Origin: an uncultured virus (IMG/VR IMGVR_UViG_3300017782_000009)
Taxonomy: Duplodnaviria > Heunggongvirae > Uroviricota > Caudoviricetes
Reading direction: 5' to 3' (one strand)
Virus record (IMG/VR): IMGVR_UViG_3300017782_000009
Length of the DNA: 64,000 nt
The position numbers and the translations under genes are program-made. The notes under the pieces are model-generated. The model saw only the letters and a list, made by a program, of their open reading frames with translations. It was not told where the DNA came from and ran no database searches. Within the stretch, counting starts at the first letter, position 1. The number at the start of each line of letters is the position of its first letter. This document shows positions 1 through 64,000 of the stretch, one piece after another.

Positions 1-2
1 CA

Positions 3-1346
3 ATTACAGCAAATAGATTTAGTACCGGAGATATATTAATTGATGATAACTTTATCACAACTACTACATCAAATAGTGATTTAGAATTACGTGCAAATGG
101 CACAGGTGAAGTAATAGTACCAAGCAATAATGTTGAAATTACTGGTGACACTACAGTTGGCGGCACAACAGACTTACAAGGCGACACTAGTATTACAGGC
201 ACAGTTACACATATTGGTAACTTATCACAAACTGGAAACTTTAATATTAATGGAAGTTTAACTGTTACTGGTGACTTAGATGTTTCCGGAGCATTCCAAT
301 TTGAAGAAATATTAATTGATGATAATATTATTACAACTACATCATCAAACGCAAATTTAGAACTTCAAGCAGCTGGTACTGGCGAAGTGATAATACCAGA
401 TGCTGATGTTGATATTACAAATAATTTAACAGTAGGCGGATCATTAACAGTTGGTGATGTTGTAAGTACAGGAACTATACAAGCAAATAACTTTACTACT
501 GGTGACATATTAATTGACGATAACTTTATTACAACCACAACATCAAATAGTGATTTAGAATTACGTACTAGTGGTACAGGAAGCATTGTACTAGATGATA
601 TTAATGTAATAGATTCAACAATATCTAGTTCTTCAAACATAACTTTAACTCCAAACACTGAGCTAGTTATAATTGATGCAACCGGCGCTGTTCAACTACC
701 AAAAGGCTCCACAAGTCAACGTCCAACCGGAGTAACAGGTCAAATACGATATAATACAGAAATTGGAAGATACGAAGGGTATACTCCAAATGGATGGATT
801 AAGTTAAACGGTGTTGAAGACCAAGACGGAGACACTAATGTAACAGCAGAGTTATCCCCAGGTGCAAATGATAATATTATTAGGTTTAATGTTGCAGGAA
901 GTACTATAGCAAGCGTTGATAGCACAAAATTAGATGCTAATTTAATAACCGTAGATGACATCCAACTTGATGGAAATGTGATAAGTACTATTACTAATAA
1001 TACTGATCTACAACTAACAGGCAACGGCACAGGCGGCATCAACATTGAAAACTTTAAGTTTACTGACAATACATTAACCAACGTTACACCAAATGGTGTG
1101 ACAACTATTGTAAGTACTAATCAAGGATATGTTGATTTTTCAGACCCATACGGGGTTGTTATTCCAGTAGGAAATAACACAGAAAGACCCACAGGGGTTA
1201 CAGGAATGATAAGGTTTAATACCGAAGACCTTAGAGTTGAAATGTATGACGGAAGTAATTGGATATCGGTAGCAGGTGCATCAGGCGGTATTAGTTATGC
1301 GGATGCAGAAGACATAGCAATAGAAAAAGTATTAATATTTGGATAA
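3..1346 (+). CDS. Tail fibre-like virion protein, 5'-partial (frame open from the window start; the ORF-track start at 387 is internal)
   Basis: Frame 3 reads ITANRFSTGDILIDDNF... with no stop to 1346. It has repeated 'ILIDDN(F/I)ITTTTSNSDLELRxxGTG' units and two 'PxGxTxQ/ERP-GxxGxIRxNT' motifs typical of large myovirus fibres. Confidence 0.75.
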   Translation: MTANRFSTGDILIDDNFITTTTSNSDLELRANGTGEVIVPSNNVEITGDTTVGGTTDLQGDTSITGTVTHIGNLSQTGNFNINGSLTVTGDLDVSGAFQFEEILIDDNIITTTSSNANLELQAAGTGEVIIPDADVDITNNLTVGGSLTVGDVVSTGTIQANNFTTGDILIDDNFITTTTSNSDLELRTSGTGSIVLDDINVIDSTISSSSNITLTPNTELVIIDATGAVQLPKGSTSQRPTGVTGQIRYNTEIGRYEGYTPNGWIKLNGVEDQDGDTNVTAELSPGANDNIIRFNVAGSTIASVDSTKLDANLITVDDIQLDGNVISTITNNTDLQLTGNGTGGINIENFKFTDNTLTNVTPNGVTTIVSTNQGYVDFSDPYGVVIPVGNNTERPTGVTGMIRFNTEDLRVEMYDGSNWISVAGASGGISYADAEDIAIEKVLIFG

Positions 1347-1352
1347 AAGAGA

Positions 1353-1682
1353 ATGGCAACAACACTTAAGAATACAGTTATAAAACAATGTGGTACACAA
1401 CCTGTACTTATATATGAAACACAACCTGGGAACAGAGTTACTGTTTTAGGAATAAGTTTTACAAACCTAACTGACAAATTTGTTTACGTTGATGTGCTAG
1501 TTGAAGACGATACTAGTGTAAGTGGTTATTATTTAAAAGATAGTATCCTACCAGCAGGAACAAGTTTAAGAGCTGTTTCAACTGGTGAAAAATTAGTGTT
1601 AGCCCCTAGCAATAGACTTTTAGTTAGATCAAGTTTAGATGATTCAGTTGATGTTATTGTTAGTTACGTGGAGATAACATAA
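1353..1682 (+). CDS. Small beta-rich virion/fibre-associated protein, resembling 16058..16378
   Basis: 109-aa ORF directly after a fibre gene, ending VDVIVSYVEIT (compare VSVVVYGIETS of 16058). Confidence 0.6.
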   Translation: MATTLKNTVIKQCGTQPVLIYETQPGNRVTVLGISFTNLTDKFVYVDVLVEDDTSVSGYYLKDSILPAGTSLRAVSTGEKLVLAPSNRLLVRSSLDDSVDVIVSYVEIT

Positions 1683-2092
1683 TGGCATATTATATAGGAA
1701 CAACACCACAAGACGTCCTAGATGGATTTATAAAAAGATATTTTTACGGTCTTCGTAGAAATAATGATGGAGAACTATTTTTTGTAGTAGTTGATCAACT
1801 TAGGGGCGGAGACGAAAATGTTGTCATTGTTAATGATTTGGGCATTGCTTCGGAAAATTATCCGGATTTTGAAGAAGGTATTGACTTCTTAGATGGCATT
1901 GATGCTAACCATGACATAGTATATCCTAATGTTAGGTATCCACAATTTAAATGGGAAAATAGATCATTACTGTATTATATAGAACCAGAAACAGGATTTT
2001 TTGTACAACGCATATCAGAAGCATACGATTATCCAACTGGAGTATCAACAGTAGCATACGGCGAAGGCCAAGATGAAAACGTAATTGATTAA
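1682..2092 (+). CDS. Hypothetical virion-associated protein
   Basis: 136 aa, TAATG stop/start coupling, GGAG Shine-Dalgarno (SD) upstream. Confidence 0.6.
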   Translation: MAYYIGTTPQDVLDGFIKRYFYGLRRNNDGELFFVVVDQLRGGDENVVIVNDLGIASENYPDFEEGIDFLDGIDANHDIVYPNVRYPQFKWENRSLLYYIEPETGFFVQRISEAYDYPTGVSTVAYGEGQDENVID

Positions 2093-2103
2093 GGGAATGA
2101 ATA

Positions 2104-5100
2104 ATGGCAGAGTTTAAGTTAGATAGATTTAAGTATAATTGGAGAGGTGACTGGGCAACTGGTACTGACTACAAACGTGATGACGTTGTTCGTGTAAACG
2201 GATTTAGTTATGTTTGTATAATATCACACACTGGTTCAGCACTATTTGCAACAGACTTAAACGCTATTTTACCTGATAGTAATCCTCCACAACCACAGCC
2301 AAAATGGGTTGTGATGACAGCAAGTAAATCATTTGTTGGAGACTGGGCACCGGGTACATCATATAACGTAGGTGATATTGTTTTGTTTGGTGGAACAGTT
2401 TGGGATTGTACTGTGGCACATACAGCATCACAGTTTCAAACCGATATAGCAAAATGGGCTGTCTTTACTAAACATATTAAATTTGATGCTCAGTGGGAAG
2501 CAGGTACAGAATACGGACATGGCGATATTGTAAAATATGGCGGCAATCTTTGGAAATGTTTAACTTCACATTCAGCACAAGGTAAATTAGAAGATAACCA
2601 AAATGATTGGCAAGAGTACCATGTAGGGCAAGAATATAGAAATGCTTGGCTACCAAGTACAGAATACAGAATTAATGATATTGTAAAATACGGCGGCTCA
2701 TTATTTAAGTGTATAGAATCTCATACATCAAATATTAGCGAATTAGAAGATGACAAGTTTTCAATATTTGCATTTGGTACACAATTTGACGGAGAGTGGA
2801 ATAGTACTACCCAGTATAATATTGGTGATGTAGTAAGATACGGCGGAACATCATACTATGCAATTACAAATAACATTGAATCAGATCCGTCAAGAATTGT
2901 AAGAGGACTTTCTTCAGGAGAAGATAGTACTAACGACTGGTTGATATTATCTAAAGGATATCAATTTGTAGGCGAGTGGAGTTTATCAAAAGAATTTAAA
3001 ACTGGAGATATTACACAACGTGGCGGTAACGTATACGTTGCTCTAAGAGATGTTAATATTAACGACGGAGACGAAAGTTCGTTAACTTACTTAGACACAG
3101 AAGTTTGGGAAAAAATTATTCCAGGTAAAGACTTCAAAGCACCTTGGGGAACAGGAAATTATTATTCAGTTGGTGATATAGTTTATCATTTAGGTACAGC
3201 ATATGTTTGTAACTATGAGCATATGTCAGATGGTGAAAATTATCCAGGAGACAACGGAAACATATATGCATACTGGGACATTTTAATCCAAGCAGGTGAT
3301 GAAGGCGGATTACACGACAAAGGTGACTTACTTACGTTTGGGTTATCACGAACAGGCGCCGGCGACGGAAGTACACTTGGAGATACTCGTGTACAAATTG
3401 GTGAAAAAGAAAATGTTTTGTCAATTACAGAAGAACAAGAAATATTTTGGAGAACGTTTACTGCTGACTCAGATGTAATTTATGTTGCTCCGTATGGTAT
3501 CAATGACGCATTTCCAGGTAGAGGTAGAAGTGCAGAATTACCATTTAGAACAGTTAGATATGCTTGCGAATTTATTGAAGATAATTTTGCTCCGCTATCA
3601 CCGACTAAAGTTGCTGTTGCAACAGGAAACTATGATGAAATAGGGCCAATTATTGTGCCTGCTGGTTGTGTAGTTATGGGAGATGAATTAAGATCAACAA
3701 CTATTACAGCAACGCCGGCAATTTCAGAATACGCATACAATCCAGTTACTGATACAGGTGACTATGTACACGTTAAAGAATACATTACGCATATTTCGTC
3801 ATTCATATTTGATTTAATATCTAACAATACAGTTAGTAATACAGCAGGGAATACTTTAACACCAATAAGAAATATTGATCCATCTAATCTTGAAGCTTCG
3901 AATAGAATAATTGCATTATTAGATGACTTTAAAAATTATATAGAATTTTACATTGCGTCTGAAGATAATAATCCAACACTTTCAGGATCAAACACATTAT
4001 CAGTAGTAGACGGAATGGTTGAAGCAGCAAATCAGTTAAGAATAAACTTAGAATGGATACAAGCAGAAATTTATGCTTTCTTAGATCTTACATATGACAA
4101 TCTTGATAAAGTAAGATTATACGATGATATTAATTCTTTAATTAGAGGTGTTGCAAGAGATCTTCAGTTTTCAGGAAACTACGGAACTTTACAAGCAGCT
4201 AGAAGATATTCAAATGCAGTTAATGGTTCGTTTTTAGATGACTTATTTCTCCTTAGAGATACAACAGGCCTTAGGAACTTAACAACCAAAGGACTTACTG
4301 GAACACTAAATCCTCCAGGCGTATTTGACTTGTATCAACGTCCAACAGGCGGTGCATGTACAAGTTTAGATCCAGGTTGGGGACCAGCAGACGAACGTAC
4401 ATGGATCATGCAAAGATCACCTTACATACAGGGTGTAACTAATATCGGCGGAGCATGTGTTGGTAAAAAAGTTGATGGATCTTATCACAACGGTGGTAAT
4501 AAGTCAATGGTTAGTAATGACTTTACACAAGTACTAAGTGACGGTATTGGAGCATGGGTAAGTAACGGCGCAAGAGCTGAGCTTGTATCAGTGTTTACAT
4601 ATTATTGCTCAGTTGGATATTTTGCAGAAGATGGCGGAACTATACGTGCAACTAACGGTAATAACTCATACGGAAGTTGGGGAGCGATTGCTGACGGAAA
4701 TGATCCTGCAGAAACTCCTGATACATGCTCTGTATGGAACAGAAATAATGAAGCACTAGTAGCATCAGCATTTATTGGTGGCTCAACTGACGAAGTAAAA
4801 CTATTTGAATATTCACACGCTGGTCAACATTATACAAACGCTACAGCAAGTGTTGTAGGTGCAGGCGCAAGTCTTAACACCCAATACGACGACTTTAGAG
4901 ACTTAGCAATAAGCCAAGTTCGTCTTATTAACACTACTGGATCAGGATCAGAAGGTGGTAGTAACTATTTGGTTAGACAGGGTTTTGCACAGGTAACAGC
5001 AGACGCTAGTTCAACAATTAAAATATCTAACGCAGATCCAACACAATTTTTAAGTGAAATTGCTGGTATGAGAATAGTTATTATTTCTGGACCAGCAACA

Positions 5101-7620
5101 GGACAATATGGTTACATTGACTCGTATAGTGTTATTTCAAAAGAAATTGGAGTTAAGAGAGAATCAGACGATCAAGATGGATGGGATCATGTTACTCCAG
5201 GAACAGCATTAGCTGCGGCTTTTGATTCAACAACACAATACAGAATAGAACCTCGAGTTGAAGTAACATCACCAAGTCTTTCAAGTAATTCATATGACAT
5301 AACGAATGCAAGAACATTCACAGATGTAGCAGAAGGCGGAACCAGTGTAACATATCAAAATATCACTATTGGGTTAGGTACTGGTGCAGTTGAAGGAATT
5401 GATCAAGCAAGTGCTGTATATCGAATATTAAGAACTGGTAAAGTATATACACCAACTTTGATTGAAGGCGGCGCAGGCTATGCTCCAGGAGATGTAATAA
5501 CAATTTCAGGAGACCAGTTAGGCGGCACATCACCTGATAACGATTTAATTGTTACAGTACTAACAGTAACAGATGATAGTACTAACTCAATACTTACAGC
5601 ATCATTTAGTGGTATAGGTAGAGAGCCAAGACTAGTTGCTTGTGCTGATCCTAACTATATAGCATATAGTGATAATGCAGGACAAACATGGACAGAAACA
5701 ACACATGACGTTACAGGAGTAAACTTTCATACTGTAGTTGCAGGAGATAATAAATTTATTGCAGTTGCAGGACAATCAAATCAATATGTATTCTCATTAA
5801 CAGGCGAAAGTTGGACAACAAGATCATTTCCAGGCGCAAACAATTGGTTGCATGCCACATACGGAGGAGGCAAGTTTGTTGTTTGTACAGCAGCATATGC
5901 TAACTTCTTATACAGCGATGATGGACTAACATGGACAGAGACACCACACGGTGGAGCTGTATCAGCATTTGCTAAAGTAGCATATGGGCAAGGAAAATTT
6001 GTAAGTGTAAGTAATGAAGATAGAGCTGTTACAATTTCGTCAGACGGAATAACTTGGAATAGAGTTAATGATAAACTTCCTGCAGAATTTGCAACAGTTA
6101 ATGCAATAGAATTTTGTGGATTTGCTTATGGTGATAACAGATTTGTAGGCATAACTGAAAGTGGAAAAACATGCTTTTCTGTAGACGAAGGTGAGACATG
6201 GGTGTTAGGTGGCGATGTTCCACAAAACGGTGGCAGTACATTAGTTTATACAGATTTGAAATACGGTAACGGTGTTTGGATGGCTACTGCAACAGACGGT
6301 GTTGCTGGTCCTACAAACTTAGTTGCTACAACACAAGACGGAATAACTTGGAACCAATATAATTTAGATGCATCACAACCTTGGGGAACACTAGCATATA
6401 CTAGTAATGGTAATGAACCAAGATTTGTTATTTTAGGAAATCAAGCAACAGGTAACGGAACTGTACAAGCAAGAACTGGCGCAAAAGCAATATTAAGAGC
6501 AGATGTAAAACAAGGTAAAATTACACAGTTTAAAATATGGAATCCAGGCGGTGGATATGCTAGTGCTCCAACAGTAACTATTACAGATAATCAGTTTATA
6601 TCAGAAGCAGAACCTCAAGTAAGACTTAGTAACGGCGTTCTTGCTCAACCAACATTTAATAATAGGGGAGCAGGTTATAGAACTAACTCAACAGATATAA
6701 CAATAACAGGTGACGGTTATGCTGATATTATTGAACAAGGAAATAAACTAACACTAGCAGGGGTAGATGTTGTTCCTGGACCAGGAGTACAAATTAGAAT
6801 AAACGGAATTTTAGACGAATTAACTGAAGTACCAGATGACTTAAAACTTTACAATGGTGTTAAGGCAACAGACTTAGGCGATGACGGTTCTGGTAATGGA
6901 ACACGATTAGTTGAATTCCAGATAAGTCCTAACTTAGAAAATACTGACAACTTACAACACGGGACAGTAGTAGAATTAAGAAGTAAGTATAGTCAGTGTA
7001 GAATTACAGGTCACGACTTCCTAGACATTGGTACAGGCGGCTTTGCAGACACAAACTATCCAGGATTATACTCAGACGGAAACTACTTTGTAAGTGCTCC
7101 TGAAAATGAAGTATATGAAACTAATGGAGGTAGAGTATTCTACACAAGTACAGACCAAGATGGTAACTTTAGAACAGGTGAATTATTTGCTGTTAATCAG
7201 GCAACTGGTATCGTTACAATTAGTGCCCAGTTCTTTGATTTAGATGGTCTATCAGAGTTATCACTAGGCGGAGTTAGATTAGGTGGTTCTGGAACAAGTG
7301 TTCAAGAATTTAGTACAGACCCAACTATGAGTGCAGATTCAAATAACGTAATACCAACCCAAAGAGCTATTGCAACATTCTTAGCAGATAGATTATCAGT
7401 GGGTGGTGAAGATCTCCAAACTAACTTGTTGCAAGCAGGTAATGTGCAACTTGGTGGAGAGGACAATAAGATTGATATGAACAACGATGAAATCTTACAA
7501 TTTAGACGTCCTGTAGACTTCTCAGGACTACAAGCCGACGGCATTACACCAGCCGGAATTGGTGGAACAATACTTTCTCAAATGTTGTTAGTAAGGTCAG
7601 ACAATGATACCGTACAATAA
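2104..7620 (+). CDS. Giant virion adhesin/fibre protein A (1838 aa)
   Basis: N-terminal repeats 'W..G(T)xY..GD(I/V)VxYGGxx(Y/W)xC...H' resemble CBM5/12. The central region is beta-helix-like, followed by Asp-box repeats (SDDGLTW, SSDGITW, TQDGITW). Paralogous to 7668..16040. Confidence 0.75.
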   Translation: MAEFKLDRFKYNWRGDWATGTDYKRDDVVRVNGFSYVCIISHTGSALFATDLNAILPDSNPPQPQPKWVVMTASKSFVGDWAPGTSYNVGDIVLFGGTVWDCTVAHTASQFQTDIAKWAVFTKHIKFDAQWEAGTEYGHGDIVKYGGNLWKCLTSHSAQGKLEDNQNDWQEYHVGQEYRNAWLPSTEYRINDIVKYGGSLFKCIESHTSNISELEDDKFSIFAFGTQFDGEWNSTTQYNIGDVVRYGGTSYYAITNNIESDPSRIVRGLSSGEDSTNDWLILSKGYQFVGEWSLSKEFKTGDITQRGGNVYVALRDVNINDGDESSLTYLDTEVWEKIIPGKDFKAPWGTGNYYSVGDIVYHLGTAYVCNYEHMSDGENYPGDNGNIYAYWDILIQAGDEGGLHDKGDLLTFGLSRTGAGDGSTLGDTRVQIGEKENVLSITEEQEIFWRTFTADSDVIYVAPYGINDAFPGRGRSAELPFRTVRYACEFIEDNFAPLSPTKVAVATGNYDEIGPIIVPAGCVVMGDELRSTTITATPAISEYAYNPVTDTGDYVHVKEYITHISSFIFDLISNNTVSNTAGNTLTPIRNIDPSNLEASNRIIALLDDFKNYIEFYIASEDNNPTLSGSNTLSVVDGMVEAANQLRINLEWIQAEIYAFLDLTYDNLDKVRLYDDINSLIRGVARDLQFSGNYGTLQAARRYSNAVNGSFLDDLFLLRDTTGLRNLTTKGLTGTLNPPGVFDLYQRPTGGACTSLDPGWGPADERTWIMQRSPYIQGVTNIGGACVGKKVDGSYHNGGNKSMVSNDFTQVLSDGIGAWVSNGARAELVSVFTYYCSVGYFAEDGGTIRATNGNNSYGSWGAIADGNDPAETPDTCSVWNRNNEALVASAFIGGSTDEVKLFEYSHAGQHYTNATASVVGAGASLNTQYDDFRDLAISQVRLINTTGSGSEGGSNYLVRQGFAQVTADASSTIKISNADPTQFLSEIAGMRIVIISGPATGQYGYIDSYSVISKEIGVKRESDDQDGWDHVTPGTALAAAFDSTTQYRIEPRVEVTSPSLSSNSYDITNARTFTDVAEGGTSVTYQNITIGLGTGAVEGIDQASAVYRILRTGKVYTPTLIEGGAGYAPGDVITISGDQLGGTSPDNDLIVTVLTVTDDSTNSILTASFSGIGREPRLVACADPNYIAYSDNAGQTWTETTHDVTGVNFHTVVAGDNKFIAVAGQSNQYVFSLTGESWTTRSFPGANNWLHATYGGGKFVVCTAAYANFLYSDDGLTWTETPHGGAVSAFAKVAYGQGKFVSVSNEDRAVTISSDGITWNRVNDKLPAEFATVNAIEFCGFAYGDNRFVGITESGKTCFSVDEGETWVLGGDVPQNGGSTLVYTDLKYGNGVWMATATDGVAGPTNLVATTQDGITWNQYNLDASQPWGTLAYTSNGNEPRFVILGNQATGNGTVQARTGAKAILRADVKQGKITQFKIWNPGGGYASAPTVTITDNQFISEAEPQVRLSNGVLAQPTFNNRGAGYRTNSTDITITGDGYADIIEQGNKLTLAGVDVVPGPGVQIRINGILDELTEVPDDLKLYNGVKATDLGDDGSGNGTRLVEFQISPNLENTDNLQHGTVVELRSKYSQCRITGHDFLDIGTGGFADTNYPGLYSDGNYFVSAPENEVYETNGGRVFYTSTDQDGNFRTGELFAVNQATGIVTISAQFFDLDGLSELSLGGVRLGGSGTSVQEFSTDPTMSADSNNVIPTQRAIATFLADRLSVGGEDLQTNLLQAGNVQLGGEDNKIDMNNDEILQFRRPVDFSGLQADGITPAGIGGTILSQMLLVRSDNDTVQ

Positions 7621-7640
7621 CCAGGAAAATTATTTAATGA

Positions 7641-7646
7641 TAAATA
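7641..7646 (+). promoter_or_regulatory. Late-promoter-like TAAATA box
   Basis: GATAAATA in the intergenic gap, then GGAG SD and the ATG at 7668; variant of the T4 late promoter TATAAATA. Confidence 0.6.
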
Positions 7647-7667
7647 CACTATACGGAGTAAAAACAA

Positions 7668-10600
7668 ATGGCAGAATTTAAACTAGGTAGAATTAGATTT
7701 GTTTGGAAAAACAACTGGGCTACCGGAACAACATACTATAAAGATGACGTTATTGCGTTTGGCGGTAAGGTTTATATTTGTGTAGAAGGTCACAGCAGTG
7801 CTGCAGACTTTTTTACAGATCTAAATATAGTTCCAAGTAAATGGAACTTAGTAAGTGATGGTCAATCATGGTTAGGTGAATGGGCACACAGTACGTCATA
7901 CGTAAACAACAATATTGTAAAATATGGATCGAAGTTATATATCTGCCAAACTAATCATACTTCGACTGCAATATCTGGAACAGTAACAAGAGCTGTAACG
8001 GTTGCTGTAAATACACAATCTCCAGGTAACAATGTTTTTGTACTAGACGGAACACAGTATCCTAGTATACAATTCCAACACGGTAAAACATACGAATTTA
8101 CACAAGATGCTGCATCTAACGTAACACACCCATTGTTGTTTAGTACAACAAAGAACGGAACACACGGCGCCGGAACTGAATATATAACTGGCGTAAAATA
8201 TTATATTGACGGTGCAGAAGTAGTTGACGCAGCGGCATACATAGCTGCATTTGACACTGCAACAAATAGAAAGATAACAATAGAGCCAACAGCTTCTACT
8301 CCAGAAACACTTTACTACTATTGTTATAACCATTCTAATATGTCAATTGATTCAGAAATTGATATTATAAATTATGGTATCGAAGCAGACTTAGGTAACT
8401 GGCAAACATTTGCAGAAGGCTTAGACTGGAAAGGCAACTGGACTGCAGGATATCAATATAGAAACAACGATTTTGTAAAATATGGAGGAGCATCATATGT
8501 ATGTAAAACTCCACATACATCACAAGCAGCTGGACTAGAAACTGATCAAGCAAATTGGGAACTTTTAAACAAAGGATTTGATTATAGATCAGAATGGGTT
8601 GCAAGTAAAAAATATCTAGAAAACGATGTTGTACGTTATGGTGCAGGTCTTTGGATATCAATTGCTAACCACACTAGTAGCTCAGCATTTGCTACAGATT
8701 CTGCAAACTGGGAAAAGTTTGTTGAAGGATTTCAATATGAAGCTGAATGGACATGGGAAGGAAGTTACCAAACTGGTGACGTAGTACGTTATGGCGGTAA
8801 TCAATATATTGCTAAACAAGATAACACTGATAAGATTCCACCATTAGAACCAACTAACTGGGATCTATTTTCTGAAGGCTTTAAATTTATTGGCGACTGG
8901 GGAGCAGATAGTTCACAGTACGAACATAAAGTAGGTGATGTAGTTAGACTAGGCGGATTTACATATCGCTGTATTTTAGATCATCAAAATCAACAACCAC
9001 CAAATGCATTGTATTGGCAAAGACTAAACTCAGGCTTTGAGTGGAGAGGTGAATGGATTGATGAACAAGAATACTTTGAAGGCGATGTAGTACGTTACGG
9101 AGATAGTTCATATGTTTGTATACTTGGACACATATCAGAAGGTGATGACTACTCATCTGGTCAAGTAGGCGCACAAGGGTCTCGTCCAGATTTAGCAGAT
9201 AGTGGACAATATTGGTCAGCACTTGCAATTGGTACAGAACAGTCAGTATTAACAACTACAGGTGACTTAGTTTATTATAGCGGATCAGCACCAACAAGAT
9301 TGCCAATTGGTAAAGATGGACAAGTTTTACAAGTTAATGCAGACGCATTACCTGAATGGGCGTTCTTAGGTGCCTCAGAAGATGTTTACTATGTTGCAGA
9401 ACATGGTAAAGATCAACCAGCACCAATTTATGGACAATCGATTGATAGACCATTTAAAACTATTAAGTATGCAGCTCAGCAAGTTGAACAAGGTGCAAAA
9501 AATCCAGAAGCAGCAAAACTACTTGAACTAAACAGAAGATTTATTCAAAGAGAAATTGTTGAATGGACCGACTATCAAATTACAAATAATACAGCACCAT
9601 TTACATCTAGTTTTACATATGAGTCTAGTAAGTGTGAAAGAGATATGGGGCTTATTGTTGATGCTATTATTAATGATATTAAACATGGCGGTAATGTTCG
9701 TTCAAGAGAAGCAGCATTATCTTATGTAAATGAAACAGCAGGATCACCTTACTTAACACAAAAAGCAGAAACTGTTGCTAGTATTAATTATGGACTGACA
9801 GTAATTAACAATGTTCTTGCACAAGAAGATCCTAGTGTTAATTACCAAACAACAAACGGTGATAACTCAACAGCAGTTGTATCACAATACAAAGATGAGC
9901 TATTAGGCGCAGAGCTAGTTAATGCTGAAATTGCTGCAAACGTAAAAATTATTACTGATGCAATTACAGCGGGTGTTGATACTAATATTCCTGCAAGAGT
10001 TATAAACAATACATTAATTAAAGTTTCTACAGGAAGATATATTGAAGTTTTACCAATAATTGTTCCAGCAGAATGTTGTATTATAGGTGACGAACTTAGA
10101 GCTGTAACTGTTGAACCGAGAAAAGCAGATAACGCTGTGTTAACACCTAAAGGCGATTTTAAATATTCCTTCAAAGGACTTGAAAGAATGGCTAACATTA
10201 TTGGTGACGTTGTTACTGGACAAACAGTTACTCCGACAACAGGTAATACACAATCACAAAACCAAACATGGCCTTATGCTGAAACAACTGTAGTTGGACC
10301 AGAAGTAACACGTTTAGCAAGATCAATTAATGATAGAATTAATGTAGGATTGGGTGAAAAGAGAAACGGTAACTTACCTACATTCCATGCTATGTCAGAC
10401 ACAAGTGCTGGTCGTGCAAGAGATTTAGTATTAAGAAATAAAGAATTTATACAAGCAGAAACTGTTGCATATATTGCAGATCAATATCCAAACTTAAATT
10501 ACAGTAGAACTAAATGTAAACAAGATGTTGGACTTATACTTGACAGTATTGCATATGATTTAACATATGGCGGTAACTGGATGAGTGAAACTGCAGGACT

Positions 10601-13600
10601 TGCATATTATAATGGTGCAAGTGGCGTACTTCAAATTGATAGTACAGAGAAAGCGGCAACGATTGCAACATATGGCATTATAAAAGCACACTCACAAACA
10701 GTTTCAAGAGACCTTGCTGTTAGTCCAACGTATCAATCAACTGTTATACAGGTAAGTGGTATCGGTGGAGATGCAGGAGATGCAACTACAATAGGTAACT
10801 TGTTTGACGATATTATTGATATTGTTGATAACGGCCCTAGTAATTCAAGTATTACATATCCTGTAGTAACAGGTGCAGCAGCTGGGCTACAGTCAGCGGC
10901 AACAACATTAGCAAGTAAGAAAACTGAAATTGGTGAGCAAACAATTGACTTCATTAATAACAACTTTGGTAGTTTCAAATATAATAGTGCAATTTGCAGA
11001 AGAGACTTAACAAACATCATTACTGATGTAATGTTTGATGCAGCATTAGGAACAAACTACAATGGTGTTTATAACGGTATTGCTTATACTAGACCAATTA
11101 ACGCATACAACTTAGCAAATCAAAGAGTAGAAACTATTGGTGCTGTTAGAAAGGCTAGAGATTTAGTATTGGCTATTACTAGTGACGCAACTGCTGAAAC
11201 TAGAATTCAATCATCAATGAATGAGATTGTTGATATTATTAATAATAATACAGGTCCAGCTGTTCCAGGAGATGGAGTAGCAGACACATTGAGTTTCCCA
11301 AGTCCATCAGGCGTTGATCAAAACAAAGTAGATGCAAAGGATAACTTAGTAGCAAACAGAGAATTTATTAAAGCAGATATTGTTGCATATGTTAACAACA
11401 ATACACCACCAGTAGGATACGATCAGGCAAAATGTGCTAGAGATGTAGGTTACATAGTTGACGCAATGTGTTATGATGTATTATACGGCGGTACAATGGC
11501 TGCAACAAGAATAACAGAATCATACTTTGGAATTTTTGGTGCAATTTATCCAGCAGGACAAGTAACTGAAACTGTAGCAGCTTATAATCATATGAGTACA
11601 GTGTTAGGTTTAATTGTACAAGAATCAAGTGTTACAGCACAGTCAGGAAACAGCGAAGTTCAAACTACACTGGGTACACCAGCAAGTGCTACAGAAGCTA
11701 ATTCAATAGCAGCAGGTATGACTATTATTACAGATGCACTTACAGCAGGCAATACTGACAGTGTTCCGGCAGTAGTATATCCAAGTGTTACTTGGGCATC
11801 AAGTGCTATTCAGTCAGATAAAACTGATGTTGATACTGCAAGACCTGCAACTATATTAAGTGTATTACAATTTATTACTGATACATATAATGACTTTAAA
11901 TATGATCATGCTAAATGTACTAGAGACATTGGTTTAATCATTGATGCAGCAGCATATGATTGGCAATTAGGTACTAACTATGCTAGTTTAATAACAGCAT
12001 TAAGTTACTTAAGAGCACCGTCAAGTAAAGTTGTTGGAGATCAAAAGACAGCAACGATAGCAGCAAATGAATTTGCAAAAACACTTGCAGTACAAAATGT
12101 AGGTGGCGAAGCAGATGCTATAACAGGAATTAACACAACATGGCAAATAGTTCAAGATACATTATTTGCTGGCGCTGCAGAAGGCGGCATGAAGTCAGTT
12201 GATGATCAAGAAGTGTTTAATGCTATACGTCAATTAGAACTTAATAAAGACTTTATTGCAGACGAAGTTGTTGCTTATGTAAATGATTACTTTAGTGATA
12301 CTATTACAGCAACATCAGTAGTAACTGGTGGTTCAGCAGGTGGAACAAATTCTAATAGATTAACAGTTACTTCAACAGCCTGGTTAGATGAAGGCATGGA
12401 AGTTAAGTTAACTAATACAAACAGTATTTTAGAAAACTCTGGATTGTTCCTTCCTAATACAAAGTACTATGTAAAAGAAATTATTAGTGGAACGCAATTT
12501 AGTTTATCAAATACTGTAGACGGTACAGAAGTAGCTGTAGATAATCCGTGGAGCGGATCAATTAAAATTGAAAAAGCATATGTTTACAACGAGACAACTT
12601 GTAAACGCGATGTTAAAGAATATATTAATGCAATGAAATGGGACCTTGAATGGGCACAGACATGGAAACGTCAGTATAAAATTGGTAATACAGAAAACGC
12701 ATTAACATTCTACAGACCAGGAATATACAAAACATTACTAGCGGCAAGATACTATGTTAATAGTGTTATTGGTTCGCAAGAAGAAGATTTTTACTACTTA
12801 CGTAATGGTACAGGGTTAAGACTTATGTCCATGAAAGGACTACAAGGTGATTTAGGTCCTGCAAACGAGTTTGGAACACAGCGACCAACAGCAGGTGCAT
12901 ATGCATCGTTGGATCCAGGTTGGGGTCCAAACGATAAACGTGTATGGATTACAGCAAGATCACCATATGTACAAAACTGTACAACATTTGGATTTGGAGC
13001 AACTGGTCAAAAAATTGACGGTGCATTACACAACGGTGGTAACGATTCAATTGTTAGTAACGACTTTACACAGGTTATTAGTGATGGTATTGGAGCATGG
13101 ATTACAAACAACGGTAGAGCAGAACTTGTGTCAGTGTTTACATACTACTCACACGTAGGTTATCTTGCAGAGAACGGCGGACGTATACGTGCAACTAACG
13201 GTAATAACTCATATGGTAAATATGGATCGTCAGCAGAAGGTGTTGACCCAACTGAAGTTCCAGTAACAGCAGTTATTGATAACGCATCACAATATAATGC
13301 AACCGTTGCAGGTGTTAATACAAATAATAATGAATTACTAAACGTTGAATTTAGTCATGCAGGTAACGATTATACTGAAGCATTAATTGAGTTCTTTGGT
13401 CCAGGTACTAATGAAGAAGTACTAGCAGACGAATATAGAGACGGAGGAATGTTCCAAACTCGTGTTATTGAAACTACACCAGACACAGCAGGTGGTACTG
13501 GATATACATCAGTATCAAACGTTGCACAGTCCGGTGGAACTACATATGTTGATCTTTCATCAACAGACGGTAACGTAAGTTCAGCATACATTGGCATGAG

Positions 13601-16040
13601 AGTTCAAATTATTGGTGGTGCAGGTATAGGACTATTTGGTATAATTGACACATATGATGCAGGTACAAAACGTGCAACAGTAGTTAAAGTATCAGATGGT
13701 ACAGCAGGTTGGGATCACGTTGTTCCTGGAACAACATTTGCTGCTCCTAACTCTACATCAACATATCTAATTGAACCAGCAGCGACATTTACAGCACCGC
13801 CACAGTCTAATACACAAAGGACACTTAGTGGTGCAACAGAAGTACAAGATGCTATATTTGTAGAAACATCAGCACAGTACACAGGAGTAGCAACAGTTAC
13901 TGAATCAGATGGTACTGGTGCAACATTTGATATTACTAGAAACGGCGAAAAGTATTATGTTACATTAAATAATGCAGGATCTGGTTATGGTAGATTAAAC
14001 CACTGTGAAATTCCAGGAACTTCATTAGGTGGCGCAACACCTGCAAATGATATTACTATTACAATCACAACAATTAACGCAAACACAGGTGCTATTGTTG
14101 ATTTTGACTTTACTGGATTAGGACAAAAAGGTAGATTTGTTGCAATACCAACTAGTGGTACTGGCGGACTTAAAAGTGTTGACGGCATTACTTGGACAGC
14201 AGAAGCGTTACCAACTCCAGGATCAGGTTCATACGAATCAATAGCAACTGGATTATTAGATGACGGTTCAAGTGTTTACAAAACAAGTGCTGTAGTTGCT
14301 GTATGTGCAGGAGATAATACAGCGGCATATAGCATTGATGGAGATACTTGGTCAACTAGTAGTTTACCAGCTGGGCTATCATCTGCAGGCTCTAAGAGCA
14401 TAGCATTTGGTAACGTTGGAACTAACGATAATAGATTTATTGTAACAAGTGTAGGGGATAGAGATGTTGCATTTAGCCAAGACGCAGGGTTAACTTGGTC
14501 GTTGAGTTCAAATGCATTACCAGCAACTGGATATAATTTAGTAAGATACGGAAAAGGCTTGTTTGTTGCAATGAAAACTGGAACTAATGAGACAGCATGG
14601 AGTGCAGACGGTGTTACATGGAGTGCAGGCGCAGGGTTATCTACAGATACATGGACTGACCTAGTTTGGGGTAATGGTCGATTTGTTGCAATAGCGGCAA
14701 GTGGAACCAAAGCAGCATATAGTTTAGATGGTAAAAACTGGACTGATGCAACATTACCAACAGTTGGAACACCAAGAAATATTGCATACGGACAAGGCGT
14801 ATTTGTTGTTACATTCCAAGATGATGCAGACACTATTGTACATTCAGAAAACGGAATACAGTGGACAAGTAAAACTATAACAGCAAACGGAAGTTCAGGA
14901 TACGGTGCAGTTGTATTTGGTAATCCAGGACAAGATGGTAAGTTTATATGTCACACATATGACAGTACATCGGTTGCTGAAGAAGTTAAAGTTGGAGCAA
15001 AAGCAAGAGGAAGAGCAGCTATTGCAAACCAAAAACTATTCCAAATTAACATTGAGGAACCAGGAAGCGGATACACTAGTGCGCCAACAATTACAATTAC
15101 TGATCCAAACAACATTACAGATGTTGAATTACAGGTAAGAGTTGGTAATGGTGCAATAGCAAATCCAACATTTATAAATAGAGGAACAAGTTTCACAACA
15201 GCTACAGCTTCTGTTAATGCAGAAGGAAGTAACGGTAAAGCAGACTTCTTCCAAAACGGAGCATACATTGCTGTTAAGAGATTAACATCAACTCCAGTTC
15301 CAGGATCAAACGTTGTAATTGCTGGAATACCTGACAAGTTCTTTAAACTTGTTAGTACAGTAAGTTTAACTGGTACTAATGATGGTTCTAAGAAAGGATT
15401 CTTACAACTTAGTCCGTCATTAACAATCAGTGAAGCACCAGCAGACGAAGCAGATACATCAATGCGTATTAGATTTAGTCAGGTACGTTTAACAGGACAC
15501 GACTTCTTAGATATCGGTACTGGTAACTTTGTAGATACTAACTACCCAGGTGTTCCAGTTAATGCACCAGTACAAAGTCAAGAAACAAATGACTTTGATG
15601 GTGGTAGAGTATTCTACACAGCAACTGACCAAGATGGTAACTTTAGAGTAGGTGCATTGTTTAGTATTGAACAGGCAACTGGTGTTGCAACACTAGATGC
15701 TGATGCATTTAATATTGCAGGACTACAAGAACTATCACTGGGTGAAGTTACACTAGGTGGTAACTCAGCAAGTATTACTGAATTTAGTACAGATCCATTC
15801 TTTACAGCAAATTCAGATACAGTAGTTCCAACACAAAGAGCTGTAAAAGCGTATATTGAAGCTCAAATTGGTGGTGGTGGTGCATCGCTAAACGTGAACT
15901 CGGTAACAGCAGGCGACATATTTATTAACACCAATCAGATAACAACGGTATCTGGAGAAACGATAAATATCAAAGCAAACGTTAACTTTAGTGGAAGTGT
16001 TCTTGGCTTACCACTAGCATTAAATTACATGTTAAGATAA
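7668..16040 (+). CDS. Giant virion adhesin/fibre protein B (2790 aa)
   Basis: Same MAEFKL start, CBM-like repeats, Asp-box repeats and C-terminal 'GHDFLDIGTG...TDQDGNFR' block as protein A. It adds a cupredoxin-like insert and six 'CxRD(V)GxI(V)D' repeats. Confidence 0.75.
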   Translation: MAEFKLGRIRFVWKNNWATGTTYYKDDVIAFGGKVYICVEGHSSAADFFTDLNIVPSKWNLVSDGQSWLGEWAHSTSYVNNNIVKYGSKLYICQTNHTSTAISGTVTRAVTVAVNTQSPGNNVFVLDGTQYPSIQFQHGKTYEFTQDAASNVTHPLLFSTTKNGTHGAGTEYITGVKYYIDGAEVVDAAAYIAAFDTATNRKITIEPTASTPETLYYYCYNHSNMSIDSEIDIINYGIEADLGNWQTFAEGLDWKGNWTAGYQYRNNDFVKYGGASYVCKTPHTSQAAGLETDQANWELLNKGFDYRSEWVASKKYLENDVVRYGAGLWISIANHTSSSAFATDSANWEKFVEGFQYEAEWTWEGSYQTGDVVRYGGNQYIAKQDNTDKIPPLEPTNWDLFSEGFKFIGDWGADSSQYEHKVGDVVRLGGFTYRCILDHQNQQPPNALYWQRLNSGFEWRGEWIDEQEYFEGDVVRYGDSSYVCILGHISEGDDYSSGQVGAQGSRPDLADSGQYWSALAIGTEQSVLTTTGDLVYYSGSAPTRLPIGKDGQVLQVNADALPEWAFLGASEDVYYVAEHGKDQPAPIYGQSIDRPFKTIKYAAQQVEQGAKNPEAAKLLELNRRFIQREIVEWTDYQITNNTAPFTSSFTYESSKCERDMGLIVDAIINDIKHGGNVRSREAALSYVNETAGSPYLTQKAETVASINYGLTVINNVLAQEDPSVNYQTTNGDNSTAVVSQYKDELLGAELVNAEIAANVKIITDAITAGVDTNIPARVINNTLIKVSTGRYIEVLPIIVPAECCIIGDELRAVTVEPRKADNAVLTPKGDFKYSFKGLERMANIIGDVVTGQTVTPTTGNTQSQNQTWPYAETTVVGPEVTRLARSINDRINVGLGEKRNGNLPTFHAMSDTSAGRARDLVLRNKEFIQAETVAYIADQYPNLNYSRTKCKQDVGLILDSIAYDLTYGGNWMSETAGLAYYNGASGVLQIDSTEKAATIATYGIIKAHSQTVSRDLAVSPTYQSTVIQVSGIGGDAGDATTIGNLFDDIIDIVDNGPSNSSITYPVVTGAAAGLQSAATTLASKKTEIGEQTIDFINNNFGSFKYNSAICRRDLTNIITDVMFDAALGTNYNGVYNGIAYTRPINAYNLANQRVETIGAVRKARDLVLAITSDATAETRIQSSMNEIVDIINNNTGPAVPGDGVADTLSFPSPSGVDQNKVDAKDNLVANREFIKADIVAYVNNNTPPVGYDQAKCARDVGYIVDAMCYDVLYGGTMAATRITESYFGIFGAIYPAGQVTETVAAYNHMSTVLGLIVQESSVTAQSGNSEVQTTLGTPASATEANSIAAGMTIITDALTAGNTDSVPAVVYPSVTWASSAIQSDKTDVDTARPATILSVLQFITDTYNDFKYDHAKCTRDIGLIIDAAAYDWQLGTNYASLITALSYLRAPSSKVVGDQKTATIAANEFAKTLAVQNVGGEADAITGINTTWQIVQDTLFAGAAEGGMKSVDDQEVFNAIRQLELNKDFIADEVVAYVNDYFSDTITATSVVTGGSAGGTNSNRLTVTSTAWLDEGMEVKLTNTNSILENSGLFLPNTKYYVKEIISGTQFSLSNTVDGTEVAVDNPWSGSIKIEKAYVYNETTCKRDVKEYINAMKWDLEWAQTWKRQYKIGNTENALTFYRPGIYKTLLAARYYVNSVIGSQEEDFYYLRNGTGLRLMSMKGLQGDLGPANEFGTQRPTAGAYASLDPGWGPNDKRVWITARSPYVQNCTTFGFGATGQKIDGALHNGGNDSIVSNDFTQVISDGIGAWITNNGRAELVSVFTYYSHVGYLAENGGRIRATNGNNSYGKYGSSAEGVDPTEVPVTAVIDNASQYNATVAGVNTNNNELLNVEFSHAGNDYTEALIEFFGPGTNEEVLADEYRDGGMFQTRVIETTPDTAGGTGYTSVSNVAQSGGTTYVDLSSTDGNVSSAYIGMRVQIIGGAGIGLFGIIDTYDAGTKRATVVKVSDGTAGWDHVVPGTTFAAPNSTSTYLIEPAATFTAPPQSNTQRTLSGATEVQDAIFVETSAQYTGVATVTESDGTGATFDITRNGEKYYVTLNNAGSGYGRLNHCEIPGTSLGGATPANDITITITTINANTGAIVDFDFTGLGQKGRFVAIPTSGTGGLKSVDGITWTAEALPTPGSGSYESIATGLLDDGSSVYKTSAVVAVCAGDNTAAYSIDGDTWSTSSLPAGLSSAGSKSIAFGNVGTNDNRFIVTSVGDRDVAFSQDAGLTWSLSSNALPATGYNLVRYGKGLFVAMKTGTNETAWSADGVTWSAGAGLSTDTWTDLVWGNGRFVAIAASGTKAAYSLDGKNWTDATLPTVGTPRNIAYGQGVFVVTFQDDADTIVHSENGIQWTSKTITANGSSGYGAVVFGNPGQDGKFICHTYDSTSVAEEVKVGAKARGRAAIANQKLFQINIEEPGSGYTSAPTITITDPNNITDVELQVRVGNGAIANPTFINRGTSFTTATASVNAEGSNGKADFFQNGAYIAVKRLTSTPVPGSNVVIAGIPDKFFKLVSTVSLTGTNDGSKKGFLQLSPSLTISEAPADEADTSMRIRFSQVRLTGHDFLDIGTGNFVDTNYPGVPVNAPVQSQETNDFDGGRVFYTATDQDGNFRVGALFSIEQATGVATLDADAFNIAGLQELSLGEVTLGGNSASITEFSTDPFFTANSDTVVPTQRAVKAYIEAQIGGGGASLNVNSVTAGDIFINTNQITTVSGETINIKANVNFSGSVLGLPLALNYMLR

Positions 16041-16057
16041 CATTAGGAGAAAACAAA

Positions 16058-16378
16058 ATGGCAACAGGAATTTTAGGAAATGCAGATTTAAGTGCTAATA
16101 CAGATACAACTGTATACACTGTACCTGCTAGTACATTCGCAGTAGTAACTGTTAGTGTATCAAATAGATCAGCAAATAACAGAGCTGTTCGTGTAGCATT
16201 AGCTGCTTCAGGAACACCAACTAATGCAGAGTATATTGAATTTGACTCACAGTTAATTGGTAACGGTGTACTTGAAAGAGGCGGAATTGTTATTGATGCG
16301 AGCAAAAATATTGTATGTAGATGCGACAGTACAGATGTAAGTGTTGTAGTATACGGTATTGAAACCTCAACAGTTTAA
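16058..16378 (+). CDS. Small beta-rich virion/fibre-associated protein
   Basis: AGGAG SD, 106 aa, follows a giant fibre gene as 1353..1682 does. Confidence 0.65.
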   Translation: MATGILGNADLSANTDTTVYTVPASTFAVVTVSVSNRSANNRAVRVALAASGTPTNAEYIEFDSQLIGNGVLERGGIVIDASKNIVCRCDSTDVSVVVYGIETSTV

Positions 16379-16389
16379 GGAGAATAATA

Positions 16390-17301
16390 ATGCGTAGAAT
16401 TACAACAGGTGTACAGGGTGGTCCGGTTTTAGGTACATTCACTGCCAAAGAGAATAACTTACAAACTATTGAAGACAATGTCGATATGGTGCTCGACCCA
16501 AACGGAACTGGTGAAGTAAAAGCTGCGAAACATATTCAACTTAATGGTGAAAAAAGTTTAAAATTAGCAGATGCAGCAAGTAGTAATTACGCTGCTTTTA
16601 AAGCACCAAGCAGTTTAGGCGGCAGTTATACATTAACTATGCCATCAGCATTACCATCAGCAAGTGGTTATGCAATAACAAGTGATACAAGTGGTAACTT
16701 GTCATTTGGGGATATTAGTTTTGAAACAACAAACCAAACAGGAGACTCGGGCACCTATTACGTTGCCATAATGGATGATGCCGATGCTAATGATGGTAGT
16801 GTTACAGGCTTAAATTATAGTGGCGGAAAACTGTCATTTGTTCCTGCATCTGGTATGTTATCAGCAACAGCAATTACTACAACCGCTAACAGTAGCTTAG
16901 GTGGTACTACAACAATAAGCACCATTGACTGTAATGGCGGTAATATTGATGCGACAACAATAGGCGGTTCGTCTAGAGCTAATGGTAATTTTAGTACAAT
17001 GACAGCAACTAGTATTGTAGAGGATTCAAGTATTGCTCTTAAAGAAAACGTTAATCCTATTACTAATGCATTAGAAAATGTATTAAAATTATCAGGTGTT
17101 ACATATGATCGTAAAGACGGAAGTACAAAAGACGAAGCTGGATTAATTGCAGAAGATGTTTATAATGTATTGCCAAACCTAGTTAAACTAGATGATGCTG
17201 GTAAACCACTTGGTATTAACTATACCAAACTTACAGCATATTTGATTGAGTCTGTTAAAACATTAACAAATGAAATCGCTGAATTGAAAAAAAGTAAATA
17301 G
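16390..17301 (+). CDS. Tail fibre protein with C-terminal peptidase S74 intramolecular chaperone domain
   Basis: C-terminus 'SSIALKENV.PI.NAL..VLKL.GV.Y...GLIAEDV..VLP.LV...GINYTKLTAYLIE' plus a terminal coiled coil. Confidence 0.8.
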   Translation: MRRITTGVQGGPVLGTFTAKENNLQTIEDNVDMVLDPNGTGEVKAAKHIQLNGEKSLKLADAASSNYAAFKAPSSLGGSYTLTMPSALPSASGYAITSDTSGNLSFGDISFETTNQTGDSGTYYVAIMDDADANDGSVTGLNYSGGKLSFVPASGMLSATAITTTANSSLGGTTTISTIDCNGGNIDATTIGGSSRANGNFSTMTATSIVEDSSIALKENVNPITNALENVLKLSGVTYDRKDGSTKDEAGLIAEDVYNVLPNLVKLDDAGKPLGINYTKLTAYLIESVKTLTNEIAELKKSK

Positions 17302-17313
17302 GGAGTAAGCCTA

Positions 17314-18276
17314 GTGGCAACTTTAAAGAACACAGTTATAAACTCAACTAATCAGACTACCCTTCCCAAAGGTACAACAGCCCAACGCCCTTCTAATCCA
17401 GGCGATGGCGCTATGAGATTTAATACCGACTTAGGATATGTTGAATATTATTTTAAGGGATTTTGGGCAGATGTTAGAACTGGCCAAGGCGCATTTATGC
17501 GTAGAAACTGTGTTATGCATTTAGATGCTACACTACCAGAATCGTATCCAGGTAACGGAAGTGTATGGTATGATCTTTCAGGTAATGCTAATAATATGAA
17601 TGTTGCAACTAATGCTTGGCAAAACAGTTCATTAGGAACAGGCCCGCATATTAAAGGAACTACGACTACCAATGAAGGTGATCAAAATTATGGTATTGAT
17701 GGGTTCTTTGATTTTAATGGTAGTTATGGTCAAGCTAAAACAGCATCTGATATAAGTTTATCAGGAGACGTTACTTACTATTGTGTTTCAAGAGTAAAAA
17801 CTAGCACAAGTGAGTGGCGAACACTTACAAGAAGTTACAGTTCCGACCATCATGTAATTATACGAAGCGGTGCTTATAATGTTGGTATGTACGATAACGA
17901 CAGCGTTGGCTTCATTGACAGCGGCGCAAATCAAGATACACAATTTCCTTGTTACAGTAGTGATCAGTATACTGGTACTACTAGCGGAAGTACTATGAGA
18001 ATGTTTGCTGTTTATGCATGGAGTTGGAGTAATAGTGATAATCCAACATATAAGTTTTTTATTAATGGATATCTTGCAGGAACTATAACAAGCTCAAACG
18101 CAAGATATAATAGAGGATTTGGTTCTTTAGGCGGATATCATAGTGGTAGTACTAGTGTTACTACTGGTAGCCAGTATTGGGGAGATATTAAGTTTTTCTC
18201 AGCACACGCTGATAGACACACCGACGAAGAAATTAGAAACAATACGCACTCTTTAAGACATAGATTTGGAATATAA
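17314..18276 (+). CDS. Fibre-tip protein with ConA/LamG-like lectin domain
   Basis: GTG start with GGGAG SD. N-terminal 'LPKGTTAQRP' anchor, then 'HLDA...SYPGNGSVWYDLSGN', 'FFINGYL' and 'EEIRNN' LamG-like motifs. Confidence 0.65.
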   Translation: MATLKNTVINSTNQTTLPKGTTAQRPSNPGDGAMRFNTDLGYVEYYFKGFWADVRTGQGAFMRRNCVMHLDATLPESYPGNGSVWYDLSGNANNMNVATNAWQNSSLGTGPHIKGTTTTNEGDQNYGIDGFFDFNGSYGQAKTASDISLSGDVTYYCVSRVKTSTSEWRTLTRSYSSDHHVIIRSGAYNVGMYDNDSVGFIDSGANQDTQFPCYSSDQYTGTTSGSTMRMFAVYAWSWSNSDNPTYKFFINGYLAGTITSSNARYNRGFGSLGGYHSGSTSVTTGSQYWGDIKFFSAHADRHTDEEIRNNTHSLRHRFGI

Positions 18277-18279
18277 AAC

Positions 18280-19317
18280 ATGGCACAACTATTAGATACA
18301 AATTTTAATGATACTGGATATTTAAGATTACCTGTAGGAACTGATGCTGATAGACCAGCAAACGAAGTTGGTGCAGTAAGATTAAATAGTAATTTAGGAA
18401 TCGTTGAATATTGGGACGGTTATGCTTGGGCATCTAACAGTGTTGCATTTCCGCATAGAACAATTATTACTACATCATATGTACTTGGTGGATACAAAAG
18501 TGCTGTTGTTTGGAATAATGTTAATAAGTGTTTTAATTCTACTGATACTACAATTAACCTAGGTGACGGTAGTATAGAAAGAGCATTTAACTACCAATGG
18601 GGAGCATGTAGTAAAGATTATGCATATGTCTTTGGTGCAGGTAACGCTCACGTTGCGAGTTCAAACTATGTTATTGCTTTCAATATGAGAACAGAAACTA
18701 ATGCTACTGACATTTCACGTAATTTAAGTTATAATAGAATACGTTTAGGTGGAGTTTTCCAAGAAGATGTATTTGCATTTACTATTGGTGGCGGTTCTGC
18801 TAATATTGAAGAATACAACATGGTTACAAAATCAGTGGTAGCTGTGCTTAGTCCTACGTATACGTCAGCAGATTGTTGGGGTGCTAGTCATGAAACTTAT
18901 GGCATTATGTATACGTCCAACGACAATAGAAACTTTACATTTGCAACAAGAACACTTACATCTAGAGGCGGCACAACAATAAGTAATCACCACCAACAGA
19001 AGTCAATACAGAGTAAACACAACTATGCATGGGCCGGAAACAACGGAAGTTATCAAGGTGGCTATACATATCGAAAAACTAATTTTATTACTAATAGTAC
19101 ATCAGGAACTGTAAATAAACCAATTGGTAATTGCGGTGAAGAGAACTATACAATGGGTCAAGATCACCAGTATATGCTAGGGCAATATAACGGACTACAG
19201 AATAACTTATCACATAGATGGAATTATAATACAGATTCGGGCTTCCAGTTAGGCGCATCAGGCGAACCTAAAGGTAAAGCAGGAATGAGTAGTGCTGTGT
19301 GCGGATGGAACAATTAA
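18280..19317 (+). CDS. Fibre-associated protein, propeller/Kelch-like, paralogue 1
   Basis: N-terminal 'NDTGYLRLPVGT..RP' anchor and G-G/aromatic repeats (YVLGGY, YVFGAG, FTIGGG, YMLGQY). Confidence 0.6.
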   Translation: MAQLLDTNFNDTGYLRLPVGTDADRPANEVGAVRLNSNLGIVEYWDGYAWASNSVAFPHRTIITTSYVLGGYKSAVVWNNVNKCFNSTDTTINLGDGSIERAFNYQWGACSKDYAYVFGAGNAHVASSNYVIAFNMRTETNATDISRNLSYNRIRLGGVFQEDVFAFTIGGGSANIEEYNMVTKSVVAVLSPTYTSADCWGASHETYGIMYTSNDNRNFTFATRTLTSRGGTTISNHHQQKSIQSKHNYAWAGNNGSYQGGYTYRKTNFITNSTSGTVNKPIGNCGEENYTMGQDHQYMLGQYNGLQNNLSHRWNYNTDSGFQLGASGEPKGKAGMSSAVCGWNN

Positions 19318-19328
19318 AGGAATAATAA

Positions 19329-20420
19329 ATGGCAACGTTAAAGAACAGTCACATTAACGATTCAGGATACTTAAGAGTACCCGTTGGAACTACTGGACAA
19401 CGGTCAAACAATCCAACAGGGGCATTACGTTATAACACTGATAAAGGTGCAGTTGAATATTATTCCACACTTCATAATACTGCTTGGCAAGACTTTACAA
19501 TTCCTTGGTATACAAGACAAATTGTTACAGCCGGTTATGTTATGGGTGGATACAAAAGTTCAGCTGTTTGGAAAAACGTAAACAGAACAGACCATTCAAC
19601 AGATACTTCTACTGATTTAGGAGACTTGTTAGATAGAACAGGAAACTATAAAGCTGGTGCTGTAGGACTAGATAGAGCTTTCTATTTTGGAACAACAAAC
19701 GCACATAATGCTAGTGGTAATATCACAAGCGGATTTAGTATGCGTACAGACACAGCATTTGCATGTCAAAATGGTTCTAATATGGCTAATAGTAGAGGTC
19801 ATATGGGAGCAATATTTAAAGAACACTTAGCAACTTGGATTACAGGCGGAGGAAGATCAGACGTTGAACGATTCGATACCGTTACTGAAATGATGTATGC
19901 TAGACCAGGTCTAAGTACTACAGGCGGCCAAGGCGGAGCAACAGCAGGCGGACCATGGGGTATTAGTGCTGAAAACTTTGGAACATGGTATATGGGCGAA
20001 GGTTATAGCGGTACAGTTTATTGCTGGAATTTCCAATTTGCAAGTGAAACACTATTAGCAAGAAGCGGTACACAACCAGGATATCATTTCCAACAAAAAT
20101 CCATAGCTTCTAAATTAGTTCACGGGTATGCCGGAAACAACGGAAGTTGGGCAGGCGGCTATACATATCGTAGGACTAATCATCTTACAGATACAACAGC
20201 AAGCGGAAGTTATATGAATAAAGCATATACTAACTGTGGTGAAGAAAACTACACATTAGGTAATGATAAATCATATATGTTAGGACAATATAACGGACTA
20301 CAGAATAACTTAGCTGCTAAATTTGTATATTCAACAGAAACCCAAACACAGGGTGCATCTTCAATGGAGCCTAAAGGGCCAGCTGGACGAAGTTCAGGTT
20401 TCGGCTCTTGGAGAGCTTAG
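19329..20420 (+). CDS. Fibre-associated protein, propeller/Kelch-like, paralogue 2
   Basis: Collinear with 18280..19317 (GGYKS, QQKSI, AGNNGS, NCGEENYT, YMLGQYNGLQNNL). Confidence 0.6.
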   Translation: MATLKNSHINDSGYLRVPVGTTGQRSNNPTGALRYNTDKGAVEYYSTLHNTAWQDFTIPWYTRQIVTAGYVMGGYKSSAVWKNVNRTDHSTDTSTDLGDLLDRTGNYKAGAVGLDRAFYFGTTNAHNASGNITSGFSMRTDTAFACQNGSNMANSRGHMGAIFKEHLATWITGGGRSDVERFDTVTEMMYARPGLSTTGGQGGATAGGPWGISAENFGTWYMGEGYSGTVYCWNFQFASETLLARSGTQPGYHFQQKSIASKLVHGYAGNNGSWAGGYTYRRTNHLTDTTASGSYMNKAYTNCGEENYTLGNDKSYMLGQYNGLQNNLAAKFVYSTETQTQGASSMEPKGPAGRSSGFGSWRA

Positions 20421-20474
20421 TCTAGTTAAATACTCGTATAAGTAATACTTGATATTATTTTTTAGGAGATATAA

Positions 20475-21368
20475 ATGACAGACAACAATATTGACAAAAA
20501 GGTCGATAGACAACAACAGTATTTTAGTGATGCACCAACAATGCCACTAACTACTAATGTAGATCAATTATCAGAAAAAGATAAAGAAACATTAAGTTCT
20601 GCTTATAATAAGCAATGGACTAATCCAAAATTCAAAATAAAATGGTTTGTGGGTCAAACACAAATTACCCCATTTGCAAAATTGCGTCAGTGGATGTTAG
20701 AACTTAGAAGTAGAGAAGAAACATTACAACAAATTTTGTACGATAATAAAAAATGGGAAGTTGAACGAGATCGCAACCAATGGATTGCTGATAATACTGA
20801 AGACCCATTTGATAAAAGATTAGCACAAATCGAAGCTGAAAACGAAACTAAGAATTTAGATCAGTCTCGTAAGAAACTACGTGAATATTATCTTGAAAGA
20901 CAAAATCTAATTGACCTTATTAATGAGTTTTTAGAGTCAGACGAAGCATTACTTCCAGATGGTTCAGGTAGAACTTATATGGATATTCTTAACACCGAAG
21001 AAGAAGATATATACGAAGCAGAGTATTGGACAAATAGATTAGCAAAACAAGCATCAACAGATCTAGTATTCTACGGCAGAATTAATACAGGAAACATGGA
21101 TGCTATTTTAAGTATGGCACCAGAACAACAAACCGAAACATTAGGACTTGCCCTTAGTTACGCATCTCAGTTACAAACAGTTCAAACTAAATTGCAACTT
21201 GAAGTGGACGAAAAATTAAAGTTAGGAGCTCAACCAACTAAAGATTTATTAACACCACAGCCGATGCAAGAAAAAATAACCAAGCAAGAAGCAGGACAGC
21301 CGTTCGACAGAGATACTTTTGAGCCAATTAACAACAAGGACGACGACTTTGATTTATATAATTCATGA
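20475..21368 (+). CDS. Hypothetical coiled-coil protein
   Basis: AGGAG SD and TAAATA at 20427-20432; helical E/K/Q-rich sequence. Confidence 0.65.
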   Translation: MTDNNIDKKVDRQQQYFSDAPTMPLTTNVDQLSEKDKETLSSAYNKQWTNPKFKIKWFVGQTQITPFAKLRQWMLELRSREETLQQILYDNKKWEVERDRNQWIADNTEDPFDKRLAQIEAENETKNLDQSRKKLREYYLERQNLIDLINEFLESDEALLPDGSGRTYMDILNTEEEDIYEAEYWTNRLAKQASTDLVFYGRINTGNMDAILSMAPEQQTETLGLALSYASQLQTVQTKLQLEVDEKLKLGAQPTKDLLTPQPMQEKITKQEAGQPFDRDTFEPINNKDDDFDLYNS

Positions 21369-21882
21369 AACTATAGCGAGTAATGATCCTCGCTGGATGC
21401 CTGGGATGGATAGAATCGGGGATTTTTGGAATTATACTATAAGCACAGCACCTGACGGAACTTTTGTTGATTGGTTAAATGGTGCTGTTGTTTCAGAAAA
21501 AGCAGCAAAGTCATATAAGTTTGTAACAGCACTAAACGGAGAAATACCAGTAGCAAAACAAACTGATATATACGAACAAATAGTGCAAGATACTGGTGAT
21601 ACACATACTGAAGAAGGTCCTAAATTCTATTACGAGTTGACTCAACAAGATACTAATAACGGACTTCAGTTTTTAAAGACTGTTATGAATTTGCATATTA
21701 AAAATAAATTAGATGCGAACAATGGATACATTCCTGCATTAACTAAAATGGGCAATGAAGTTACTACATTAGACGAAGCTCAGCGTTTAATGTATAATTA
21801 CTTTGAGTGTAATTTTCCTTCGACTAATTTAACTCCCCGTACCCCAACATTTAAAGTTAATTGGGCTGAAAAAGAAACATAA
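21349..21882 (+). CDS. Hypothetical protein, probable TTG start at 21349
   Basis: AAGGA at 21336-21340 precedes an in-frame TTG at 21349 (MIYIIHET...), shortening the overlap with the upstream gene. Confidence 0.55.
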   Translation: MIYIIHETIASNDPRWMPGMDRIGDFWNYTISTAPDGTFVDWLNGAVVSEKAAKSYKFVTALNGEIPVAKQTDIYEQIVQDTGDTHTEEGPKFYYELTQQDTNNGLQFLKTVMNLHIKNKLDANNGYIPALTKMGNEVTTLDEAQRLMYNYFECNFPSTNLTPRTPTFKVNWAEKET

Positions 21883-21888
21883 TTCAAC

Positions 21889-21917
21889 TTGACAGAGATC
21901 GCATTATATGCTATACT
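21889..21917 (+). promoter_or_regulatory. Sigma70-type promoter
   Basis: TTGACA (21889-21894), 17-nt spacer, TATACT (21912-21917), with an extended -10 TG. Confidence 0.8.
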
Positions 21918-21951
21918 AAGTATAAAATATAGCTATACTAGTGAGACATGA

Positions 21952-23622
21952 ATGCAAAAAATATTTAGTGTACCTTTAAACCCTAAACTTTCTCCTGAAC
22001 AATTTCAGGAGTATTATGATTTTTTAAAGACGTACAAACACCTTATATACGATGTATACTTTACAAGTAGAATACCGCCTTTTGTGCAAGATGCAATGGG
22101 TGATATTTTCATGCATAATGAAGATTATTCATATGCAATTAATACAGCATTGTATATTCAACAAGAAATAGGTATACCAGTTAGTGCTACATTTAATAAT
22201 ACTACAGTACCTCCAACACAATCTAATCTAGATACACTTATTAGAAACTTTAAACCGTTGTATGATGCAGGTGTAAGAACTGTAACTATTCCGCATACAC
22301 ATTGGATGGCAACAGGACAAATTAAAAAAGCATTTCCTGAATTACAAGTTAAAAATACAATTTTAAGAGATGTGCGTACTGCCAGTGAAATAGTTAATCT
22401 CGCTAAAGTAGGATTTGATTACATTAATCTTGATAGAGATTTAATGCGTGATAGAGATACATTATTACGTTTGAAAGAGGCAAAAGATTGGATTAAAGTT
22501 AATTTAGGGAAAGAAATAAGGTATAGTTTACTTGCTAATGAAGGATGTTTAGGAAACTGTCCAATGATGGTTGAACATTTTGAGTTTAATAATACAAGAC
22601 AAGATCCAACACCGCAATACTTTAATGATCCTATTAGTCGTGTTAGTTGCCCGAAATGGGACGTATTAGATCCTTCAGTTCATTTAAAAACGGCAGACCT
22701 TCCACCGTGGAAAGAAGACTGGGAAGAATTTTTAAACGACTTAGGTATTGATGTATTTAAAATGCACGGACGTGAAGCAATACCAAGACTTTACGAAACA
22801 ATGGAAATAATTCGTAAATGGGATAGAGACGAAGAAATTGTTGCAGCAGGATTTGAAACATATCTTGAAGAAACAAATTTAAAAGACAAGCCTATTAATA
22901 TATGGCGTAACAAAATTAAAAATTGTAAATTTGATTGTTGGGAATGTCAATATTGTGATAAAATTTATAAGGCTAAGTCAGACTTAGATCATAGTGATAT
23001 TATTAAACATGTAGCATCAGTTATTGCCGATAGCGGAGTACCTAAGATAAAAATTGATGTGCCAGGATTAACTAGTCCAAGAGTACAAACAGTATTAAAT
23101 GGTATTGCACAGGGAGTTGGCAGTTACTTAGAAATTGGCTCATACTTAGGTGCTACAATGTGTTCAGTTATTAAAGATAACCCTATAAATGCTATTGCTA
23201 TTGATCAATGGGAAGAACAAATTCAACCCCAAAAAGACGAAACACTTCCGCCAAACAATCTTGAAGAATTTAAAAAGAACATTGAAAAGTATCAACCTCA
23301 GTCAGGAGGTGTAACTGTAATTAATGCTGATATGATGTCAGTTGATACAACTCCTTGGCAAAAGCAAGTACAGATGTTCTTCTATGATGGCCCTCACGAT
23401 GCTAAAAGTACACGCGATGCTGTTATACATTATTGGAATACATTTGCAAATGAGGTTGTTTTAATATTTGACGATGCTAATTGGGAAGGAGTTGTTGAAG
23501 GCGCAAGAGAAGCAATTAACACCTGTGAAGGATTAGTAACGTATGAGAAGATATTACTAAACAGTGAAGAGAATCCAAAAGAATGGTGGAACGGATTATA
23601 CATATTGGTTGTTAGAACATGA
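21952..23622 (+). CDS. Peptidase-U32-family (Fe-S) domain fused to a class I SAM methyltransferase (Methyltransf_24-like)
   Basis: N-terminal 'INLDRDL', 'LLANEGCLGNCP', 'VFKMHGRE' and 'CKFDCWECQYC'. C-terminal 'YLEIGSYLG', 'FFYDGPH' and 'LIFDD'. Confidence 0.7.
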   Translation: MQKIFSVPLNPKLSPEQFQEYYDFLKTYKHLIYDVYFTSRIPPFVQDAMGDIFMHNEDYSYAINTALYIQQEIGIPVSATFNNTTVPPTQSNLDTLIRNFKPLYDAGVRTVTIPHTHWMATGQIKKAFPELQVKNTILRDVRTASEIVNLAKVGFDYINLDRDLMRDRDTLLRLKEAKDWIKVNLGKEIRYSLLANEGCLGNCPMMVEHFEFNNTRQDPTPQYFNDPISRVSCPKWDVLDPSVHLKTADLPPWKEDWEEFLNDLGIDVFKMHGREAIPRLYETMEIIRKWDRDEEIVAAGFETYLEETNLKDKPINIWRNKIKNCKFDCWECQYCDKIYKAKSDLDHSDIIKHVASVIADSGVPKIKIDVPGLTSPRVQTVLNGIAQGVGSYLEIGSYLGATMCSVIKDNPINAIAIDQWEEQIQPQKDETLPPNNLEEFKKNIEKYQPQSGGVTVINADMMSVDTTPWQKQVQMFFYDGPHDAKSTRDAVIHYWNTFANEVVLIFDDANWEGVVEGAREAINTCEGLVTYEKILLNSEENPKEWWNGLYILVVRT

Positions 23623-24206
23623 TACATAACTTTTTTAGTACTCCTATATACATTGATGCTGATCAAGACAATACAGTTGAATCAGAATTATCATCAATTA
23701 TACCTAGATTAGAGTTTAAGAACGATTGGCAACCTCATAATGATACAGCAAATACTACGTTTATACCAAATAAACAAACTAATATAATAGAAGATTATAA
23801 GTTACTTAATACTAAAAAATTAATTCTTAAGCACGTAAAAAAGTATCTTAATGATGCACAACAGTCTATCGAAGATGAGTATCAAATAGTAGAGTCGTGG
23901 TTAAATATATTTGAGAAAGATAATAACATTGGACTTCATGAACACGGGTATCAACCTAATACAGTAAGTGGAGTATACTATCATAAAGCCGATAAAGATT
24001 GCGGAATGATTTCTTTTAAAAGCCCAAATCCGTTTGTTATTTCTTTCCCTCATAGATGTGAACAGTATAGTAACATTGTTAGAGTTCCACCAGAGCAAGG
24101 AATGATAATATTATTTCCTAGTTGGTTACAACATAAAGTGGAGCCAAACAAAGCAGATAAAGAGAGAGTTTCTTTATCTTTTAACATAGAATTTTTATAT
24201 AGGTAG
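23619..24206 (+). CDS. 2OG-Fe(II) oxygenase (TIGR02466-like)
   Basis: WLN...HEH...SGVYY...LFPSWLQHKV...RVSLSFN; ATGA overlap with the upstream gene. Confidence 0.8.
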   Translation: MIHNFFSTPIYIDADQDNTVESELSSIIPRLEFKNDWQPHNDTANTTFIPNKQTNIIEDYKLLNTKKLILKHVKKYLNDAQQSIEDEYQIVESWLNIFEKDNNIGLHEHGYQPNTVSGVYYHKADKDCGMISFKSPNPFVISFPHRCEQYSNIVRVPPEQGMIILFPSWLQHKVEPNKADKERVSLSFNIEFLYR

Positions 24207-24210
24207 AAGA

Positions 24211-25725
24211 ATGTTTTTAAATAAAGTAAAAAAAATTGTAATATTCGGTGGCGGAACAAGTGGATGGTTATCTGCAGCCTATCTAAGAAATCAATTACAA
24301 GTTCCGGCTGAAATTGTATTAATTGAAGACTCAGATGCAGGACCAATTGGTGTTGGTGAAGGTACACAACCATTAACAGCAGAATTTTTATGGCGTTGCG
24401 GAATACCACCTCACAAGTGGATGAATGCTAGTGATGCATCATTTAAGTATGGTGTTGAATGCATTGGGTGGAACGATGAGCCTTATTTTGTTGACAATGA
24501 CACGGCTGTAAATAGTGTAATTGCTGAGGACTTTTTCTACTCAGACTATTTTATAGACAAACCTTATTCAGAATTAGCAGAATGGCATCCTGCATATCGA
24601 CTTGCTAAAGCAAATAAATCTTTAAAGTATGAAGATTATCTAGATGTTAATACAGGTATGGGACCAAGTGGCTTTGGCTCTGTACATTTTTCTGCATATC
24701 AAATTATTAAAACAATCAAAGATCTAATAATTGACGATATTACATATATTGATACTAAGATTACAAGTATTACAAAAAATGAAAATGGTATTGAATATTT
24801 AATAAATGAAGAAGGCGAAAAATATACAGGTGATTTATTTTTAGACTGTACAGGATTTAGTAGTTTATTACTTGAAAAAGAGTTGGGATCAAAATGGCAG
24901 TCATTTAACGATTTAGGATTACTTACTGATAGAGCTGTAATGATACAGACACAATATACTAATCCCCAAGAAGAATGTCATCCTTATACAAAAGCAACTA
25001 CAATGGATGCAGGCTGGTGTTTTACTATTCCTATCTTTACAAGAGTTGGTAACGGATACATATATTCAAGTAAACATATTAGCGACGAAGATGCCGAAGC
25101 AGAACTAAGAAAACATTTAGGTGAGTATGTTGCACCAGCTAAACACTTAAAGATGAAATGTGGTGCCCATCATCAGATTGCTTTAAAAAATGTAGTAGGA
25201 GTTGGTCTTAGTGCAGGCTTTGTTGAGCCATTAGAAGCAACAGGAATTACATTTACAACAGCACTAGTACATAGTTTAACTGATTTATTAAATGCAAATA
25301 ATAATGTTTGGTCTGACCAAGCCAAACATTTAATGAATCAAGGCTTTGGTGAAATGTCTGCAGAAATATTTACATTTGTTTGGGCACATTATCACTATAG
25401 TACAAGAAGTGATACAGAATTTTGGAAAGAAATTCGTAGCCAAAAAATTGAAGATAGACCAAGATTTGTAAAAGAAATACTTGGAGCATTTTTACCTCAA
25501 CCACAAAGATTTTTACATTTAACACCAAGCAGTATGTTCTGTGTTACACAATGGTTTAGTATGCTTCATGCTGGCGGAGCATATGAAGGAACAGAGTCTG
25601 TTTTAACTGACAAGCAAAAACAATATGCTGAGTATTTTTGTAAATCGCATACCGCTAGAGTAGAACTAGCAGAAGATATGTTTTTAAATCATTATGATTA
25701 TCTAAAAGAATGGTATGAAAGATGA
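24211..25725 (+). CDS. Flavin-dependent halogenase (tryptophan halogenase/PrnA family)
   Basis: GGGTSG FAD motif, IGVGEGT, 'ASFKYG' (catalytic-Lys position), FLDCTGF, GWCFTIP (WxWxIP variant) and GFVEPLEATG. Confidence 0.85.
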   Translation: MFLNKVKKIVIFGGGTSGWLSAAYLRNQLQVPAEIVLIEDSDAGPIGVGEGTQPLTAEFLWRCGIPPHKWMNASDASFKYGVECIGWNDEPYFVDNDTAVNSVIAEDFFYSDYFIDKPYSELAEWHPAYRLAKANKSLKYEDYLDVNTGMGPSGFGSVHFSAYQIIKTIKDLIIDDITYIDTKITSITKNENGIEYLINEEGEKYTGDLFLDCTGFSSLLLEKELGSKWQSFNDLGLLTDRAVMIQTQYTNPQEECHPYTKATTMDAGWCFTIPIFTRVGNGYIYSSKHISDEDAEAELRKHLGEYVAPAKHLKMKCGAHHQIALKNVVGVGLSAGFVEPLEATGITFTTALVHSLTDLLNANNNVWSDQAKHLMNQGFGEMSAEIFTFVWAHYHYSTRSDTEFWKEIRSQKIEDRPRFVKEILGAFLPQPQRFLHLTPSSMFCVTQWFSMLHAGGAYEGTESVLTDKQKQYAEYFCKSHTARVELAEDMFLNHYDYLKEWYER

Positions 25726-26303
25726 CATCAATATTAACGGCTAAGTTTTTTCATAACGAAAATGTAGGTACAGAAGTACAAGTATCTCAACTACTTGATG
25801 ATATCAATAGTGTTTATGATGCAACACCTTCAACAGATGCTACTAATTTAGACTGTTGGAGATCTTCGCATGTTTATGAAAATATAAGTTGGCTAACTGA
25901 TGCAATTATAGATCTAGTAAACGAAAATGTTGATTACTATAGTAAATTAGATAGCATTTTTTCAAAACTAATGACAAAACATAATCGTAAATATATTTTA
26001 ACTTACTGGACTAACGTAAATAACCCAGGAAGTAGAAATGTAATGCATAGTCATAAAGACGCAATATTTTCTGGTGTATACTATGTAAAAGGTGCAGATA
26101 CAGGAGACTTAAGAATAGTTAATCCAGCTAACGTACTAGGAGATTGCGACAGTGCTTCACCATTTGTTAGAGACTTTTATTTTACTCCAGCAGATAAAGA
26201 TCTAATAATGTGGCCAAGTTGGCTACCTCATGAAGTAGAAACAAATAAACATGCAAGTAAAAATAGAATTAATATAGCATTTGATATTAGGATAGCAAAA
26301 TGA
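25722..26303 (+). CDS. 2OG-Fe(II) oxygenase (TIGR02466-like), second copy
   Basis: WTNVN...HSH...FSGVYY...WPSWLPHEV...RINIAFD; ATGA overlap. Confidence 0.8.
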   Translation: MTSILTAKFFHNENVGTEVQVSQLLDDINSVYDATPSTDATNLDCWRSSHVYENISWLTDAIIDLVNENVDYYSKLDSIFSKLMTKHNRKYILTYWTNVNNPGSRNVMHSHKDAIFSGVYYVKGADTGDLRIVNPANVLGDCDSASPFVRDFYFTPADKDLIMWPSWLPHEVETNKHASKNRINIAFDIRIAK

Positions 26304-27037
26304 AAAAGATACAATTTTTCTCAACAATACCAGGTGTAGCAGAAGCATGTCCAATTATACCTGCAAGTAAGTATATTACTAACTGGCAAAAACGAGCTAG
26401 AGAAGACTACAAAGCATCGTCAAAAAGATCAAAAGGTAGGATGGATCATATTGCTCAATGCCCGGGTATATTTGATTTAAACAAACATGGATACATCTTA
26501 CCAATGTGGCATGATGTTTTAATTGAGACTATGGGAGACGGCAAAGAGTTTAAGTGGACAGTCCCAACATCAGATATTCACGAGCTTGCTGAAGGTAAGG
26601 AAATTATTAGTAAGCAACAAACTGGAGTTGAAACACTAATGCCAGTTAAACCTTGGAGCATGACTTCACTAATTAAATTTAACACACCTTGGAACGTTAT
26701 TGCACCTAAAGGTGTTAAATTTATAATGATACCAATTGCATATCCTGATAGTTTTGAGCTAGAAAGTAGTATAGGTATATTAGATCCAAGTGTAAGTACT
26801 GAGTTAAATGTTCAAGCATTTTACAATATTCCTAAAGGAGAATATCTTCTTAAAGCAGGAACACCTTTGGCACAAATTATACCATTATCAGAGCAACAGT
26901 TTGAGTTAGTAGTAAGAGATAAAAATGCAAGTGACGAGCTTTGGTTAAAAAAGAAACAATTTATTATGAACTTTACATTTAAAATTAAACGTAACTTAGT
27001 TCAAGATATATACAATAAACATTTTGGAGGAAAATAA
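26300..27037 (+). CDS. Hypothetical protein, possibly with a dUTPase-like/DUF6065-like beta fold
   Basis: 'CPGIFD...GYILP.W.D', 'KFNTPW...PKG' and 'LKAGTPLAQIIP'; ATGA overlap. Confidence 0.5.
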   Translation: MKKIQFFSTIPGVAEACPIIPASKYITNWQKRAREDYKASSKRSKGRMDHIAQCPGIFDLNKHGYILPMWHDVLIETMGDGKEFKWTVPTSDIHELAEGKEIISKQQTGVETLMPVKPWSMTSLIKFNTPWNVIAPKGVKFIMIPIAYPDSFELESSIGILDPSVSTELNVQAFYNIPKGEYLLKAGTPLAQIIPLSEQQFELVVRDKNASDELWLKKKQFIMNFTFKIKRNLVQDIYNKHFGGK

Positions 27038-27480
27038 TGGCTATTGAAGAATTTGCAACACAAGAGTTGAGCATTTTTACAATTAAGAAAAAAGAAGTAA
27101 AAGACTCCTATACTATGCGTAAGTTCCAACGAGATCGCTTACGATCACAAGTATTATTAACTCAACTATTAGACGAGAAGGATCTTGTTCTCTTTTATAT
27201 CGATGAAGAAGGTATAGAGCAACATACTGTTGCAACTAGAAATTCACATCGCCAGCCTTTAGAAGAAGAACCCATAACAATGGAAGAATATAAAAAGGGT
27301 CCTGTTAAAGAAATTCAACATATTAGTTTTCTTAAAATACCAGGCTATACACCAATGATATTACACGTTGATTGTATTACTAAATTTATTGTAGCATCTC
27401 ATGATATTTACGAAATACTTAATCGTGAAACACCGCCAGAAGATTTGCACGGATCAAACATCAAACAAGATCAAATATAA
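27037..27480 (+). CDS. Hypothetical protein
   Basis: GGAGG SD, TAATG coupling, 147 aa. Confidence 0.6.
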   Translation: MAIEEFATQELSIFTIKKKEVKDSYTMRKFQRDRLRSQVLLTQLLDEKDLVLFYIDEEGIEQHTVATRNSHRQPLEEEPITMEEYKKGPVKEIQHISFLKIPGYTPMILHVDCITKFIVASHDIYEILNRETPPEDLHGSNIKQDQI

Positions 27481-27523
27481 GTAGTCACGTACAGATAAAT
27501 ACTCTATATAAAGGAGTTTTTTA

Positions 27524-28840
27524 ATGGCATCAAATCAAGCACCAGTTGTCGATAGAATTAGAATAATTCCTAGACCTGACGACTTTTTAGATAGAAATGT
27601 TGGTTCTAGTGGTGAAGTATTCTTTAATAAAGCAACAAATTCATTAAGAGTGTACAGTGGCGCAATAGCTGGTGGCTACGAACTAGTTACGTCAGATTTA
27701 GCAAACGTAACTAATGATGCACTACTGACAAAAGCAACTACAGCAGGCCTTGCTAAAACAGATTTAACCAATATTGCTGACAGTGATTTTTTAACAAAAG
27801 CAAACCAAGCAGGAATAACAGCAGGATCAGGCGGAGCAAGTATTGATGTTTCTGCATCGGTTCCTAGTTCACCATCTGAAGGAAGTATTTGGCTTAATAG
27901 TAATACTGGAGCGTTGTATGTTTACATTACTGATGTAGATGGTTCGCAATGGATTCAACCAGTAGTTGGAGTATCCACAGGCGGCGGCAGTGGCGATACT
28001 AATCAAAACGCATTTAGTAACTTTGCAATAACAGGACAATCTACAGTAACAGCTGACACTACAACTGATACAGTTAATTTTGCCGCAGGTTCGGGCATGA
28101 CTATTACTACTAGCGGAGACACTATTACGTTTGCCTCAACAGGCGGCGGTGGAGGCGGAGGCGGAATTGCTTTAACAGATTTATCTATTACTACAGCAAG
28201 TGCAAATGCTACGCCATCATTAGTATATGATGACACTACAGGAGTATTTACATACACGCCACCCGCTATAGACAATTTTATTACAGCAAGTAGTACTGAC
28301 GAGCTTACAAATAAAACAGGAAACATTAGTCAATGGACTAATGATGCAAACTATCTAACTTCAACTGTTGAAACAGATACATTAGATAGTGTAACTGGCA
28401 GAGGTGCTACTACAACTAATGACATCACAGTAGGCGATATAACTGCTGATGCATATATTAATGCAGGCACAGGTTCACCAACATTTACTAGTGCTAGTTC
28501 AATAACACTAACAGCACCAGACGGAGTAATATCAAACGGTGTTTTTGCTCCTAAGTATACTGGACTAATAAAAGGATCAGGTACATTTTCAGTAACTGGC
28601 TCAGGCGTAAGTACTGCTAGTAGTGCTGACAATGGTACAGGTGATTATACTTTAACTTTTACTAATCCCCTTGGCGCTGATACTGACAGTTTTGGAATAG
28701 TAGGAAATGCACAAAATCAATCAGGACCTGCAATGGTATCGTTTGTCAAAACAAGTACTACTGTAATTCGAATATATGTACATGATGCAACTGGCGCCAA
28801 CATAGATGCTGATGTGTTTATTACAATTTATGAGCTGTAA
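27524..28840 (+). CDS. Tail fibre-like protein
   Basis: TAAATA (27496-27501) and AAGGAG SD. T/S/G-rich, with 'PSSPSEGSIWLNS', 'NQNAFSN' and 'YDDTTGVFTYTPP' modules. Confidence 0.7.
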   Translation: MASNQAPVVDRIRIIPRPDDFLDRNVGSSGEVFFNKATNSLRVYSGAIAGGYELVTSDLANVTNDALLTKATTAGLAKTDLTNIADSDFLTKANQAGITAGSGGASIDVSASVPSSPSEGSIWLNSNTGALYVYITDVDGSQWIQPVVGVSTGGGSGDTNQNAFSNFAITGQSTVTADTTTDTVNFAAGSGMTITTSGDTITFASTGGGGGGGGIALTDLSITTASANATPSLVYDDTTGVFTYTPPAIDNFITASSTDELTNKTGNISQWTNDANYLTSTVETDTLDSVTGRGATTTNDITVGDITADAYINAGTGSPTFTSASSITLTAPDGVISNGVFAPKYTGLIKGSGTFSVTGSGVSTASSADNGTGDYTLTFTNPLGADTDSFGIVGNAQNQSGPAMVSFVKTSTTVIRIYVHDATGANIDADVFITIYEL

Positions 28841-28842
28841 CG

Positions 28843-30840
28843 ATGTCTGAAAGAGAATATGTTGTTGTTGTTAATCGAGGTGAAGACTTAGAGGCATTTG
28901 ATGCCGAACTAGAAGCATCAACAGGTTCTGGCCCAATACCAAATAGATCAGTAGAAGTTGCTAATCCTAGACCTGGATCAGATCGCATGACTCACTGGAT
29001 GCTCACTGACGACGAAGCAGAAGAATTAAAAAAAGATCCACGAGTATATTGTGTAGAAATACCTGTCGATCAAAGAGACGATATTCAAATTGGTCACGCA
29101 GCTAGACAAACAGGAACATTTTATAGAGGTTCAAATTTACAAGCAAGTTATGTGAATTGGGGCTTAAGAAGATGTACAGCAAATGATAACTCAGCATTTG
29201 GATTCCAAACTACACTAACTGGAGATTACGATTATGCTATTGACGGTACTGGTGTTGATGTTGTAATACAAGACAGTGGTATACAAGCAGATCACCCAGA
29301 ATGGGTTAGTACTAAAAATGAACTCATTGATACTGTACAAGGCGGTGTTACTACATTTAATTTTATTGATAACAACATAGCAACTAATGATATATACGTA
29401 CCATATTATCAATTTGCAAATCCTACAGCTAATTATATTGCTTCAATGACAGGAACACCCTGGGCAAACGGACAATATGACGGTGCCGAATTTTTAATAC
29501 GATTTGTTTTAGCAGACGGCAAGACTATAGAAAGAACTAGAATATTCGGAGGTATAGGAAACGGTACAGTAACTGCAGGAAAAAATACTTTCGAACTTAG
29601 TCTAGCAGGTACAATACATATTGAACAAACTGACGAAGATTTAAGACTTGCTTTTACTACTGGTGGCTATACTCAAAACGGAGTAATACAGTTATGGTTA
29701 AAAGCCGGACAGACTAGAATGCGTCAAATAGATTGGTACGGTGCAAGCGGACTTAGTGGTACACAAAATGCAAATCATTATAGAGATGCTGACGGCCACG
29801 GAACACATGTTGCAGGTATAGCAACAGGTAAAACATATGGTTGGGCCAAAGGTGCTCATGTTTATTCACAAAAGTTAGCAGGGCTAGAAACATTATCAGG
29901 AACTGACGGAACAGGAATTGCATCATCAGATGCATTTGATGCTATAAGATTATGGCATAACAATAAACCAATAGACCCAGTTACTGGTGCAAAACGACCA
30001 ACAGTTGTTAATATGAGTTGGGGGTACAGTAGCATTATAACTACTACTCCATCAAGTGGATCTTATAGAGGTACTCCTTGGACATGGGGATCTACATATA
30101 CAGATCGATATGTATTATGGGCAGATACTGGTATACCAACAGCAACTGAAGGTGGTGGCTTTAGAATGCCAGCCCGTGTAGGATCAATTGATGCTGAAAT
30201 TGAAGCCATGATTGATGCCGGCATACACGTTTGTATTGCTGCAGGCAATACCCCAATGAAACATGATGTTTCAAATGGATTAGATTATAATAATGTTGTA
30301 GTGTTTAATGCAATATCTTACGAGTACCATAGAGGAAGTTCACCATATAGTGACCGTGCATTAAATGTAGGTAATATTGACAGTAGTATTCAAGCGTCAG
30401 GAGGAAGCTATTTTGATAAAACAGCAACATCGTCTACTAGAGGTCCTGCTGTAAATATATGGGCACCAGGAAATGGAGTAGTAAGCACAGCAAGTAATAT
30501 AGGTGATGTTTTTTATACTACAATAGATTACCCAGACGATGATAATTACAAAATTATGAACATTGGAGGTACTTCTATGGCGTCTCCTCAAGCAGCAGGC
30601 CTTGTAGCATTAAAGGCACAATCATTACCAACAGCAAGTCCAGATAAATTGCGTCAAGATATTATTAATGATGCAAAAGATGTAGTATATAACACAGGTT
30701 CTAGTACTGATTATGATAACTTAAATCAGAGCTTGTTAGGTTCAGAACCTAACATAATGTTTTCCAAGTATGCGGTATATAATCCAATGTCTTATACAGG
30801 ACCTCTAACAATTCGTAACGTCGGACCTCGATTGCGATAA
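28843..30840 (+). CDS. Subtilisin-like serine protease (S8) with N-terminal propeptide
   Basis: Triad motifs 'VVIQDSG', 'HGTHVAG' and 'GTSMASP'; oxyanion 'AAGN'; VVNMSWG. Confidence 0.9.
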   Translation: MSEREYVVVVNRGEDLEAFDAELEASTGSGPIPNRSVEVANPRPGSDRMTHWMLTDDEAEELKKDPRVYCVEIPVDQRDDIQIGHAARQTGTFYRGSNLQASYVNWGLRRCTANDNSAFGFQTTLTGDYDYAIDGTGVDVVIQDSGIQADHPEWVSTKNELIDTVQGGVTTFNFIDNNIATNDIYVPYYQFANPTANYIASMTGTPWANGQYDGAEFLIRFVLADGKTIERTRIFGGIGNGTVTAGKNTFELSLAGTIHIEQTDEDLRLAFTTGGYTQNGVIQLWLKAGQTRMRQIDWYGASGLSGTQNANHYRDADGHGTHVAGIATGKTYGWAKGAHVYSQKLAGLETLSGTDGTGIASSDAFDAIRLWHNNKPIDPVTGAKRPTVVNMSWGYSSIITTTPSSGSYRGTPWTWGSTYTDRYVLWADTGIPTATEGGGFRMPARVGSIDAEIEAMIDAGIHVCIAAGNTPMKHDVSNGLDYNNVVVFNAISYEYHRGSSPYSDRALNVGNIDSSIQASGGSYFDKTATSSTRGPAVNIWAPGNGVVSTASNIGDVFYTTIDYPDDDNYKIMNIGGTSMASPQAAGLVALKAQSLPTASPDKLRQDIINDAKDVVYNTGSSTDYDNLNQSLLGSEPNIMFSKYAVYNPMSYTGPLTIRNVGPRLR

Positions 30841-30861
30841 ATATAAAAAAGGAACTATATA

Positions 30862-32457
30862 ATGGCTTTAAATTTTCCAATCAGTCCAAACATAGACGAT
30901 ACATATACAGATGGTACAACCACATGGAAGTGGGACGGGTCTGTATGGAACATTGTTGACGGCGCAGACGGAGTTGCATTATTTAAAACTGTTGCAGGTG
31001 ATACTGGCAGTGCAACAGCAACAACAGCCACAGACACAATTACTATTGCAGGCGGTACTGATATTGCTAGTAGTGTAGTAGGAAAAACTCTAACAATTAA
31101 TTATACAGGTTCTGCATCTAATCCAAATTTATTTTCAAGTATAGGTACAGATGACGGAACATTAAATGCAACAACACCTACTAGTACTGTTGATATTATC
31201 GGCGGCACAAATATAACTACACAAAATTCAACAGACACTAATGACATTGAAATTAATGTAAGTCCATTTAGCATAGACTTTTTGTCAGACGTTGACACAA
31301 CAACATCACCACCAAGTACAGGTAGTGTAATAAAATGGGATGGTGCAAAATGGGCACCAGGAACTGATGCTACTACCGGTGGTGGCGGCACTGATGCTGA
31401 TACACTTGATGGTCAAGATGGATCATACTATTTAAACTATAATAATCTTTCTAATACACCGAGTGTATTAACATTAACTGACCTAAGTATTGGTAATGAA
31501 TTAACTGCCTCAGGTGATGGAGCAATTAGTTATGATAATACTACAGGTGTGTTTAGATTTACACCTCCAGATCTTAGCAGTTACTTAACTAGTGTACCGG
31601 CACAGTCATTTAGTAGTTTAACAGGTAAACCAACAACACTTGCAGGCTATGGCATTACAGATGCATTTGACGGTGCTTTTAGTTCACTTACTAGCAAACC
31701 AACAACACTTGCAGGATACGGTATTACAGATGCAGCATTAGCATCAAGCATACCAACAGATTTAACAGACTTAAACATTATAGATGGTACAGCAAATCAA
31801 GTACTAACAACTAACGGTGCAGGCGGATTTAGTTTCCAAGACATAAGTGCTAGTTCAGGCGAAACAAACCAAAACGCATTTAGTAACGTTGCTGTAGCAG
31901 GACAAACAACAGTAGCTGCAGAATCAAAAACTGATACACTTACACTTGTAGGCGGTACTAGTATTAATGTAACCACTGATGCCAATACTGACTCAGTAAC
32001 TATTGCGTATAATGGTGCATCAGGTGTTACTGAATTTTCAAATTTAACTGATGTAAATGATGCAAACTTTTTAACAGTTGATAGAATTTTTGAACATGCC
32101 GCAACTACGTTCACTGTAGACAACATTGGTGCTACATCTTATACATTTAACCCGCATTATGCAGGAAATAATCCATCAATCTATTTAATATCCGGACATA
32201 CATATGCATTTAATTTATTAGGTGTAGGCGGTCATCCGTTTGAAATACAAGATGCATCTTTGAATGCACTTACAACAAACTTACTACATGTAGCTGAAGA
32301 CGGTACAGTAAGTGCTGACAGTGATGCACAGGGTCAAGACGACGGAACATTGTATTGGAGAATTCCAGAAAATACTAGTGGTAGTTTTGCATATCAGTGT
32401 ACACTACATTCTGCTATGGTTGGAAGCATTACTGTTAAAAGACTAAGCAGTCTTTAA
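30862..32457 (+). CDS. Tail fibre-like protein with C-terminal cupredoxin-like domain
   Basis: TAAATA (30838-30843); two KPTTLAGYGITDA repeats; ends 'GHPF...YQCTLHSAMVGSITV'. Confidence 0.7.
   Translation: MALNFPISPNIDDTYTDGTTTWKWDGSVWNIVDGADGVALFKTVAGDTGSATATTATDTITIAGGTDIASSVVGKTLTINYTGSASNPNLFSSIGTDDGTLNATTPTSTVDIIGGTNITTQNSTDTNDIEINVSPFSIDFLSDVDTTTSPPSTGSVIKWDGAKWAPGTDATTGGGGTDADTLDGQDGSYYLNYNNLSNTPSVLTLTDLSIGNELTASGDGAISYDNTTGVFRFTPPDLSSYLTSVPAQSFSSLTGKPTTLAGYGITDAFDGAFSSLTSKPTTLAGYGITDAALASSIPTDLTDLNIIDGTANQVLTTNGAGGFSFQDISASSGETNQNAFSNVAVAGQTTVAAESKTDTLTLVGGTSINVTTDANTDSVTIAYNGASGVTEFSNLTDVNDANFLTVDRIFEHAATTFTVDNIGATSYTFNPHYAGNNPSIYLISGHTYAFNLLGVGGHPFEIQDASLNALTTNLLHVAEDGTVSADSDAQGQDDGTLYWRIPENTSGSFAYQCTLHSAMVGSITVKRLSSL
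31627..31734 (+). repeat. Tandem phage-fibre repeat (KPTTLAGYGITDA x2)
   Basis: aaaccaacaacacttgcagg...attacagatgca occurs twice, 69 nt apart. Confidence 0.8.
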
Positions 32458-32712
32458 ATCATTAACTATAGTAGTTAATCTCTTACGTATCTCAATTATT
32501 CGTATTCTATTTTCGTGTAATGAACGAGGATCAATATATCCGTTATTTGCAGGATCGTGACCTGCGTCTATTTGTGCTGCTTCAGATGCTAATTCTTTTA
32601 ATAACTTATTACATTCTTCTTTAAGTGCAGGATTTGATACTAAAGAAAGTTCTTGAGTAAAATATTTTAAGTCTTTTTGAAATTTTGGAAGTTCACTAAA
32701 CTTTAGATTGTT
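32443..32712 (-). CDS. Hypothetical protein (94-aa ORF; likely start MNNLKF at 32712)
   Basis: GAGG upstream of ATG 32712 on the minus strand; last gene of the minus-strand operon. Confidence 0.5.
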   Translation of the reverse strand, partial: NNLKFSELPKFQKDLKYFTQELSLVSNPALKEECNKLLKELASEAAQIDAGHDPANNGYIDPRSLHENRIRIIEIRKRLTTIVNDLKTA

Positions 32713-33079
32713 CATTGTCTGCCTCAATATTACTTGCAGGTATTATGTGATAAACATCTTTAGGATCGTATTTGGTTGCTGTTTCTGCTATAGCACTTCC
32801 TGCATATAAACATTCTAAACTAACAGGCATTAATGGAGGAACATGAAACACTGAACCTTCATTTAAATCGTTTTCATATAGTTTACCTGTTTCAGTATCA
32901 ATCCATCTAATTCTAAGTTGTCCGCTATTAACAAACCACGACTTAGTAGTATTCTTAGTAAAGCTCATGTTAGTTTTTGATCCTATGTGTTCAAATACTA
33001 ATATTTTACTAGAATAATGTTCTGTATTAGCCCATAATACTTCATATCCATATTCAGTTTTAGTTACATTATCATTCAT
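32696..33079 (-). CDS. Cupin-like protein, apparently lacking metal-binding His residues
   Basis: 'YGYEVLWAN.E.YSSKIL', 'SWFVNSG.L', 'L..GSVFHVPPL' fit a cupin layout. Confidence 0.55.
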   Translation of the reverse strand: MNDNVTKTEYGYEVLWANTEHYSSKILVFEHIGSKTNMSFTKNTTKSWFVNSGQLRIRWIDTETGKLYENDLNEGSVFHVPPLMPVSLECLYAGSAIAETATKYDPKDVYHIIPASNIEADNEQSKV

Positions 33080-33087
33080 TTTAATAC

Positions 33088-33525
33088 CTAATTAATTAAA
33101 TTGATTACTTCAAAAAGTGTTTCAAGTTTACGTATATTAACTTTACTTTCAAGTGTATTTTTTAATCCAAAATGTAAAGGTTTTGGCCACTTATTAAAAC
33201 TGACCCACGCATAACCGTCGTGTTCTTTATTAAGTTGTGGAATAAATTCTTTGTCAATAACACACAAGTATGTATGAAACAAGAATTGTGTATCATTGCT
33301 TACAAACGTTTCAAGTGGAATAGTTTTTTTAATGTTAGGAACATTACCTATTTCTTCTTTAATTTCTCGTTGTAAACCTTCCCACGGAGTTTCTTTATCT
33401 TCAGTTGTGCCGCCAACTAATCCCCAAACATTATCTCGCTTGGTATTAGCCCTGCGAACAAACAGGAATCGTTTAGTTTCTAGTGTGTAAAAGATTGCAC
33501 CACTACAGATAATTTTTTTGCTCAT
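33088..33525 (-). CDS. Nudix hydrolase (likely start MSKKIICSG at 33525)
   Basis: Nudix box 'GGTTEDKETPWEGLQREIKEEIG'. Confidence 0.85.
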   Translation of the reverse strand: MSKKIICSGAIFYTLETKRFLFVRRANTKRDNVWGLVGGTTEDKETPWEGLQREIKEEIGNVPNIKKTIPLETFVSNDTQFLFHTYLCVIDKEFIPQLNKEHDGYAWVSFNKWPKPLHFGLKNTLESKVNIRKLETLFEVINLIN

Positions 33526-33539
33526 ACAAATAATTATCT

Positions 33540-34982
33540 TTAAAGTGCTAGTCTCCAGGTGCCTCTTGGATACTCGCCGTCTACTGAAAGTAGCCATTCT
33601 GAGTTATTCCAACGGTATTGTTTTGAAGTTGTAAGATTAGTAATGTATACTACGTCAGTTGCACTATCATTTGCAGAAGCATCAAATACTACATGCCATT
33701 TAGTACCATCCCATTCAATAATGTCATTTGCTTGTGCTACAAAGTCTGACCCGTCTTGATTTTTCCATGCGTCTGGCCCGTCAGTATTAATTGCATTGCC
33801 AATTGGATTAAGTATTAAAACTCTAGGTGTAGTAGAGCCTAAGTTTAATGCTGATGTTCCTGTTGTTGCAGGATCAATAATATAATCTACATTACTTCTG
33901 TCGCCCATTGGGCCTGTTAATACTGTATTGTCTGGTAATGAATCTGCGTCCCAGTTAACACTAATTTGTGTTTCGTCTAATGGGTTTAGACTAAATGTAC
34001 CAACTATTGCATATTCAGTGTCTTGATAATCTAAGCGTCTTAAATGTATTTGAGAAATACCTGCTTCGTATGATCCTGGCATTGCTTCAAATAGTGTTCG
34101 CCAATCAACAGTGCCAACTTTACCTTTGTATATTAATTTAACACTATTACCTTCAACATATATCCCTTGATTTTCATATGTAACTGTTGTAACATTAGTA
34201 TTATTACTAGTCTCATATATTTCATTTCCGTCTCGGTCAACACGCCCCACTACTATTGAGTCGTCCCATGCATCAAGTTGCGGAGTTGATAAATCAACTT
34301 CTATAGTGCCTTTAGATTCGTCATGTATACTAGCAATAATATTTGTTATTACACCTAACTTTTTAACTTTAACTGGCGGACTAATATATATTGGTACAGC
34401 AAAACTCATTGACGATACATCAATTTCACTTTCAGTTCCTACAGGAATAGTTCTATTACTAAAATTAATACTAGTAATACTTACTGTTGTTAAACTAGTC
34501 CAGTCAATATAATTGTCTGTAGTCTGTATTTCTAATGTAGGATTAAATAGAACTAATATTTGTTCCATCAACTGTAATTTTTGATCTGTGTTAGAAGTCC
34601 ATAAGTCAACATTTAAGTTTAAAATATAAGGAGTAGGATGTAATCGTTCTACAGTATAATTTTTACCTTGAATACCTTCATATGTTTGTGTATCGTTATT
34701 GTACTTTTGTTCCCTAATATGTTGCTTACTAACATAACTTGAATCAGATATTCTTGATGAATCTGTTTCTAATCCTTGAATATATACACCCATTCTAGGT
34801 ACACTTGGTAGTTTGTTCTCACTGTTATCACGCAAAATACTACCAACTTGTCTAGTAATGTCGCCATACATAACTGGTACTGTTACAAGTTTATTTTCGT
34901 TATCTTTGTAACTAAAGTTACTCATTAACCTAACCATTTGGGTTACGTATCTTCTAATTTGTCCGTCGTAAAAATGTTGCAT
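33540..34982 (-). CDS. gp15: Tail terminator / sheath stabiliser, gp15-like, with C-terminal extension
   Basis: 'HFYDGQIRRY...VPVMYG', 'PYILNLNVDLWT.N.DQKLQLMEQILVLFNP'; next to the neck genes. Confidence 0.7.
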   Translation of the reverse strand: MQHFYDGQIRRYVTQMVRLMSNFSYKDNENKLVTVPVMYGDITRQVGSILRDNSENKLPSVPRMGVYIQGLETDSSRISDSSYVSKQHIREQKYNNDTQTYEGIQGKNYTVERLHPTPYILNLNVDLWTSNTDQKLQLMEQILVLFNPTLEIQTTDNYIDWTSLTTVSITSINFSNRTIPVGTESEIDVSSMSFAVPIYISPPVKVKKLGVITNIIASIHDESKGTIEVDLSTPQLDAWDDSIVVGRVDRDGNEIYETSNNTNVTTVTYENQGIYVEGNSVKLIYKGKVGTVDWRTLFEAMPGSYEAGISQIHLRRLDYQDTEYAIVGTFSLNPLDETQISVNWDADSLPDNTVLTGPMGDRSNVDYIIDPATTGTSALNLGSTTPRVLILNPIGNAINTDGPDAWKNQDGSDFVAQANDIIEWDGTKWHVVFDASANDSATDVVYITNLTTSKQYRWNNSEWLLSVDGEYPRGTWRLAL

Positions 34983-36121
34983 TAGATATCAGCCTCTGGT
35001 TTTTTAGGTCTTAGAGCTTTACTTAAACTACTGCGTTCTTGTACAGTTTCTCCAGCAATTTCGTTTGTATTTGTATTGTTAATAAATGTACCCTTTTGTG
35101 TAGTCTCTGTATTTGTGTTTGACAATGTCATTCTTACATCACCTTCAACTTTAATCCATCTTGTACCATCATATTGGAAAAGACGTTTTGGTAAAAAATC
35201 GGTTCTAAGGAAATAATCCCCGTCAACAGCATCAGTTGGAAATGATATGCCATGTCCAAATGTTGCTCCGTTTGGTGCATTCTCTTGACCTATTAGATAA
35301 CCTTGATAACCGGATCTAGACGGTTTTGCTTGTATCTCGCCGTCTGCATTGGTATTCTTAAGATCAACACTACCGTCTGCATTAGAATCTAAACTATAAT
35401 AATGTGCAACGTCAAAGCCTGACTTAGGAGCATCTGCTTCTGCTTGTGCTACTACAGCATCATTAATTTGCATTTCTTTTTCATATGTTGACAATACATC
35501 TCTTAGTGTATCGCCACCTGGTGCATGTTCGTCTGCTGGTAGATCTAATATATCTTTGTATTCTTGTGAATCGTATATTTGCTTTAACTTTAATCTATAA
35601 AGATGTGGATACCAAGTAGGTGAAAATCCTTCAGCGGCTCTGTTAATATCTTCAATAACATAGAAACGTTTAAGTGCTACAGTATAATCGTTAAGAGCAT
35701 ATTCATCTTTAAGGTGTGGTAATTCTATTACATCACCCGGCATTAACTTTCTGCCAATTGTTTCTACACTACTATTAATGTGTACTGTCATAAACAATGT
35801 ATCATTACTTAAGAATAGCCCAAATTGGCTTAAATCAAAGTCAATGTCTTGTACATTGTAAATACCTCTAATAGTATAGATATCGTCGTCATACTTGCGA
35901 TCCCTATTTTCCATAAACAACATATCTTGTATGTTGGTTTCTTTAACAACATCGTAATGAGGTTGATCTGCTGTTGCATCCTCTTCTGATGTATTTTTAG
36001 GGCCGATATACTTATGAACAAATAAGTCAGTTCCTCCAACTGTAAACATTTCGAGGATCTGTTTATCTAAAAACTTGTAGTCTGCACCTTTTTCGGGTTT
36101 GTATAAACTTAATCTTGGCAT
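34982..36121 (-). CDS. gp14: Neck protein gp14-like (start MPRLSLY at 36121)
   Basis: 'IQDMLFMENRDRKYD', 'DLSQFGLFL', 'GRKLMPGDVIELPHL'; context between gp13 and gp15. Confidence 0.7.
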   Translation of the reverse strand: MPRLSLYKPEKGADYKFLDKQILEMFTVGGTDLFVHKYIGPKNTSEEDATADQPHYDVVKETNIQDMLFMENRDRKYDDDIYTIRGIYNVQDIDFDLSQFGLFLSNDTLFMTVHINSSVETIGRKLMPGDVIELPHLKDEYALNDYTVALKRFYVIEDINRAAEGFSPTWYPHLYRLKLKQIYDSQEYKDILDLPADEHAPGGDTLRDVLSTYEKEMQINDAVVAQAEADAPKSGFDVAHYYSLDSNADGSVDLKNTNADGEIQAKPSRSGYQGYLIGQENAPNGATFGHGISFPTDAVDGDYFLRTDFLPKRLFQYDGTRWIKVEGDVRMTLSNTNTETTQKGTFINNTNTNEIAGETVQERSSLSKALRPKKPEADI

Positions 36122-36126
36122 AAACA

Positions 36127-36159
36127 TATTTATCGTTATGTGCCGCCATACGATAAATA
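36127..36159. promoter_or_regulatory. Back-to-back divergent late promoters forming an inverted repeat
   Basis: TATTTATCG (36127-36135) ... CGATAAATA (36151-36159). Confidence 0.7.
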
Positions 36160-36178
36160 CTATTGGAGAAACAATTAT

Positions 36179-36937
36179 ATGACAGACTTAGCAACACAAA
36201 AACAAGAAATTTTCGACTATGTTCACAGTATGTTAGGTGGTGGTATGGTCGATGTTGAACTTGACCCTGTTCATTATGAAACAGCGTTAACCAAAGCATT
36301 AACAACATATCGTCAAAGATCAGATAATGCTGTAGAAGAATCTTATATCTTCTTAGAATTAATACCTGATCAGAATGAATATACGTTAGCCAATGAGATT
36401 ATGGAAGTAAGAAAATTATTCCGTAGAAGCATAGGTTCTCGTTCAGGTGGCGGTGACGGCGGAACATTGTTTGAACCGTTTAACATGGCATATACTAACA
36501 CATACTTACTATCTAGTTCTAACATGGGCGGATTAGCAACTTATGATTTGTTTAGTCAATACCAAGAGTTAGTTGGTCGTATGTTTGGTTCTTTCATTGA
36601 ATTTAAATGGAACAGTACTACAAAGAAACTAACTATTCTCCAAAGACCAAGAGCAGACGAAGAAGTAATGATGTATTGTTACAACTATCGTCCAGATTCA
36701 GAACTACTTAAAGACTATCTAGCAATCCAATGGATTAAAGATTATACACTTGCAAGTTGCAAATACATGCTCGGCGAAGCACGTAGTAAGTTTGCTACTA
36801 TAGCAGGTCCACAAGGTGGTTCAGCACTTAACGGTGAAACACTAAAAGCAGAAGCACAAGCCGAACTTGAAAAACTACAGAACGACGTATCATTACAAGT
36901 CGGTGGTGGTGTCGGCTATGGTTTCACTATTGGCTAA
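36179..36937 (+). CDS. gp13: Neck protein gp13-like (start MTDLATQK at 36179)
   Basis: GGAGA SD at 36165; 'LGGGMVDVELD', 'WIKDY.LA..K..LGEARSKF', 'LNGE.LKAEA'. Confidence 0.8.
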   Translation: MTDLATQKQEIFDYVHSMLGGGMVDVELDPVHYETALTKALTTYRQRSDNAVEESYIFLELIPDQNEYTLANEIMEVRKLFRRSIGSRSGGGDGGTLFEPFNMAYTNTYLLSSSNMGGLATYDLFSQYQELVGRMFGSFIEFKWNSTTKKLTILQRPRADEEVMMYCYNYRPDSELLKDYLAIQWIKDYTLASCKYMLGEARSKFATIAGPQGGSALNGETLKAEAQAELEKLQNDVSLQVGGGVGYGFTIG

Positions 36938-37127
36938 GCCGTCCCAAAAAGAAGCCTGCAGGCTTTTTTATATGGTTAAAGGCCATCTTCCAAATGACAT
37001 GAAAACAATTTATGCCTGCTATGAAGGATACTTCAAACGGTTATGGAATAATAACGAAGGCTACACACACGAAGTAGGTTTTGAAGAGACCTATAATCAA
37101 TTTTTAAATAAAACTATTGACAAGTAG
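36918..37127 (+). CDS. Possible small hypothetical protein (69 aa)
   Basis: The ORF fills the gap after gp13 but overlaps it by 20 nt and contains a terminator-like hairpin. Confidence 0.35.
   Translation: MVSLLAKPSQKEACRLFYMVKGHLPNDMKTIYACYEGYFKRLWNNNEGYTHEVGFEETYNQFLNKTIDK
36952..36969 (+). terminator. Possible intrinsic terminator after gp13
   Basis: AAGCC-TGCA-GGCTT followed by a T run. Confidence 0.45.
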
Positions 37128-37145
37128 CATAAAATACAGTATAAT
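37117..37145 (+). promoter_or_regulatory. Perfect-consensus sigma70 promoter
   Basis: TTGACA (37117-37122), 17 nt, TATAAT (37140-37145). Confidence 0.85.
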
Positions 37146-37172
37146 TAATTTAATTAAAAAGGATTATACTTT

Positions 37173-37700
37173 ATGTTACCAAAACTCCTCGTAGTAGGGC
37201 ACGGCCGACACGGCAAAGATACTGTTTGCGAAATGTTAGAAAAGTACAACTATTCATTTCAGTCATCATCAAAATTTTGTTCTGAACTTTTTATATTCAA
37301 TGATCTAAAAGACAAATACGGTTATGCCAATGAGGAAGAATGTTATGTAGATAGACATAACCATAGAGCAGAATGGTACGACATGATTCACGATTATTGT
37401 AGTAAAGACCTAGCACGATTAGGTCGTAATCTATTTGCTGAAAATAGTATATACTGTGGACTAAGAAATAAACGTGAATTCTTTGCAATGCAAAATGAAG
37501 AAATATTTGACTATGCTATTTGGGTAGACAGAGCAGATCATTTGCCTTTAGAAAGTTATAAGTCTATGAGCATTGAACAATGGATGTGTGATTATACTAT
37601 TGACAATAACGGTGACCTTGAGCGTTTAGAAAAAAATGTAGATGTACTGATTAAAACTATATTTAAAAATCGGGGATTAGATCACCTTGCTTCCACTTAA
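37173..37700 (+). CDS. Deoxynucleoside monophosphate kinase-like P-loop protein
   Basis: GHGRHGKDT P-loop and C-terminal 'DYTIDNNGDL'. Confidence 0.7.
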   Translation: MLPKLLVVGHGRHGKDTVCEMLEKYNYSFQSSSKFCSELFIFNDLKDKYGYANEEECYVDRHNHRAEWYDMIHDYCSKDLARLGRNLFAENSIYCGLRNKREFFAMQNEEIFDYAIWVDRADHLPLESYKSMSIEQWMCDYTIDNNGDLERLEKNVDVLIKTIFKNRGLDHLAST

Positions 37701-38001
37701 CTCCTTCTTTTTGTAGAGTTCGTTGACAATTAGCACAGATAGTTTTTAAGTTAGTAGGCCGGCAATTATTTAAATCTCCGTCTACGTGAAACACATTAAA
37801 CTGTTCGTGATGTTTGCTCTGAAAGCCACATTTTTCGCATTTATCTTTTTTAACGTAACCCGACTGTCTCCATTTAGGAACTCCGATACTCTTTCCGCCT
37901 GTCCTTAAACATCGTTCACATCGTTTTCGATAATAGGTTTTATTACCTTTTTTGTAGTTAATAGCGGCAGGTCTTTGTCCGCAAACGCATAATGGTCTCA
38001 T
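37663..38001 (-). CDS. Zn-finger/HNH-like protein (start MRPLCVCG at 38001)
   Basis: CxC, CxxC, CEKCG, 'FHVDGDLNNC...NLKTICANC'. Confidence 0.65.
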   Translation of the reverse strand: MRPLCVCGQRPAAINYKKGNKTYYRKRCERCLRTGGKSIGVPKWRQSGYVKKDKCEKCGFQSKHHEQFNVFHVDGDLNNCRPTNLKTICANCQRTLQKEGVKWKQGDLIPDF

Positions 38002-38110
38002 ACTTGTATTTACCTCACCTTTTTGGTCCCTTTTTTGTGGTGTTTTCGCCATTGTTTTTTTACTAAGATGCTAAATACTAGTAACAACTTATACCTAATA
38101 GGAGAACAAA

Positions 38111-41100
38111 ATGGCATTAACATCACCAGGAGTACAGGTCAGCGTAATTGACGAGAGCTTTTACACACCAGCTGAACCAGGTACCGTACCAATGATATTC
38201 GTTGCTTCCGCCCAGGATAAACTGAATGGCGCAGGCACGGGGACAGCAGCAGGAACAACTAAGGCAAACGCAGGTAAGCCATACTTACTTACTTCGCAAC
38301 GCGACCTTACTGAAACCTTTGGCGACCCAACTTTTATAACAGATTCTAATAACAATCCAGTACACGCAGGAGAACTTAACGAGTACGGATTACAAGCAGC
38401 TTATTCAATGCTTGGTGTTAGCAACAGAGCATATGTTGTTCGTGCAGACATCGACCTTAATGAATTAAAAGCATCAGCAACAGCACCAGCGGCTGCACCA
38501 GCAGACGGAACAAGTTGGTTTGATACACAAACTTCAACTTTTGGTATATTTGAATGGAATTCAAATTCAGCTACTACAACAGGCGGACAAACTTTTAGTA
38601 ATAAAGTTCCAACTGTTATCACTGATGTAACTAAACTAGTTGGCAATAGTGCAACTGGAAATCCAAAAACATCAGTTGGCCAAATTGGTGATTATGTAGT
38701 TGTTGCAACTACAACAGTAAATAAGTTGTTTTACAAAAATTCAAGCGGTGCATGGGTACAAGTTGGAAGTGCAGCTTGGAAAGGCAGTCACGCTACAGTA
38801 AAAAGTTCTTCAGCTGTTGCTAGTGTTGCTTCAGGCGTAACAATGACAATTAACAGTGTTACTGTTACATCAAGCGGAACAGCGTTAACAGATGTAGTAA
38901 ACGATATTAACGGTTTATCAATTGCAGGCGTTACAGCGGCAGTAGTAGATAGCCAATTAGAGCTTTATAATACAGGTGCTTCAACAGCAACTATTATTAT
39001 TGCAGAAGGAACAGGACTTGCAGACGATGTTAAGATTCCAGCAGGAACTTATGCAATTCCAGCATTAACAACTGCTCCACATACAAGCGTACCAGAGTAT
39101 AAGTCAACTGATACAACTCCAAGACCATCAGGAAGTATTTGGTTTAAAACTACTGAACCTAATTTAGGTGCTCGTATTAGAGTTAAACAGTATGCTACTG
39201 GAACTGGCACATGGACACAAGTTGGTGCTCCAATTTATGCTAATAACCAATCAGCATTATACGCACTAGACAAAAGCGGTGGCGGTGCTAACTTAGCAGC
39301 AGGTTCATTGTATGTACAAACTAACGTAGCTGAAGAATCAGTTAACTTAGCAACTTTTAAAATATTTGAAAGAGCAGCATCAGGTGCAACTGTTATAACA
39401 AGTTCAGCTGTAGCAGCTCAACTTTCAGCACAGAGTTATGCTTTTGATATTCAAGAAACTTTAGCAAATAACGGTGCATTACAGTCAGCAAAAACTGTAT
39501 CATTTACAGCAACAGGTGCTACAAGTGACGCAGATGTATTAGCAGGTGCTATTAACAGTGCAGGATTTACTAACATTGTTGCAACTGTTGACACTGCTAA
39601 CAAAGTTTCAATTAAACACACATTAGGTGGAGACTTCCGTATTACTGATACAGGAGGTGCATTAGCACTTATTGGATATTCAGCTTATGTAGATGCAAAT
39701 TCAGGAACACCTAATTTATATGCTGCTCCAGCAGGCGACACAGTAAATGATTTTGTTGCTTCAAACTGGAAAGTATTAGCATATACAGCAGGCGAAGATG
39801 CTCCAACAGCATTAACAGCAGATGGCACACTTTGGTACAATTCAATTGTAGACGAAGTTGACCTTATGATTCACAATGGTACTACTTGGGTAGGTTACTT
39901 AGATTCAACAAGTCCGTTTTATGCGGCTACTGATGGTGACAAGACTGATCCAAATGGACCGCAAGTTTCAGCTTCTGAGCCAACATTACAGTCAGACGGT
40001 ACAGCACTTAAAAATGGAGACATTTGGGTCAGCACAGCAGACTTAGAAAACTATCCGTTAATTTACAAATATAACGGTTCTACATTAAAGTGGGTATTAC
40101 TAGATAAAGGCGATCAAACTACTGAAGACGGTGTACTATTTGGTGACGCTCGTTATAACACAGCAGGATCAAACAGTGCAGCAGCAGGTGAGATTAAAGA
40201 CCTATTATCAAGCAACTTCTTAGACGCAGATGCTCCAGACCCAGCACTTTATCCAAAAGGAATGCTATTATGGAACACAAGACGTTCAGGATTTAATGTT
40301 AAGAAATTTGTTAGAAACTATGTTGATACATCATTAGACAATGGACGTTTTGGTGATGAGTCAATGAGTTCTTACTACACACACCGTTGGGTAACTGAAT
40401 CAGCTAACCAAGATGACGGTTCAGGTAGCTTTGGTGCTAAAGCACAACGTAAAGTTGTTGTACAAGCAATGCAAGCAATGGTTAACAGTAATGACGAAAT
40501 TAGAGATGATGAGTCAAGAGTGTTTAACTTAATGGCAACTCCAGGATATCCAGAACTAATTGGAGAAATGATTTCACTAAACAATGATAGAGGCTTAACA
40601 GCATTTATTGTTGGTGATTCACCAGCTAAACTAAAATCCGACGCAACATCTTTAAACGAATGGGGTTCAAATGTTAACCTTGCTGTTGAAGATAATGATG
40701 CAGGACTAGTAAGCAGAGATGAATACTTAGGTGTATTTTATCCATGGGGCTTCTCAAGCGATAACGCAGGTAACAACGTAGTTGTTCCACCAAGTCATAT
40801 GATGCTAAGAACACTTGCATTAAGTGACCAAGTTAGTTATCCTTGGTTTGCACCAGCAGGTACAAGACGTGGTGGTATTACTAACGCTTCAGCAACAGGA
40901 TACATTGATGCAGAAGGCGAATTTGTAAGTGTAGCGTTGAACGAAGGACAACGTGATACACTTTATAGTTTAAGTATTAACCCAATTACGTTTATTACAG
41001 GTGCAGGTCTTGTTAACTTTGGTCAAAAGACTCGTGCAAGAGGTGCAAGTTCTTTAGATAGAATTAACGTTGCTAGACTTGTAATATTCTTACGTAGTCA

Positions 41101-41374
41101 ACTTAACAAACTTGCTAAACCATATATCTTTGAGCCAAATGATAAGATCACACGTGATCAAGTCAAACAAGCAGCTGAAAGTTTATGTTTAGAGCTAGTT
41201 GGTTCAAGAGGACTTTATGACTTCTTAGTTGTATGTGACGAAAGTAACAATACACCTAGCAGAATTGACAGAAACGAGCTTTATTTAGATATAGCGATTG
41301 AACCAGTTAAAGCAGTTGAGTTTATATACATTCCACTGAGATTGAAAAATACTGGTGAGATAGCAGGCTTGTAA
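38111..41374 (+). CDS. gp18: Contractile tail sheath protein (1087 aa)
   Basis: 'SPGVQVSVIDES', 'PWFAPAGTRRG', 'DRINVARL', 'FEPND', 'VVCDESNNTP..ID.NEL', 'IEPVKAVEFIYI'; TAAATA at 38072 and AGGAG SD. Confidence 0.95.
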   Translation: MALTSPGVQVSVIDESFYTPAEPGTVPMIFVASAQDKLNGAGTGTAAGTTKANAGKPYLLTSQRDLTETFGDPTFITDSNNNPVHAGELNEYGLQAAYSMLGVSNRAYVVRADIDLNELKASATAPAAAPADGTSWFDTQTSTFGIFEWNSNSATTTGGQTFSNKVPTVITDVTKLVGNSATGNPKTSVGQIGDYVVVATTTVNKLFYKNSSGAWVQVGSAAWKGSHATVKSSSAVASVASGVTMTINSVTVTSSGTALTDVVNDINGLSIAGVTAAVVDSQLELYNTGASTATIIIAEGTGLADDVKIPAGTYAIPALTTAPHTSVPEYKSTDTTPRPSGSIWFKTTEPNLGARIRVKQYATGTGTWTQVGAPIYANNQSALYALDKSGGGANLAAGSLYVQTNVAEESVNLATFKIFERAASGATVITSSAVAAQLSAQSYAFDIQETLANNGALQSAKTVSFTATGATSDADVLAGAINSAGFTNIVATVDTANKVSIKHTLGGDFRITDTGGALALIGYSAYVDANSGTPNLYAAPAGDTVNDFVASNWKVLAYTAGEDAPTALTADGTLWYNSIVDEVDLMIHNGTTWVGYLDSTSPFYAATDGDKTDPNGPQVSASEPTLQSDGTALKNGDIWVSTADLENYPLIYKYNGSTLKWVLLDKGDQTTEDGVLFGDARYNTAGSNSAAAGEIKDLLSSNFLDADAPDPALYPKGMLLWNTRRSGFNVKKFVRNYVDTSLDNGRFGDESMSSYYTHRWVTESANQDDGSGSFGAKAQRKVVVQAMQAMVNSNDEIRDDESRVFNLMATPGYPELIGEMISLNNDRGLTAFIVGDSPAKLKSDATSLNEWGSNVNLAVEDNDAGLVSRDEYLGVFYPWGFSSDNAGNNVVVPPSHMMLRTLALSDQVSYPWFAPAGTRRGGITNASATGYIDAEGEFVSVALNEGQRDTLYSLSINPITFITGAGLVNFGQKTRARGASSLDRINVARLVIFLRSQLNKLAKPYIFEPNDKITRDQVKQAAESLCLELVGSRGLYDFLVVCDESNNTPSRIDRNELYLDIAIEPVKAVEFIYIPLRLKNTGEIAGL

Positions 41375-41409
41375 AAATGATAAATAATATTATAACAGGA
41401 GCAAATTAA

Positions 41410-42048
41410 ATGGCTATTTCATCACTATCAAAAATTACAGTTCCACTAGCAAGTGATAACAGTTCTTCCAACCAAGGACTGTTAATGCCAAAACTTCAAT
41501 ATCGCTTTAGAGTGAGCTTGGAGAACTTTGGTGTAAGTGCAGGGGAAGTTACAGAGTTAACAAAACAAGTTGTTGATGTTACTAGACCAAACGTTAGCTT
41601 CGAAACTATGACGATTGACGTTTACAACTCAAGAGTATACCTAGCAGGTAAACATACTTGGGAAGCTATTACATTGAACTTAAGAGACGATGCAACAGGT
41701 GCTGTTCAAAAATTAGTCGGCGAACAACTACAGAAGCAATTCGACTTTATGGAGCAATCAAGTGCTGCAAGCGGAATTGATTATAAGTTCGTAACTAGGA
41801 TCGAAGTACTAGACGGTGGTAACGGTAACTTTGAACCGACTGTGTTAGAAACTTTTGAAGTATACGGTTGTTATTTAGAAAGTGCAAACTATAACACATT
41901 AGCATACAGTGCTAATGAGCCAGTTACAGTTTCACTAGCTATCAAATACGATAACGCTATACAGACTCAAGGCGCTAGCGGAGGCGGTGTTGGTACTGCT
42001 ATTGGCAGATCAGTTGCAGCTATTGCATCTACAACTGGCGTAAGCTAA
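41410..42048 (+). CDS. gp19: Tail tube protein
   Basis: Follows the sheath gene; 'PKLQYRFRV', 'YLAGKHTWE.IT..LRDD', 'YGCYL'; TAAATA at 41381. Confidence 0.85.
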   Translation: MAISSLSKITVPLASDNSSSNQGLLMPKLQYRFRVSLENFGVSAGEVTELTKQVVDVTRPNVSFETMTIDVYNSRVYLAGKHTWEAITLNLRDDATGAVQKLVGEQLQKQFDFMEQSSAASGIDYKFVTRIEVLDGGNGNFEPTVLETFEVYGCYLESANYNTLAYSANEPVTVSLAIKYDNAIQTQGASGGGVGTAIGRSVAAIASTTGVS

Positions 42049-42075
42049 GAGTAATTGTAATTAAAATCTTTGAAG

Positions 42076-42104
42076 AAGGGATCTTTTATAGGTCCCTTTT
42101 TTTT
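42076..42104 (+). terminator. Intrinsic terminator
   Basis: AAGGGATCT-TTTAT-AGGTCCCTT followed by a T run, after the tube gene. Confidence 0.8.
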
Positions 42105-42139
42105 ATCTACGCATATAATTCACTTGGATAAATATTAGT

Positions 42140-43534
42140 ATGAGCAAGTTTGGCGGATTTCTAGATAATTTAGTAAGTGGGGCTTTAAACCCTAAAGGTG
42201 ACATGGCGGACTACCGTCATGCTTCTCGACTATACACAGATGATAACTTTAGGTTAGCACCTAAAACTAAGTTTCTGTATCATGTTTCATTTAATTTAAA
42301 TGAAGAAGTAATTAAAAAGGTTCGTCCTAACTTTGATAAAAAGCATGGCTTAGAAGTTAACATGCTAGTCAAAACAGCAGACTTACCAAAGTATAATGTT
42401 ACAACAGAAACTAAAAACAAATACAATCGTAAGAAAAATTTACAAGTTAGATTAGACTATGATCCTATTAACATTACATTTCACGATGACAATATGGGTC
42501 TTACAACATACCTTTGGGAATCGTATTATAGATATTATTTTGTAGACGGCAACTTAGGAAGTTTAGATGCTGCAGGTAAACCTAATCAAACATCAACAGG
42601 GTTTATGCCACATAACACATATGAAGGCAAAGCACTAAATGCATTTAGATACGGATTTGATAATAATTCGTATGCACCGTTCTTTAATAGTATTCAAATA
42701 AGCCAAATGGCTAGACATCAATATGTAACATATACATTAGTTAATCCTATTATTAGTAGTTTCCAACATGATACAATGGATCAGTCCGCAGGTGGCGAAA
42801 CTTCACAAAATACAATGCAAATATTATATGAATCAGTATTCTATAGTACAGGTGCTGTTGAAGAAGGTAATGCTCCTGTAGGATTTGGTACAGAACATTA
42901 TGATACATCTCCAAGTCCAATTAGTATTGCAGGCGGCGGAGCTGCTAGTCTACTTGGCGCAGGCGGAGTATTAGCAGGTGGCGCAAGTGTGTTTAGTGAT
43001 CTTAGTAGCGGTAATGTTGGATTAGGAACATTAATCAAAGCAACAAATACAATTAAAAATGCTAAAAAATTAACTAAAGAAGGTGTACGTAACGAAGGAT
43101 ACAGTGTATTAGGTAAATCATTAACAGCGGCAACTGGAGCAAATGTAAGCGGATTAGCAAATTCTAGTTTTCCAAAGAGTGGTGGAACAGGACAGAATAA
43201 CGCTACAGAAGCAATACCGTTAGTAACATCTAAAGAAAATAAACAGTTATCTAATGTAGAAATACAAAATGAATTAGAGGACACACCAATCTTAAAAGAT
43301 GCTGTAGCAAAACAATTAGTTGCTACCGGAGTAGTAGCATCAACAGTAGCAGGGCTTTCAGTGGGTAATGCAGTTGGACTAAGTGTTTATGAAACATTAA
43401 CAGTTCAAGAGAAAAATGCAATCAAAGAAGAAGTTGACGAAAAAATTGCTGAGGGAGATCCTAAGGTTCTTTCTGTTAGTAATAAAATAGTATCTTCTTA
43501 TAGAGAATCACAAGGAATAATATCTAATGTCTAG
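42140..43534 (+). CDS. Baseplate/tail-tube initiator-like protein (gp48/gp54-type tube paralogue)
   Basis: 'PKTKFLYHV.F', 'LVKTADLPKY', 'YDPINITFHDD', 'YTLVNPIISSFQHD'; directly after the tube gene. Confidence 0.6.
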   Translation: MSKFGGFLDNLVSGALNPKGDMADYRHASRLYTDDNFRLAPKTKFLYHVSFNLNEEVIKKVRPNFDKKHGLEVNMLVKTADLPKYNVTTETKNKYNRKKNLQVRLDYDPINITFHDDNMGLTTYLWESYYRYYFVDGNLGSLDAAGKPNQTSTGFMPHNTYEGKALNAFRYGFDNNSYAPFFNSIQISQMARHQYVTYTLVNPIISSFQHDTMDQSAGGETSQNTMQILYESVFYSTGAVEEGNAPVGFGTEHYDTSPSPISIAGGGAASLLGAGGVLAGGASVFSDLSSGNVGLGTLIKATNTIKNAKKLTKEGVRNEGYSVLGKSLTAATGANVSGLANSSFPKSGGTGQNNATEAIPLVTSKENKQLSNVEIQNELEDTPILKDAVAKQLVATGVVASTVAGLSVGNAVGLSVYETLTVQEKNAIKEEVDEKIAEGDPKVLSVSNKIVSSYRESQGIISNV

Positions 43535-43892
43535 TAACATACCAGTACAATCAAATGACTCTGCAGACGGAACTAAAAAGTTCTTTGACCAATATTTTAC
43601 AGAAGCAATATCATATCCTAGCAATCAAGTCGATGCTGTTATTGGGTTTTTTGAAAATAAAGGTTTTGAAAAACTAGCGGCTAGAAGTACAGCAACAGTT
43701 ATATTACAACAAGCTAAAATTGATAATGTTAATGTATTTGAAATAATTGACACACTTAAAGGGTTAACAAAAATTCAATTAAGCGAAATAGTTGCTGAAA
43801 TATTAAACTATGACCGAAACAAAGTAAGTACACTTGGTTTCAGATCAACGTCAGTTTCGGAAAAGTTAGAACGAAGAAACATTGTAGAGTAA
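43527..43892 (+). CDS. Hypothetical protein
   Basis: 121 aa with AAGGA SD, within the structural operon. Confidence 0.6.
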   Translation: MSSNIPVQSNDSADGTKKFFDQYFTEAISYPSNQVDAVIGFFENKGFEKLAARSTATVILQQAKIDNVNVFEIIDTLKGLTKIQLSEIVAEILNYDRNKVSTLGFRSTSVSEKLERRNIVE

Positions 43893-43896
43893 CATT

Positions 43897-44334
43897 ATGG
43901 GCCGTTTTGCACAAGGCAAGTTTACTCCAAAATATCCAGAGAAGTATGTAGGAAACAAAACTCCTACTTATAGAAGTAGTTGGGAATTTGCTTTTATGAA
44001 ATTCTGCGATGAGCATTCAAGTGTTGAAAAATGGGCTAGTGAAGCCATTAAAATTCCTTATAGAAATCCACTAACAGGTAAACACACAATATATGTTCCG
44101 GACTTTTTTATAGTGTATACTGGTAGAAAAGGTGGACAACAAGTTGAACTAATAGAAGTTAAACCCGAAAATCAAACTGTATTTGAAAAATTAGGTCGTA
44201 GTCGTCATAACCAAGCTGCTTGGATAGTTAATCAAGCAAAATGGGAAGCTGCTAGTAAGTGGTGTAAAGGTAAAGGTATACGTTTTAGAATAATCTCTGA
44301 AAAGGATATTTTCCACAGTGGCAAAAGACGATAA
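43897..44334 (+). CDS. gp4: Head completion nuclease (T4 gp4-like, TnsA-type)
   Basis: 'KYVG...YRSSWE..FM..CD', 'WASE..IPY', 'YVPDF', 'IEVKP', 'NQAKWEAA'. Confidence 0.85.
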   Translation: MGRFAQGKFTPKYPEKYVGNKTPTYRSSWEFAFMKFCDEHSSVEKWASEAIKIPYRNPLTGKHTIYVPDFFIVYTGRKGGQQVELIEVKPENQTVFEKLGRSRHNQAAWIVNQAKWEAASKWCKGKGIRFRIISEKDIFHSGKRR

Positions 44335-44363
44335 ATAATAGTAGCATATAATGGAAAGATCCA

Positions 44364-44855
44364 ATGACTAAAAAATTAGAAGACTTATTAAATTTGCCAG
44401 ATTCAAAAGAAATTATTGATGATGCAAAAAAGCAAAAGGCAAAGACAGCGGTTGTTGAACAACAAGAAACATTCCGTGATATAGCAGAGTTTGATAAAAT
44501 TGCTAGTGCATTGCCTGCCGTAAAAGGCTTAGGTGAAAAAGCAGATACTGAATTAAATGATATTGCAGATCGTGCATTAACAGCATATGAGGACTTAATG
44601 GATCTTGGCATGAATGTTGAATCACGCTATAGTGGTCGTGTATTTGAAGTAGCAGGCGGAATGCTTAAGACAGGATTAGATGCTAAAGTAGCAAAACTTA
44701 ATAATAAGTTGAAAATGGTTGAATTACAACTTAAAAAAGAAAAACAAGATAAAGATACCTTAGATACAGGCGATGTAGTTAATGGTGAAGGCTTTGTTGT
44801 AACTGATAGGAACAGCCTACTAGAACGCCTAAAAGGCATTGATAAGGATAAATAA
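44364..44855 (+). CDS. Putative terminase small subunit
   Basis: Helical 163-aa protein with 'RVFEVAGGMLKT'; size and position upstream of terL; TAAATA at 44332. Confidence 0.5.
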   Translation: MTKKLEDLLNLPDSKEIIDDAKKQKAKTAVVEQQETFRDIAEFDKIASALPAVKGLGEKADTELNDIADRALTAYEDLMDLGMNVESRYSGRVFEVAGGMLKTGLDAKVAKLNNKLKMVELQLKKEKQDKDTLDTGDVVNGEGFVVTDRNSLLERLKGIDKDK

Positions 44856-44875
44856 TATATAAGATAGGAAATACT

Positions 44876-45439
44876 ATGATGAAATCTTTTACAGAATTTT
44901 TAACAGAATCAAAAAAAACATATCCTTTTAAAATAGGAGTAGCAGGTACATTACCCGAAGGCTTTGTAGACTCTATGGAAACAGCATTAAAGAAATATGA
45001 TGTTGTAAATATGTCAGCAGGCAAGAAAACTCCAATTCAAGAAAGACCATTAGATTTTCCGCAACTACAAAATACAGAAGTAACATATTTTGAAGTTGAA
45101 TTAAACTATCCAACAACAGTACAAGTATTGCAAGAATACTTAGCAAAGTGTTGTGGCATAGACCAAGGTCATTTTATTGTTCGCAATCCAAACGAGCCAC
45201 AAGAAGAATACCAACAACCTAAACCAGAAGGCGAATATGAGCCAATCTTAACACAAGAAGATATGGGCGGCCCATCTGCTCAAAATGAAGTTGCAGGTAA
45301 TAGAGTAATGGACTTACTTAAAGAACTTGAAGTTGCACGTAAAGAGCGTGACATGGATCCTACAGAGTCAGCACAAACTGGCGAAATAGTAAAAGACGTA
45401 GAACAAAAAGAAAACGCTAAAAGCGTAATAGGGAGTTAA
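44876..45439 (+). CDS. Hypothetical, probable head-associated protein
   Basis: Starts 'MKSFTEFLTES', an N-terminus typical of T4-like prohead-processed proteins; TAAATA at 44849. Confidence 0.6.
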   Translation: MMKSFTEFLTESKKTYPFKIGVAGTLPEGFVDSMETALKKYDVVNMSAGKKTPIQERPLDFPQLQNTEVTYFEVELNYPTTVQVLQEYLAKCCGIDQGHFIVRNPNEPQEEYQQPKPEGEYEPILTQEDMGGPSAQNEVAGNRVMDLLKELEVARKERDMDPTESAQTGEIVKDVEQKENAKSVIGS

Positions 45440-45441
45440 AA

Positions 45442-46263
45442 ATGGATTTAAAAGATCTAATTCAAAAAATGGACAACATTGAATCAACCCAAGAGTTGAA
45501 CGAATCAGTTGTAAATGAAATGGGATATCCGGAAAATCCAGGTGCCCCTGTAAGTATGAACATAAGTTTAAATGCAAGCGGCAAAGAACATGTTGCTGAC
45601 TTGATCGACATGATGAAAAATGCAGGTATTGGTGAAGTTGAAGGTGATTCAGAAGCATCAGGACCAATGCGTGGCGACATGGAAAAATTTAGAAGTATGA
45701 TTGACGAACCACATGATGGAAAAGGTCATGAACACTTTGGTACAGATAAAGACATTGATGATCCAGAAGAGCCAGGTAAAGATGAAGTACCAGGCGATGA
45801 TGATTCAGAAGAAGGATTTCTAGGTACTGTTGCAGGTGGCGTAGCAGGCGGAATGCTTGGCGGACCATTAGGAGCATTGACAGGTGCAGCGGCAGGTGAT
45901 TCGTTAACAGATGACGAAGCAACTGAAGGCTGGGACAATGAGCCAGATGAAGAATACAGAGATCACAAATACATGACTAAAGATTTATCCGGCGGCATTA
46001 ATAGAGAAAAGCCAAAAGGTGCAATCCGTGCAAAAGATCCAGCAATACATCAAACAGTTGAAACCACTAGTGTAAAAGAGCAGCTTTGGGCAGCATTAAA
46101 CGAAAAGATGGCAGCCGAAGGACGTGGACGTGGCAAAAAGAAAAAAGTAATGGCTAGCAGAGGCCGTGGCAAGACTGAAGATATTAAAGAAATGGATTGT
46201 CCAGAATGTGGCAAACCAGGCAAAAAGAAATTAATGGCATGTGCATCATGCGGTTGTAAGTAA
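45442..46263 (+). CDS. Acidic hypothetical protein with glycine zipper, RGRG motifs and C-terminal CxxC...CxxC
   Basis: GGGAG SD; composition read from the translation. Confidence 0.6.
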   Translation: MDLKDLIQKMDNIESTQELNESVVNEMGYPENPGAPVSMNISLNASGKEHVADLIDMMKNAGIGEVEGDSEASGPMRGDMEKFRSMIDEPHDGKGHEHFGTDKDIDDPEEPGKDEVPGDDDSEEGFLGTVAGGVAGGMLGGPLGALTGAAAGDSLTDDEATEGWDNEPDEEYRDHKYMTKDLSGGINREKPKGAIRAKDPAIHQTVETTSVKEQLWAALNEKMAAEGRGRGKKKKVMASRGRGKTEDIKEMDCPECGKPGKKKLMACASCGCK

Positions 46264-46290
46264 CAACTTTATTAAATTTTAATAAATCCA

Positions 46291-46317
46291 AATAGGCTCT
46301 TAGGAGCCTATTTTTTT
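46291..46317 (+). terminator. Intrinsic terminator
   Basis: AATAGGCTC-TTAG-GAGCCTATT followed by a T run. Confidence 0.85.
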
Positions 46318-46331
46318 CTGTAAATACTTTT

Positions 46332-46670
46332 ATGACAGATTGGACCAAGTATTTTGAACACATAAAGCCTGTGTGCCCGTGGAGCGGAGCGGCATGGAAA
46401 AAGGGCGAAATAAAAGTAAGATACTGGAACGGTGAAATAGAAGAACTAGATAATAATCAAGCCATCATATATATTTGTAAAGGATATAATCGTAGGCGTC
46501 TTAAAAAACTTTGTAAAAAAGTTGATGTAAGCGAGAAGTATGAATGGTTATGGAGCGAACCTACACACGGTGATTATGCTTCTCCAGTTCCTATACTAAT
46601 ACAACAAGACAAACGCAAACTGTTTGATTTAAGATTCGATACAGGCTACTATGACGATATAATTGGTTAA
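46332..46670 (+). CDS. Hypothetical protein
   Basis: 112 aa, TAAATA-N5-ATG, 'VCPWS' motif. Confidence 0.6.
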   Translation: MTDWTKYFEHIKPVCPWSGAAWKKGEIKVRYWNGEIEELDNNQAIIYICKGYNRRRLKKLCKKVDVSEKYEWLWSEPTHGDYASPVPILIQQDKRKLFDLRFDTGYYDDIIG

Positions 46671-46678
46671 ATACTACT

Positions 46679-48259
46679 ATGAGTAAGAGTTTAGATGGTG
46701 TCCTCACCAAAAAAGCAAATCAAAAAGAAACGTTCAACGAAGAACAGATACAAGACCTGCAGGCATGCATGGACCCTGATGATGGGTATATGTACTTTGC
46801 ACGTAAGTTTGCGTACATACAGCATCCTGTAAAAGGTAAACTTTTATTTGATCCTTACGAATATCAACTTCGCTTAATGGATTCATATCATAGTTATAGA
46901 TTTAATATTAATATGATGCCAAGACAAACAGGTAAGACTACTTGTGCGGCTATCTATCTTGCATGGTATGCAATGTTTGTACCTGATCAGACTATACTAA
47001 TTGCGGCCCACAAATATACAGGTGCTCAAGAGATTATGGCACGTATACGTTACATATATGAAACGTGCGAAGATCACATACGTGCAGGTGTTACCTCATA
47101 CAACAAAGGCTCAATTGAATTTGAAAACGGTAGTAGAATTGTAAGCCAAACAACTACTGGAAATACTGGACGTGGTATGTCCATATCATTACTATACTGT
47201 GACGAGTTTGCATTTGTGCAACCTAATATTGCAGAAGAATTTTGGACTTCAATATCACCTACACTAGCAACAGGTGGTCGTGCTATTATTACAAGTACAC
47301 CAAATAGTGATGAAGATACATTTGCTACTATTTGGAAACAAGCAGAAGATAAATTTGATTCACACGGTAACGAACAAGATGTAGGCATAAACGGCTTTCA
47401 TAGTTTTGTTGCAGAATGGCAAGAACATCCAGATAGAGACGAAGAATGGAAAGAAGCAGAAATTGGACGTATTGGCGAAGAAAAGTTTAGACGTGAATAC
47501 GGCTGTGAATTCTTAGTATTTGATGAAACACTTATTAACAGTATATACTTGGCAAACATGGAAGGTCAAAGTCCAATACTAAACATGGGTCAAACACGAT
47601 GGTACAGTAAGCCATCACCAGATTTTACATATGCAGTTGCACTTGATCCTAGTATGGGTACAGGTGGCGACAATGCAGCTATTGAAGTATATGAACTACC
47701 AAGTTATAAACAAGTAGCAGAATGGCAACATAATCAAACAGCAATACCTGGGCAAATTAGAGTACTTGCTGATATTTGTAAGTACATAGAAACTGAAACA
47801 GGAAATACTAATGGCATTTACTGGTCTGTAGAAAATAATGGTATAGGTGAAGCTGCATTACTAGTTATTAACGACTTCGGGGAAGAAAACATACCGGGGT
47901 TATTTGTAAGTGAACCTATGCGTAAAGGTCATGTACGTAAGTTTAGAAAAGGATTTAACACTACACATGGTACAAAGATTACTGCATGTAGTAGGCTAAA
48001 AACTATGGTAGAAGGTGAAAAGATGTCTGTATCTAGTAAACCTCTTATATCAGAACTTAAAAATTATATTGCATCAGGGTCAAGTTATCAGGCAAAACCC
48101 GGAGCATCAGATGACTTAATAAGTGCAACACTTTTAGCAATTAGAATGATGGCTGTACTAAAAGACTGGGATCCAAGAATATATAACACATTTAACCAAG
48201 CAGAAGACCATGAAGATTACGAACCGCCAATGCCAATCTTCATTAGCTCAAACTATTAA
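46679..48259 (+). CDS. gp17: Terminase large subunit
   Basis: YQ motif, Walker A 'MPRQTGKT', Walker B 'LLYCDE', 'ITSTPN'; nuclease 'ALDPSMG', 'VENN', 'DDL'. Confidence 0.95.
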   Translation: MSKSLDGVLTKKANQKETFNEEQIQDLQACMDPDDGYMYFARKFAYIQHPVKGKLLFDPYEYQLRLMDSYHSYRFNINMMPRQTGKTTCAAIYLAWYAMFVPDQTILIAAHKYTGAQEIMARIRYIYETCEDHIRAGVTSYNKGSIEFENGSRIVSQTTTGNTGRGMSISLLYCDEFAFVQPNIAEEFWTSISPTLATGGRAIITSTPNSDEDTFATIWKQAEDKFDSHGNEQDVGINGFHSFVAEWQEHPDRDEEWKEAEIGRIGEEKFRREYGCEFLVFDETLINSIYLANMEGQSPILNMGQTRWYSKPSPDFTYAVALDPSMGTGGDNAAIEVYELPSYKQVAEWQHNQTAIPGQIRVLADICKYIETETGNTNGIYWSVENNGIGEAALLVINDFGEENIPGLFVSEPMRKGHVRKFRKGFNTTHGTKITACSRLKTMVEGEKMSVSSKPLISELKNYIASGSSYQAKPGASDDLISATLLAIRMMAVLKDWDPRIYNTFNQAEDHEDYEPPMPIFISSNY

Positions 48260-48277
48260 AGAGTTGATAAATACAAT

Positions 48278-50245
48278 ATGCAAACATTAAATATAGTAGC
48301 CAAAGAATTATTTAATAAAATAAGAGGACGCTTTCCAAGTGTTACTATTGGCGATGGTGAAGGTAATGTAACTACAACACCTGAACAGGCAAGATTTTAT
48401 GACTTTGATTTTATATCTGAAGGCAGAGCTGTAGGAAAAGTATCCATTAGTTTAGAAGATAAAGCAGTATCAGTAGTATATAATCAAGGACTAGTTACTA
48501 ACGAAGATAGTATTACTAAAGAAAGTTGGTATAATTTTTTAAAGGAATTAAGGCAATTTGCAAAAAAGCGTATGCTGAACTTTGATACCAGAGATATTAA
48601 TAAATCAAACTTAAATAGAAGAGATTACAAATTTTTAGCAAATAACCGTATAGAGGAAAAAACAATGAGCGAAGGAAAACTTTACGGTACAAGTAGATTA
48701 AGTTATCAAGACTTTGATGGCGCAAGGCTTGTATTACGTCATAGCCAGGCAGTTAACCAAGAAAGAGCTGCAGGTAGAACACAGAATGTTGAAAGCATCT
48801 ACATAGAAAGTGCTGAAGGAGAAAGATTCAAGTATCCATACAAGCATATCAATGGTGCTAGAGCAATGGCAAGACACGTTGCTGAAGGCGGTAATGCTTA
48901 TGATGATTTTGGTAAACATATTGTAGGACTAAGTGAAGAACTATCTAAGTTAAAGAAATTTAAAAATTACATGGGTCGCTCAAATGTAATGGCTGAAAGT
49001 TTAGCTGGATATGTTGATGTTGTTAAAGAACGTTTATCAACAGTTAAAAAGACAATCGAAAGTTTACAAAAGAAAGCATACTATACAGAAGCATTTGAAA
49101 ACTTTGAACAAACTGAAGTAACAGAAGTACCACAAGATGTTGCAGAAAATTGGATTGATGAATTAACTATCCGTCAGTTTAACGAAGAACTTAAAGATGT
49201 ATTCCCATACATTTATAGTTTAGTAAGTGAAAATACTCGTGCAAAAGAATTAGGTCCAACAGACTTAGAAGGCTATGTTGTATACGAAGGCAAAGTAAGA
49301 GACGAGTTACAAGATAACTTTGATGAGCTATGTGCAATGAAAGAAAAAGGCGCAAGTGATAAAGAATTAAAAGCCGCTGCTGATAAGATGGCATTTGGCG
49401 GACAAGCACTTGAAGCATGTTTATCAGGTGCAGATAATCCGTTTGGTAGTGACGATCATATGGAGCCAGACTTTGAATCACAATTAGAAAACGGCTTTGA
49501 AGAAATGATGGGTCAGTTTGGTGAAGCAGAAATGAAGTGGAAGCAAACTAGTATGTCACCAGAAGAAGCTGTAGCAAAGTACGGCAAAGAACACGTAAAA
49601 GTTAAAAAAGGCGGACTTAACAACGGTGACGATATGGTATCAGTACATGTTGCAGATGAAAGTTTTGACCCACAGTCAGAGCCAAGCAAGCAAGATATGA
49701 TGGCAGACGAGTTTATGACAGCATATGAAAAAGGTGGTGAACCAGCACTAGCAACAGCAATGGGCATAAGCGATCAAGAACTTGATCAAGAAATTACCGA
49801 GTACGGTATGGAACACGGCTTACATGCTGATGACGATAGAGATGATATTATCCAAGGTGTTATTGAACAAATGATCGATAATATGGACGAAGGTAATGCA
49901 TACGCACACGCTGTGAAGAAAGCAAAAGACAGTGGCAAGAAAAAGGGCGATGAAATTGATGGTCCAGATGGCGAAAAGATCAAGTTAGAAAAAGAAGAAC
50001 AAAAGACACCATTAGGCGAGTTCATACTAAGTTACTTTGATAGAGAAACTGGACAGTTTCCAAAAGGCGAAACAGCAGTATTAACAATGGTAGAAAAAGA
50101 TTACGGTGAAAACTACATTACACCTGCAAAACAATTTATTGAAGCAATTAATAATAAAGTAGCAGAAGTAATGGGCTACAAAGAACAAGAAGACGAAATA
50201 CAATCACCTGAACTAAGCAGAATTAGAGACTTAGCAGGACTTTAG
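48278..50245 (+). CDS. Large acidic hypothetical protein, probably late/virion-associated
   Basis: 655 aa, TAAATA-N4-ATG, ends 'ELSRIRDLAGL'. Confidence 0.65.
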   Translation: MQTLNIVAKELFNKIRGRFPSVTIGDGEGNVTTTPEQARFYDFDFISEGRAVGKVSISLEDKAVSVVYNQGLVTNEDSITKESWYNFLKELRQFAKKRMLNFDTRDINKSNLNRRDYKFLANNRIEEKTMSEGKLYGTSRLSYQDFDGARLVLRHSQAVNQERAAGRTQNVESIYIESAEGERFKYPYKHINGARAMARHVAEGGNAYDDFGKHIVGLSEELSKLKKFKNYMGRSNVMAESLAGYVDVVKERLSTVKKTIESLQKKAYYTEAFENFEQTEVTEVPQDVAENWIDELTIRQFNEELKDVFPYIYSLVSENTRAKELGPTDLEGYVVYEGKVRDELQDNFDELCAMKEKGASDKELKAAADKMAFGGQALEACLSGADNPFGSDDHMEPDFESQLENGFEEMMGQFGEAEMKWKQTSMSPEEAVAKYGKEHVKVKKGGLNNGDDMVSVHVADESFDPQSEPSKQDMMADEFMTAYEKGGEPALATAMGISDQELDQEITEYGMEHGLHADDDRDDIIQGVIEQMIDNMDEGNAYAHAVKKAKDSGKKKGDEIDGPDGEKIKLEKEEQKTPLGEFILSYFDRETGQFPKGETAVLTMVEKDYGENYITPAKQFIEAINNKVAEVMGYKEQEDEIQSPELSRIRDLAGL

Positions 50246-50293
50246 GCAAAGAATTTGAATCGTAAAAGATTCAAAATAAAGTCAAAAAAATAC

Positions 50294-50322
50294 TTGACTT
50301 TATAAATAAAAGAGTGTAACAT
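50294..50322 (+). promoter_or_regulatory. Overlapping sigma70-type and T4 late promoters for gp32
   Basis: TTGACT (50294-50299), 17 nt, TAACAT (50317-50322), with TATAAATA (50301-50308) in the spacer. Confidence 0.65.
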
Positions 50323-50389
50323 GTACTACATGTGTTACACTTTAACTAGGCACATAAAACCATATAAGGCATATAGGAGGCATTAAATT

Positions 50390-51376
50390 ATGGCATCACT
50401 AGCAGAAATCAGAGCAAAACTGAAAGAACAAGAATCACGTTCAAGTGGTTCGCAAAGCGGCGGCGGCGACAACGCAATTTACCCATTTTGGAATATCAAA
50501 GAAGGCGAGAGTGCAACTCTACGTTTCCTTCCTGATGGAGATGAGTCAAACACTTTCTTCTGGAAAGAGCGTTTGATGATTAAACTTCCATTCGCGGGTA
50601 TTAAAGGTGAGACTGACTCACGTCCAGTACAGGTACAAGTACCATGTATGGAAATGTACGGTGAAAGCTGTCCAGTACTAACTGAGGTACGTCCTTGGTT
50701 TAAAGACGCAAGTTTAGAAGACATGGGTCGTAAGTATTGGAAGAAGCGTTCATACGTATTCCAAGGATTTGTAACAGACAATCCATTGGCAGACGACAGT
50801 ACGCCAGAAAACCCTATTAGACGTTTTATTATTGGACCACAGATTTTCCAAATTATTAAAGCGGCACTAATGGACCCTGATATGGAAGAATTACCAACAG
50901 ATTATACTGCTGGTGTAGACTTCCGTCTTAACAAAACATCTAAAGGTGGATACGCAGACTACAGCACAAGTAATTGGGCACGTAGAGATCGTCCATTGAC
51001 AGATGTTGAAATGAATGCCATTAACACTAATGGTCTGTTTAACTTTTCAGACTTCCTTCCTAAAAAGCCAGATGAAGTGGCTGTTAAGGTAATTAAAGAA
51101 ATGTTTGAAGCATCAGTAGATGGTGAAGCATATGATCCTGATCGTTGGAGCAACTATTTCCGTCCAAGCGGAATGGCTGCACGTACAGGTGATCCTACAA
51201 AGGCGGCTTCTCCAGAAGCAACAGCAACTAGTCAAAGTGCTCCGGCTCCAGCGGCTGCTCCAGTAGCAGAAGCAACTCCAGAGCCAGCACCAGCAACAGC
51301 ACCAGCGGCTGCAGCAGGTGGCGGTGACGCAAGTGATATACTTGCAATGATCCGTAATAGACAAAACAACGGCTAG
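50390..51376 (+). CDS. gp32: Single-stranded DNA-binding protein, T4 gp32 family
   Basis: 'LRFLPD', 'CMEMYGESCP', 'YWKKRSY', 'GVDFRL.K..KGGYADYSTS', Ala/Pro-rich tail; AGGAGG SD. Confidence 0.85.
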   Translation: MASLAEIRAKLKEQESRSSGSQSGGGDNAIYPFWNIKEGESATLRFLPDGDESNTFFWKERLMIKLPFAGIKGETDSRPVQVQVPCMEMYGESCPVLTEVRPWFKDASLEDMGRKYWKKRSYVFQGFVTDNPLADDSTPENPIRRFIIGPQIFQIIKAALMDPDMEELPTDYTAGVDFRLNKTSKGGYADYSTSNWARRDRPLTDVEMNAINTNGLFNFSDFLPKKPDEVAVKVIKEMFEASVDGEAYDPDRWSNYFRPSGMAARTGDPTKAASPEATATSQSAPAPAAAPVAEATPEPAPATAPAAAAGGGDASDILAMIRNRQNNG

Positions 51377-51475
51377 CAAACATGCTTCTATTAGCAAACT
51401 CGAGAACAGAGATTCACGGTTTACCTGTCAACGTTCCAAACGCTAATAGAAGCAAACTTTAATATAGGAGATACA

Positions 51476-52555
51476 ATGGCTAAATCATTTGACGTAAGTA
51501 AATTTAGAAAAGACTTAACTAAGTCTATTCAAGGTATGAGTAGCGGCTTTAACGATCCAACAGATTGGGTAAGCACTGGCTCATATGCACTAAACTATCT
51601 TATTAGTGGCGACTTTAATAAAGGTGTTCCGCTAGGTAAGGTAACAGTGTTTGCAGGAGAGTCTGGCGCAGGTAAAAGTTATTTTGCGGCAGGTAATATT
51701 GTAAGACACGCACAAGAACAAGGCATTTATGTAGTTTTAATTGACTCAGAAAATGCACTTGACCAAGCATGGTTAGAAGCACTAGGTGTTGATTGTGATG
51801 AGTCGAAATTACTTAAATTAAGTATGAGTATGATCGACGATGTTGCAAAAACTATTTCAACATTTATGATAGACTACAAAGCAATGGATGAGGACGATCG
51901 TCCTAAAGTATTGTTTGTAATTGACTCACTAGGTATGCTACTAACACCAACCGATGTTGATCAGTTTAACAAGGGTGACATGAAAGGTGATATGGGTCGT
52001 AAGCCTAAAGCACTAACAGCACTTGTTAGAAATACTGTTAACATGATCGGCGCACATAACGTAGGTTTAGTTTGTACTAATCACACTTATGCATCGCAGG
52101 ATATGTTTGATCCAGATGATAAAATAAGTGGCGGACAGGGCTTTATATACGCTTCTAGTATTGTTGTAGCAATGAAGAAGTTAAAGCTCAAAGAAGATGC
52201 AGATGGTAACAAGATCAGTCAAGTTATGGGTATCCGTGCTGGCTGTAAAGTAATGAAAACACGTTATGCAAAACCGTTCGAAGGCGTACAAGTTAAGATT
52301 CCATACGAAACAGGTATGAATCCTTATAGTGGCGTTGTTGAACTTTTTGAAGCAAAAGGTGTTATCGAAAAGCAAGGTAACAGATTAAAATATGTTACTA
52401 TGGATGGAGAAGAGATTCTCGAATATCGTAAAAATTGGAATGGCGATTTATTAGACAAAGTTATGTCTGATCACATCACTCAAGAAGCTTCTGTGGTAAA
52501 TACCTCGAAAGAGGAAGATGTAGATCTACCAGAAGAAGTATTAACTGAGGAGTAA
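51476..52555 (+). CDS. uvsX: RecA-like recombinase
   Basis: STGSYALNYLISG, Walker A GESGAGKS, IDSENA, VIDSLG, TNHTY, SGG.G..YASS. Confidence 0.92.
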   Translation: MAKSFDVSKFRKDLTKSIQGMSSGFNDPTDWVSTGSYALNYLISGDFNKGVPLGKVTVFAGESGAGKSYFAAGNIVRHAQEQGIYVVLIDSENALDQAWLEALGVDCDESKLLKLSMSMIDDVAKTISTFMIDYKAMDEDDRPKVLFVIDSLGMLLTPTDVDQFNKGDMKGDMGRKPKALTALVRNTVNMIGAHNVGLVCTNHTYASQDMFDPDDKISGGQGFIYASSIVVAMKKLKLKEDADGNKISQVMGIRAGCKVMKTRYAKPFEGVQVKIPYETGMNPYSGVVELFEAKGVIEKQGNRLKYVTMDGEEILEYRKNWNGDLLDKVMSDHITQEASVVNTSKEEDVDLPEEVLTEE

Positions 52556-52557
52556 AT

Positions 52558-52803
52558 ATGAGCCACGGATTTGATGACGAAGCAGTAATTGCAGAAGTTT
52601 GGACAGTGTTCAAAGAGTACCTTGACAAGAAAAGTGTTGATCAAGCAGCAGAAAGGTTTGTTGATTTATTAGCAGACTATGGTGTTGGTGACGATACTTT
52701 AGCTCAAGCAATGGGTACGGATTCTGAACTAGACACAGCAATTAACTACTATCTCGATATAGAAGAGTCAGACATCCTAGACGAAGAAGAAGACTGGGGT
52801 TAG
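52558..52803 (+). CDS. Small acidic hypothetical protein
   Basis: GAGGAG SD, 81 aa. Confidence 0.65.
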   Translation: MSHGFDDEAVIAEVWTVFKEYLDKKSVDQAAERFVDLLADYGVGDDTLAQAMGTDSELDTAINYYLDIEESDILDEEEDWG

Positions 52804-52804
52804 T

Positions 52805-53260
52805 ATGGGTTGGTATAGCGAAGTATCAAGAGACATTAACAAGATTCCTGACGCTGTAGCGTTTTTTGAAAAAGAATTAAACGAGGCCAAAACTGAAGTT
52901 AAGTTATATGGCAACGTTGAAAAAGCAGCATCAGAAATGCCAGGTATTGTTGAACATCGTTTTAACCAACTTCAAGAAATTGAAGCCATACTAAACTATC
53001 TTAATATTGAACTACGCAGATTGCGTAGTTCTTTTTTCAAAAAATATCTTGAAAATTATCAACGAGCTCTGTCTAGCCGTGACGTTGAAAAATACGTAGA
53101 CGGTGAGGCAGACGTTGTTGACTACGAAAAAATTATTAATGAGTTTGCACTTATGCGTAACAAATGGTTAGGTTTACTTAAAGGACTTGATCAAAAACAA
53201 TGGCAGATTACTAATGTTGTTAAACTACGTGTAGCAGGCATGGAAGACGCAAGCCTTTAA
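52805..53260 (+). CDS. uvsY: Recombination mediator
   Basis: Helical; 'DVEKYVDGE', 'KGLDQKQWQITNVVKLRVAG'; downstream of uvsX. Confidence 0.75.
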   Translation: MGWYSEVSRDINKIPDAVAFFEKELNEAKTEVKLYGNVEKAASEMPGIVEHRFNQLQEIEAILNYLNIELRRLRSSFFKKYLENYQRALSSRDVEKYVDGEADVVDYEKIINEFALMRNKWLGLLKGLDQKQWQITNVVKLRVAGMEDASL

Positions 53261-53315
53261 TATTCTCTTACATAATCCTGGTTGGTAAATATACATAATA
53301 CACTAGGAGATCTTA

Positions 53316-53969
53316 ATGTTCGACGAATTCCAAAATTGGACTGTTCTAAAAGGTGACAGAACCTTAAAAAGAGCAATCCGAGCTCAAGGAACCGAAAACG
53401 TACTACAATATCAAAAAGAACAACTTGATATAGCATTAAGTTTTTGTGAAAACATGCGTCACGGAATTGACATTGGTGCAAATTATGGACTTATGTCTTA
53501 CAACATGTCGCCATATTTTGAACAAGTATCTTCTTTTGAAATAGTTCCTGAACTGAACAAATGTTTCAAACAAAATATGCAAAAGTTTGATATTCGAAAT
53601 GTTAATATATATAATTGCGGTTTAGGTGATAAAGAAAAAGAAGTAGCAATAGACTTTGACCCTCTAAGCACATTTAGAACACATGTTGATAAAGATACAA
53701 AAGGTTCTATTAAAATAAAAACATTAGACAGTTACAATTTTGGAAATGTGGACTTTATTAAAATGGATGTTGAAGGATACGAGCCTTTAGTTGTTAAGGG
53801 CGGAATAAAAACAATTGAAAAATTTAAACCTGTTATACTATACGAACAAAAAGGCCACGCTGAAAGATTTGGTTATAGAAAAAATATTGTTATGGAACTG
53901 CTTAGAGATCTCAAATATAGAAAACTAGCAAACGTAGGATCTAAAAATGCACTAATAGGTGTTATATAA
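53316..53969 (+). CDS. FkbM-family methyltransferase
   Basis: 'IDIGANYG', 'SFE', 'FIKMDVEGYE', 'KPVILYE'; TAAATA at 53286 and AGGAG SD. Confidence 0.85.
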   Translation: MFDEFQNWTVLKGDRTLKRAIRAQGTENVLQYQKEQLDIALSFCENMRHGIDIGANYGLMSYNMSPYFEQVSSFEIVPELNKCFKQNMQKFDIRNVNIYNCGLGDKEKEVAIDFDPLSTFRTHVDKDTKGSIKIKTLDSYNFGNVDFIKMDVEGYEPLVVKGGIKTIEKFKPVILYEQKGHAERFGYRKNIVMELLRDLKYRKLANVGSKNALIGVI

Positions 53970-53984
53970 TGAAATGGAGATTGA

Positions 53985-54539
53985 ATGGCACATTCTAATG
54001 AATATGTTGAAGAACTAAAAATACTACACAATAAAAAAACTTTTGGAGTAACTAAAGGAATACCTTTAGTAGTTAATAAGTTAATTGAAGAAAAAAATAT
54101 AAAAAGTTTTCTAGACTTTGGTGCCGGTAAAGGCGGCACTAGCGAATACATTAGAAATCAATATCCTAATGTTCTTTTACATACATTTGATCCTGCAACA
54201 TTTCCAAATCCTTTACCTGAAGAAGTTGAATTAACTTATAGTAGTGATGTGCTAGAGCATGTTGAAGAACATCTAATTGACGAAACATTACAAGACCTAT
54301 GTAAGCGTTCTACTAGATATCAATATCATTTAATAGCATGTCATCCTGCAAAGAAAACATTAAGCGACGGACGTAATGCACATCTAATTATTGAAAAACC
54401 TAAATGGTGGAAACGTAAGATACAAGCAATATCTGATTGGAAAATTATACACGAAGACATAATGGATCATGTTGCACAACCAAAAAAAGGTCCACCTATT
54501 AATGTTGTAAAATATATTGTAATAATGGAAAAGTTATGA
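53985..54539 (+). CDS. Class I SAM methyltransferase
   Basis: 'LDFGAGKG', 'SDVLEHV', 'DGRNAHLI'. Confidence 0.8.
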   Translation: MAHSNEYVEELKILHNKKTFGVTKGIPLVVNKLIEEKNIKSFLDFGAGKGGTSEYIRNQYPNVLLHTFDPATFPNPLPEEVELTYSSDVLEHVEEHLIDETLQDLCKRSTRYQYHLIACHPAKKTLSDGRNAHLIIEKPKWWKRKIQAISDWKIIHEDIMDHVAQPKKGPPINVVKYIVIMEKL

Positions 54540-55156
54540 AGCAAGTATTTGAATACTGGATGCCGTCAACTGACGACCATTTTGAAAGACTGATTAAGAA
54601 AAGAGTTCGTCGAGGTGGCCCTCCTGAATATCAAGATGATGTAAGAGAAGCAGCTTATCAACATGTTACTGACTTTAATGTGTGTTTAGATATTGGAGCA
54701 AACGTTGGTCTTTGGGCTAAACCCTTAACTAGAAAATTTAATAAAGTTATTGCATTTGAACCTTTAGAACAAGTATATTCTTGTTTAGAAAAAAACACAG
54801 AAGGATTAAATGTTGAAATACATAAGTGTGCATTAGGTAATAAAAATTCAACTATTGATATGAAGTATGACAGTCATAATACTGGTGCTAGTCATGTTAT
54901 CGAAGGAGAAGGATCTATTAATGTTCGACGTCTAGACGATATTGATTTACCAAAGTTCGGGCTAGTTAAGATTGACTGTGAGCGTTATGAACTTGAAATA
55001 CTTAAAGGTGCAATAGACACTTTATTAAAATATAAGCCAATTGTAGTTTGTGAGCAACACCCAGATACAAATTATTGTGCAGGTAAATTCTTAAAAGACC
55101 ACGGTGCCATTGAGCTTACCAATGTAAGAAAGGATTACGTATTTGGTTGGGAATAA
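54536..55156 (+). CDS. FkbM-family methyltransferase
   Basis: 'LDIGANVG', 'AFEP', 'VKIDCERYE'. Confidence 0.85.
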   Translation: MKQVFEYWMPSTDDHFERLIKKRVRRGGPPEYQDDVREAAYQHVTDFNVCLDIGANVGLWAKPLTRKFNKVIAFEPLEQVYSCLEKNTEGLNVEIHKCALGNKNSTIDMKYDSHNTGASHVIEGEGSINVRRLDDIDLPKFGLVKIDCERYELEILKGAIDTLLKYKPIVVCEQHPDTNYCAGKFLKDHGAIELTNVRKDYVFGWE

Positions 55157-55201
55157 CACCATAATATAGTTCCTGCCATTAAGTACGCACTAAATACTAG
55201 C

Positions 55202-55975
55202 ATGGAACGCATCGTATTAGTAACAGGCGGCTTTGATCCGCTTCACTCCGGACATATTGCTTATTTTAAAGAAGCAAAAAAATTAGGAACAAAACTAATT
55301 GTAGGAGTTAACTCAGACGAATGGTTAACTCGAAAGAAAGGCAGACCTTTTATGTCTTTCGAAGAACGCATTTCTATCATCAAAGAACTATCCATTGTTG
55401 ATAAAGTAATTGGATTTAATGACAGCGACGATACTGCTTGTCATGCAATCTTCCACACGTTAAGTACACACGGTAGTGGAACTAAAGTAATCTTTGCTAA
55501 CGGCGGAGATAGAACTAACGATAATATCCCAGAAATGAAAACATACGGCGACATGCCTTATGTAGATTTTGTATTTGGTGTCGGTGGCACTGACAAGCAA
55601 AATAGTAGTAGTTGGATATTAGACGAATGGAAACAACCTAAAACAGATAGGAATTGGGGGTACTATAGAGTGTTACATGAAAATGGAAAAGAAGTAAAAG
55701 TAAAAGAATTAACAGTTGATCCAGGACAAAAATTATCTATGCAACGGCATCAACACAGGAGTGAACATTGGTTTGTTAGTACAGGTACAGCAACCGTTTA
55801 CACTTTAGATACATCAACTGATGTAGATTTATATGGAACATATAGAACACATGAGAGCTTACATATACCGCAAGGCATGTGGCATCAGTTAGCAAATGAA
55901 ACAACAGAACCGTTAACACTAGTTGAAATACAGTATGGTACTGAATGCGTGGAGGAAGACATTGAGCGAAGATAA
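55202..55975 (+). CDS. Cytidylyltransferase-family (RfaE/TagD-like) domain fused to a mannose-6-P-isomerase-type cupin
   Basis: 'TGGFDPLHSGH', 'GVNSD', 'ANGGDR', 'SSS'; C-terminal 'WGYY', 'LSMQRHQHRSEHW', 'EIQYG...EEDIER'. Confidence 0.85.
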   Translation: MERIVLVTGGFDPLHSGHIAYFKEAKKLGTKLIVGVNSDEWLTRKKGRPFMSFEERISIIKELSIVDKVIGFNDSDDTACHAIFHTLSTHGSGTKVIFANGGDRTNDNIPEMKTYGDMPYVDFVFGVGGTDKQNSSSWILDEWKQPKTDRNWGYYRVLHENGKEVKVKELTVDPGQKLSMQRHQHRSEHWFVSTGTATVYTLDTSTDVDLYGTYRTHESLHIPQGMWHQLANETTEPLTLVEIQYGTECVEEDIERR

Positions 55976-57665
55976 AATAAAAAAACAAAAACCGTTAAAA
56001 GTTTATGTAGGCTGGGACTCTAGAGAGCCCATTGCTTTTGAGGTTTGTAAGGCAAGCATACTAAAACATGCAACAGTACCAGTTAAAATTGTGCCGTTAA
56101 AAAGACATAATCTTGTAAGAGATAATATGTATTGGCGAGAAGAAGATGCACTGGCTAGTACAGAATTTACATTTACTAGATTCTTAGTTCCAGACTTAAT
56201 GGGTCACAGAGGCTGGGCATTGTTTATTGACTGTGACTTTTTATTCTTGACAGACATTAAAGAATTGTTTGATCAGGTTAATGATAATTATGCTGTTATG
56301 TGTGTTCATCACGACTATACTCCTAAAGAAGGAGAAAAGATGGACGGACAAAAACAACTTAACTATCCACGTAAAAACTGGTCAAGTGCTGTATTATGGA
56401 ATTGCGGTCATCCTGATAATAAAGTTGTTGACAAAGAGTTAGTTAACGATCCTACTATAGACGGCAAGTATATGCATAGATTTAGTTGGCTTACTGATGA
56501 CAAAATAGGAAAGATTAGTCACGAATGGAATTGGTTAGTTGGTTGGTATAAGCCTGTACGTGACGGACAACCAAAAGCATTACATTACACTGAAGGCGGT
56601 CCTTGGTTTGATCAATATCGTAATTGTCCATTTAGTAAAGAATGGTATGAAGCACAAGCGGCTATGTACGAAGATAGAGTTAAAGAACTTACTCAAGAAG
56701 TAAAAGACTTAAAAAATAGAACAGTTGAGATAGACGAATTAACATTGCCTAAAGAAACTAAAACATTACTAAATGCCTATTTACAAAATCTTATAGACCC
56801 AACAGAAGCAATTTACAAATCAAAAGAAACAATTAAACATATAACGGAGAAAAGAATGGGAGTAAAAGTAGCGGCTATCGCACCCGGCGCAGACGACTTT
56901 GATCTTGACAAGAAAGGATTAGAATATGATCCTTATTTGCAAGATTTCATTATAGGGTGTGGCGGTAACATTAGCGAGTTCAACTTGCAAGAAGGCACTA
57001 AAAACACCTTAGTTATAAGGGGTCTAGGTGGTGGAAGTCAGAAAGCATTAAAGTATTGTATAGAAAATAAAGTGGATTATTATGCAATTGATACAGGTTA
57101 TTTACAACCGGGATCACGTAAAGACTACCACAGAGTCACAAGAAATAATCTACAAAACTTAGGTCCTATTGTTGATCGAGATTTAGATCGACTTGGCAAA
57201 CTTAATTGGAAATGGCGTAAGCCTAGAAAAAATAATAAGAAGATTTTAATTTGTCCGCCAAGCGAAAAGGTAATGAAGTTTTACGGAGAAAACTTAGACG
57301 AGTGGTTAAAGAATACTGTTGACACAATTAAAACTTTAACTAATGCACCAATTGAAATTAGAAAGAAACCAGACAGACGTATACGTGTTACTACAGATAC
57401 AATATGGGACGCACTTGATACAGCGTCATGCCTTGTAACGTATAACAGTATTGCAGCAACAGAAGCTGTACTACATAGCATACCTGCTATTGCACTAGCA
57501 CCAAATGCAGCTTCAGTACTATGTAGTAATAACTTACGTGATGTTGTAAGACCAGAAGTACCTGAAAAAGAAGATGTTATAAGGTATGCGGCACATTTAT
57601 CATACTGTCAATTTACAGCACAAGAATTAAGAACAGGCACTGCCTGGAAGTTACTTAATTCATGA
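55962..57665 (+). CDS. GT-A (GT8-like) glycosyltransferase fused to a capsule-biosynthesis (KpsS/KpsC-like) domain; probable TTG start at 55962
   Basis: GGAGG at 55951 before the in-frame TTG. N-domain has 'STEFTFTRF', DCD, 'YPRKNWSS' and 'HYTEGGPW'; C-domain has 'IDTGY', 'IRKKP' and 'LVTYNS.AA.EA'. Confidence 0.7.
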   Translation: MSEDKIKKQKPLKVYVGWDSREPIAFEVCKASILKHATVPVKIVPLKRHNLVRDNMYWREEDALASTEFTFTRFLVPDLMGHRGWALFIDCDFLFLTDIKELFDQVNDNYAVMCVHHDYTPKEGEKMDGQKQLNYPRKNWSSAVLWNCGHPDNKVVDKELVNDPTIDGKYMHRFSWLTDDKIGKISHEWNWLVGWYKPVRDGQPKALHYTEGGPWFDQYRNCPFSKEWYEAQAAMYEDRVKELTQEVKDLKNRTVEIDELTLPKETKTLLNAYLQNLIDPTEAIYKSKETIKHITEKRMGVKVAAIAPGADDFDLDKKGLEYDPYLQDFIIGCGGNISEFNLQEGTKNTLVIRGLGGGSQKALKYCIENKVDYYAIDTGYLQPGSRKDYHRVTRNNLQNLGPIVDRDLDRLGKLNWKWRKPRKNNKKILICPPSEKVMKFYGENLDEWLKNTVDTIKTLTNAPIEIRKKPDRRIRVTTDTIWDALDTASCLVTYNSIAATEAVLHSIPAIALAPNAASVLCSNNLRDVVRPEVPEKEDVIRYAAHLSYCQFTAQELRTGTAWKLLNS

Positions 57666-58591
57666 AAGTTGTAAGTTATTTGAAAACTGTTCCTGCTGGA
57701 AACAGAAACCTGCAAAAACCTGAATTGTTAAGACAATTTGTTAACGGTGTTAATGCCGCTGGCGACATTGGTATTTTGCATGATCAAAATAACTTAATAG
57801 ATTGTGACGTTGGTATGATTCAAGGTTGGGTCTATGACAAAACTACTACTGAGCATTTGCGTCTACGTAAAACAATTATAAAAACACAAAAACTTACTGG
57901 CAAACATTCTGCTACAGCAGATGCTAATTTATTTTTGTATCACGATAAAACAAACCCACATGGATATTTACGTTACAGTTTTAACGGCGTATTTCCTAGT
58001 ACAGGAGAATATTGTGATAGCGAAATAGATCCTACACGGTGGACACAAATATCTCAAGATACAGGAATAAAATTAGAACCATATAAATTAACAGGCGGCC
58101 ATATTGTATTAATGTTACAACGAAATGGCGGCTGGAGTATGGGCGGACTAAATGTAGAAACGTGGGCACTAAAGACTATTGCTAATATAAGACGTTATAC
58201 AGATAGACATATTATTATACGTTCACACCCTGGTGATCGATTTGCAAAGAATTATTTAAAAACTCTACATGCTAACTTAAAAGGTCAGCCGTCGATATCA
58301 ATATCAAAGATTGGTACACCTTACGAACAAGATATGCTTAATGCATGGGCAGTAGTTAATCACAATAGTAGTGCAGCTGTTGGGCCTATTATAAACGGCT
58401 ATCATTGTTTCTTAACTGACCCAAGAAATAGTCAGTGTTCTGAAGTATCAAATACAGACTTTAAACATATTGAAAAGCCATTAGAATATGATAGGGAACG
58501 TTGGTTACAACGTATTAGTATGATGCATTGGAAATTTAGTGAATTAACAAACGGATCTTGTTGGCGTCATATGAGACAGTTTATCTCCTAG
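57662..58591 (+). CDS. Capsule-biosynthesis-like (GT-B, KpsS/KpsC-like) glycosyltransferase
   Basis: 'LMLQ', 'IIRSHP', 'VVNHNSSAA'. Confidence 0.55.
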   Translation: MKVVSYLKTVPAGNRNLQKPELLRQFVNGVNAAGDIGILHDQNNLIDCDVGMIQGWVYDKTTTEHLRLRKTIIKTQKLTGKHSATADANLFLYHDKTNPHGYLRYSFNGVFPSTGEYCDSEIDPTRWTQISQDTGIKLEPYKLTGGHIVLMLQRNGGWSMGGLNVETWALKTIANIRRYTDRHIIIRSHPGDRFAKNYLKTLHANLKGQPSISISKIGTPYEQDMLNAWAVVNHNSSAAVGPIINGYHCFLTDPRNSQCSEVSNTDFKHIEKPLEYDRERWLQRISMMHWKFSELTNGSCWRHMRQFIS

Positions 58592-59429
58592 TCCAATAGG
58601 ACTCAGTTCTATTAACCATAATATCTTTAGGTAAACTTTTTCCTGTATTTTTACGATCACCTTTCATGTGATCAATCCATTTACCAAGTATAGTATTAAT
58701 TAACGGATGTCCACCACCGCCTGTTTTTGCTTCTCGAAGATACATTTCTGCACTGTAATCAAATGCATTAGGAAAGTCTGATTTAAATCTATTTAGAATA
58801 TTACCAAACACAAAACTGTCATGCCATTCTTCTAATAAAAATATACCTTCTTCTGCTTGTTCATATACACGTTCAAACTCTTTTAAGAACTCGTGACACA
58901 CAGGATGATTAAGATTCATTCCATAAAATCCGCACTCTGGCCATGTCTGTGATCCTTTGCCTCGACCAACATATGTGATCCATTGATTATCTGGTAAGCA
59001 TTCTTTAAACTCATTGTATGACCAATTACTGTGTACAAACGTATCTGCATCCATCCACACACACCAGCCCTTAGAGCGTTCACAAGCGTCATACACAGCA
59101 TATGTCTTGTTAGCAAGGCGTATAGCGTCCCACTTAAATGCTTTATGGTGATCACGCGGTCTACGTGCTTTAATATCTTCTGGAGGTATGCCGTTTGCTT
59201 TAGGTACATCTTTCCAACGCTCTTTAAAAGCATTTAGTTTAGGTAATGCTTCTTCTGCATTGAGTATCGTAATCTGTTCTGGATTAGGATTTATAGGGTT
59301 ACAGTCCTCAGCATATACCAGTAACTTAATTCTACTATCAACTTTTTCTGCAAAACTATCTAAAAATCTTTGTCCGTATAATGTTAGTCCTGGTTGGTGA
59401 AAAGTTGTAACCACAGTTATGTCAGTCAT
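58581..59429 (-). CDS. GT-A fold glycosyltransferase
   Basis: 'VVTTF', 'WMDAD' (DxD), 'ECGF', 'EWHDS', 'DHMKG'; GAGGA SD. Confidence 0.7.
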   Translation of the reverse strand: MTDITVVTTFHQPGLTLYGQRFLDSFAEKVDSRIKLLVYAEDCNPINPNPEQITILNAEEALPKLNAFKERWKDVPKANGIPPEDIKARRPRDHHKAFKWDAIRLANKTYAVYDACERSKGWCVWMDADTFVHSNWSYNEFKECLPDNQWITYVGRGKGSQTWPECGFYGMNLNHPVCHEFLKEFERVYEQAEEGIFLLEEWHDSFVFGNILNRFKSDFPNAFDYSAEMYLREAKTGGGGHPLINTILGKWIDHMKGDRKNTGKSLPKDIMVNRTESYWTRR

Positions 59430-59441
59430 TCGTTAATCCTC

Positions 59442-59465
59442 TTAAATACTATATAAGGTATTTAA
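59442..59465. promoter_or_regulatory. Face-to-face late promoters in an inverted repeat
   Basis: TTAAATAC (59442-59449) ... GTATTTAA (59458-59465) between two divergent genes. Confidence 0.6.
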
Positions 59466-59467
59466 CA

Positions 59468-60343
59468 ATGATTTTTTGTCTCTACACTGATTATGGCGCA
59501 CTAAATAGCAAGCCAATTTTTGAAGCATTTGCCAAAAGTGTGACCGACGCTGGCCATACAGTCATATATAATGAGCCCTATAGAGTTATGTCGCATTATG
59601 AAAACTATGACGTTGCCGTTATATGGAGTGTTCTATGGAACGGACGAATGGCACAAAACAAGACGGTATGGGAACAGAATCGTTTATTAGATAGACCGGT
59701 TATCGTATTAGAAGTAGGCGGCATAAAAAGAGGCACAACATGGAAGGTTGGATTAAATGGCATTAACAAAGATGCTTATTTTGGCAACGCTACTCGAGGT
59801 AGTAATCGTGCTGAACGCTTTGGCTTAGAACTTAAACCTTGGCGAACTGAAGGCGAATATATTCTTATTTGTGGGCAACACGACAAGAGTCTGCAATGGG
59901 CAGGCATGCCTCCAATGAGCCAATGGGTTCAAAAGACTATTACAGAAATACAACAATATACAAATCGTCCTATAATATTTAGGCCTCATCCTAGATGTCC
60001 ATTGCCCCATATAGAACACGAATTTAAAAACGTATTAAGGCAAGACCCACGTAAACTTACAGGCACATATGACGACTTTGATATGAAGTTTGACAACATA
60101 TGGGCTACAGTAAGTTGGTCTAGTAATCCAGGCATACACAGTATTATAAACGGTGTACCTGCATTTGTAGGACCATCAAGTTTAGCATGGAATGTTGCTA
60201 ATGCACCATTAGAAGATATTGAAAATCCACACATGGGTGCAAGACAAGAATGGCTTGAAGAGTATGCACACACTGAACATACTATAGATGAAATAGCACA
60301 AGGTATTCCGTTAAATCACTTATTAAACCAATTATCTTCTTGA
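59468..60343 (+). CDS. Capsule-biosynthesis-like (KpsS/KpsC-like) glycosyltransferase
   Basis: 'LEVG', 'LICGQH.DKS', 'FRPHP', 'VSWSSN', 'GVPAF'. Confidence 0.6.
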   Translation: MIFCLYTDYGALNSKPIFEAFAKSVTDAGHTVIYNEPYRVMSHYENYDVAVIWSVLWNGRMAQNKTVWEQNRLLDRPVIVLEVGGIKRGTTWKVGLNGINKDAYFGNATRGSNRAERFGLELKPWRTEGEYILICGQHDKSLQWAGMPPMSQWVQKTITEIQQYTNRPIIFRPHPRCPLPHIEHEFKNVLRQDPRKLTGTYDDFDMKFDNIWATVSWSSNPGIHSIINGVPAFVGPSSLAWNVANAPLEDIENPHMGARQEWLEEYAHTEHTIDEIAQGIPLNHLLNQLSS

Positions 60344-60368
60344 CTTTACAAGCATTTTGTTATAAAAT
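60340..60368 (+). promoter_or_regulatory. Sigma70-type promoter
   Basis: TTGACT (60340-60345), 17 nt, TAAAAT (60363-60368). Confidence 0.6.
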
Positions 60369-60391
60369 ATATGTATTAGTTGAGGAGAACT

Positions 60392-61603
60392 ATGCCCATG
60401 AAAACTTGCGAAGATTGCTTAGAGTTATTAATAGGACTACATACAGGTCCTAAGTTCGATGTTGAATCGCCAGATGTTAATTTTCTAGGTAGTATTGCTA
60501 GACAAACTTTTAGAGGTATTGGTTTTACAGATCGTCAATATGAAGCCGTTAAAGAAAAATTAACAGGAACATATCGATCACAATTTGTAGAACATAATAT
60601 AGATCTTAATGAGTGTATTAAAACATTAAGGGTTCCGTTAAGAAAGTTAGATCGAGCAAAATGGATCAAAGTAATTGACAACGGGCAGGATGAACCTTAT
60701 ATTGGTGTACGATTTGTTTTTAGTAAAAAATTAATTGCTAAAAAAGAAAATCTAAAAAACAAAGTTGTGCATCTTGGATACGATAAAATTGAAAAGGTAC
60801 ATTCGTTCCAACTAACTGAATCTGCTATCTATCAAATAATAGAAGAATTTAAAAATTCGCACTTTGATATTGAAGAGCAATTACTTAACCAACATAGGAA
60901 AATAACAGAAATAATGCAAAACAAGAATGACTATATTCCTGGTATATATAATTTTAATCTTAAGAACTTACATCAGAACGGTGTTAACTACGTTGTGTCA
61001 GCGTTAGGAGAACCAACGCCTAATAACTTATATAAGTTTTATGATAGAAGAGAATTACTAGGCCTATCTCACTTTGATCAAAATGACTTAGAACAAACTT
61101 TAAAATCTTTACTGCCATTAACTAAACGATTAATTCAACGAGAACAAACACACGTCTTAGTTAAGCCATCTGAATTTACTATTCATAATTTAGTAGAAAC
61201 TATACTAGAATTATTTCGCTTTCCATTAGTAATTGTTCTAAATGAAAAGTATGCAAGAGACGAGCTTTACGAATTTAATAGAGCATTTAACGGAATCATA
61301 CCAAGTGATAATATGTCTGTTATGTTTAGATTAGAAAATAAAGAACCTGATGCAGTAGAGTTTAATCGCTATATCAAAGAGAATAATTTAAACAATCCGG
61401 TTGACAAAAATACCAAAATAGTGTATATTAGTAATAATAAAGTTCCAAAACCGTTATTGACATCTGACTGGGTGCCGATCACAGGCATTACAACTGAATC
61501 AAGGCAACCACCTAAGATAGAAACTTATTTAGGTGCTCTTGATTTAGTAATGCATTACGACAACGATGTAGTTTGGAGAGGAAGTACAGTAGAAAAAATA
61601 TGA
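60392..61603 (+). CDS. Hypothetical protein upstream of uvsW
   Basis: GAGGAG SD before the in-frame ATG at 60392; ~400 aa. Confidence 0.65.
   Translation: MPMKTCEDCLELLIGLHTGPKFDVESPDVNFLGSIARQTFRGIGFTDRQYEAVKEKLTGTYRSQFVEHNIDLNECIKTLRVPLRKLDRAKWIKVIDNGQDEPYIGVRFVFSKKLIAKKENLKNKVVHLGYDKIEKVHSFQLTESAIYQIIEEFKNSHFDIEEQLLNQHRKITEIMQNKNDYIPGIYNFNLKNLHQNGVNYVVSALGEPTPNNLYKFYDRRELLGLSHFDQNDLEQTLKSLLPLTKRLIQREQTHVLVKPSEFTIHNLVETILELFRFPLVIVLNEKYARDELYEFNRAFNGIIPSDNMSVMFRLENKEPDAVEFNRYIKENNLNNPVDKNTKIVYISNNKVPKPLLTSDWVPITGITTESRQPPKIETYLGALDLVMHYDNDVVWRGSTVEKI
61401..61429 (+). promoter_or_regulatory. Possible intragenic sigma70 promoter for uvsW
   Basis: TTGACA (61401-61406), 17 nt, TATATT (61424-61429). 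Confidence 0.5.
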
Positions 61604-63060
61604 GTTGTAGATTAATAATACAAGACGAAGTAAACATTAAACTAGAAGGTTTAGATGTAGATGTACGCCGTAAATTATCAAATGCATTGAAGTTTGAAGT
61701 ACCATATGCAAGGTATATGCCGCAATATAAACTAGGTCGTTGGGACGGCAAGGTTGCATTTTTTGGTATAGGTGGTACAGGTTATGTTAATCATTTAGAC
61801 ACAGTAGTTTCAATATTACAAAAAGAAAATGTTGAAATAGTAGACATTGTAGATCAAAGACATCCTATTCAATTAAACTTCACCCCAGTAACAAAAGATT
61901 ACTGGAAGGATCAAGGCATCCAATGGCCCGAAGGTCACCCTGCAGAAGGTGAAGACATTATTCTACGTGATTACCAAGTTGAAGCCATCAACAACTTCCT
62001 TGATAATCCGCAGAGCTTGCAACAGATTGCAACTGGTGCAGGTAAAACTATTACCACAGCAACATTAAGTCATATCAGTGAGCCTTACGGACGTAGTCTT
62101 GTAATTGTGCCAAATAAATCTCTTGTTGAACAAACGGAAGAGGATTATATAAACTGTGGACTCGACGTCGGTGTATACTTTGGTGATAGGAAACAACTTG
62201 GCAAGACTCATACTATTTGTACTTGGCAGAGCTTAAACATCTTAGATAAGAAAACTAAAGATGGTTCTGCTGTGCTGAGTCTTGCTGAATTTTTAGAAGG
62301 TGTAAGCACAATTATTATTGACGAAGTACACCAAGCAAAAGCAGAAGTATTAAAAAAATTACTTACACAAAACTTACGTAATGCTCCAATACGTTGGGGA
62401 CTTACTGGAACTATTCCAAAAGAAAAGTTTGAGTTTGAAAGTATACATGCAAGTATTGGACCAGTTATTGGACATATTACTGCAAAAGAATTACAAGACA
62501 AAGGCGTACTTGCTGAATGTCATGTTAATGTAGTACAGTTAATCGATGTTGTTGAACACAGAGATTATCAATCAGAATTAAAATATCTAGTAACAGATAG
62601 TAATAGATTAGAATATATAGGCAAATTATTAAACACAGTTTCTCAGTCAGGCAATACTTTAATATTAGTAGATAGAATTAGTGCAGGACAACAGTTAGCA
62701 GAGCTTATTCCTGGTAGCACATTTGTTAGTGGCACAGTTAAGGTTAAAGACAGAAAAGAAACATACGACGAGATTAAGGAAGGTACTAACAAAGTTATTA
62801 TTGCTACATATGGTGTAGCGGCTGTTGGTCTTAACATTCCTAGAATTTTCAATCTTGTACTTATTGAACCCGGCAAAAGTTTTGTTAGGGTTATACAAAG
62901 TATAGGTAGAGGCGTAAGAAAGGCAAAGGACAAGGACTTCGTACAAATATGGGATTTAACATCTACATGTAAGTATGCGAAGAGACATTTAACACAACGA
63001 AAAAAATTCTATAAGGAAGCACAATATCCTTTCACTATAGAAAAAGTAGAATGGAACTAA
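61600..63060 (+). CDS. uvsW: SF2 DNA helicase, UvsW-like (start MSCRLII at 61600)
   Basis: RDYQ, 'ATGAGKT', 'IIDEVH', 'GLTGT', 'QSIGRGVR'; ATGA overlap. Confidence 0.9.
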   Translation: MSCRLIIQDEVNIKLEGLDVDVRRKLSNALKFEVPYARYMPQYKLGRWDGKVAFFGIGGTGYVNHLDTVVSILQKENVEIVDIVDQRHPIQLNFTPVTKDYWKDQGIQWPEGHPAEGEDIILRDYQVEAINNFLDNPQSLQQIATGAGKTITTATLSHISEPYGRSLVIVPNKSLVEQTEEDYINCGLDVGVYFGDRKQLGKTHTICTWQSLNILDKKTKDGSAVLSLAEFLEGVSTIIIDEVHQAKAEVLKKLLTQNLRNAPIRWGLTGTIPKEKFEFESIHASIGPVIGHITAKELQDKGVLAECHVNVVQLIDVVEHRDYQSELKYLVTDSNRLEYIGKLLNTVSQSGNTLILVDRISAGQQLAELIPGSTFVSGTVKVKDRKETYDEIKEGTNKVIIATYGVAAVGLNIPRIFNLVLIEPGKSFVRVIQSIGRGVRKAKDKDFVQIWDLTSTCKYAKRHLTQRKKFYKEAQYPFTIEKVEWN

Positions 63061-63063
63061 CAT

Positions 63064-63570
63064 ATGAGAATATTAACGCTAGAAAATAAATCGTTTGAAC
63101 TAAACGATATGCCAGAACAGATTGAAGATGAAATACGATTTGCTGTATTAGATAACAGTGACCCAAAAGAAACAGATTTCTTTTTTGTACCAATGATCTT
63201 TTTAGAATCATTTAGTGCGCCAGCAATGGTAATGGAAATTAATGGAAAAGAAATAATGATGCCAGTTGATTGGAGCATTGCAGTAGGTGATAGTGAAAGT
63301 GGATCTGACTTAGAAGTACTACCACTAACAAGTATTAATGATAGAGGATTTGAAGCATTCCTCTTTAATCCGTTAACAAGTTTTAAAGTTGACTTTGGCA
63401 CTGTAAAGATTACTAACTTTTACTCAGATGTAAAATGGTATTTTCCAAAAGTAAAGAACGGACAGTTACTTTCAATACCTATTACAGAAGGCGACAATCC
63501 TTTGTGTGCATTTTTTATTAAAGAGATAAGCAGACAAAGTGAAGTTATAGACTTTGGTCAGTTATTATAA
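63064..63570 (+). CDS. Hypothetical beta-rich protein
   Basis: 168 aa immediately after uvsW. Confidence 0.65.
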   Translation: MRILTLENKSFELNDMPEQIEDEIRFAVLDNSDPKETDFFFVPMIFLESFSAPAMVMEINGKEIMMPVDWSIAVGDSESGSDLEVLPLTSINDRGFEAFLFNPLTSFKVDFGTVKITNFYSDVKWYFPKVKNGQLLSIPITEGDNPLCAFFIKEISRQSEVIDFGQLL

Positions 63571-63580
63571 GGAGAAACAC

Positions 63581-63937
63581 ATGACTTTAAAAGCAGGAAA
63601 AATATGGGGTCAAACAGAACTGATTCACGCAAACGGTGTACTAGAGTTTCATCGTATTGAATATAAAGGCGGATTTAAATGTTCAGAACACGAACACAAA
63701 TTTAAATGGAACGGCTTCTTTGTTGAGTCAGGCAAGATGTTAGTACGTGTTTGGCAAGACGATCAAGAAGGATTAGTTGACGAAACTATTTTAAATCCAG
63801 GAGACTTTATGCAAGTAAAGCCAGGCAAAGTACATCAGTTTGAAGGAATAGAAGATGGTGTAGCATTTGAACTATACTGGGCAGAGTTTAATCACGATGA
63901 TATTGTTAGACGTACAGTAGGAAGTCCAGTTAAGTAA
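63581..63937 (+). CDS. Cupin-domain protein (sugar isomerase-like)
   Basis: AAGGAG SD; 'KIWG', 'CSEHEH', 'FFVESG', 'PGKVHQF'. Confidence 0.75.
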   Translation: MTLKAGKIWGQTELIHANGVLEFHRIEYKGGFKCSEHEHKFKWNGFFVESGKMLVRVWQDDQEGLVDETILNPGDFMQVKPGKVHQFEGIEDGVAFELYWAEFNHDDIVRRTVGSPVK

Positions 63938-64000
63938 TGTACAGTAAAAAGTACATAGAAGAGCTTCGTATAATACATGCTGACAAAACACGACTCAAAG
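63937..64000 (+). CDS. 3'-partial ORF resembling the N-terminus of methyltransferase 53985..54539
   Basis: TAATG coupling; MYSKKYIEELRIIH versus MAHSNEYVEELKILH. Confidence 0.5.
   Translation, partial: MYSKKYIEELRIIHADKTRLK

Follow-up and report, generated by a model that had tools for sequence, protein, structure and literature searches.

Six tightly coupled genes of an uncultured marine myovirus of the T4 superfamily are best read, tentatively, as a modular operon that tailors an aromatic substrate, probably a peptide or protein. They lie in a 64-kb window, the whole stretch of DNA analysed. The enzymes of the cassette would decorate a pre-existing electron-rich aromatic ring. Gene 1 would hydroxylate a C-H position and methylate the resulting C-OH to C-OCH3, gene 3 would halogenate the ring, and genes 2 and 4 would carry out additional oxidations. 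The ring would probably be that of a residue in a peptide or protein synthesised in infection, rather than part of a de novo metabolite. We infer both that the substrate is shared and that it is of peptide nature; no substrate or precursor gene for the cassette was identified. As the initial annotation had it, a scaffold-building gene is absent from the cassette, and the enzyme classes it named are broadly right: a hydroxylase-like Fe-S barrel with an O-methyltransferase-type domain, a flavin halogenase and DSBH oxygenase-like proteins. The system is not an undescribed one, as was first proposed, because a halogenase/dioxygenase/dUTPase-fold neighbourhood has been known in cyanophage Syn9 since 2010 (Iyer et al., PMC2938197). 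The new part is the union of Syn9-type blocks with a U32-like/methyltransferase fusion.

Organization and Expression of the Cassette

The six genes are co-directional on the plus strand and are joined by 4-nt overlaps, save for one gap of 4 nt and one overlap of 1 nt, in keeping with the tight coupling originally noted. The GC content is 0.326-0.327 at 22001-26000 and 0.346 at 26001-28000; in the flanks (16001-20000 and 28001-32000) it is 0.373-0.388. The terminase of the carrier phage is closest to those of PA5oct-like jumbo phages, not cyanophages.

Position 21889, where the annotated interval began, is not a coding start. It is the -35 hexamer of a sigma70-like promoter (21889..21917, plus strand; TTGACA, 17 nt, TATACT, the -10 being preceded by TG) in the 69-nt gap 5' of gene 1. 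The site matches 11 of 12 consensus positions, and it is one of only two matches to the strict pattern in the window. Taken alone the match is weak, because a general scan gave fewer sites than shuffled sequences. The exact TTGACA-17-TATAMT is retained in loci L005-L009, L020 and L021, and a looser -35/-10 pattern is seen in 20 of the 42 distinct upstream regions in the close gene 1 class and in 3 of 16 in the distant one. Two seawater RNA-library contigs start at 21947 and 21950. In four seawater RNA libraries, drawn from four studies, contigs cover parts of genes 1, 3, 5 and 6 with 0-1 differences, DNA carry-over being possible.

The 3' end of the unit is marked by a late-promoter-like motif, GATAAATA (27494..27501, plus strand), 29 nt before the next fibre-like gene. 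This motif lies 25-33 nt 5' of the starts at 7668, 27524, 30862, 41410, 44364 and 44876; it is found before flanking structural genes only, and is absent before genes 1-6. As part of the same provisional reading, the interval may form one transcription unit in a variable region after the tail-fibre genes, and the cassette is presumably expressed early. An early-type promoter would uncouple its expression from that of the late fibre genes, which counts against the preferred reading.

The Barrel/Methyltransferase Fusion

Gene 1 (21952-23622, plus strand, 556 aa) consists of a Cys-rich TIM barrel (residues 1-365) and a class I SAM methyltransferase (about 366-556). The C-terminus matches Methyltransf_24 (E 9.3e-9, 36.6 bits; Pfam cut-off 26.3), and a PHROG search places the protein in phrog_1458 (T4-GC 354). 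Fused forms make up one clade in a quick tree of 14 rows (SH-aLRT 99). Seven cysteines (C199, C203, C233, C325, C329, C332 and C335) are invariant in 39 sequences of 25-47% identity, and E197, C199 and C203 are conserved at the end of a barrel strand. In the predicted structure (pLDDT 91.4), the best match of the barrel is the U32 protein Mk0906 (5d88; Z 16.4, rmsd 3.2, 226 of 247 residues aligned), with the runner-up at Z 12.8. On its predicted fold only, the barrel is structurally closest to U32 O2-independent hydroxylases, a likeness weakly backed by a language-model look-alike search. Gene 1 is thereby a putative Fe-S protein and hydroxylase.

Of the name U32-methyltransferase fusion, the methyltransferase part holds, and the U32 part is not confirmed. 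The Pfam U32 model (PF01136) does not match gene 1, and it finds 1 of 39 family members (E 0.033) and 0 of 28 more distant ones. The U32 Cys motif given in the available part of PMC6747719, CX6CX15CX3/4C, differs from the spacing here (C-x3-C-x29-C and a C-terminal CX3CX2CX2C). Neither a C-terminal domain of the U32 type nor an RNA-binding one was detected.

Pairing with a COMT/YrrM-type methyltransferase recalls the U32 hydroxylases and their O-methyltransferases (TrhP1/TrhP2 with TrmR/YrrM; UbiU/UbiV); here the two are fused. Glu and Cys at the barrel-strand end are a further likeness. For example, the accessible text of PMC6599085 describes a Bacillus subtilis yrrMNO operon in which YrrM/TrmR and two U32 proteins lead to mo5U. 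Unlike in those systems, the fusion sits among structural and tailoring genes of the phage and not among translation genes. Many gene 1 homologues carry the JGI label 'predicted O-methyltransferase YrrM'.

The Halogenase and the Oxygenase-Like Proteins

Gene 3 (24211-25725, plus strand, 504 aa) encodes a flavin-dependent, tryptophan-type halogenase (Trp_halogenase PF04820, 2.1e-86). It has the GGGTSG motif, its Lys (SFKYG) and Glu (FVEPLEATG) align with those of solved halogenases, and its WxWxIP motif reads GWCFTIP. VirX1 of cyanophage Syn10 (6qgm, 6.1e-54) belongs to the same Pfam family, and its GxGxxG and catalytic Lys and Glu are kept in gene 3; the Syn10 halogenase is likewise encoded near a gp43-family gene. 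Identity to VirX1 is about 31%, however, and bacterial Trp 5-halogenases match slightly better (3.6e-59). The C-terminal 90 residues of gene 3 are unaligned to VirX1, so substrate and halide preferences are not transferable.

Genes 2 (23619-24206, plus strand, 195 aa) and 4 (25722-26303, plus strand, 193 aa) encode putative 2OG-Fe(II) oxygenases of the DSBH type (PF13759, with TIGR02466 for gene 2; 2OG-FeII_Oxy_5, 1.1e-21 and 1e-15, respectively) that are 21% identical to each other. In gene 2, H107-x-H109...H172...R183 are invariant across 19 sequences, and the metal motif of PF13759 proteins is HxH...H, not HxD/E...H. The nearest solved proteins to gene 2 (2rg4 and 3bvc) are both titled 'uncharacterized protein', and there is no characterised PF13759 member among the PDB matches. 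Gene 4 is directly 5' of gene 5 in most cassette variants.

Genes 5 and 6

Both of these were first listed as unknowns. This stands for gene 6 (27037-27480, plus strand, 147 aa), a small, fast-evolving protein without Pfam, PHROG or phage tblastn matches. Of the 55 close loci, 30 carry a homologue of 27-66% identity. A weak lead comes from its Atlas model (pLDDT 0.57), which is similar to viral clusters bearing WYL_2 (TM 0.63 and 0.48). Gene 5 (26300-27037, plus strand, 245 aa) can now be placed. It belongs to phrog_7084, the Syn9 gp43 family (1.6e-40), with invariant H50 and C54, and its predicted structure (pLDDT 86.5) gives dUTPase-superfamily proteins in all of the top 22 rows of a VIA search (Z 10.1 to 5.5, then about 3).

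This dUTPase/dCTP-deaminase fold points as readily to a nucleotide ligand, and a homologue in S-CREM1 is annotated 'triphosphate nucleotidohydrolase'. Gene 5 might then bind a pyrimidine nucleotide while gene 1 turns a pyrimidine (in nucleotide, tRNA or DNA) into its 5-hydroxy and next its 5-methoxy form, in the manner of TrhP and TrmR on tRNA U34, with the halogenase and oxygenases working on the same ring; we consider this reading very improbable. No flavin halogenase is known to act on pyrimidines. As far as the available sections of PMC6599085 go, formation of ho5U and ho5C depends on TrhP and RlhA, both U32 proteins, and ho5U is methylated by YrrM/TrmR. YrrM (5zw3) is also the best PDB sequence match of the gene 1 methyltransferase domain, but at E 0.2 the match is not significant. 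Gene 5 has no sequence match to dUTPases in Pfam or the PDB, PF13759 is not a TET/JBP-type family, and Pfam detects no nucleic-acid-binding domain in gene 1. The bacterial neighbours of the barrel family (see below) are of peptide type, not RNA type.

Conservation and Modularity

The close class comprises 55 loci in which gene 1 is at least 60% identical and the downstream sequence extends for 6 kb or more. The halogenase is present in 54 of these, a gene 4-like oxygenase in 53 and gene 5 in 53; the order halogenase, oxygenase, gene 5 is kept in 51, with gene 1 identity down to 61%. Only 18 have gene 2 placed between gene 1 and the halogenase. Gene 5 is the block shared by more variants than any other, and gene 6 is dispensable. 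Eleven loci have gene 1, with or without an oxygenase, and gene 5 in the absence of a halogenase. Outside this clade of uncultured marine myoviruses the blocks separate. In the distant gene 1 class, 0 of 19 loci have a halogenase. Gene 1 is present and a halogenase absent in P-SSM4 and S-CAM4; Syn9 and S-RIM44 have halogenases, the gp43 family and oxygenases without gene 1. The prospect that the genes would prove scattered in relatives, named in the initial annotation as refuting its reading, is thus partly borne out: beyond the clade the blocks are dispersed independently of one another, and within it the unit and its order are retained. Since gene 1 and the halogenase occur apart (in cultured cyanophages and in 19 of 19 distant loci), the conservation within the clade may reflect shared ancestry, not functional coupling. 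The cassette could well be a mosaic of blocks recombining among marine myoviruses, which is part of our best reading.

Such separation also fits independent accessory genes gathered in a hyperplastic region with only a promoter in common. One possibility, already raised for cyanophages, is that the oxygenase-like proteins influence 2-oxoglutarate levels or DNA repair, and 2OG-related roles were proposed for cyanophage oxygenases by Sullivan et al. 2010 (available portion of PMC3037559). The irregular presence of genes 2 and 6 agrees with this. We regard it as unlikely: overlap-based translational coupling extends across all six genes, the order is widely kept, and gene 5 with an oxygenase recurs alongside gene 1 as well as alongside halogenases, a pattern suggesting that the linkage is functional and not accidental.

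Among the closest known systems is the Syn9 gp41-gp54 region. Both have, in tandem on one strand, halogenase, classical DSBH oxygenases and a gp43-family dUTPase-fold protein with a conserved Cys, and both are positioned after tail-fibre genes. They differ in that one halogenase is found here versus two in Syn9 and two oxygenases versus ten, and no JmjC-type member was detected in the cassette. The U32-like/methyltransferase fusion heads the unit here and is entirely missing from Syn9 and S-RIM44, protein identities are about 30%, and the carrier is no cyanophage by its terminase. The phrog_1458 proteins of cyanomyoviruses (PSSM4_035, P-HM2 gp101; 'hypothetical protein') have the same fused architecture at 41-49% identity, with the upstream phrog_1409 (T4-GC 353) and phrog_1417 genes kept. 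In P-SSM4 this gene is followed by 'denV', and in S-CAM4 by DUF6445, a fibrinogen-like gene and one oxygenase.

The Upstream Partner and Fibre-Like Flanks

The left boundary first reported excludes the constant partner of gene 1, an acidic, helical-looking phrog_1409 protein (20475..21368, plus strand, 297 aa). It precedes gene 1 in all 70 IMG/VR loci whose upstream sequence spans 2.5 kb or more and is also found in P-SSM4 and S-CAM4; in Ralstonia phage RP12 a homologue directly abuts the barrel gene (E 4e-17). Between it and gene 1 is an open reading frame without a family (21319..21882, plus strand, 187 aa from TTG, an internal ATG being likelier), which most close loci retain with weak conservation (26-44% identity). 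The flanks, described as fibre-type on both sides, are fibre-like at 16390-20420 and 27524-32457, but the two genes immediately upstream are not. Two paralogous fibre-like phrog_1417 genes (18280-19317 and 19329-20420, plus strand; 9e-46 and 4e-52) share an N-terminal motif with 17314-18276 and precede gene 1 in 69 of 70 loci. Their products are candidate protein substrates, or mere context.

Bacterial Homologues and the Nature of the Substrate

A free host metabolite (amino-acid-derived, phenolic or quinone-like) might instead be halogenated, hydroxylated and methylated during infection, which we judge somewhat unlikely. Ubiquinone precursors hydroxylated by UbiU/UbiV are subsequently O-methylated. 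Their hydroxylation by these U32 proteins is described in the accessible part of PMC6747719, and Iyer et al. 2010 proposed that Syn9-type clusters supply steps for halogenated, hydroxylated secondary metabolites (PMC2938197). VirX1 halogenates many free aromatics in vitro, according to the text available of PMC8407142. A DUF401/CitMHS transporter-like membrane protein gene directly follows the barrel gene in RP12 and in L064, of the distant class. Against this, the cassette has no scaffold gene, no candidate metabolite of the host can be named, and a role for the dUTPase-fold hub protein is not apparent.

Bacterial contexts of the barrel also resemble peptide maturation and export more than metabolite pathways. 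They comprise 13 full-length MAG loci (a fourteenth, L099, is a 36-residue fragment); the contexts of L092, L094, L096 and L098, scanned in part or not at all, were assigned only from identical ORF layout. The standalone homologues (38-43% identity) adjoin radical SAM/SPASM genes in L086, L087 and L090, C39-peptidase ABC exporter/HlyD/OEP genes in L088 and L093, and sulfotransferase/ATP-grasp/GNAT/PAPS genes in L097; the clusters are RiPP-like. Peptide modification was argued for Syn9-type neighbourhoods by Iyer et al. 2010 (PMC2938197). The available text of PMC8407142, which lists no natural substrate for VirX1, describes a trimer with a large open active site taking bulky substrates. Indirectly, such evidence favours a peptide or protein as the substrate of the proposed tailoring operon. 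A radical SAM gene abuts gene 1 in L018.

Layout of the cassette and its carrier

The six plus-strand reading frames of the cassette are tightly joined, as the initial annotation had it: three junctions are 4-nt overlaps, a fourth overlaps by a single nucleotide, and the remaining one is a 4-nt gap. By ORF call they are gene 1 (21952-23622), a Cys-rich barrel fused to a methyltransferase; gene 2 (23619-24206) and gene 4 (25722-26303), both oxygenase-like; gene 3 (24211-25725), a flavin-dependent halogenase; gene 5 (26300-27037); and gene 6 (27037-27480), a small protein. The start originally assigned to the interval, 21889, is not a coding start; a TTGACA hexamer begins there, inside the 69-nt gap between the preceding ORF and gene 1. 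GC content is 0.326-0.327 over 22001-26000, 0.346 over 26001-28000, and 0.373-0.388 over 16001-20000 and 28001-32000. A short way 3' of the cassette, between two fibre-like genes, lies a 665-aa subtilase (28843-30840; Peptidase_S8, E 2.6e-26; phrog_9158).

The remaining genes of the window encode giant fibre and neck proteins, a sheath of 1087 aa, a tube, a terminase, and gp32-, UvsX- and UvsY-like proteins. The large terminase (46679-48259) is nearest to those of Pseudomonas PA5oct-like jumbo phages (53% identity) and not to those of cyanophages; given this affinity, a cyanophage assignment of the window was dropped. Related contigs reach 245-309 kb. The carrier is probably an uncultured marine jumbo-type phage of the T4 superfamily. 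One gene 1 homologue occurs in a MAG labelled Methylophagaceae, a label that may be a binning artefact.

A barrel that is U32-like by fold

Gene 1 (556 aa) matches phrog_1458 over nearly its full length (E 1.4e-171), and its residues 1-345 match phrog_36869, whose members are stand-alone proteins. NCBIfam has no match to it, and Pfam finds Methyltransf_24 only. Among 1.84 billion cluster representatives searched, 313 relatives of residues 1-365 were detected at E <=0.001, many of them stand-alone proteins of 330-380 aa. Seven cysteines (C199, C203, C233, C325, C329, C332 and C335) are invariant among 39 relatives with 25-47% identity, and E197, H209, K270 and R274 are nearly so in the same set.

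The AlphaFold model of the barrel built from this alignment has a pLDDT of 91.4. When it is compared by VIA-align with 48,161 PDB chains, one representative per PDB sequence cluster, the top match is the U32 protein Mk0906 (5d88_A; Z 16.4, rmsd 3.2, 226 of 247 residues), followed by 49 rows of assorted TIM barrels at Z <=12.8. Foldseek again places 5d88 first (E 4.5e-7), by a narrow margin over other barrels at 2e-6. Look-alikes in the ESM Atlas form viral and bacterial clusters, with PF01136 in 20% of members. In Pfam searches, PF01136 has no match on gene 1 at E <=0.01 and is found in one of the 39 relatives (E 0.033); 28 more distant relatives lack any Pfam match. The PF01136 model is positive in 10 of 14 control genomes and finds nothing in the nearest virus record available. 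A profile of the gene 1 family retrieved nothing for the barrel from PDB sequences.

The 4Fe-4S cluster motif of U32 proteins consists of four conserved cysteines, CX6CX15CX3/4C (PMC6747719). In contrast, those of gene 1 are spaced C199-x3-C203-x29-C233 and C325-x3-C329-x2-C332-x2-C335. The name 'U32' first given to gene 1 therefore holds for the fold and fails for the Pfam family and the cysteine spacing, and the barrel is better termed U32-like by fold than a member of the U32 family. The U32 class is characterized by prephenate-dependent, O2-independent hydroxylation, and a hydroxylase role for gene 1 is predicted by analogy.

The methyltransferase domain (PF13578, residues 393-508; E 9.3e-9, 36.6 bits with the cut-off at 26.3) is carried by 119 of 120 gene 1 homologues among the matches listed. 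It contains a glycine-rich motif of the E-I-G type, comparable with the SAM-binding consensus, in which E394 and G396 are invariant in the gene 1 alignment. The family profile matches YrrM (5zw3) weakly in the PDB (E 0.2), and this alignment places acidic residues of gene 1 opposite the acidic D and D-N sites in YrrM. Homologues of gene 1 bear the JGI name 'predicted O-methyltransferase YrrM', which was assigned automatically.

Gene 1 homologues number 1987 proteins at E <=0.001 among 6366 candidates. Matches occur in 126 cultured-phage records, including full-length relatives in cyanomyoviruses (41-46% identity), a match in P-SSM3 (49% identity over 77% coverage), and barrel-only relatives in three Ralstonia jumbo phage records. 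In supplementary file 3 of Sullivan 2010 the family is listed as T4-GC 354, a 'hypothetical protein' only. In P-SSM4 (locus L001, 8887-10605) and other cyanophage records the tblastn match begins about 45 codons 5' of the annotated start (PSSM4_035 in P-SSM4) and runs into the preceding gene's annotated end; the deposited genes are probably too short at their 5' ends. In a quick tree built from 67 hand-picked barrel sequences (the 39 relatives, 14 bacterial ORFs from 13 loci, two of them from L087, and 14 phage loci, with L100-L177 left out), the 14 methyltransferase-fused forms make up one group (SH-aLRT 99).

Oxygenase-like proteins, halogenase and dUTPase-fold protein

Genes 2 and 4 share 21% identity. 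The cut-off of PF13759 is 27 bits and that of TIGR02466 is 62.5 bits. Gene 2 passes both, with 77.5 and 83.3 bits, respectively; gene 4 passes the first (58.4 bits) and scores slightly under the second (58.2 bits). H107-x-H109, H172 and R183 are invariant in 19 PF13759 relatives, so that the second ligand is His, unlike the Asp/Glu of the HxD/E...H iron triad of 2OG-Fe(II) oxygenases. The nearest solved structures of this type are two structural-genomics entries, each an 'uncharacterized protein', and no characterized protein was found among the PDB matches. The PADLOC matches amount to weak '2OG, Cas-associated' ones for gene 2 and one at 0.005 for gene 6.

Gene 3 belongs to PF04820 (2.1e-86). 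Its nucleotide-binding glycines (GGGTSG; GxGxxG) align with those of solved tryptophan halogenases, the Lys of its SFKYG is aligned with TYKLA, and the Glu of its FVEPLEATG with FVEPLESTG of Trp 5-halogenase. A further motif of flavin halogenases is WxWxIP. Gene 3 departs from it, reading GWCFTIP where a solved halogenase has GWIWTIP, and the second Trp is thus replaced by Phe. Gene 3 matches occur in 78 phage records at <=33% identity. It also matches VirX1 of cyanophage Syn10 (6.1e-54), a trimer with an open active site and K79 as the catalytic Lys, for which a review names no natural substrate (PMC8407142).

Gene 5 (phrog_7084) has no Pfam or NCBIfam match. In VIA-align the top 22 rows for its model (pLDDT 86.5; Z 10.1-5.5) contain nothing but dUTPases, dCTP deaminases and herpesvirus dUTPase-like proteins, after which Z drops to about 3, and Foldseek matches the dUTPase superfamily at E 8e-5. 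As modeled, gene 5 is a protein of the dUTPase/dCTP-deaminase fold. A profile of 22 homologues, among which H50 and C54 are invariant, retrieved no chain from PDB sequences at E <=10. The 15 phage records with gene 5 matches are all cyanophages. The protein may serve as carrier, substrate, scaffold or nucleotide-binding enzyme. A pyrimidine or nucleic acid as the substrate of the cassette, a reading that the fold of gene 5 brings to mind, is quite improbable in our estimation; the bacterial relatives of the barrel lie in settings that suggest peptides.

For gene 6 there is no family match in Pfam or PHROG and no phage match; its low-confidence Atlas model bears a weak structural resemblance to WYL_2-like proteins.

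Conservation and modularity

Gene 1 loci were surveyed in the best 80 of 294 confirmed IMG/VR loci, which hold 67 distinct gene 1 DNA sequences. They fall into a close class (gene 1 identity of at least 60%; 57 loci) and a distant class (55-58%; 23 loci), with at least 6 kb of downstream DNA in 55 and 19 loci, respectively. Within this best 80, a halogenase starts <=800 nt past the end of gene 1 in 54/55 close loci and 0/19 distant ones. A gene 4-like oxygenase is found in 53/55 and 0/19, gene 5 in 53/55 and 1/19, and the order halogenase, oxygenase, gene 5 in 51/55 and 0/19. An ORF resembling gene 2, placed after gene 1 and before the halogenase (18/55), and gene 6 (30/55) also occur in none of the 19 distant loci. 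In L064, of the distant class, the gene next after gene 1 encodes a DUF401 membrane protein.

A survey of gene 5 in the best 80 of 216 IMG/VR loci places a halogenase <=3.5 kb away in 51 of the 62 loci with sufficient upstream DNA; the 11 others have gene 1, (oxygenase), gene 5. Where the upstream sequence covers 6.5 kb or more, gene 1 is present in it in 55 of 55 loci. This survey identifies gene 5 with the oxygenase as the block common to gene 1-type and halogenase-type cassettes.

Four cultured cyanophages were searched across their whole genomes. P-SSM4 and S-CAM4 carry gene 1 but lack a halogenase, and Syn9 and S-RIM44, with two or three halogenases each, lack gene 1. In Syn9 (gp41-gp52) and S-RIM44 the order after the fibre genes is halogenase, halogenase, gp43 family, then oxygenases, and Syn9 gp41-gp45 and S-RIM44 gp165-gp162 match genes 3, 5, 2 and 4. 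That the genes share no common pathway is a reading to which this separate occurrence lends some weight; set beside the fixed order in 51 of 55 close loci (best 80 of 294), it seems improbable.

The cassette cannot be called an undescribed system, as was first suggested, since Iyer et al. 2010 (PMC2938197) had already described a halogenase/dioxygenase/dUTPase-fold neighbourhood. Genes 2-5 resemble the Syn9-type neighbourhood in combining, on one strand, a halogenase, dioxygenases and a Cys-bearing dUTPase-fold protein (C54 invariant), but a JmjC member and a ten-fold dioxygenase array are missing here. For such neighbourhoods Iyer et al. proposed synthesis of an amino-acid-derived secondary metabolite (PMC2938197). 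A free metabolite as substrate would accord with that proposal, and we rate it as unlikely, if worth keeping in view. Cyanophage halogenases and 2OG oxygenases were noted long ago (PMC2984593; PMC3037559; PMC10452541). What appears to be new is that the fusion protein is joined to the halogenase block, that phrog_1409 is its universal partner and that the bacterial contexts are RiPP-like. No report of 'U32' or 'peptidase U32' in a cyanophage, phage or RiPP context was found in the collection of open-access papers searched.

Linkage of gene 1 to phrog_1409

Co-occurrence of the cassette with the genes at 18280-21882 was suggested as a check in the initial annotation; for gene 1 it is seen with the phrog_1409 and phrog_1417 genes of that stretch. 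Among loci with at least 2.5 kb upstream (best 80 of 294), the phrog_1409 gene (20475-21368 in the window) is 5' of gene 1 in 70/70, and fibre-like phrog_1417 genes (18280-19317 and 19329-20420) accompany both in 69/70. The phrog_1409 gene is also 5' of gene 1 in P-SSM4 and S-CAM4, and in Ralstonia phage RP12 it directly adjoins the barrel gene, which is followed by a DUF401/CitMHS-like gene. The same triad of phrog_1409, barrel and DUF401/CitMHS-like membrane protein is seen in RP12 (L085, 5335-8056) and in a marine contig class (L064, 8710-12593). The fibre-like linkage does not detectably reach RP12, since the phrog_1417 profile has no match there; a tblastn match at E 0.003 was discarded.

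In the bacterial barrel loci the phrog_1409 profile has no match, and hhalign of phrog_1409 with a bacterial 300-aa neighbour gives a probability of 0.1. Complex prediction for the barrel with the phrog_1409 protein returned a score of 0.00, 'no answer', which counts neither for nor against an interaction. The two phrog_1417 paralogues are the last of three consecutive fibre-like proteins (17314-20420) whose N-termini have in common a conserved motif some 45 residues long and whose bodies are rich in Gly, Asn and Tyr.

Bacterial relatives of the barrel

Full-length stand-alone barrel homologues (38-43% identity) were found in 13 bacterial loci from Campylobacterota, Syntrophaceae/Smithella and Bacillota MAGs in one scan of species-representative genomes; a 14th locus, L099, has a 36-residue fragment only. 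Their neighbours were typed by Pfam scan. Several loci include radical SAM proteins: L086 (radical SAM, 292-aa protein, barrel, radical SAM/SPASM), L087 (barrel, radical SAM/SPASM, barrel) and L090 (TPR, 300-aa protein, barrel, DUF6445, radical SAM/SPASM). Exporters are found in L088 (barrel, OEP, C39-peptidase ABC exporter, HlyD, M23 peptidase), whose ORF layout, judged by layout alone, is repeated in L092, and in L093 (C39-ABC exporter, HlyD, two-component system, barrel). L097 has a GLUG protein, sulfotransferase, ATP-grasp, GNAT, barrel, TauE, CysD-like and CysNC-like proteins; the barrels of L094, L096 and L098 are near-identical to its own, with one neighbour scanned in L094 and none in L096 and L098. 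In L089 the barrel neighbours the terminal part of a type III Csm operon, and the neighbours in L091 and L095 are uninformative.

The 292-aa (L086, 7102-7980) and 300-aa (L090, 1722-2624) upstream partners are homologous (E 3e-39). Both lie inside radical SAM/SPASM clusters, match no Pfam family and carry a Cys-rich motif at the C terminus; neither is related to phrog_1409. Phages offer some parallels. For example, a DUF6445 gene follows gene 1 in S-CAM4 too, and a radical SAM gene adjoins gene 1 in phage locus L018. An hhalign comparison of the PF13759 alignment with two DUF6445 proteins gave nothing. Tandem barrel genes occur in MAG contigs of Campylobacterales (L087) and Syntrophaceae (L094), recalling the paired U32 proteins UbiU/UbiV and TrhP1/TrhP2.

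The bacterial contexts resemble clusters for peptide maturation and export (RiPP-like). This resemblance is our chief ground for leaning to a peptide or protein substrate. That the cassette acts on a shared aromatic substrate, probably a peptide or protein, is the reading we favour, at somewhat below an even chance.

Expression signals

A sigma70-like site at 21889-21917 (TTGACA, 17 nt, TATACT, with TG) agrees with 11 of 12 consensus positions. Promoter-like sites are fewer across the region than in shuffled sequence (56 against 72.4 +/- 7.7); by a stricter sigma70 pattern the site at 21889 is one of two in 64 kb. The other (37117-37145; TTGACA, 17 nt, TATAAT) is 5' of an ORF at 37173-37700 with weak dNMP-kinase/thymidylate-synthase-like, nucleotide-metabolism-like PHROG matches. 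The exact TTGACA-17-nt arrangement is retained in seven related loci. Among distinct upstream regions, a looser -35/-10 arrangement is present in 20/42 for the close class and 3/16 for the distant class, and 12/42 of the close class have a T-run after a hairpin overlapping the -10.

The T4 late promoter TATAAATA is under-represented in the window (2 sites against 10.8 expected), and the variant GATAAATA, which we take to resemble it, was considered instead since TATAAATA is not enriched. Copies of GATAAATA at 7640, 27495, 30837, 41380, 44331 and 44848 (also at 42128 and 48267) lie 11-33 nt 5' of structural gene starts. Six structural gene starts are preceded by it at a distance of 25-33 nt, including 27524, immediately past gene 6; none is found before genes 1-6. 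GATAAATA is likely to be a late-promoter variant of this phage lineage. From its distribution and the sigma70-like site, the cassette is probably transcribed apart from its fibre-gene neighbours, and it is possibly expressed early. In four seawater RNA libraries, each from a different study, there are contigs that match parts of 20475-21882 and of genes 1, 3, 5 and 6 with 0-1 differences; they are absent over other parts of the cassette, e.g., 23702-24463. Two begin at 21947 and 21950; such contigs are no proof of transcription or of transcript ends.

Proposed chemistry and its significance

Families, folds, conserved residues and synteny are what the analysis shows; the chemistry is inferred from them. 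The B. subtilis yrrMNO operon encodes the U32 proteins TrhP1/TrhP2 together with YrrM/TrmR (PMC6599085). By analogy with these proteins and with UbiU/UbiV, gene 1 would hydroxylate a C-H bond and then methylate the new hydroxyl. The gene 3 halogenase would attack an activated aromatic ring, and the DSBH proteins of genes 2 and 4 could oxidize further positions. The open active site of trimeric VirX1, for which no natural substrate is known (PMC8407142), fits a bulky substrate. A more specific and decidedly speculative reading, to which we give a low probability, is that the barrel represents an unrecognised U32-like Fe-S family modifying peptides or proteins, and that the phage fusion, halogenase, DSBH oxygenases and gene 5 together tailor aromatic residues. 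Methoxy, hydroxy and halogen groups would then be placed on phrog_1409 or phrog_1417 proteins or on gene 5, and such phage-borne post-translational tailoring would yield halogenated virion or effector proteins.

In ocean phages, genes for halogenases and oxygenases rank with the commonest unexplained accessory genes, and VirX1, the only characterized halogenase of that kind, has no known natural substrate. As the cassette shows, they are components of a combinatorial toolbox that includes the very abundant gene 1 fusion, for which annotation has so far gone no further than 'hypothetical' or 'methyltransferase'. If the barrel is an Fe-S peptide hydroxylase, O2-independent U32-type chemistry would be widened beyond RNA and quinones, with concrete, testable candidate substrates encoded next door. 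Should that reading be wrong, the unit has still been given a corrected annotation and corrected boundaries.

Other enzyme-like genes in the window

A 'cysteine dioxygenase'-like cupin gene (phrog_7851) and a NUDIX hydrolase are found on the minus strand at 32696-33597, between the fibre and neck modules. At 53316-57665, three consecutive methyltransferase-like genes (phrog_8156 twice, phrog_24759) precede a heptose-kinase/adenylyltransferase-like gene and one for a phrog_28018 protein of 580 aa; 53316-57665 may be a second modification cluster.

What the first reader, a model, noticed from the sequence alone, without database searches (positions are those of the whole stretch)
21952..23622. 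U32-family domain with two Cys clusters fused to a SAM methyltransferase
Seen: 'NEGCLGNCP...VSCPKW' and 'CKFDCWECQYC' lie in the N-terminal ~350 aa, followed by a Methyltransf_24-like domain. The Cys spacing differs from the CX6CX15CX3C motif described for UbiU. Inference: a single polypeptide that hydroxylates then O-methylates, analogous to ho5U to mo5U formation in tRNA or ubiquinone ring tailoring. It would be mis-annotated as a collagenase.
Basis: partly seen in the sequence, partly recalled or inferred. Interest (0 to 1): 0.75.

Follow-up and report, generated by a model that had tools for sequence, protein, structure and literature searches.

The report
Phage U32-like iron-sulfur enzyme–methyltransferase fusion
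A marine T4-like phage encodes one protein that joins a very divergent relative of the oxygen-independent "U32" iron-sulfur hydroxylases to an O-methyltransferase-type domain, so it probably adds a methoxy group to a target that is still unknown.

Summary
ORF 21952-23622 (+, 556 aa) has exactly seven Cys in its first 350 residues. All seven are invariant in 63 relatives (CX3CX29C plus CX3CX2CX2C). A Methyltransf_24 domain follows.

The C-domain looks most like cation-dependent O-methyltransferases, TrmR/YrrM included.

The gene always follows one unknown helical gene (phrog_1409). In other phages a DUF401-type permease follows it; this window has none.

Hydroxylation followed by O-methylation is the best mechanism, but it is inferred and the substrate is unknown. 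A small aromatic molecule is favoured over tRNA or fibre protein. It is not annotated as a collagenase anywhere I looked.

The scan reached the same reading on other DNA at least eight times before. I found no paper on it.

The parts
21952..23622 (+). Whole gene, 556 aa: U32-like Fe-S barrel fused to a class I SAM methyltransferase (phrog_1458)
   Evidence: ORF. phrog_1458 matches full length at E 1.4e-171. 1987 homologues at E<=1e-5.
21952..23001 (+). N-domain, aa 1-350: (beta/alpha)8 barrel plus a C-terminal helical Cys knuckle; distant U32-superfamily member
22546..22650 (+). First Cys group, C199-x3-C203-x29-C233, just after barrel strand 7, with E197, E208 and H209 nearly invariant
   Evidence: Invariant in 63 of 63 sequences and in 64 of 65 distinct fused homologues. 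Strand 7 is aa 190-194.
22750..22773 (+). Strand-8 motif DVFKMHGR (aa 267-274), which the extended hhalign places on the U32 'KIEGR' motif
   Evidence: K270, G273 and R274 are kept in 65 of 65. The alignment with mact 0.01 places it on UbiU K270-G273-R274; confidence is low in that stretch.
22924..22956 (+). Second Cys group, C325-x3-C329-x2-C332-x2-C335, in a short helical C-terminal knuckle
   Evidence: Invariant in 63 of 63 and 65 of 65. pLDDT is 92-94 across aa 320-340.
22987..23619 (+). C-domain, aa 346-556: class I SAM methyltransferase, closest to cation-dependent O-methyltransferases
20475..21368 (+). Obligate neighbour: 297-aa acidic, Cys-free helical protein (phrog_1409) of unknown function
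   Evidence: phrog_1409 E 1.4e-40. Found upstream in 76 of 80 viral loci; the 4 misses are cut within 600 nt of the 5' end. Also upstream in cyanophage S-H25 and Ralstonia phage RP31. Ten invariant residues in 31 sequences. No PDB or Atlas relative.
21319..21882 (+). Small conserved gene between the partner and the fusion gene (187 aa as listed; true start uncertain)
   Evidence: ORF. Homologue present in 50 of 80 loci. No family hit.
21889..21917 (+). Sigma-70-like promoter match TTGACA-17-TATACT with TG, in the 69-nt gap before the gene
   Evidence: 11 of 12 positions match, the joint best of 36 sites. The total number of sites is no more than in shuffles (mean 37.2), so this is a consensus match only.
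23619..27037 (+). Downstream block present in part of the family: 2OG-Fe(II) oxygenase, flavin (Trp-type) halogenase, 2OG-Fe(II) oxygenase, phrog_7084
   Evidence: PF13759 at 1.1e-21 and 1e-15; PF04820 at 2.1e-86; phrog_7084. Present in 55-57 of 80 loci and absent from the L081-L104 clade.

Best explanation
The gene encodes a two-domain enzyme. Shown: the N-domain is a (beta/alpha)8 barrel whose nearest known relatives are the U32 proteins UbiU/UbiV, TrhP and RlhA. Those proteins are needed for O2-independent, prephenate-dependent hydroxylation of aromatic or pyrimidine carbons. Inferred: the N-domain carries metal centres built from seven invariant Cys, most likely [4Fe-4S], arranged 4+3. Three of the Cys lie between barrel strands 7 and 8, where U32 proteins place their cluster ligands. 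Four lie in an extra C-terminal knuckle that U32 proteins lack. Shown: the C-domain is an intact class I SAM methyltransferase of the cation-dependent O-methyltransferase type. Inferred mechanism: the barrel oxidises and hydroxylates an sp2 carbon of the substrate, with the Fe-S centres carrying electrons. The fused domain then methylates the new hydroxyl with SAM, giving a methoxy group. The enzyme works with the invariably adjacent phrog_1409 protein, which I take to be an accessory or substrate-presenting subunit, as UbiT or UbiV is for UbiU. The substrate is unknown. I favour a small aromatic metabolite. In other phage lineages the same core is followed by a DUF401/CitMHS-type permease. 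In this lineage a halogenase and two 2OG oxygenases have been inserted behind it.
Confidence: 0.5

Rival explanations
1. It is a phage version of the tRNA or rRNA pathway: the barrel makes 5-hydroxyuridine or 5-hydroxycytidine in RNA, as TrhP and RlhA do, and the fused domain makes the 5-methoxy base, as TrmR does. This would retune decoding for the AT-rich phage genome.
Against: There is no extra RNA-binding domain and no Pfam hit beyond the methyltransferase. The protein and its partner are acidic, pI 5.0 and 4.6. The window has no tRNA gene. The conserved neighbours are a helical unknown and, in other lineages, a permease. TrmR is rank 10, not the top methyltransferase match.
Confidence: 0.12
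2. It modifies a virion protein: it hydroxylates and methylates aromatic side chains of the adhesin-like fibre-tip proteins encoded just upstream.
For: It is embedded in the fibre module. phrog_1417 fibre-tip-like genes lie upstream in 73 of 80 loci and in cyanophage S-H25. Earlier scan note e1-5917847 favoured this reading (not tested by me).
Against: In Ralstonia phage RP31 the partner, barrel and permease occur without a phrog_1417 gene nearby. A permease neighbour does not fit a protein substrate. No U32 protein is known to act on proteins apart from the old, doubtful 'collagenase' label (my recollection). The bacterial member is not next to phage structural genes.
Confidence: 0.13
3. The barrel is an Fe-S enzyme of a different chemistry, for example a reductase, a dehydratase or a radical enzyme using the CX3CX2C triad. 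The methyltransferase then methylates C, N or S rather than a new hydroxyl.
Against: No Radical_SAM hit appears in the window protein or among the families found in 63 relatives. The triad lies after strand 8, not after strand 1. No radical SAM structure is among the 50 best VIA matches. The top six methyltransferase matches are all O-methyltransferases.
Confidence: 0.2
4. It is a peptidase ('collagenase') of family U32, as the historical family name suggests.
For: Only the family's MEROPS/Pfam name, plus the BFVD relative labelled 'Peptidase'.
Against: Characterised U32 proteins are Fe-S proteins needed for hydroxylation. The fusion to a SAM methyltransferase and seven invariant Cys do not fit a protease. 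No source annotates it as a collagenase.
Confidence: 0.02

Closest known systems
TrhP1/TrhP2 (YrrO/YrrN, U32) with TrmR (YrrM) of Bacillus subtilis; TrhP (YegQ) of E. coli: tRNA U34 to ho5U to mo5U
   Different: No PF01136 match and a different Cys pattern. The TrhP C-terminal domain is absent. The protein is acidic. The conserved neighbours are phrog_1409 and, elsewhere, a permease. It is phage-borne and sits in a fibre module.
UbiU/UbiV with UbiT: O2-independent, prephenate-dependent ubiquinone ring hydroxylation
   Same: UbiU is a barrel-only U32 protein of about 330 aa with no RNA domain. It needs a second protein, and each hydroxylation is followed by an O-methylation (by UbiG). hhalign aligns aa 18-178 of the phage protein to UbiU 9-156.
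   Different: UbiU and UbiV each bind one cluster through 4 Cys (CX6CX16CX38C and CXnCX12CX3C). Here there are 7 Cys in two groups. phrog_1409 is not SCP2-like and has no Pfam hit at threshold. Hosts such as cyanobacteria do not make ubiquinone (my recollection).
Mk0906 of Methanopyrus kandleri (PDB 5D88), the solved U32 barrel
   Different: Sequence identity is 10%. The phage domain adds a longer strand 7-8 insert and the C-terminal Cys4 knuckle, which lie outside the aligned range 1-280.
RlhA (YdcP): 23S rRNA C2501 to ho5C
   Same: It is a U32 barrel with additional C-terminal Cys residues (sequence).
   Different: RlhA is 653 aa with large extra domains and matches PF01136. It is not fused to a methyltransferase.

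Membership tests
Peptidase U32 family (Pfam PF01136) | Match to the curated family profile at or above its cut-off (22.4 bits) | tested here: not met
   No PF01136 hit at E<=0.1 for the protein. 1 of 63 relatives hits at E 0.033. The nearest virus record has none.
Peptidase U32 family (Pfam PF01136) | TIM-barrel fold closest to a solved U32 protein | tested here: met
Peptidase U32 family (Pfam PF01136) | Profile-profile similarity to bona fide U32 sequences | tested here: met
   hhalign against 12 U32 proteins gives 86.7%, E 4.3e-6, score 50.8 over 145 columns. 40 shuffles scored at most 18.2 and the reversed alignment 12.2. No decoy TIM-barrel families were available as a control.
Peptidase U32 family (Pfam PF01136) | Four-Cys motif CX6CX15CX3/4C between strands 7 and 8 (PMC6747719) | tested here: not met
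   The pattern here is C199-x3-C203-x29-C233 in that insert, plus C325-x3-C329-x2-C332-x2-C335 at the C-terminus.
Peptidase U32 family (Pfam PF01136) | Strand-8 K-I-E-G-R motif | tested here: inconclusive
   K270-x-x-G273-R274 is kept in 65 of 65 and falls on UbiU KIEGR in the extended alignment. That stretch has low alignment confidence. That the motif is family-defining is my reading (3 of 4 E. coli paralogues).
Peptidase U32 family (Pfam PF01136) | Binds a [4Fe-4S] cluster; prephenate-dependent hydroxylation | not testable with these tools
   Needs anaerobic biochemistry and labelling.
Cation-dependent class I O-methyltransferases (COMT/CCoAOMT/TrmR type; Pfam Methyltransf_24 / COG4122) | Curated profile match | tested here: met
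   PF13578 scores 36.6 bits against a cut-off of 26.3, E 9.3e-9, aa 393-508. 119 of the 120 listed homologues carry PF13578.
Cation-dependent class I O-methyltransferases (COMT/CCoAOMT/TrmR type; Pfam Methyltransf_24 / COG4122) | Class I Rossmann-like fold nearest to O-methyltransferases | tested here: met
Cation-dependent class I O-methyltransferases (COMT/CCoAOMT/TrmR type; Pfam Methyltransf_24 / COG4122) | SAM-binding motif I (ExGxxxG) and an acidic residue after strand 2 | tested here: met
   E394, G396 and G400 are kept in 65 of 65, and D418 in 64 of 65.
Cation-dependent class I O-methyltransferases (COMT/CCoAOMT/TrmR type; Pfam Methyltransf_24 / COG4122) | Asp/Asp/Asn metal-binding triad after strands 4 and 5 | tested here: inconclusive
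   D479 (64 of 65), D507 and D508 (64 of 65 each) and N510 (65 of 65) are conserved at the expected places. Their equivalence to the COMT triad is recalled, not aligned residue by residue here.
Radical SAM superfamily | CX3CX2C triad after strand 1 of a partial barrel, and a PF04055 match | tested here: not met
   The spacing is present (C325/C329/C332) but lies after strand 8. There is no PF04055 hit.
TrhP-type tRNA hydroxylase | Characteristic C-terminal domain shared by TrhP and YrrO (PMC6599085) | tested here: not met
   Pfam finds no domain other than Methyltransf_24. The barrel ends in a Cys knuckle and then the methyltransferase.

The most novel reading that the evidence does not exclude
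This is the founding example of a virus-borne, two-centre (4+3 Cys) branch of the U32 hydroxylases. Together with the phrog_1409 protein, and in other lineages a DUF401 permease, it converts a host or environmental aromatic small molecule into a methoxy derivative during infection, without using O2. In this phage the neighbouring VirX1-like halogenase and 2OG oxygenases tailor the same molecule. That would reveal the long-sought natural substrate of viral halogenases and a phage-made specialised metabolite.
Probability: 0.25. Interest if true: 0.8.

Novelty: new variant of a known kind. Interest (0 to 1): 0.55.

Why it matters
U32 proteins are the only known route to O2-independent, prephenate-dependent hydroxylation, and only three of about twelve subfamilies have a known role. 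This phage family has at least 310 clusters at 50% identity and is common in marine T4-like phages, cyanophages included. It is invisible to Pfam and NCBIfam and is annotated only as 'hypothetical' or 'methyltransferase'. Three features make it a good handle for an in-vitro U32 assay, which did not exist as of the 2024 paper read here: the fixed fusion to an O-methyltransferase, the obligate partner gene and the different Cys architecture. They also give a way to ask what chemistry abundant ocean phages add to infected cells.

Tried and rejected
1. Sequence searches of the PDB found nothing relevant, whether with the protein, the N-domain profile, the C-domain or the partner profile.
2. NCBIfam gave no hit.
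3. hhalign of the family against single UbiU or UbiV sequences found nothing (prob <1%). A signal appeared only with U32 alignments.
With P0143 it found no genome locus. With P0149 it found two.
5. The window's own assembly is not held. The nearest virus record has no PF01136 match.
6. Complex prediction for barrel plus phrog_1409 was unavailable, so whether they bind is untested.
8. The ESM Atlas gave no usable hit for phrog_1409.
9. Cluster look-up of 10 relatives returned only 'hypothetical protein' or no name.
10. No tRNA gene is in the window.
11. No permease homologue is in the window.
12. RNA-library contigs leave most of 22740-24450 uncovered in the four runs laid. That says nothing about expression.
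13. Chorismate-mutase idea for phrog_1409: no Pfam support, so I dropped it.
14. Literature: no paper holds both 'peptidase U32' and 'cyanophage'. The terms 'U32', 'prephenate', 'hydroxylase' and 'phage' together gave one irrelevant genome paper. The VirX1 search gave two reviews, seen as a listing only.

Full report
**What is there.** The window is part of a T4-like marine myovirus. It carries giant fibre genes at 2104-16040 and a sheath gene at 38111. It also carries a terminase at 46679 and UvsX at 51476. The finding's coordinates are exactly one ORF: 21952-23622, + strand, 556 aa. All three quoted Cys strings are present. Pfam places Methyltransf_24 at aa 393-508 (E 9.3e-9, above the cut-off). 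PHROGs knows the whole protein as phrog_1458 and the N-domain alone as phrog_36869, both listed as 'unknown function'.

**Are the Cys meaningful?**
- An exhaustive phmmer search with aa 1-350 found 310 clusters at E<=1e-3, 173 at <=1e-10 and 74 at <=1e-30.
- In an alignment of 63 full-length members (23-47% identical to the query, mean column identity 23%), the only invariant columns are C199, C203, C233, C325, C329, C332 and C335.
- These are all the Cys the domain has.
- In 65 distinct fused homologues from 80 viral loci they are kept in 64-65 of 65. The single miss is a gap in an end-cut sequence.
- E197, E208, H209, D267, K270, G273 and R274 are also nearly invariant.
- The pattern is CX3CX29C plus CX3CX2CX2C. 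It is not the CX6CX15CX3/4C pattern reported for most U32 families (passages in PMC6747719).

**Is the N-domain U32-like?** By the ordinary profile test it is not. PF01136 gives no hit at E<=0.1, only 1 of 63 relatives reaches E 0.033, and NCBIfam and PDB sequence searches are empty. More sensitive tests say otherwise:
- The AlphaFold model is confident (pLDDT 93.4, pTM 0.92) and shows an eight-stranded barrel.
- Foldseek ranks the solved U32 protein Mk0906 (5D88) first, at E 6.5e-7.
- Among viral models, the first hit outside its own family is 'Peptidase [Escherichia phage OLB35]' (E 1.5e-10).
- hhalign of the 63-member profile found nothing against single UbiU or UbiV sequences.
- Against an alignment of the four E. 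coli paralogues it gave 64.7% and E 6e-5.
- Against 12 U32 proteins (four from E. coli plus eight diverse plasmid-borne ones) it gave 86.7%, E 4.3e-6 and score 50.8 over 145 columns, aligning aa 18-178 to UbiU 9-156.
- Forty column-shuffled versions scored 10.4-18.2 and the reversed alignment 12.2.
- Conserved residues meet conserved residues: D34 with D22, P129 with P108 and R162 with R142.
- In the extended, low-confidence alignment K270/G273/R274 fall on the U32 'KIEGR' motif.
- ESM-Atlas neighbours are named 'Peptidase U32', and 20% of the members of two neighbouring clusters carry PF01136.

My reading is that the domain is a deep, uncurated branch of the U32 superfamily. It fails two defining features of PF01136 membership, the profile match and the Cys motif, so I do not file it as a member. 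The caveat is that I had no other TIM-barrel alignments to use as decoys.

**Topology of the Cys.**
- C199 and C203 come directly after strand 7 (aa 190-194).
- C233 lies in the insert before strand 8 (aa 268-270). This is the same insert that carries the cluster ligands in U32 proteins, as in 'HGALCxxxxxxC' after the matching strand.
- The CX3CX2CX2C group is an extra, confidently modelled C-terminal knuckle.
- Seven Cys suggest 4+3, meaning either two clusters (one with a non-Cys or open site) or one cluster plus a Zn site.
- I could not read coordinates, so this remains inference.
- Distant paralogues lie two genes from a NifU_N gene, which fits Fe-S dependence.

**The C-domain.**
- The model is confident (pLDDT 95.4).
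- The gradient is shallow, with tRNA m1A58 enzymes at 15.2-15.7.
- SAM motif I (E394-x-G396-xxx-G400), D418, D479/H482/D483 and D507-D508-A-N510-W511 are near-invariant in 65 sequences.
- The domain is therefore intact and under selection.
- It diverges much faster than the barrel (13-30% against 52-59% identity in the same proteins).
- It is absent from many relatives, including Ralstonia phage RP31 ORF136.

**Context.** The counts below are for the best 80 viral loci of the 294 that matched.

| Neighbour | Loci with it (of 80) |
|---|---|
| phrog_1409 gene, directly upstream | 76 (the 4 misses are cut within 600 nt of the 5' end) |
| phrog_1417 fibre-tip-like genes, further upstream | 73 |
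| Small 187-aa gene | 50 |
| Halogenase / 2OG oxygenase / phrog_7084 block, downstream | 55-57 (absent from clade L081-L104) |

- The phrog_1409 plus barrel pair recurs in cyanophage S-H25 and in the Ralstonia jumbo phage RP31.
- phrog_1409 is acidic, Cys-free and helical, and has ten invariant polar or aromatic residues.
- It has no relative in Pfam, the PDB or the Atlas.
- A DUF401/CitMHS-type permease follows the gene in RP31, in S-H25 and in 35 of 80 loci. It is absent from this window.
- One bona fide bacterial member exists, in a Victivallales MAG.
- A strong sigma-70-like match lies in the 69-nt gap before the gene, but the site count in the region is no higher than in shuffles.
- Short RNA-library contigs from four studies cover parts of the gene and its neighbours, which is weak evidence of transcription.

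**Mechanism.**
- Characterised U32 proteins (UbiU/V, TrhP, RlhA) are Fe-S proteins required for O2-independent hydroxylation of an aromatic or pyrimidine carbon.
- Prephenate is the O donor in that reaction.
- Direct in-vitro activity had not been shown as of 2024 (passages in PMC6747719, PMC6599085 and PMC10990095).
- In B. subtilis, trhP1/trhP2 share an operon with the COMT-like trmR, which methylates the new hydroxyl. trhO-trmR fusions also exist.
- By analogy, the most economical reading is that the barrel hydroxylates and the fused domain O-methylates (confidence 0.5).

On the substrate, I rank the options in this order:
1. **A small aromatic metabolite.** This is favoured by the permease association, the inserted halogenase and oxygenase genes, the acidic proteins and the lack of an RNA domain.
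2. **A different Fe-S chemistry altogether** (0.2).
3. **Fibre-protein modification** (0.13).
4. **tRNA or rRNA modification** (0.12).
5. **A peptidase** (0.02).

**Novelty.**
- No paper in the searchable library links U32 to cyanophage. A second search combining U32, prephenate, hydroxylase and phage returned one irrelevant paper.
- Public annotation says only 'hypothetical' or 'methyltransferase'.
- This scan has reached the same reading at least eight times on other DNA. My tests were run independently and agree with it. The permease lead in note e1-5903934 was checked and holds for the family, but not for this window.
- I class it as a new variant of a known kind: a U32-superfamily Fe-S barrel with a new 7-Cys architecture, fused to an O-methyltransferase, phage-borne, with an obligate unknown partner.

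**Not done.**
- Inspection of Cys geometry in the model.

Noticed in passing
L019:6004-7356 (also L004, L014, L006, L012); L003:4385-5713 and 5652-7031: A second, distant subfamily of the same barrel (about 450 aa, 26-30% identical, all 7 Cys kept) sits in the replication module of other marine T4-like phages. The gene order there is clamp loader, regA-like, the paralogue, a 245-aa unknown, NifU_N Fe-S assembly protein (8.7e-51), then a 2OG oxygenase. One contig has two copies in tandem, which recalls the UbiU/UbiV and TrhP1/TrhP2 pairs.
   Followed up: partly
L002:5977-7056; L001:8248-9192; 35 of 80 loci L025-L104: A DUF401/CitMHS-type membrane permease follows the fusion gene, or the stand-alone barrel, in Ralstonia phage RP31, in cyanophage S-H25 and in 35 of 80 viral loci. 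In the L081-L104 clade it follows directly. It is missing from this 64-kb window.
   Followed up: partly
L113:7001-8113: A stand-alone family member lies on a 64% GC Victivallales MAG contig among ordinary bacterial genes (DEAD-box helicase, EamA transporter, DUF1559/N_methyl protein). So the family is not purely viral.
   Followed up: partly
window 53316-58591: A sugar-modification cluster: two FkbM-type methyltransferases, with a third methyltransferase-like gene between them, a cytidylyltransferase fused to a mannose-6-phosphate-isomerase cupin, and a GT8-like glycosyltransferase.
   Followed up: no
window 28843-30840: A 665-aa subtilase (Peptidase_S8, 2.6e-26) is encoded between tail-fibre genes.
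   Followed up: no
window 32696-33079 (-) and 63554-63937 (+): Two small cupin genes of the same PHROG (phrog_7851, 'cysteine dioxygenase'). The first is next to a NUDIX hydrolase on the minus strand.
   Followed up: no
window 20457-22660, 23388-23538, 24475-25077: Short contigs (151-561 nt, >=99% identical) from four seawater metatranscriptome runs of four studies cover parts of phrog_1409, the small gene, the fusion gene and the halogenase. This is compatible with transcription, but DNA carry-over is not excluded.
   Followed up: partly
window 46679-48259: The large terminase is closest (53%) to PA5oct-like Pseudomonas jumbo phages rather than to cyanophages. The phage is therefore a distant T4-like lineage of unknown, probably heterotrophic marine, host.
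   Followed up: no
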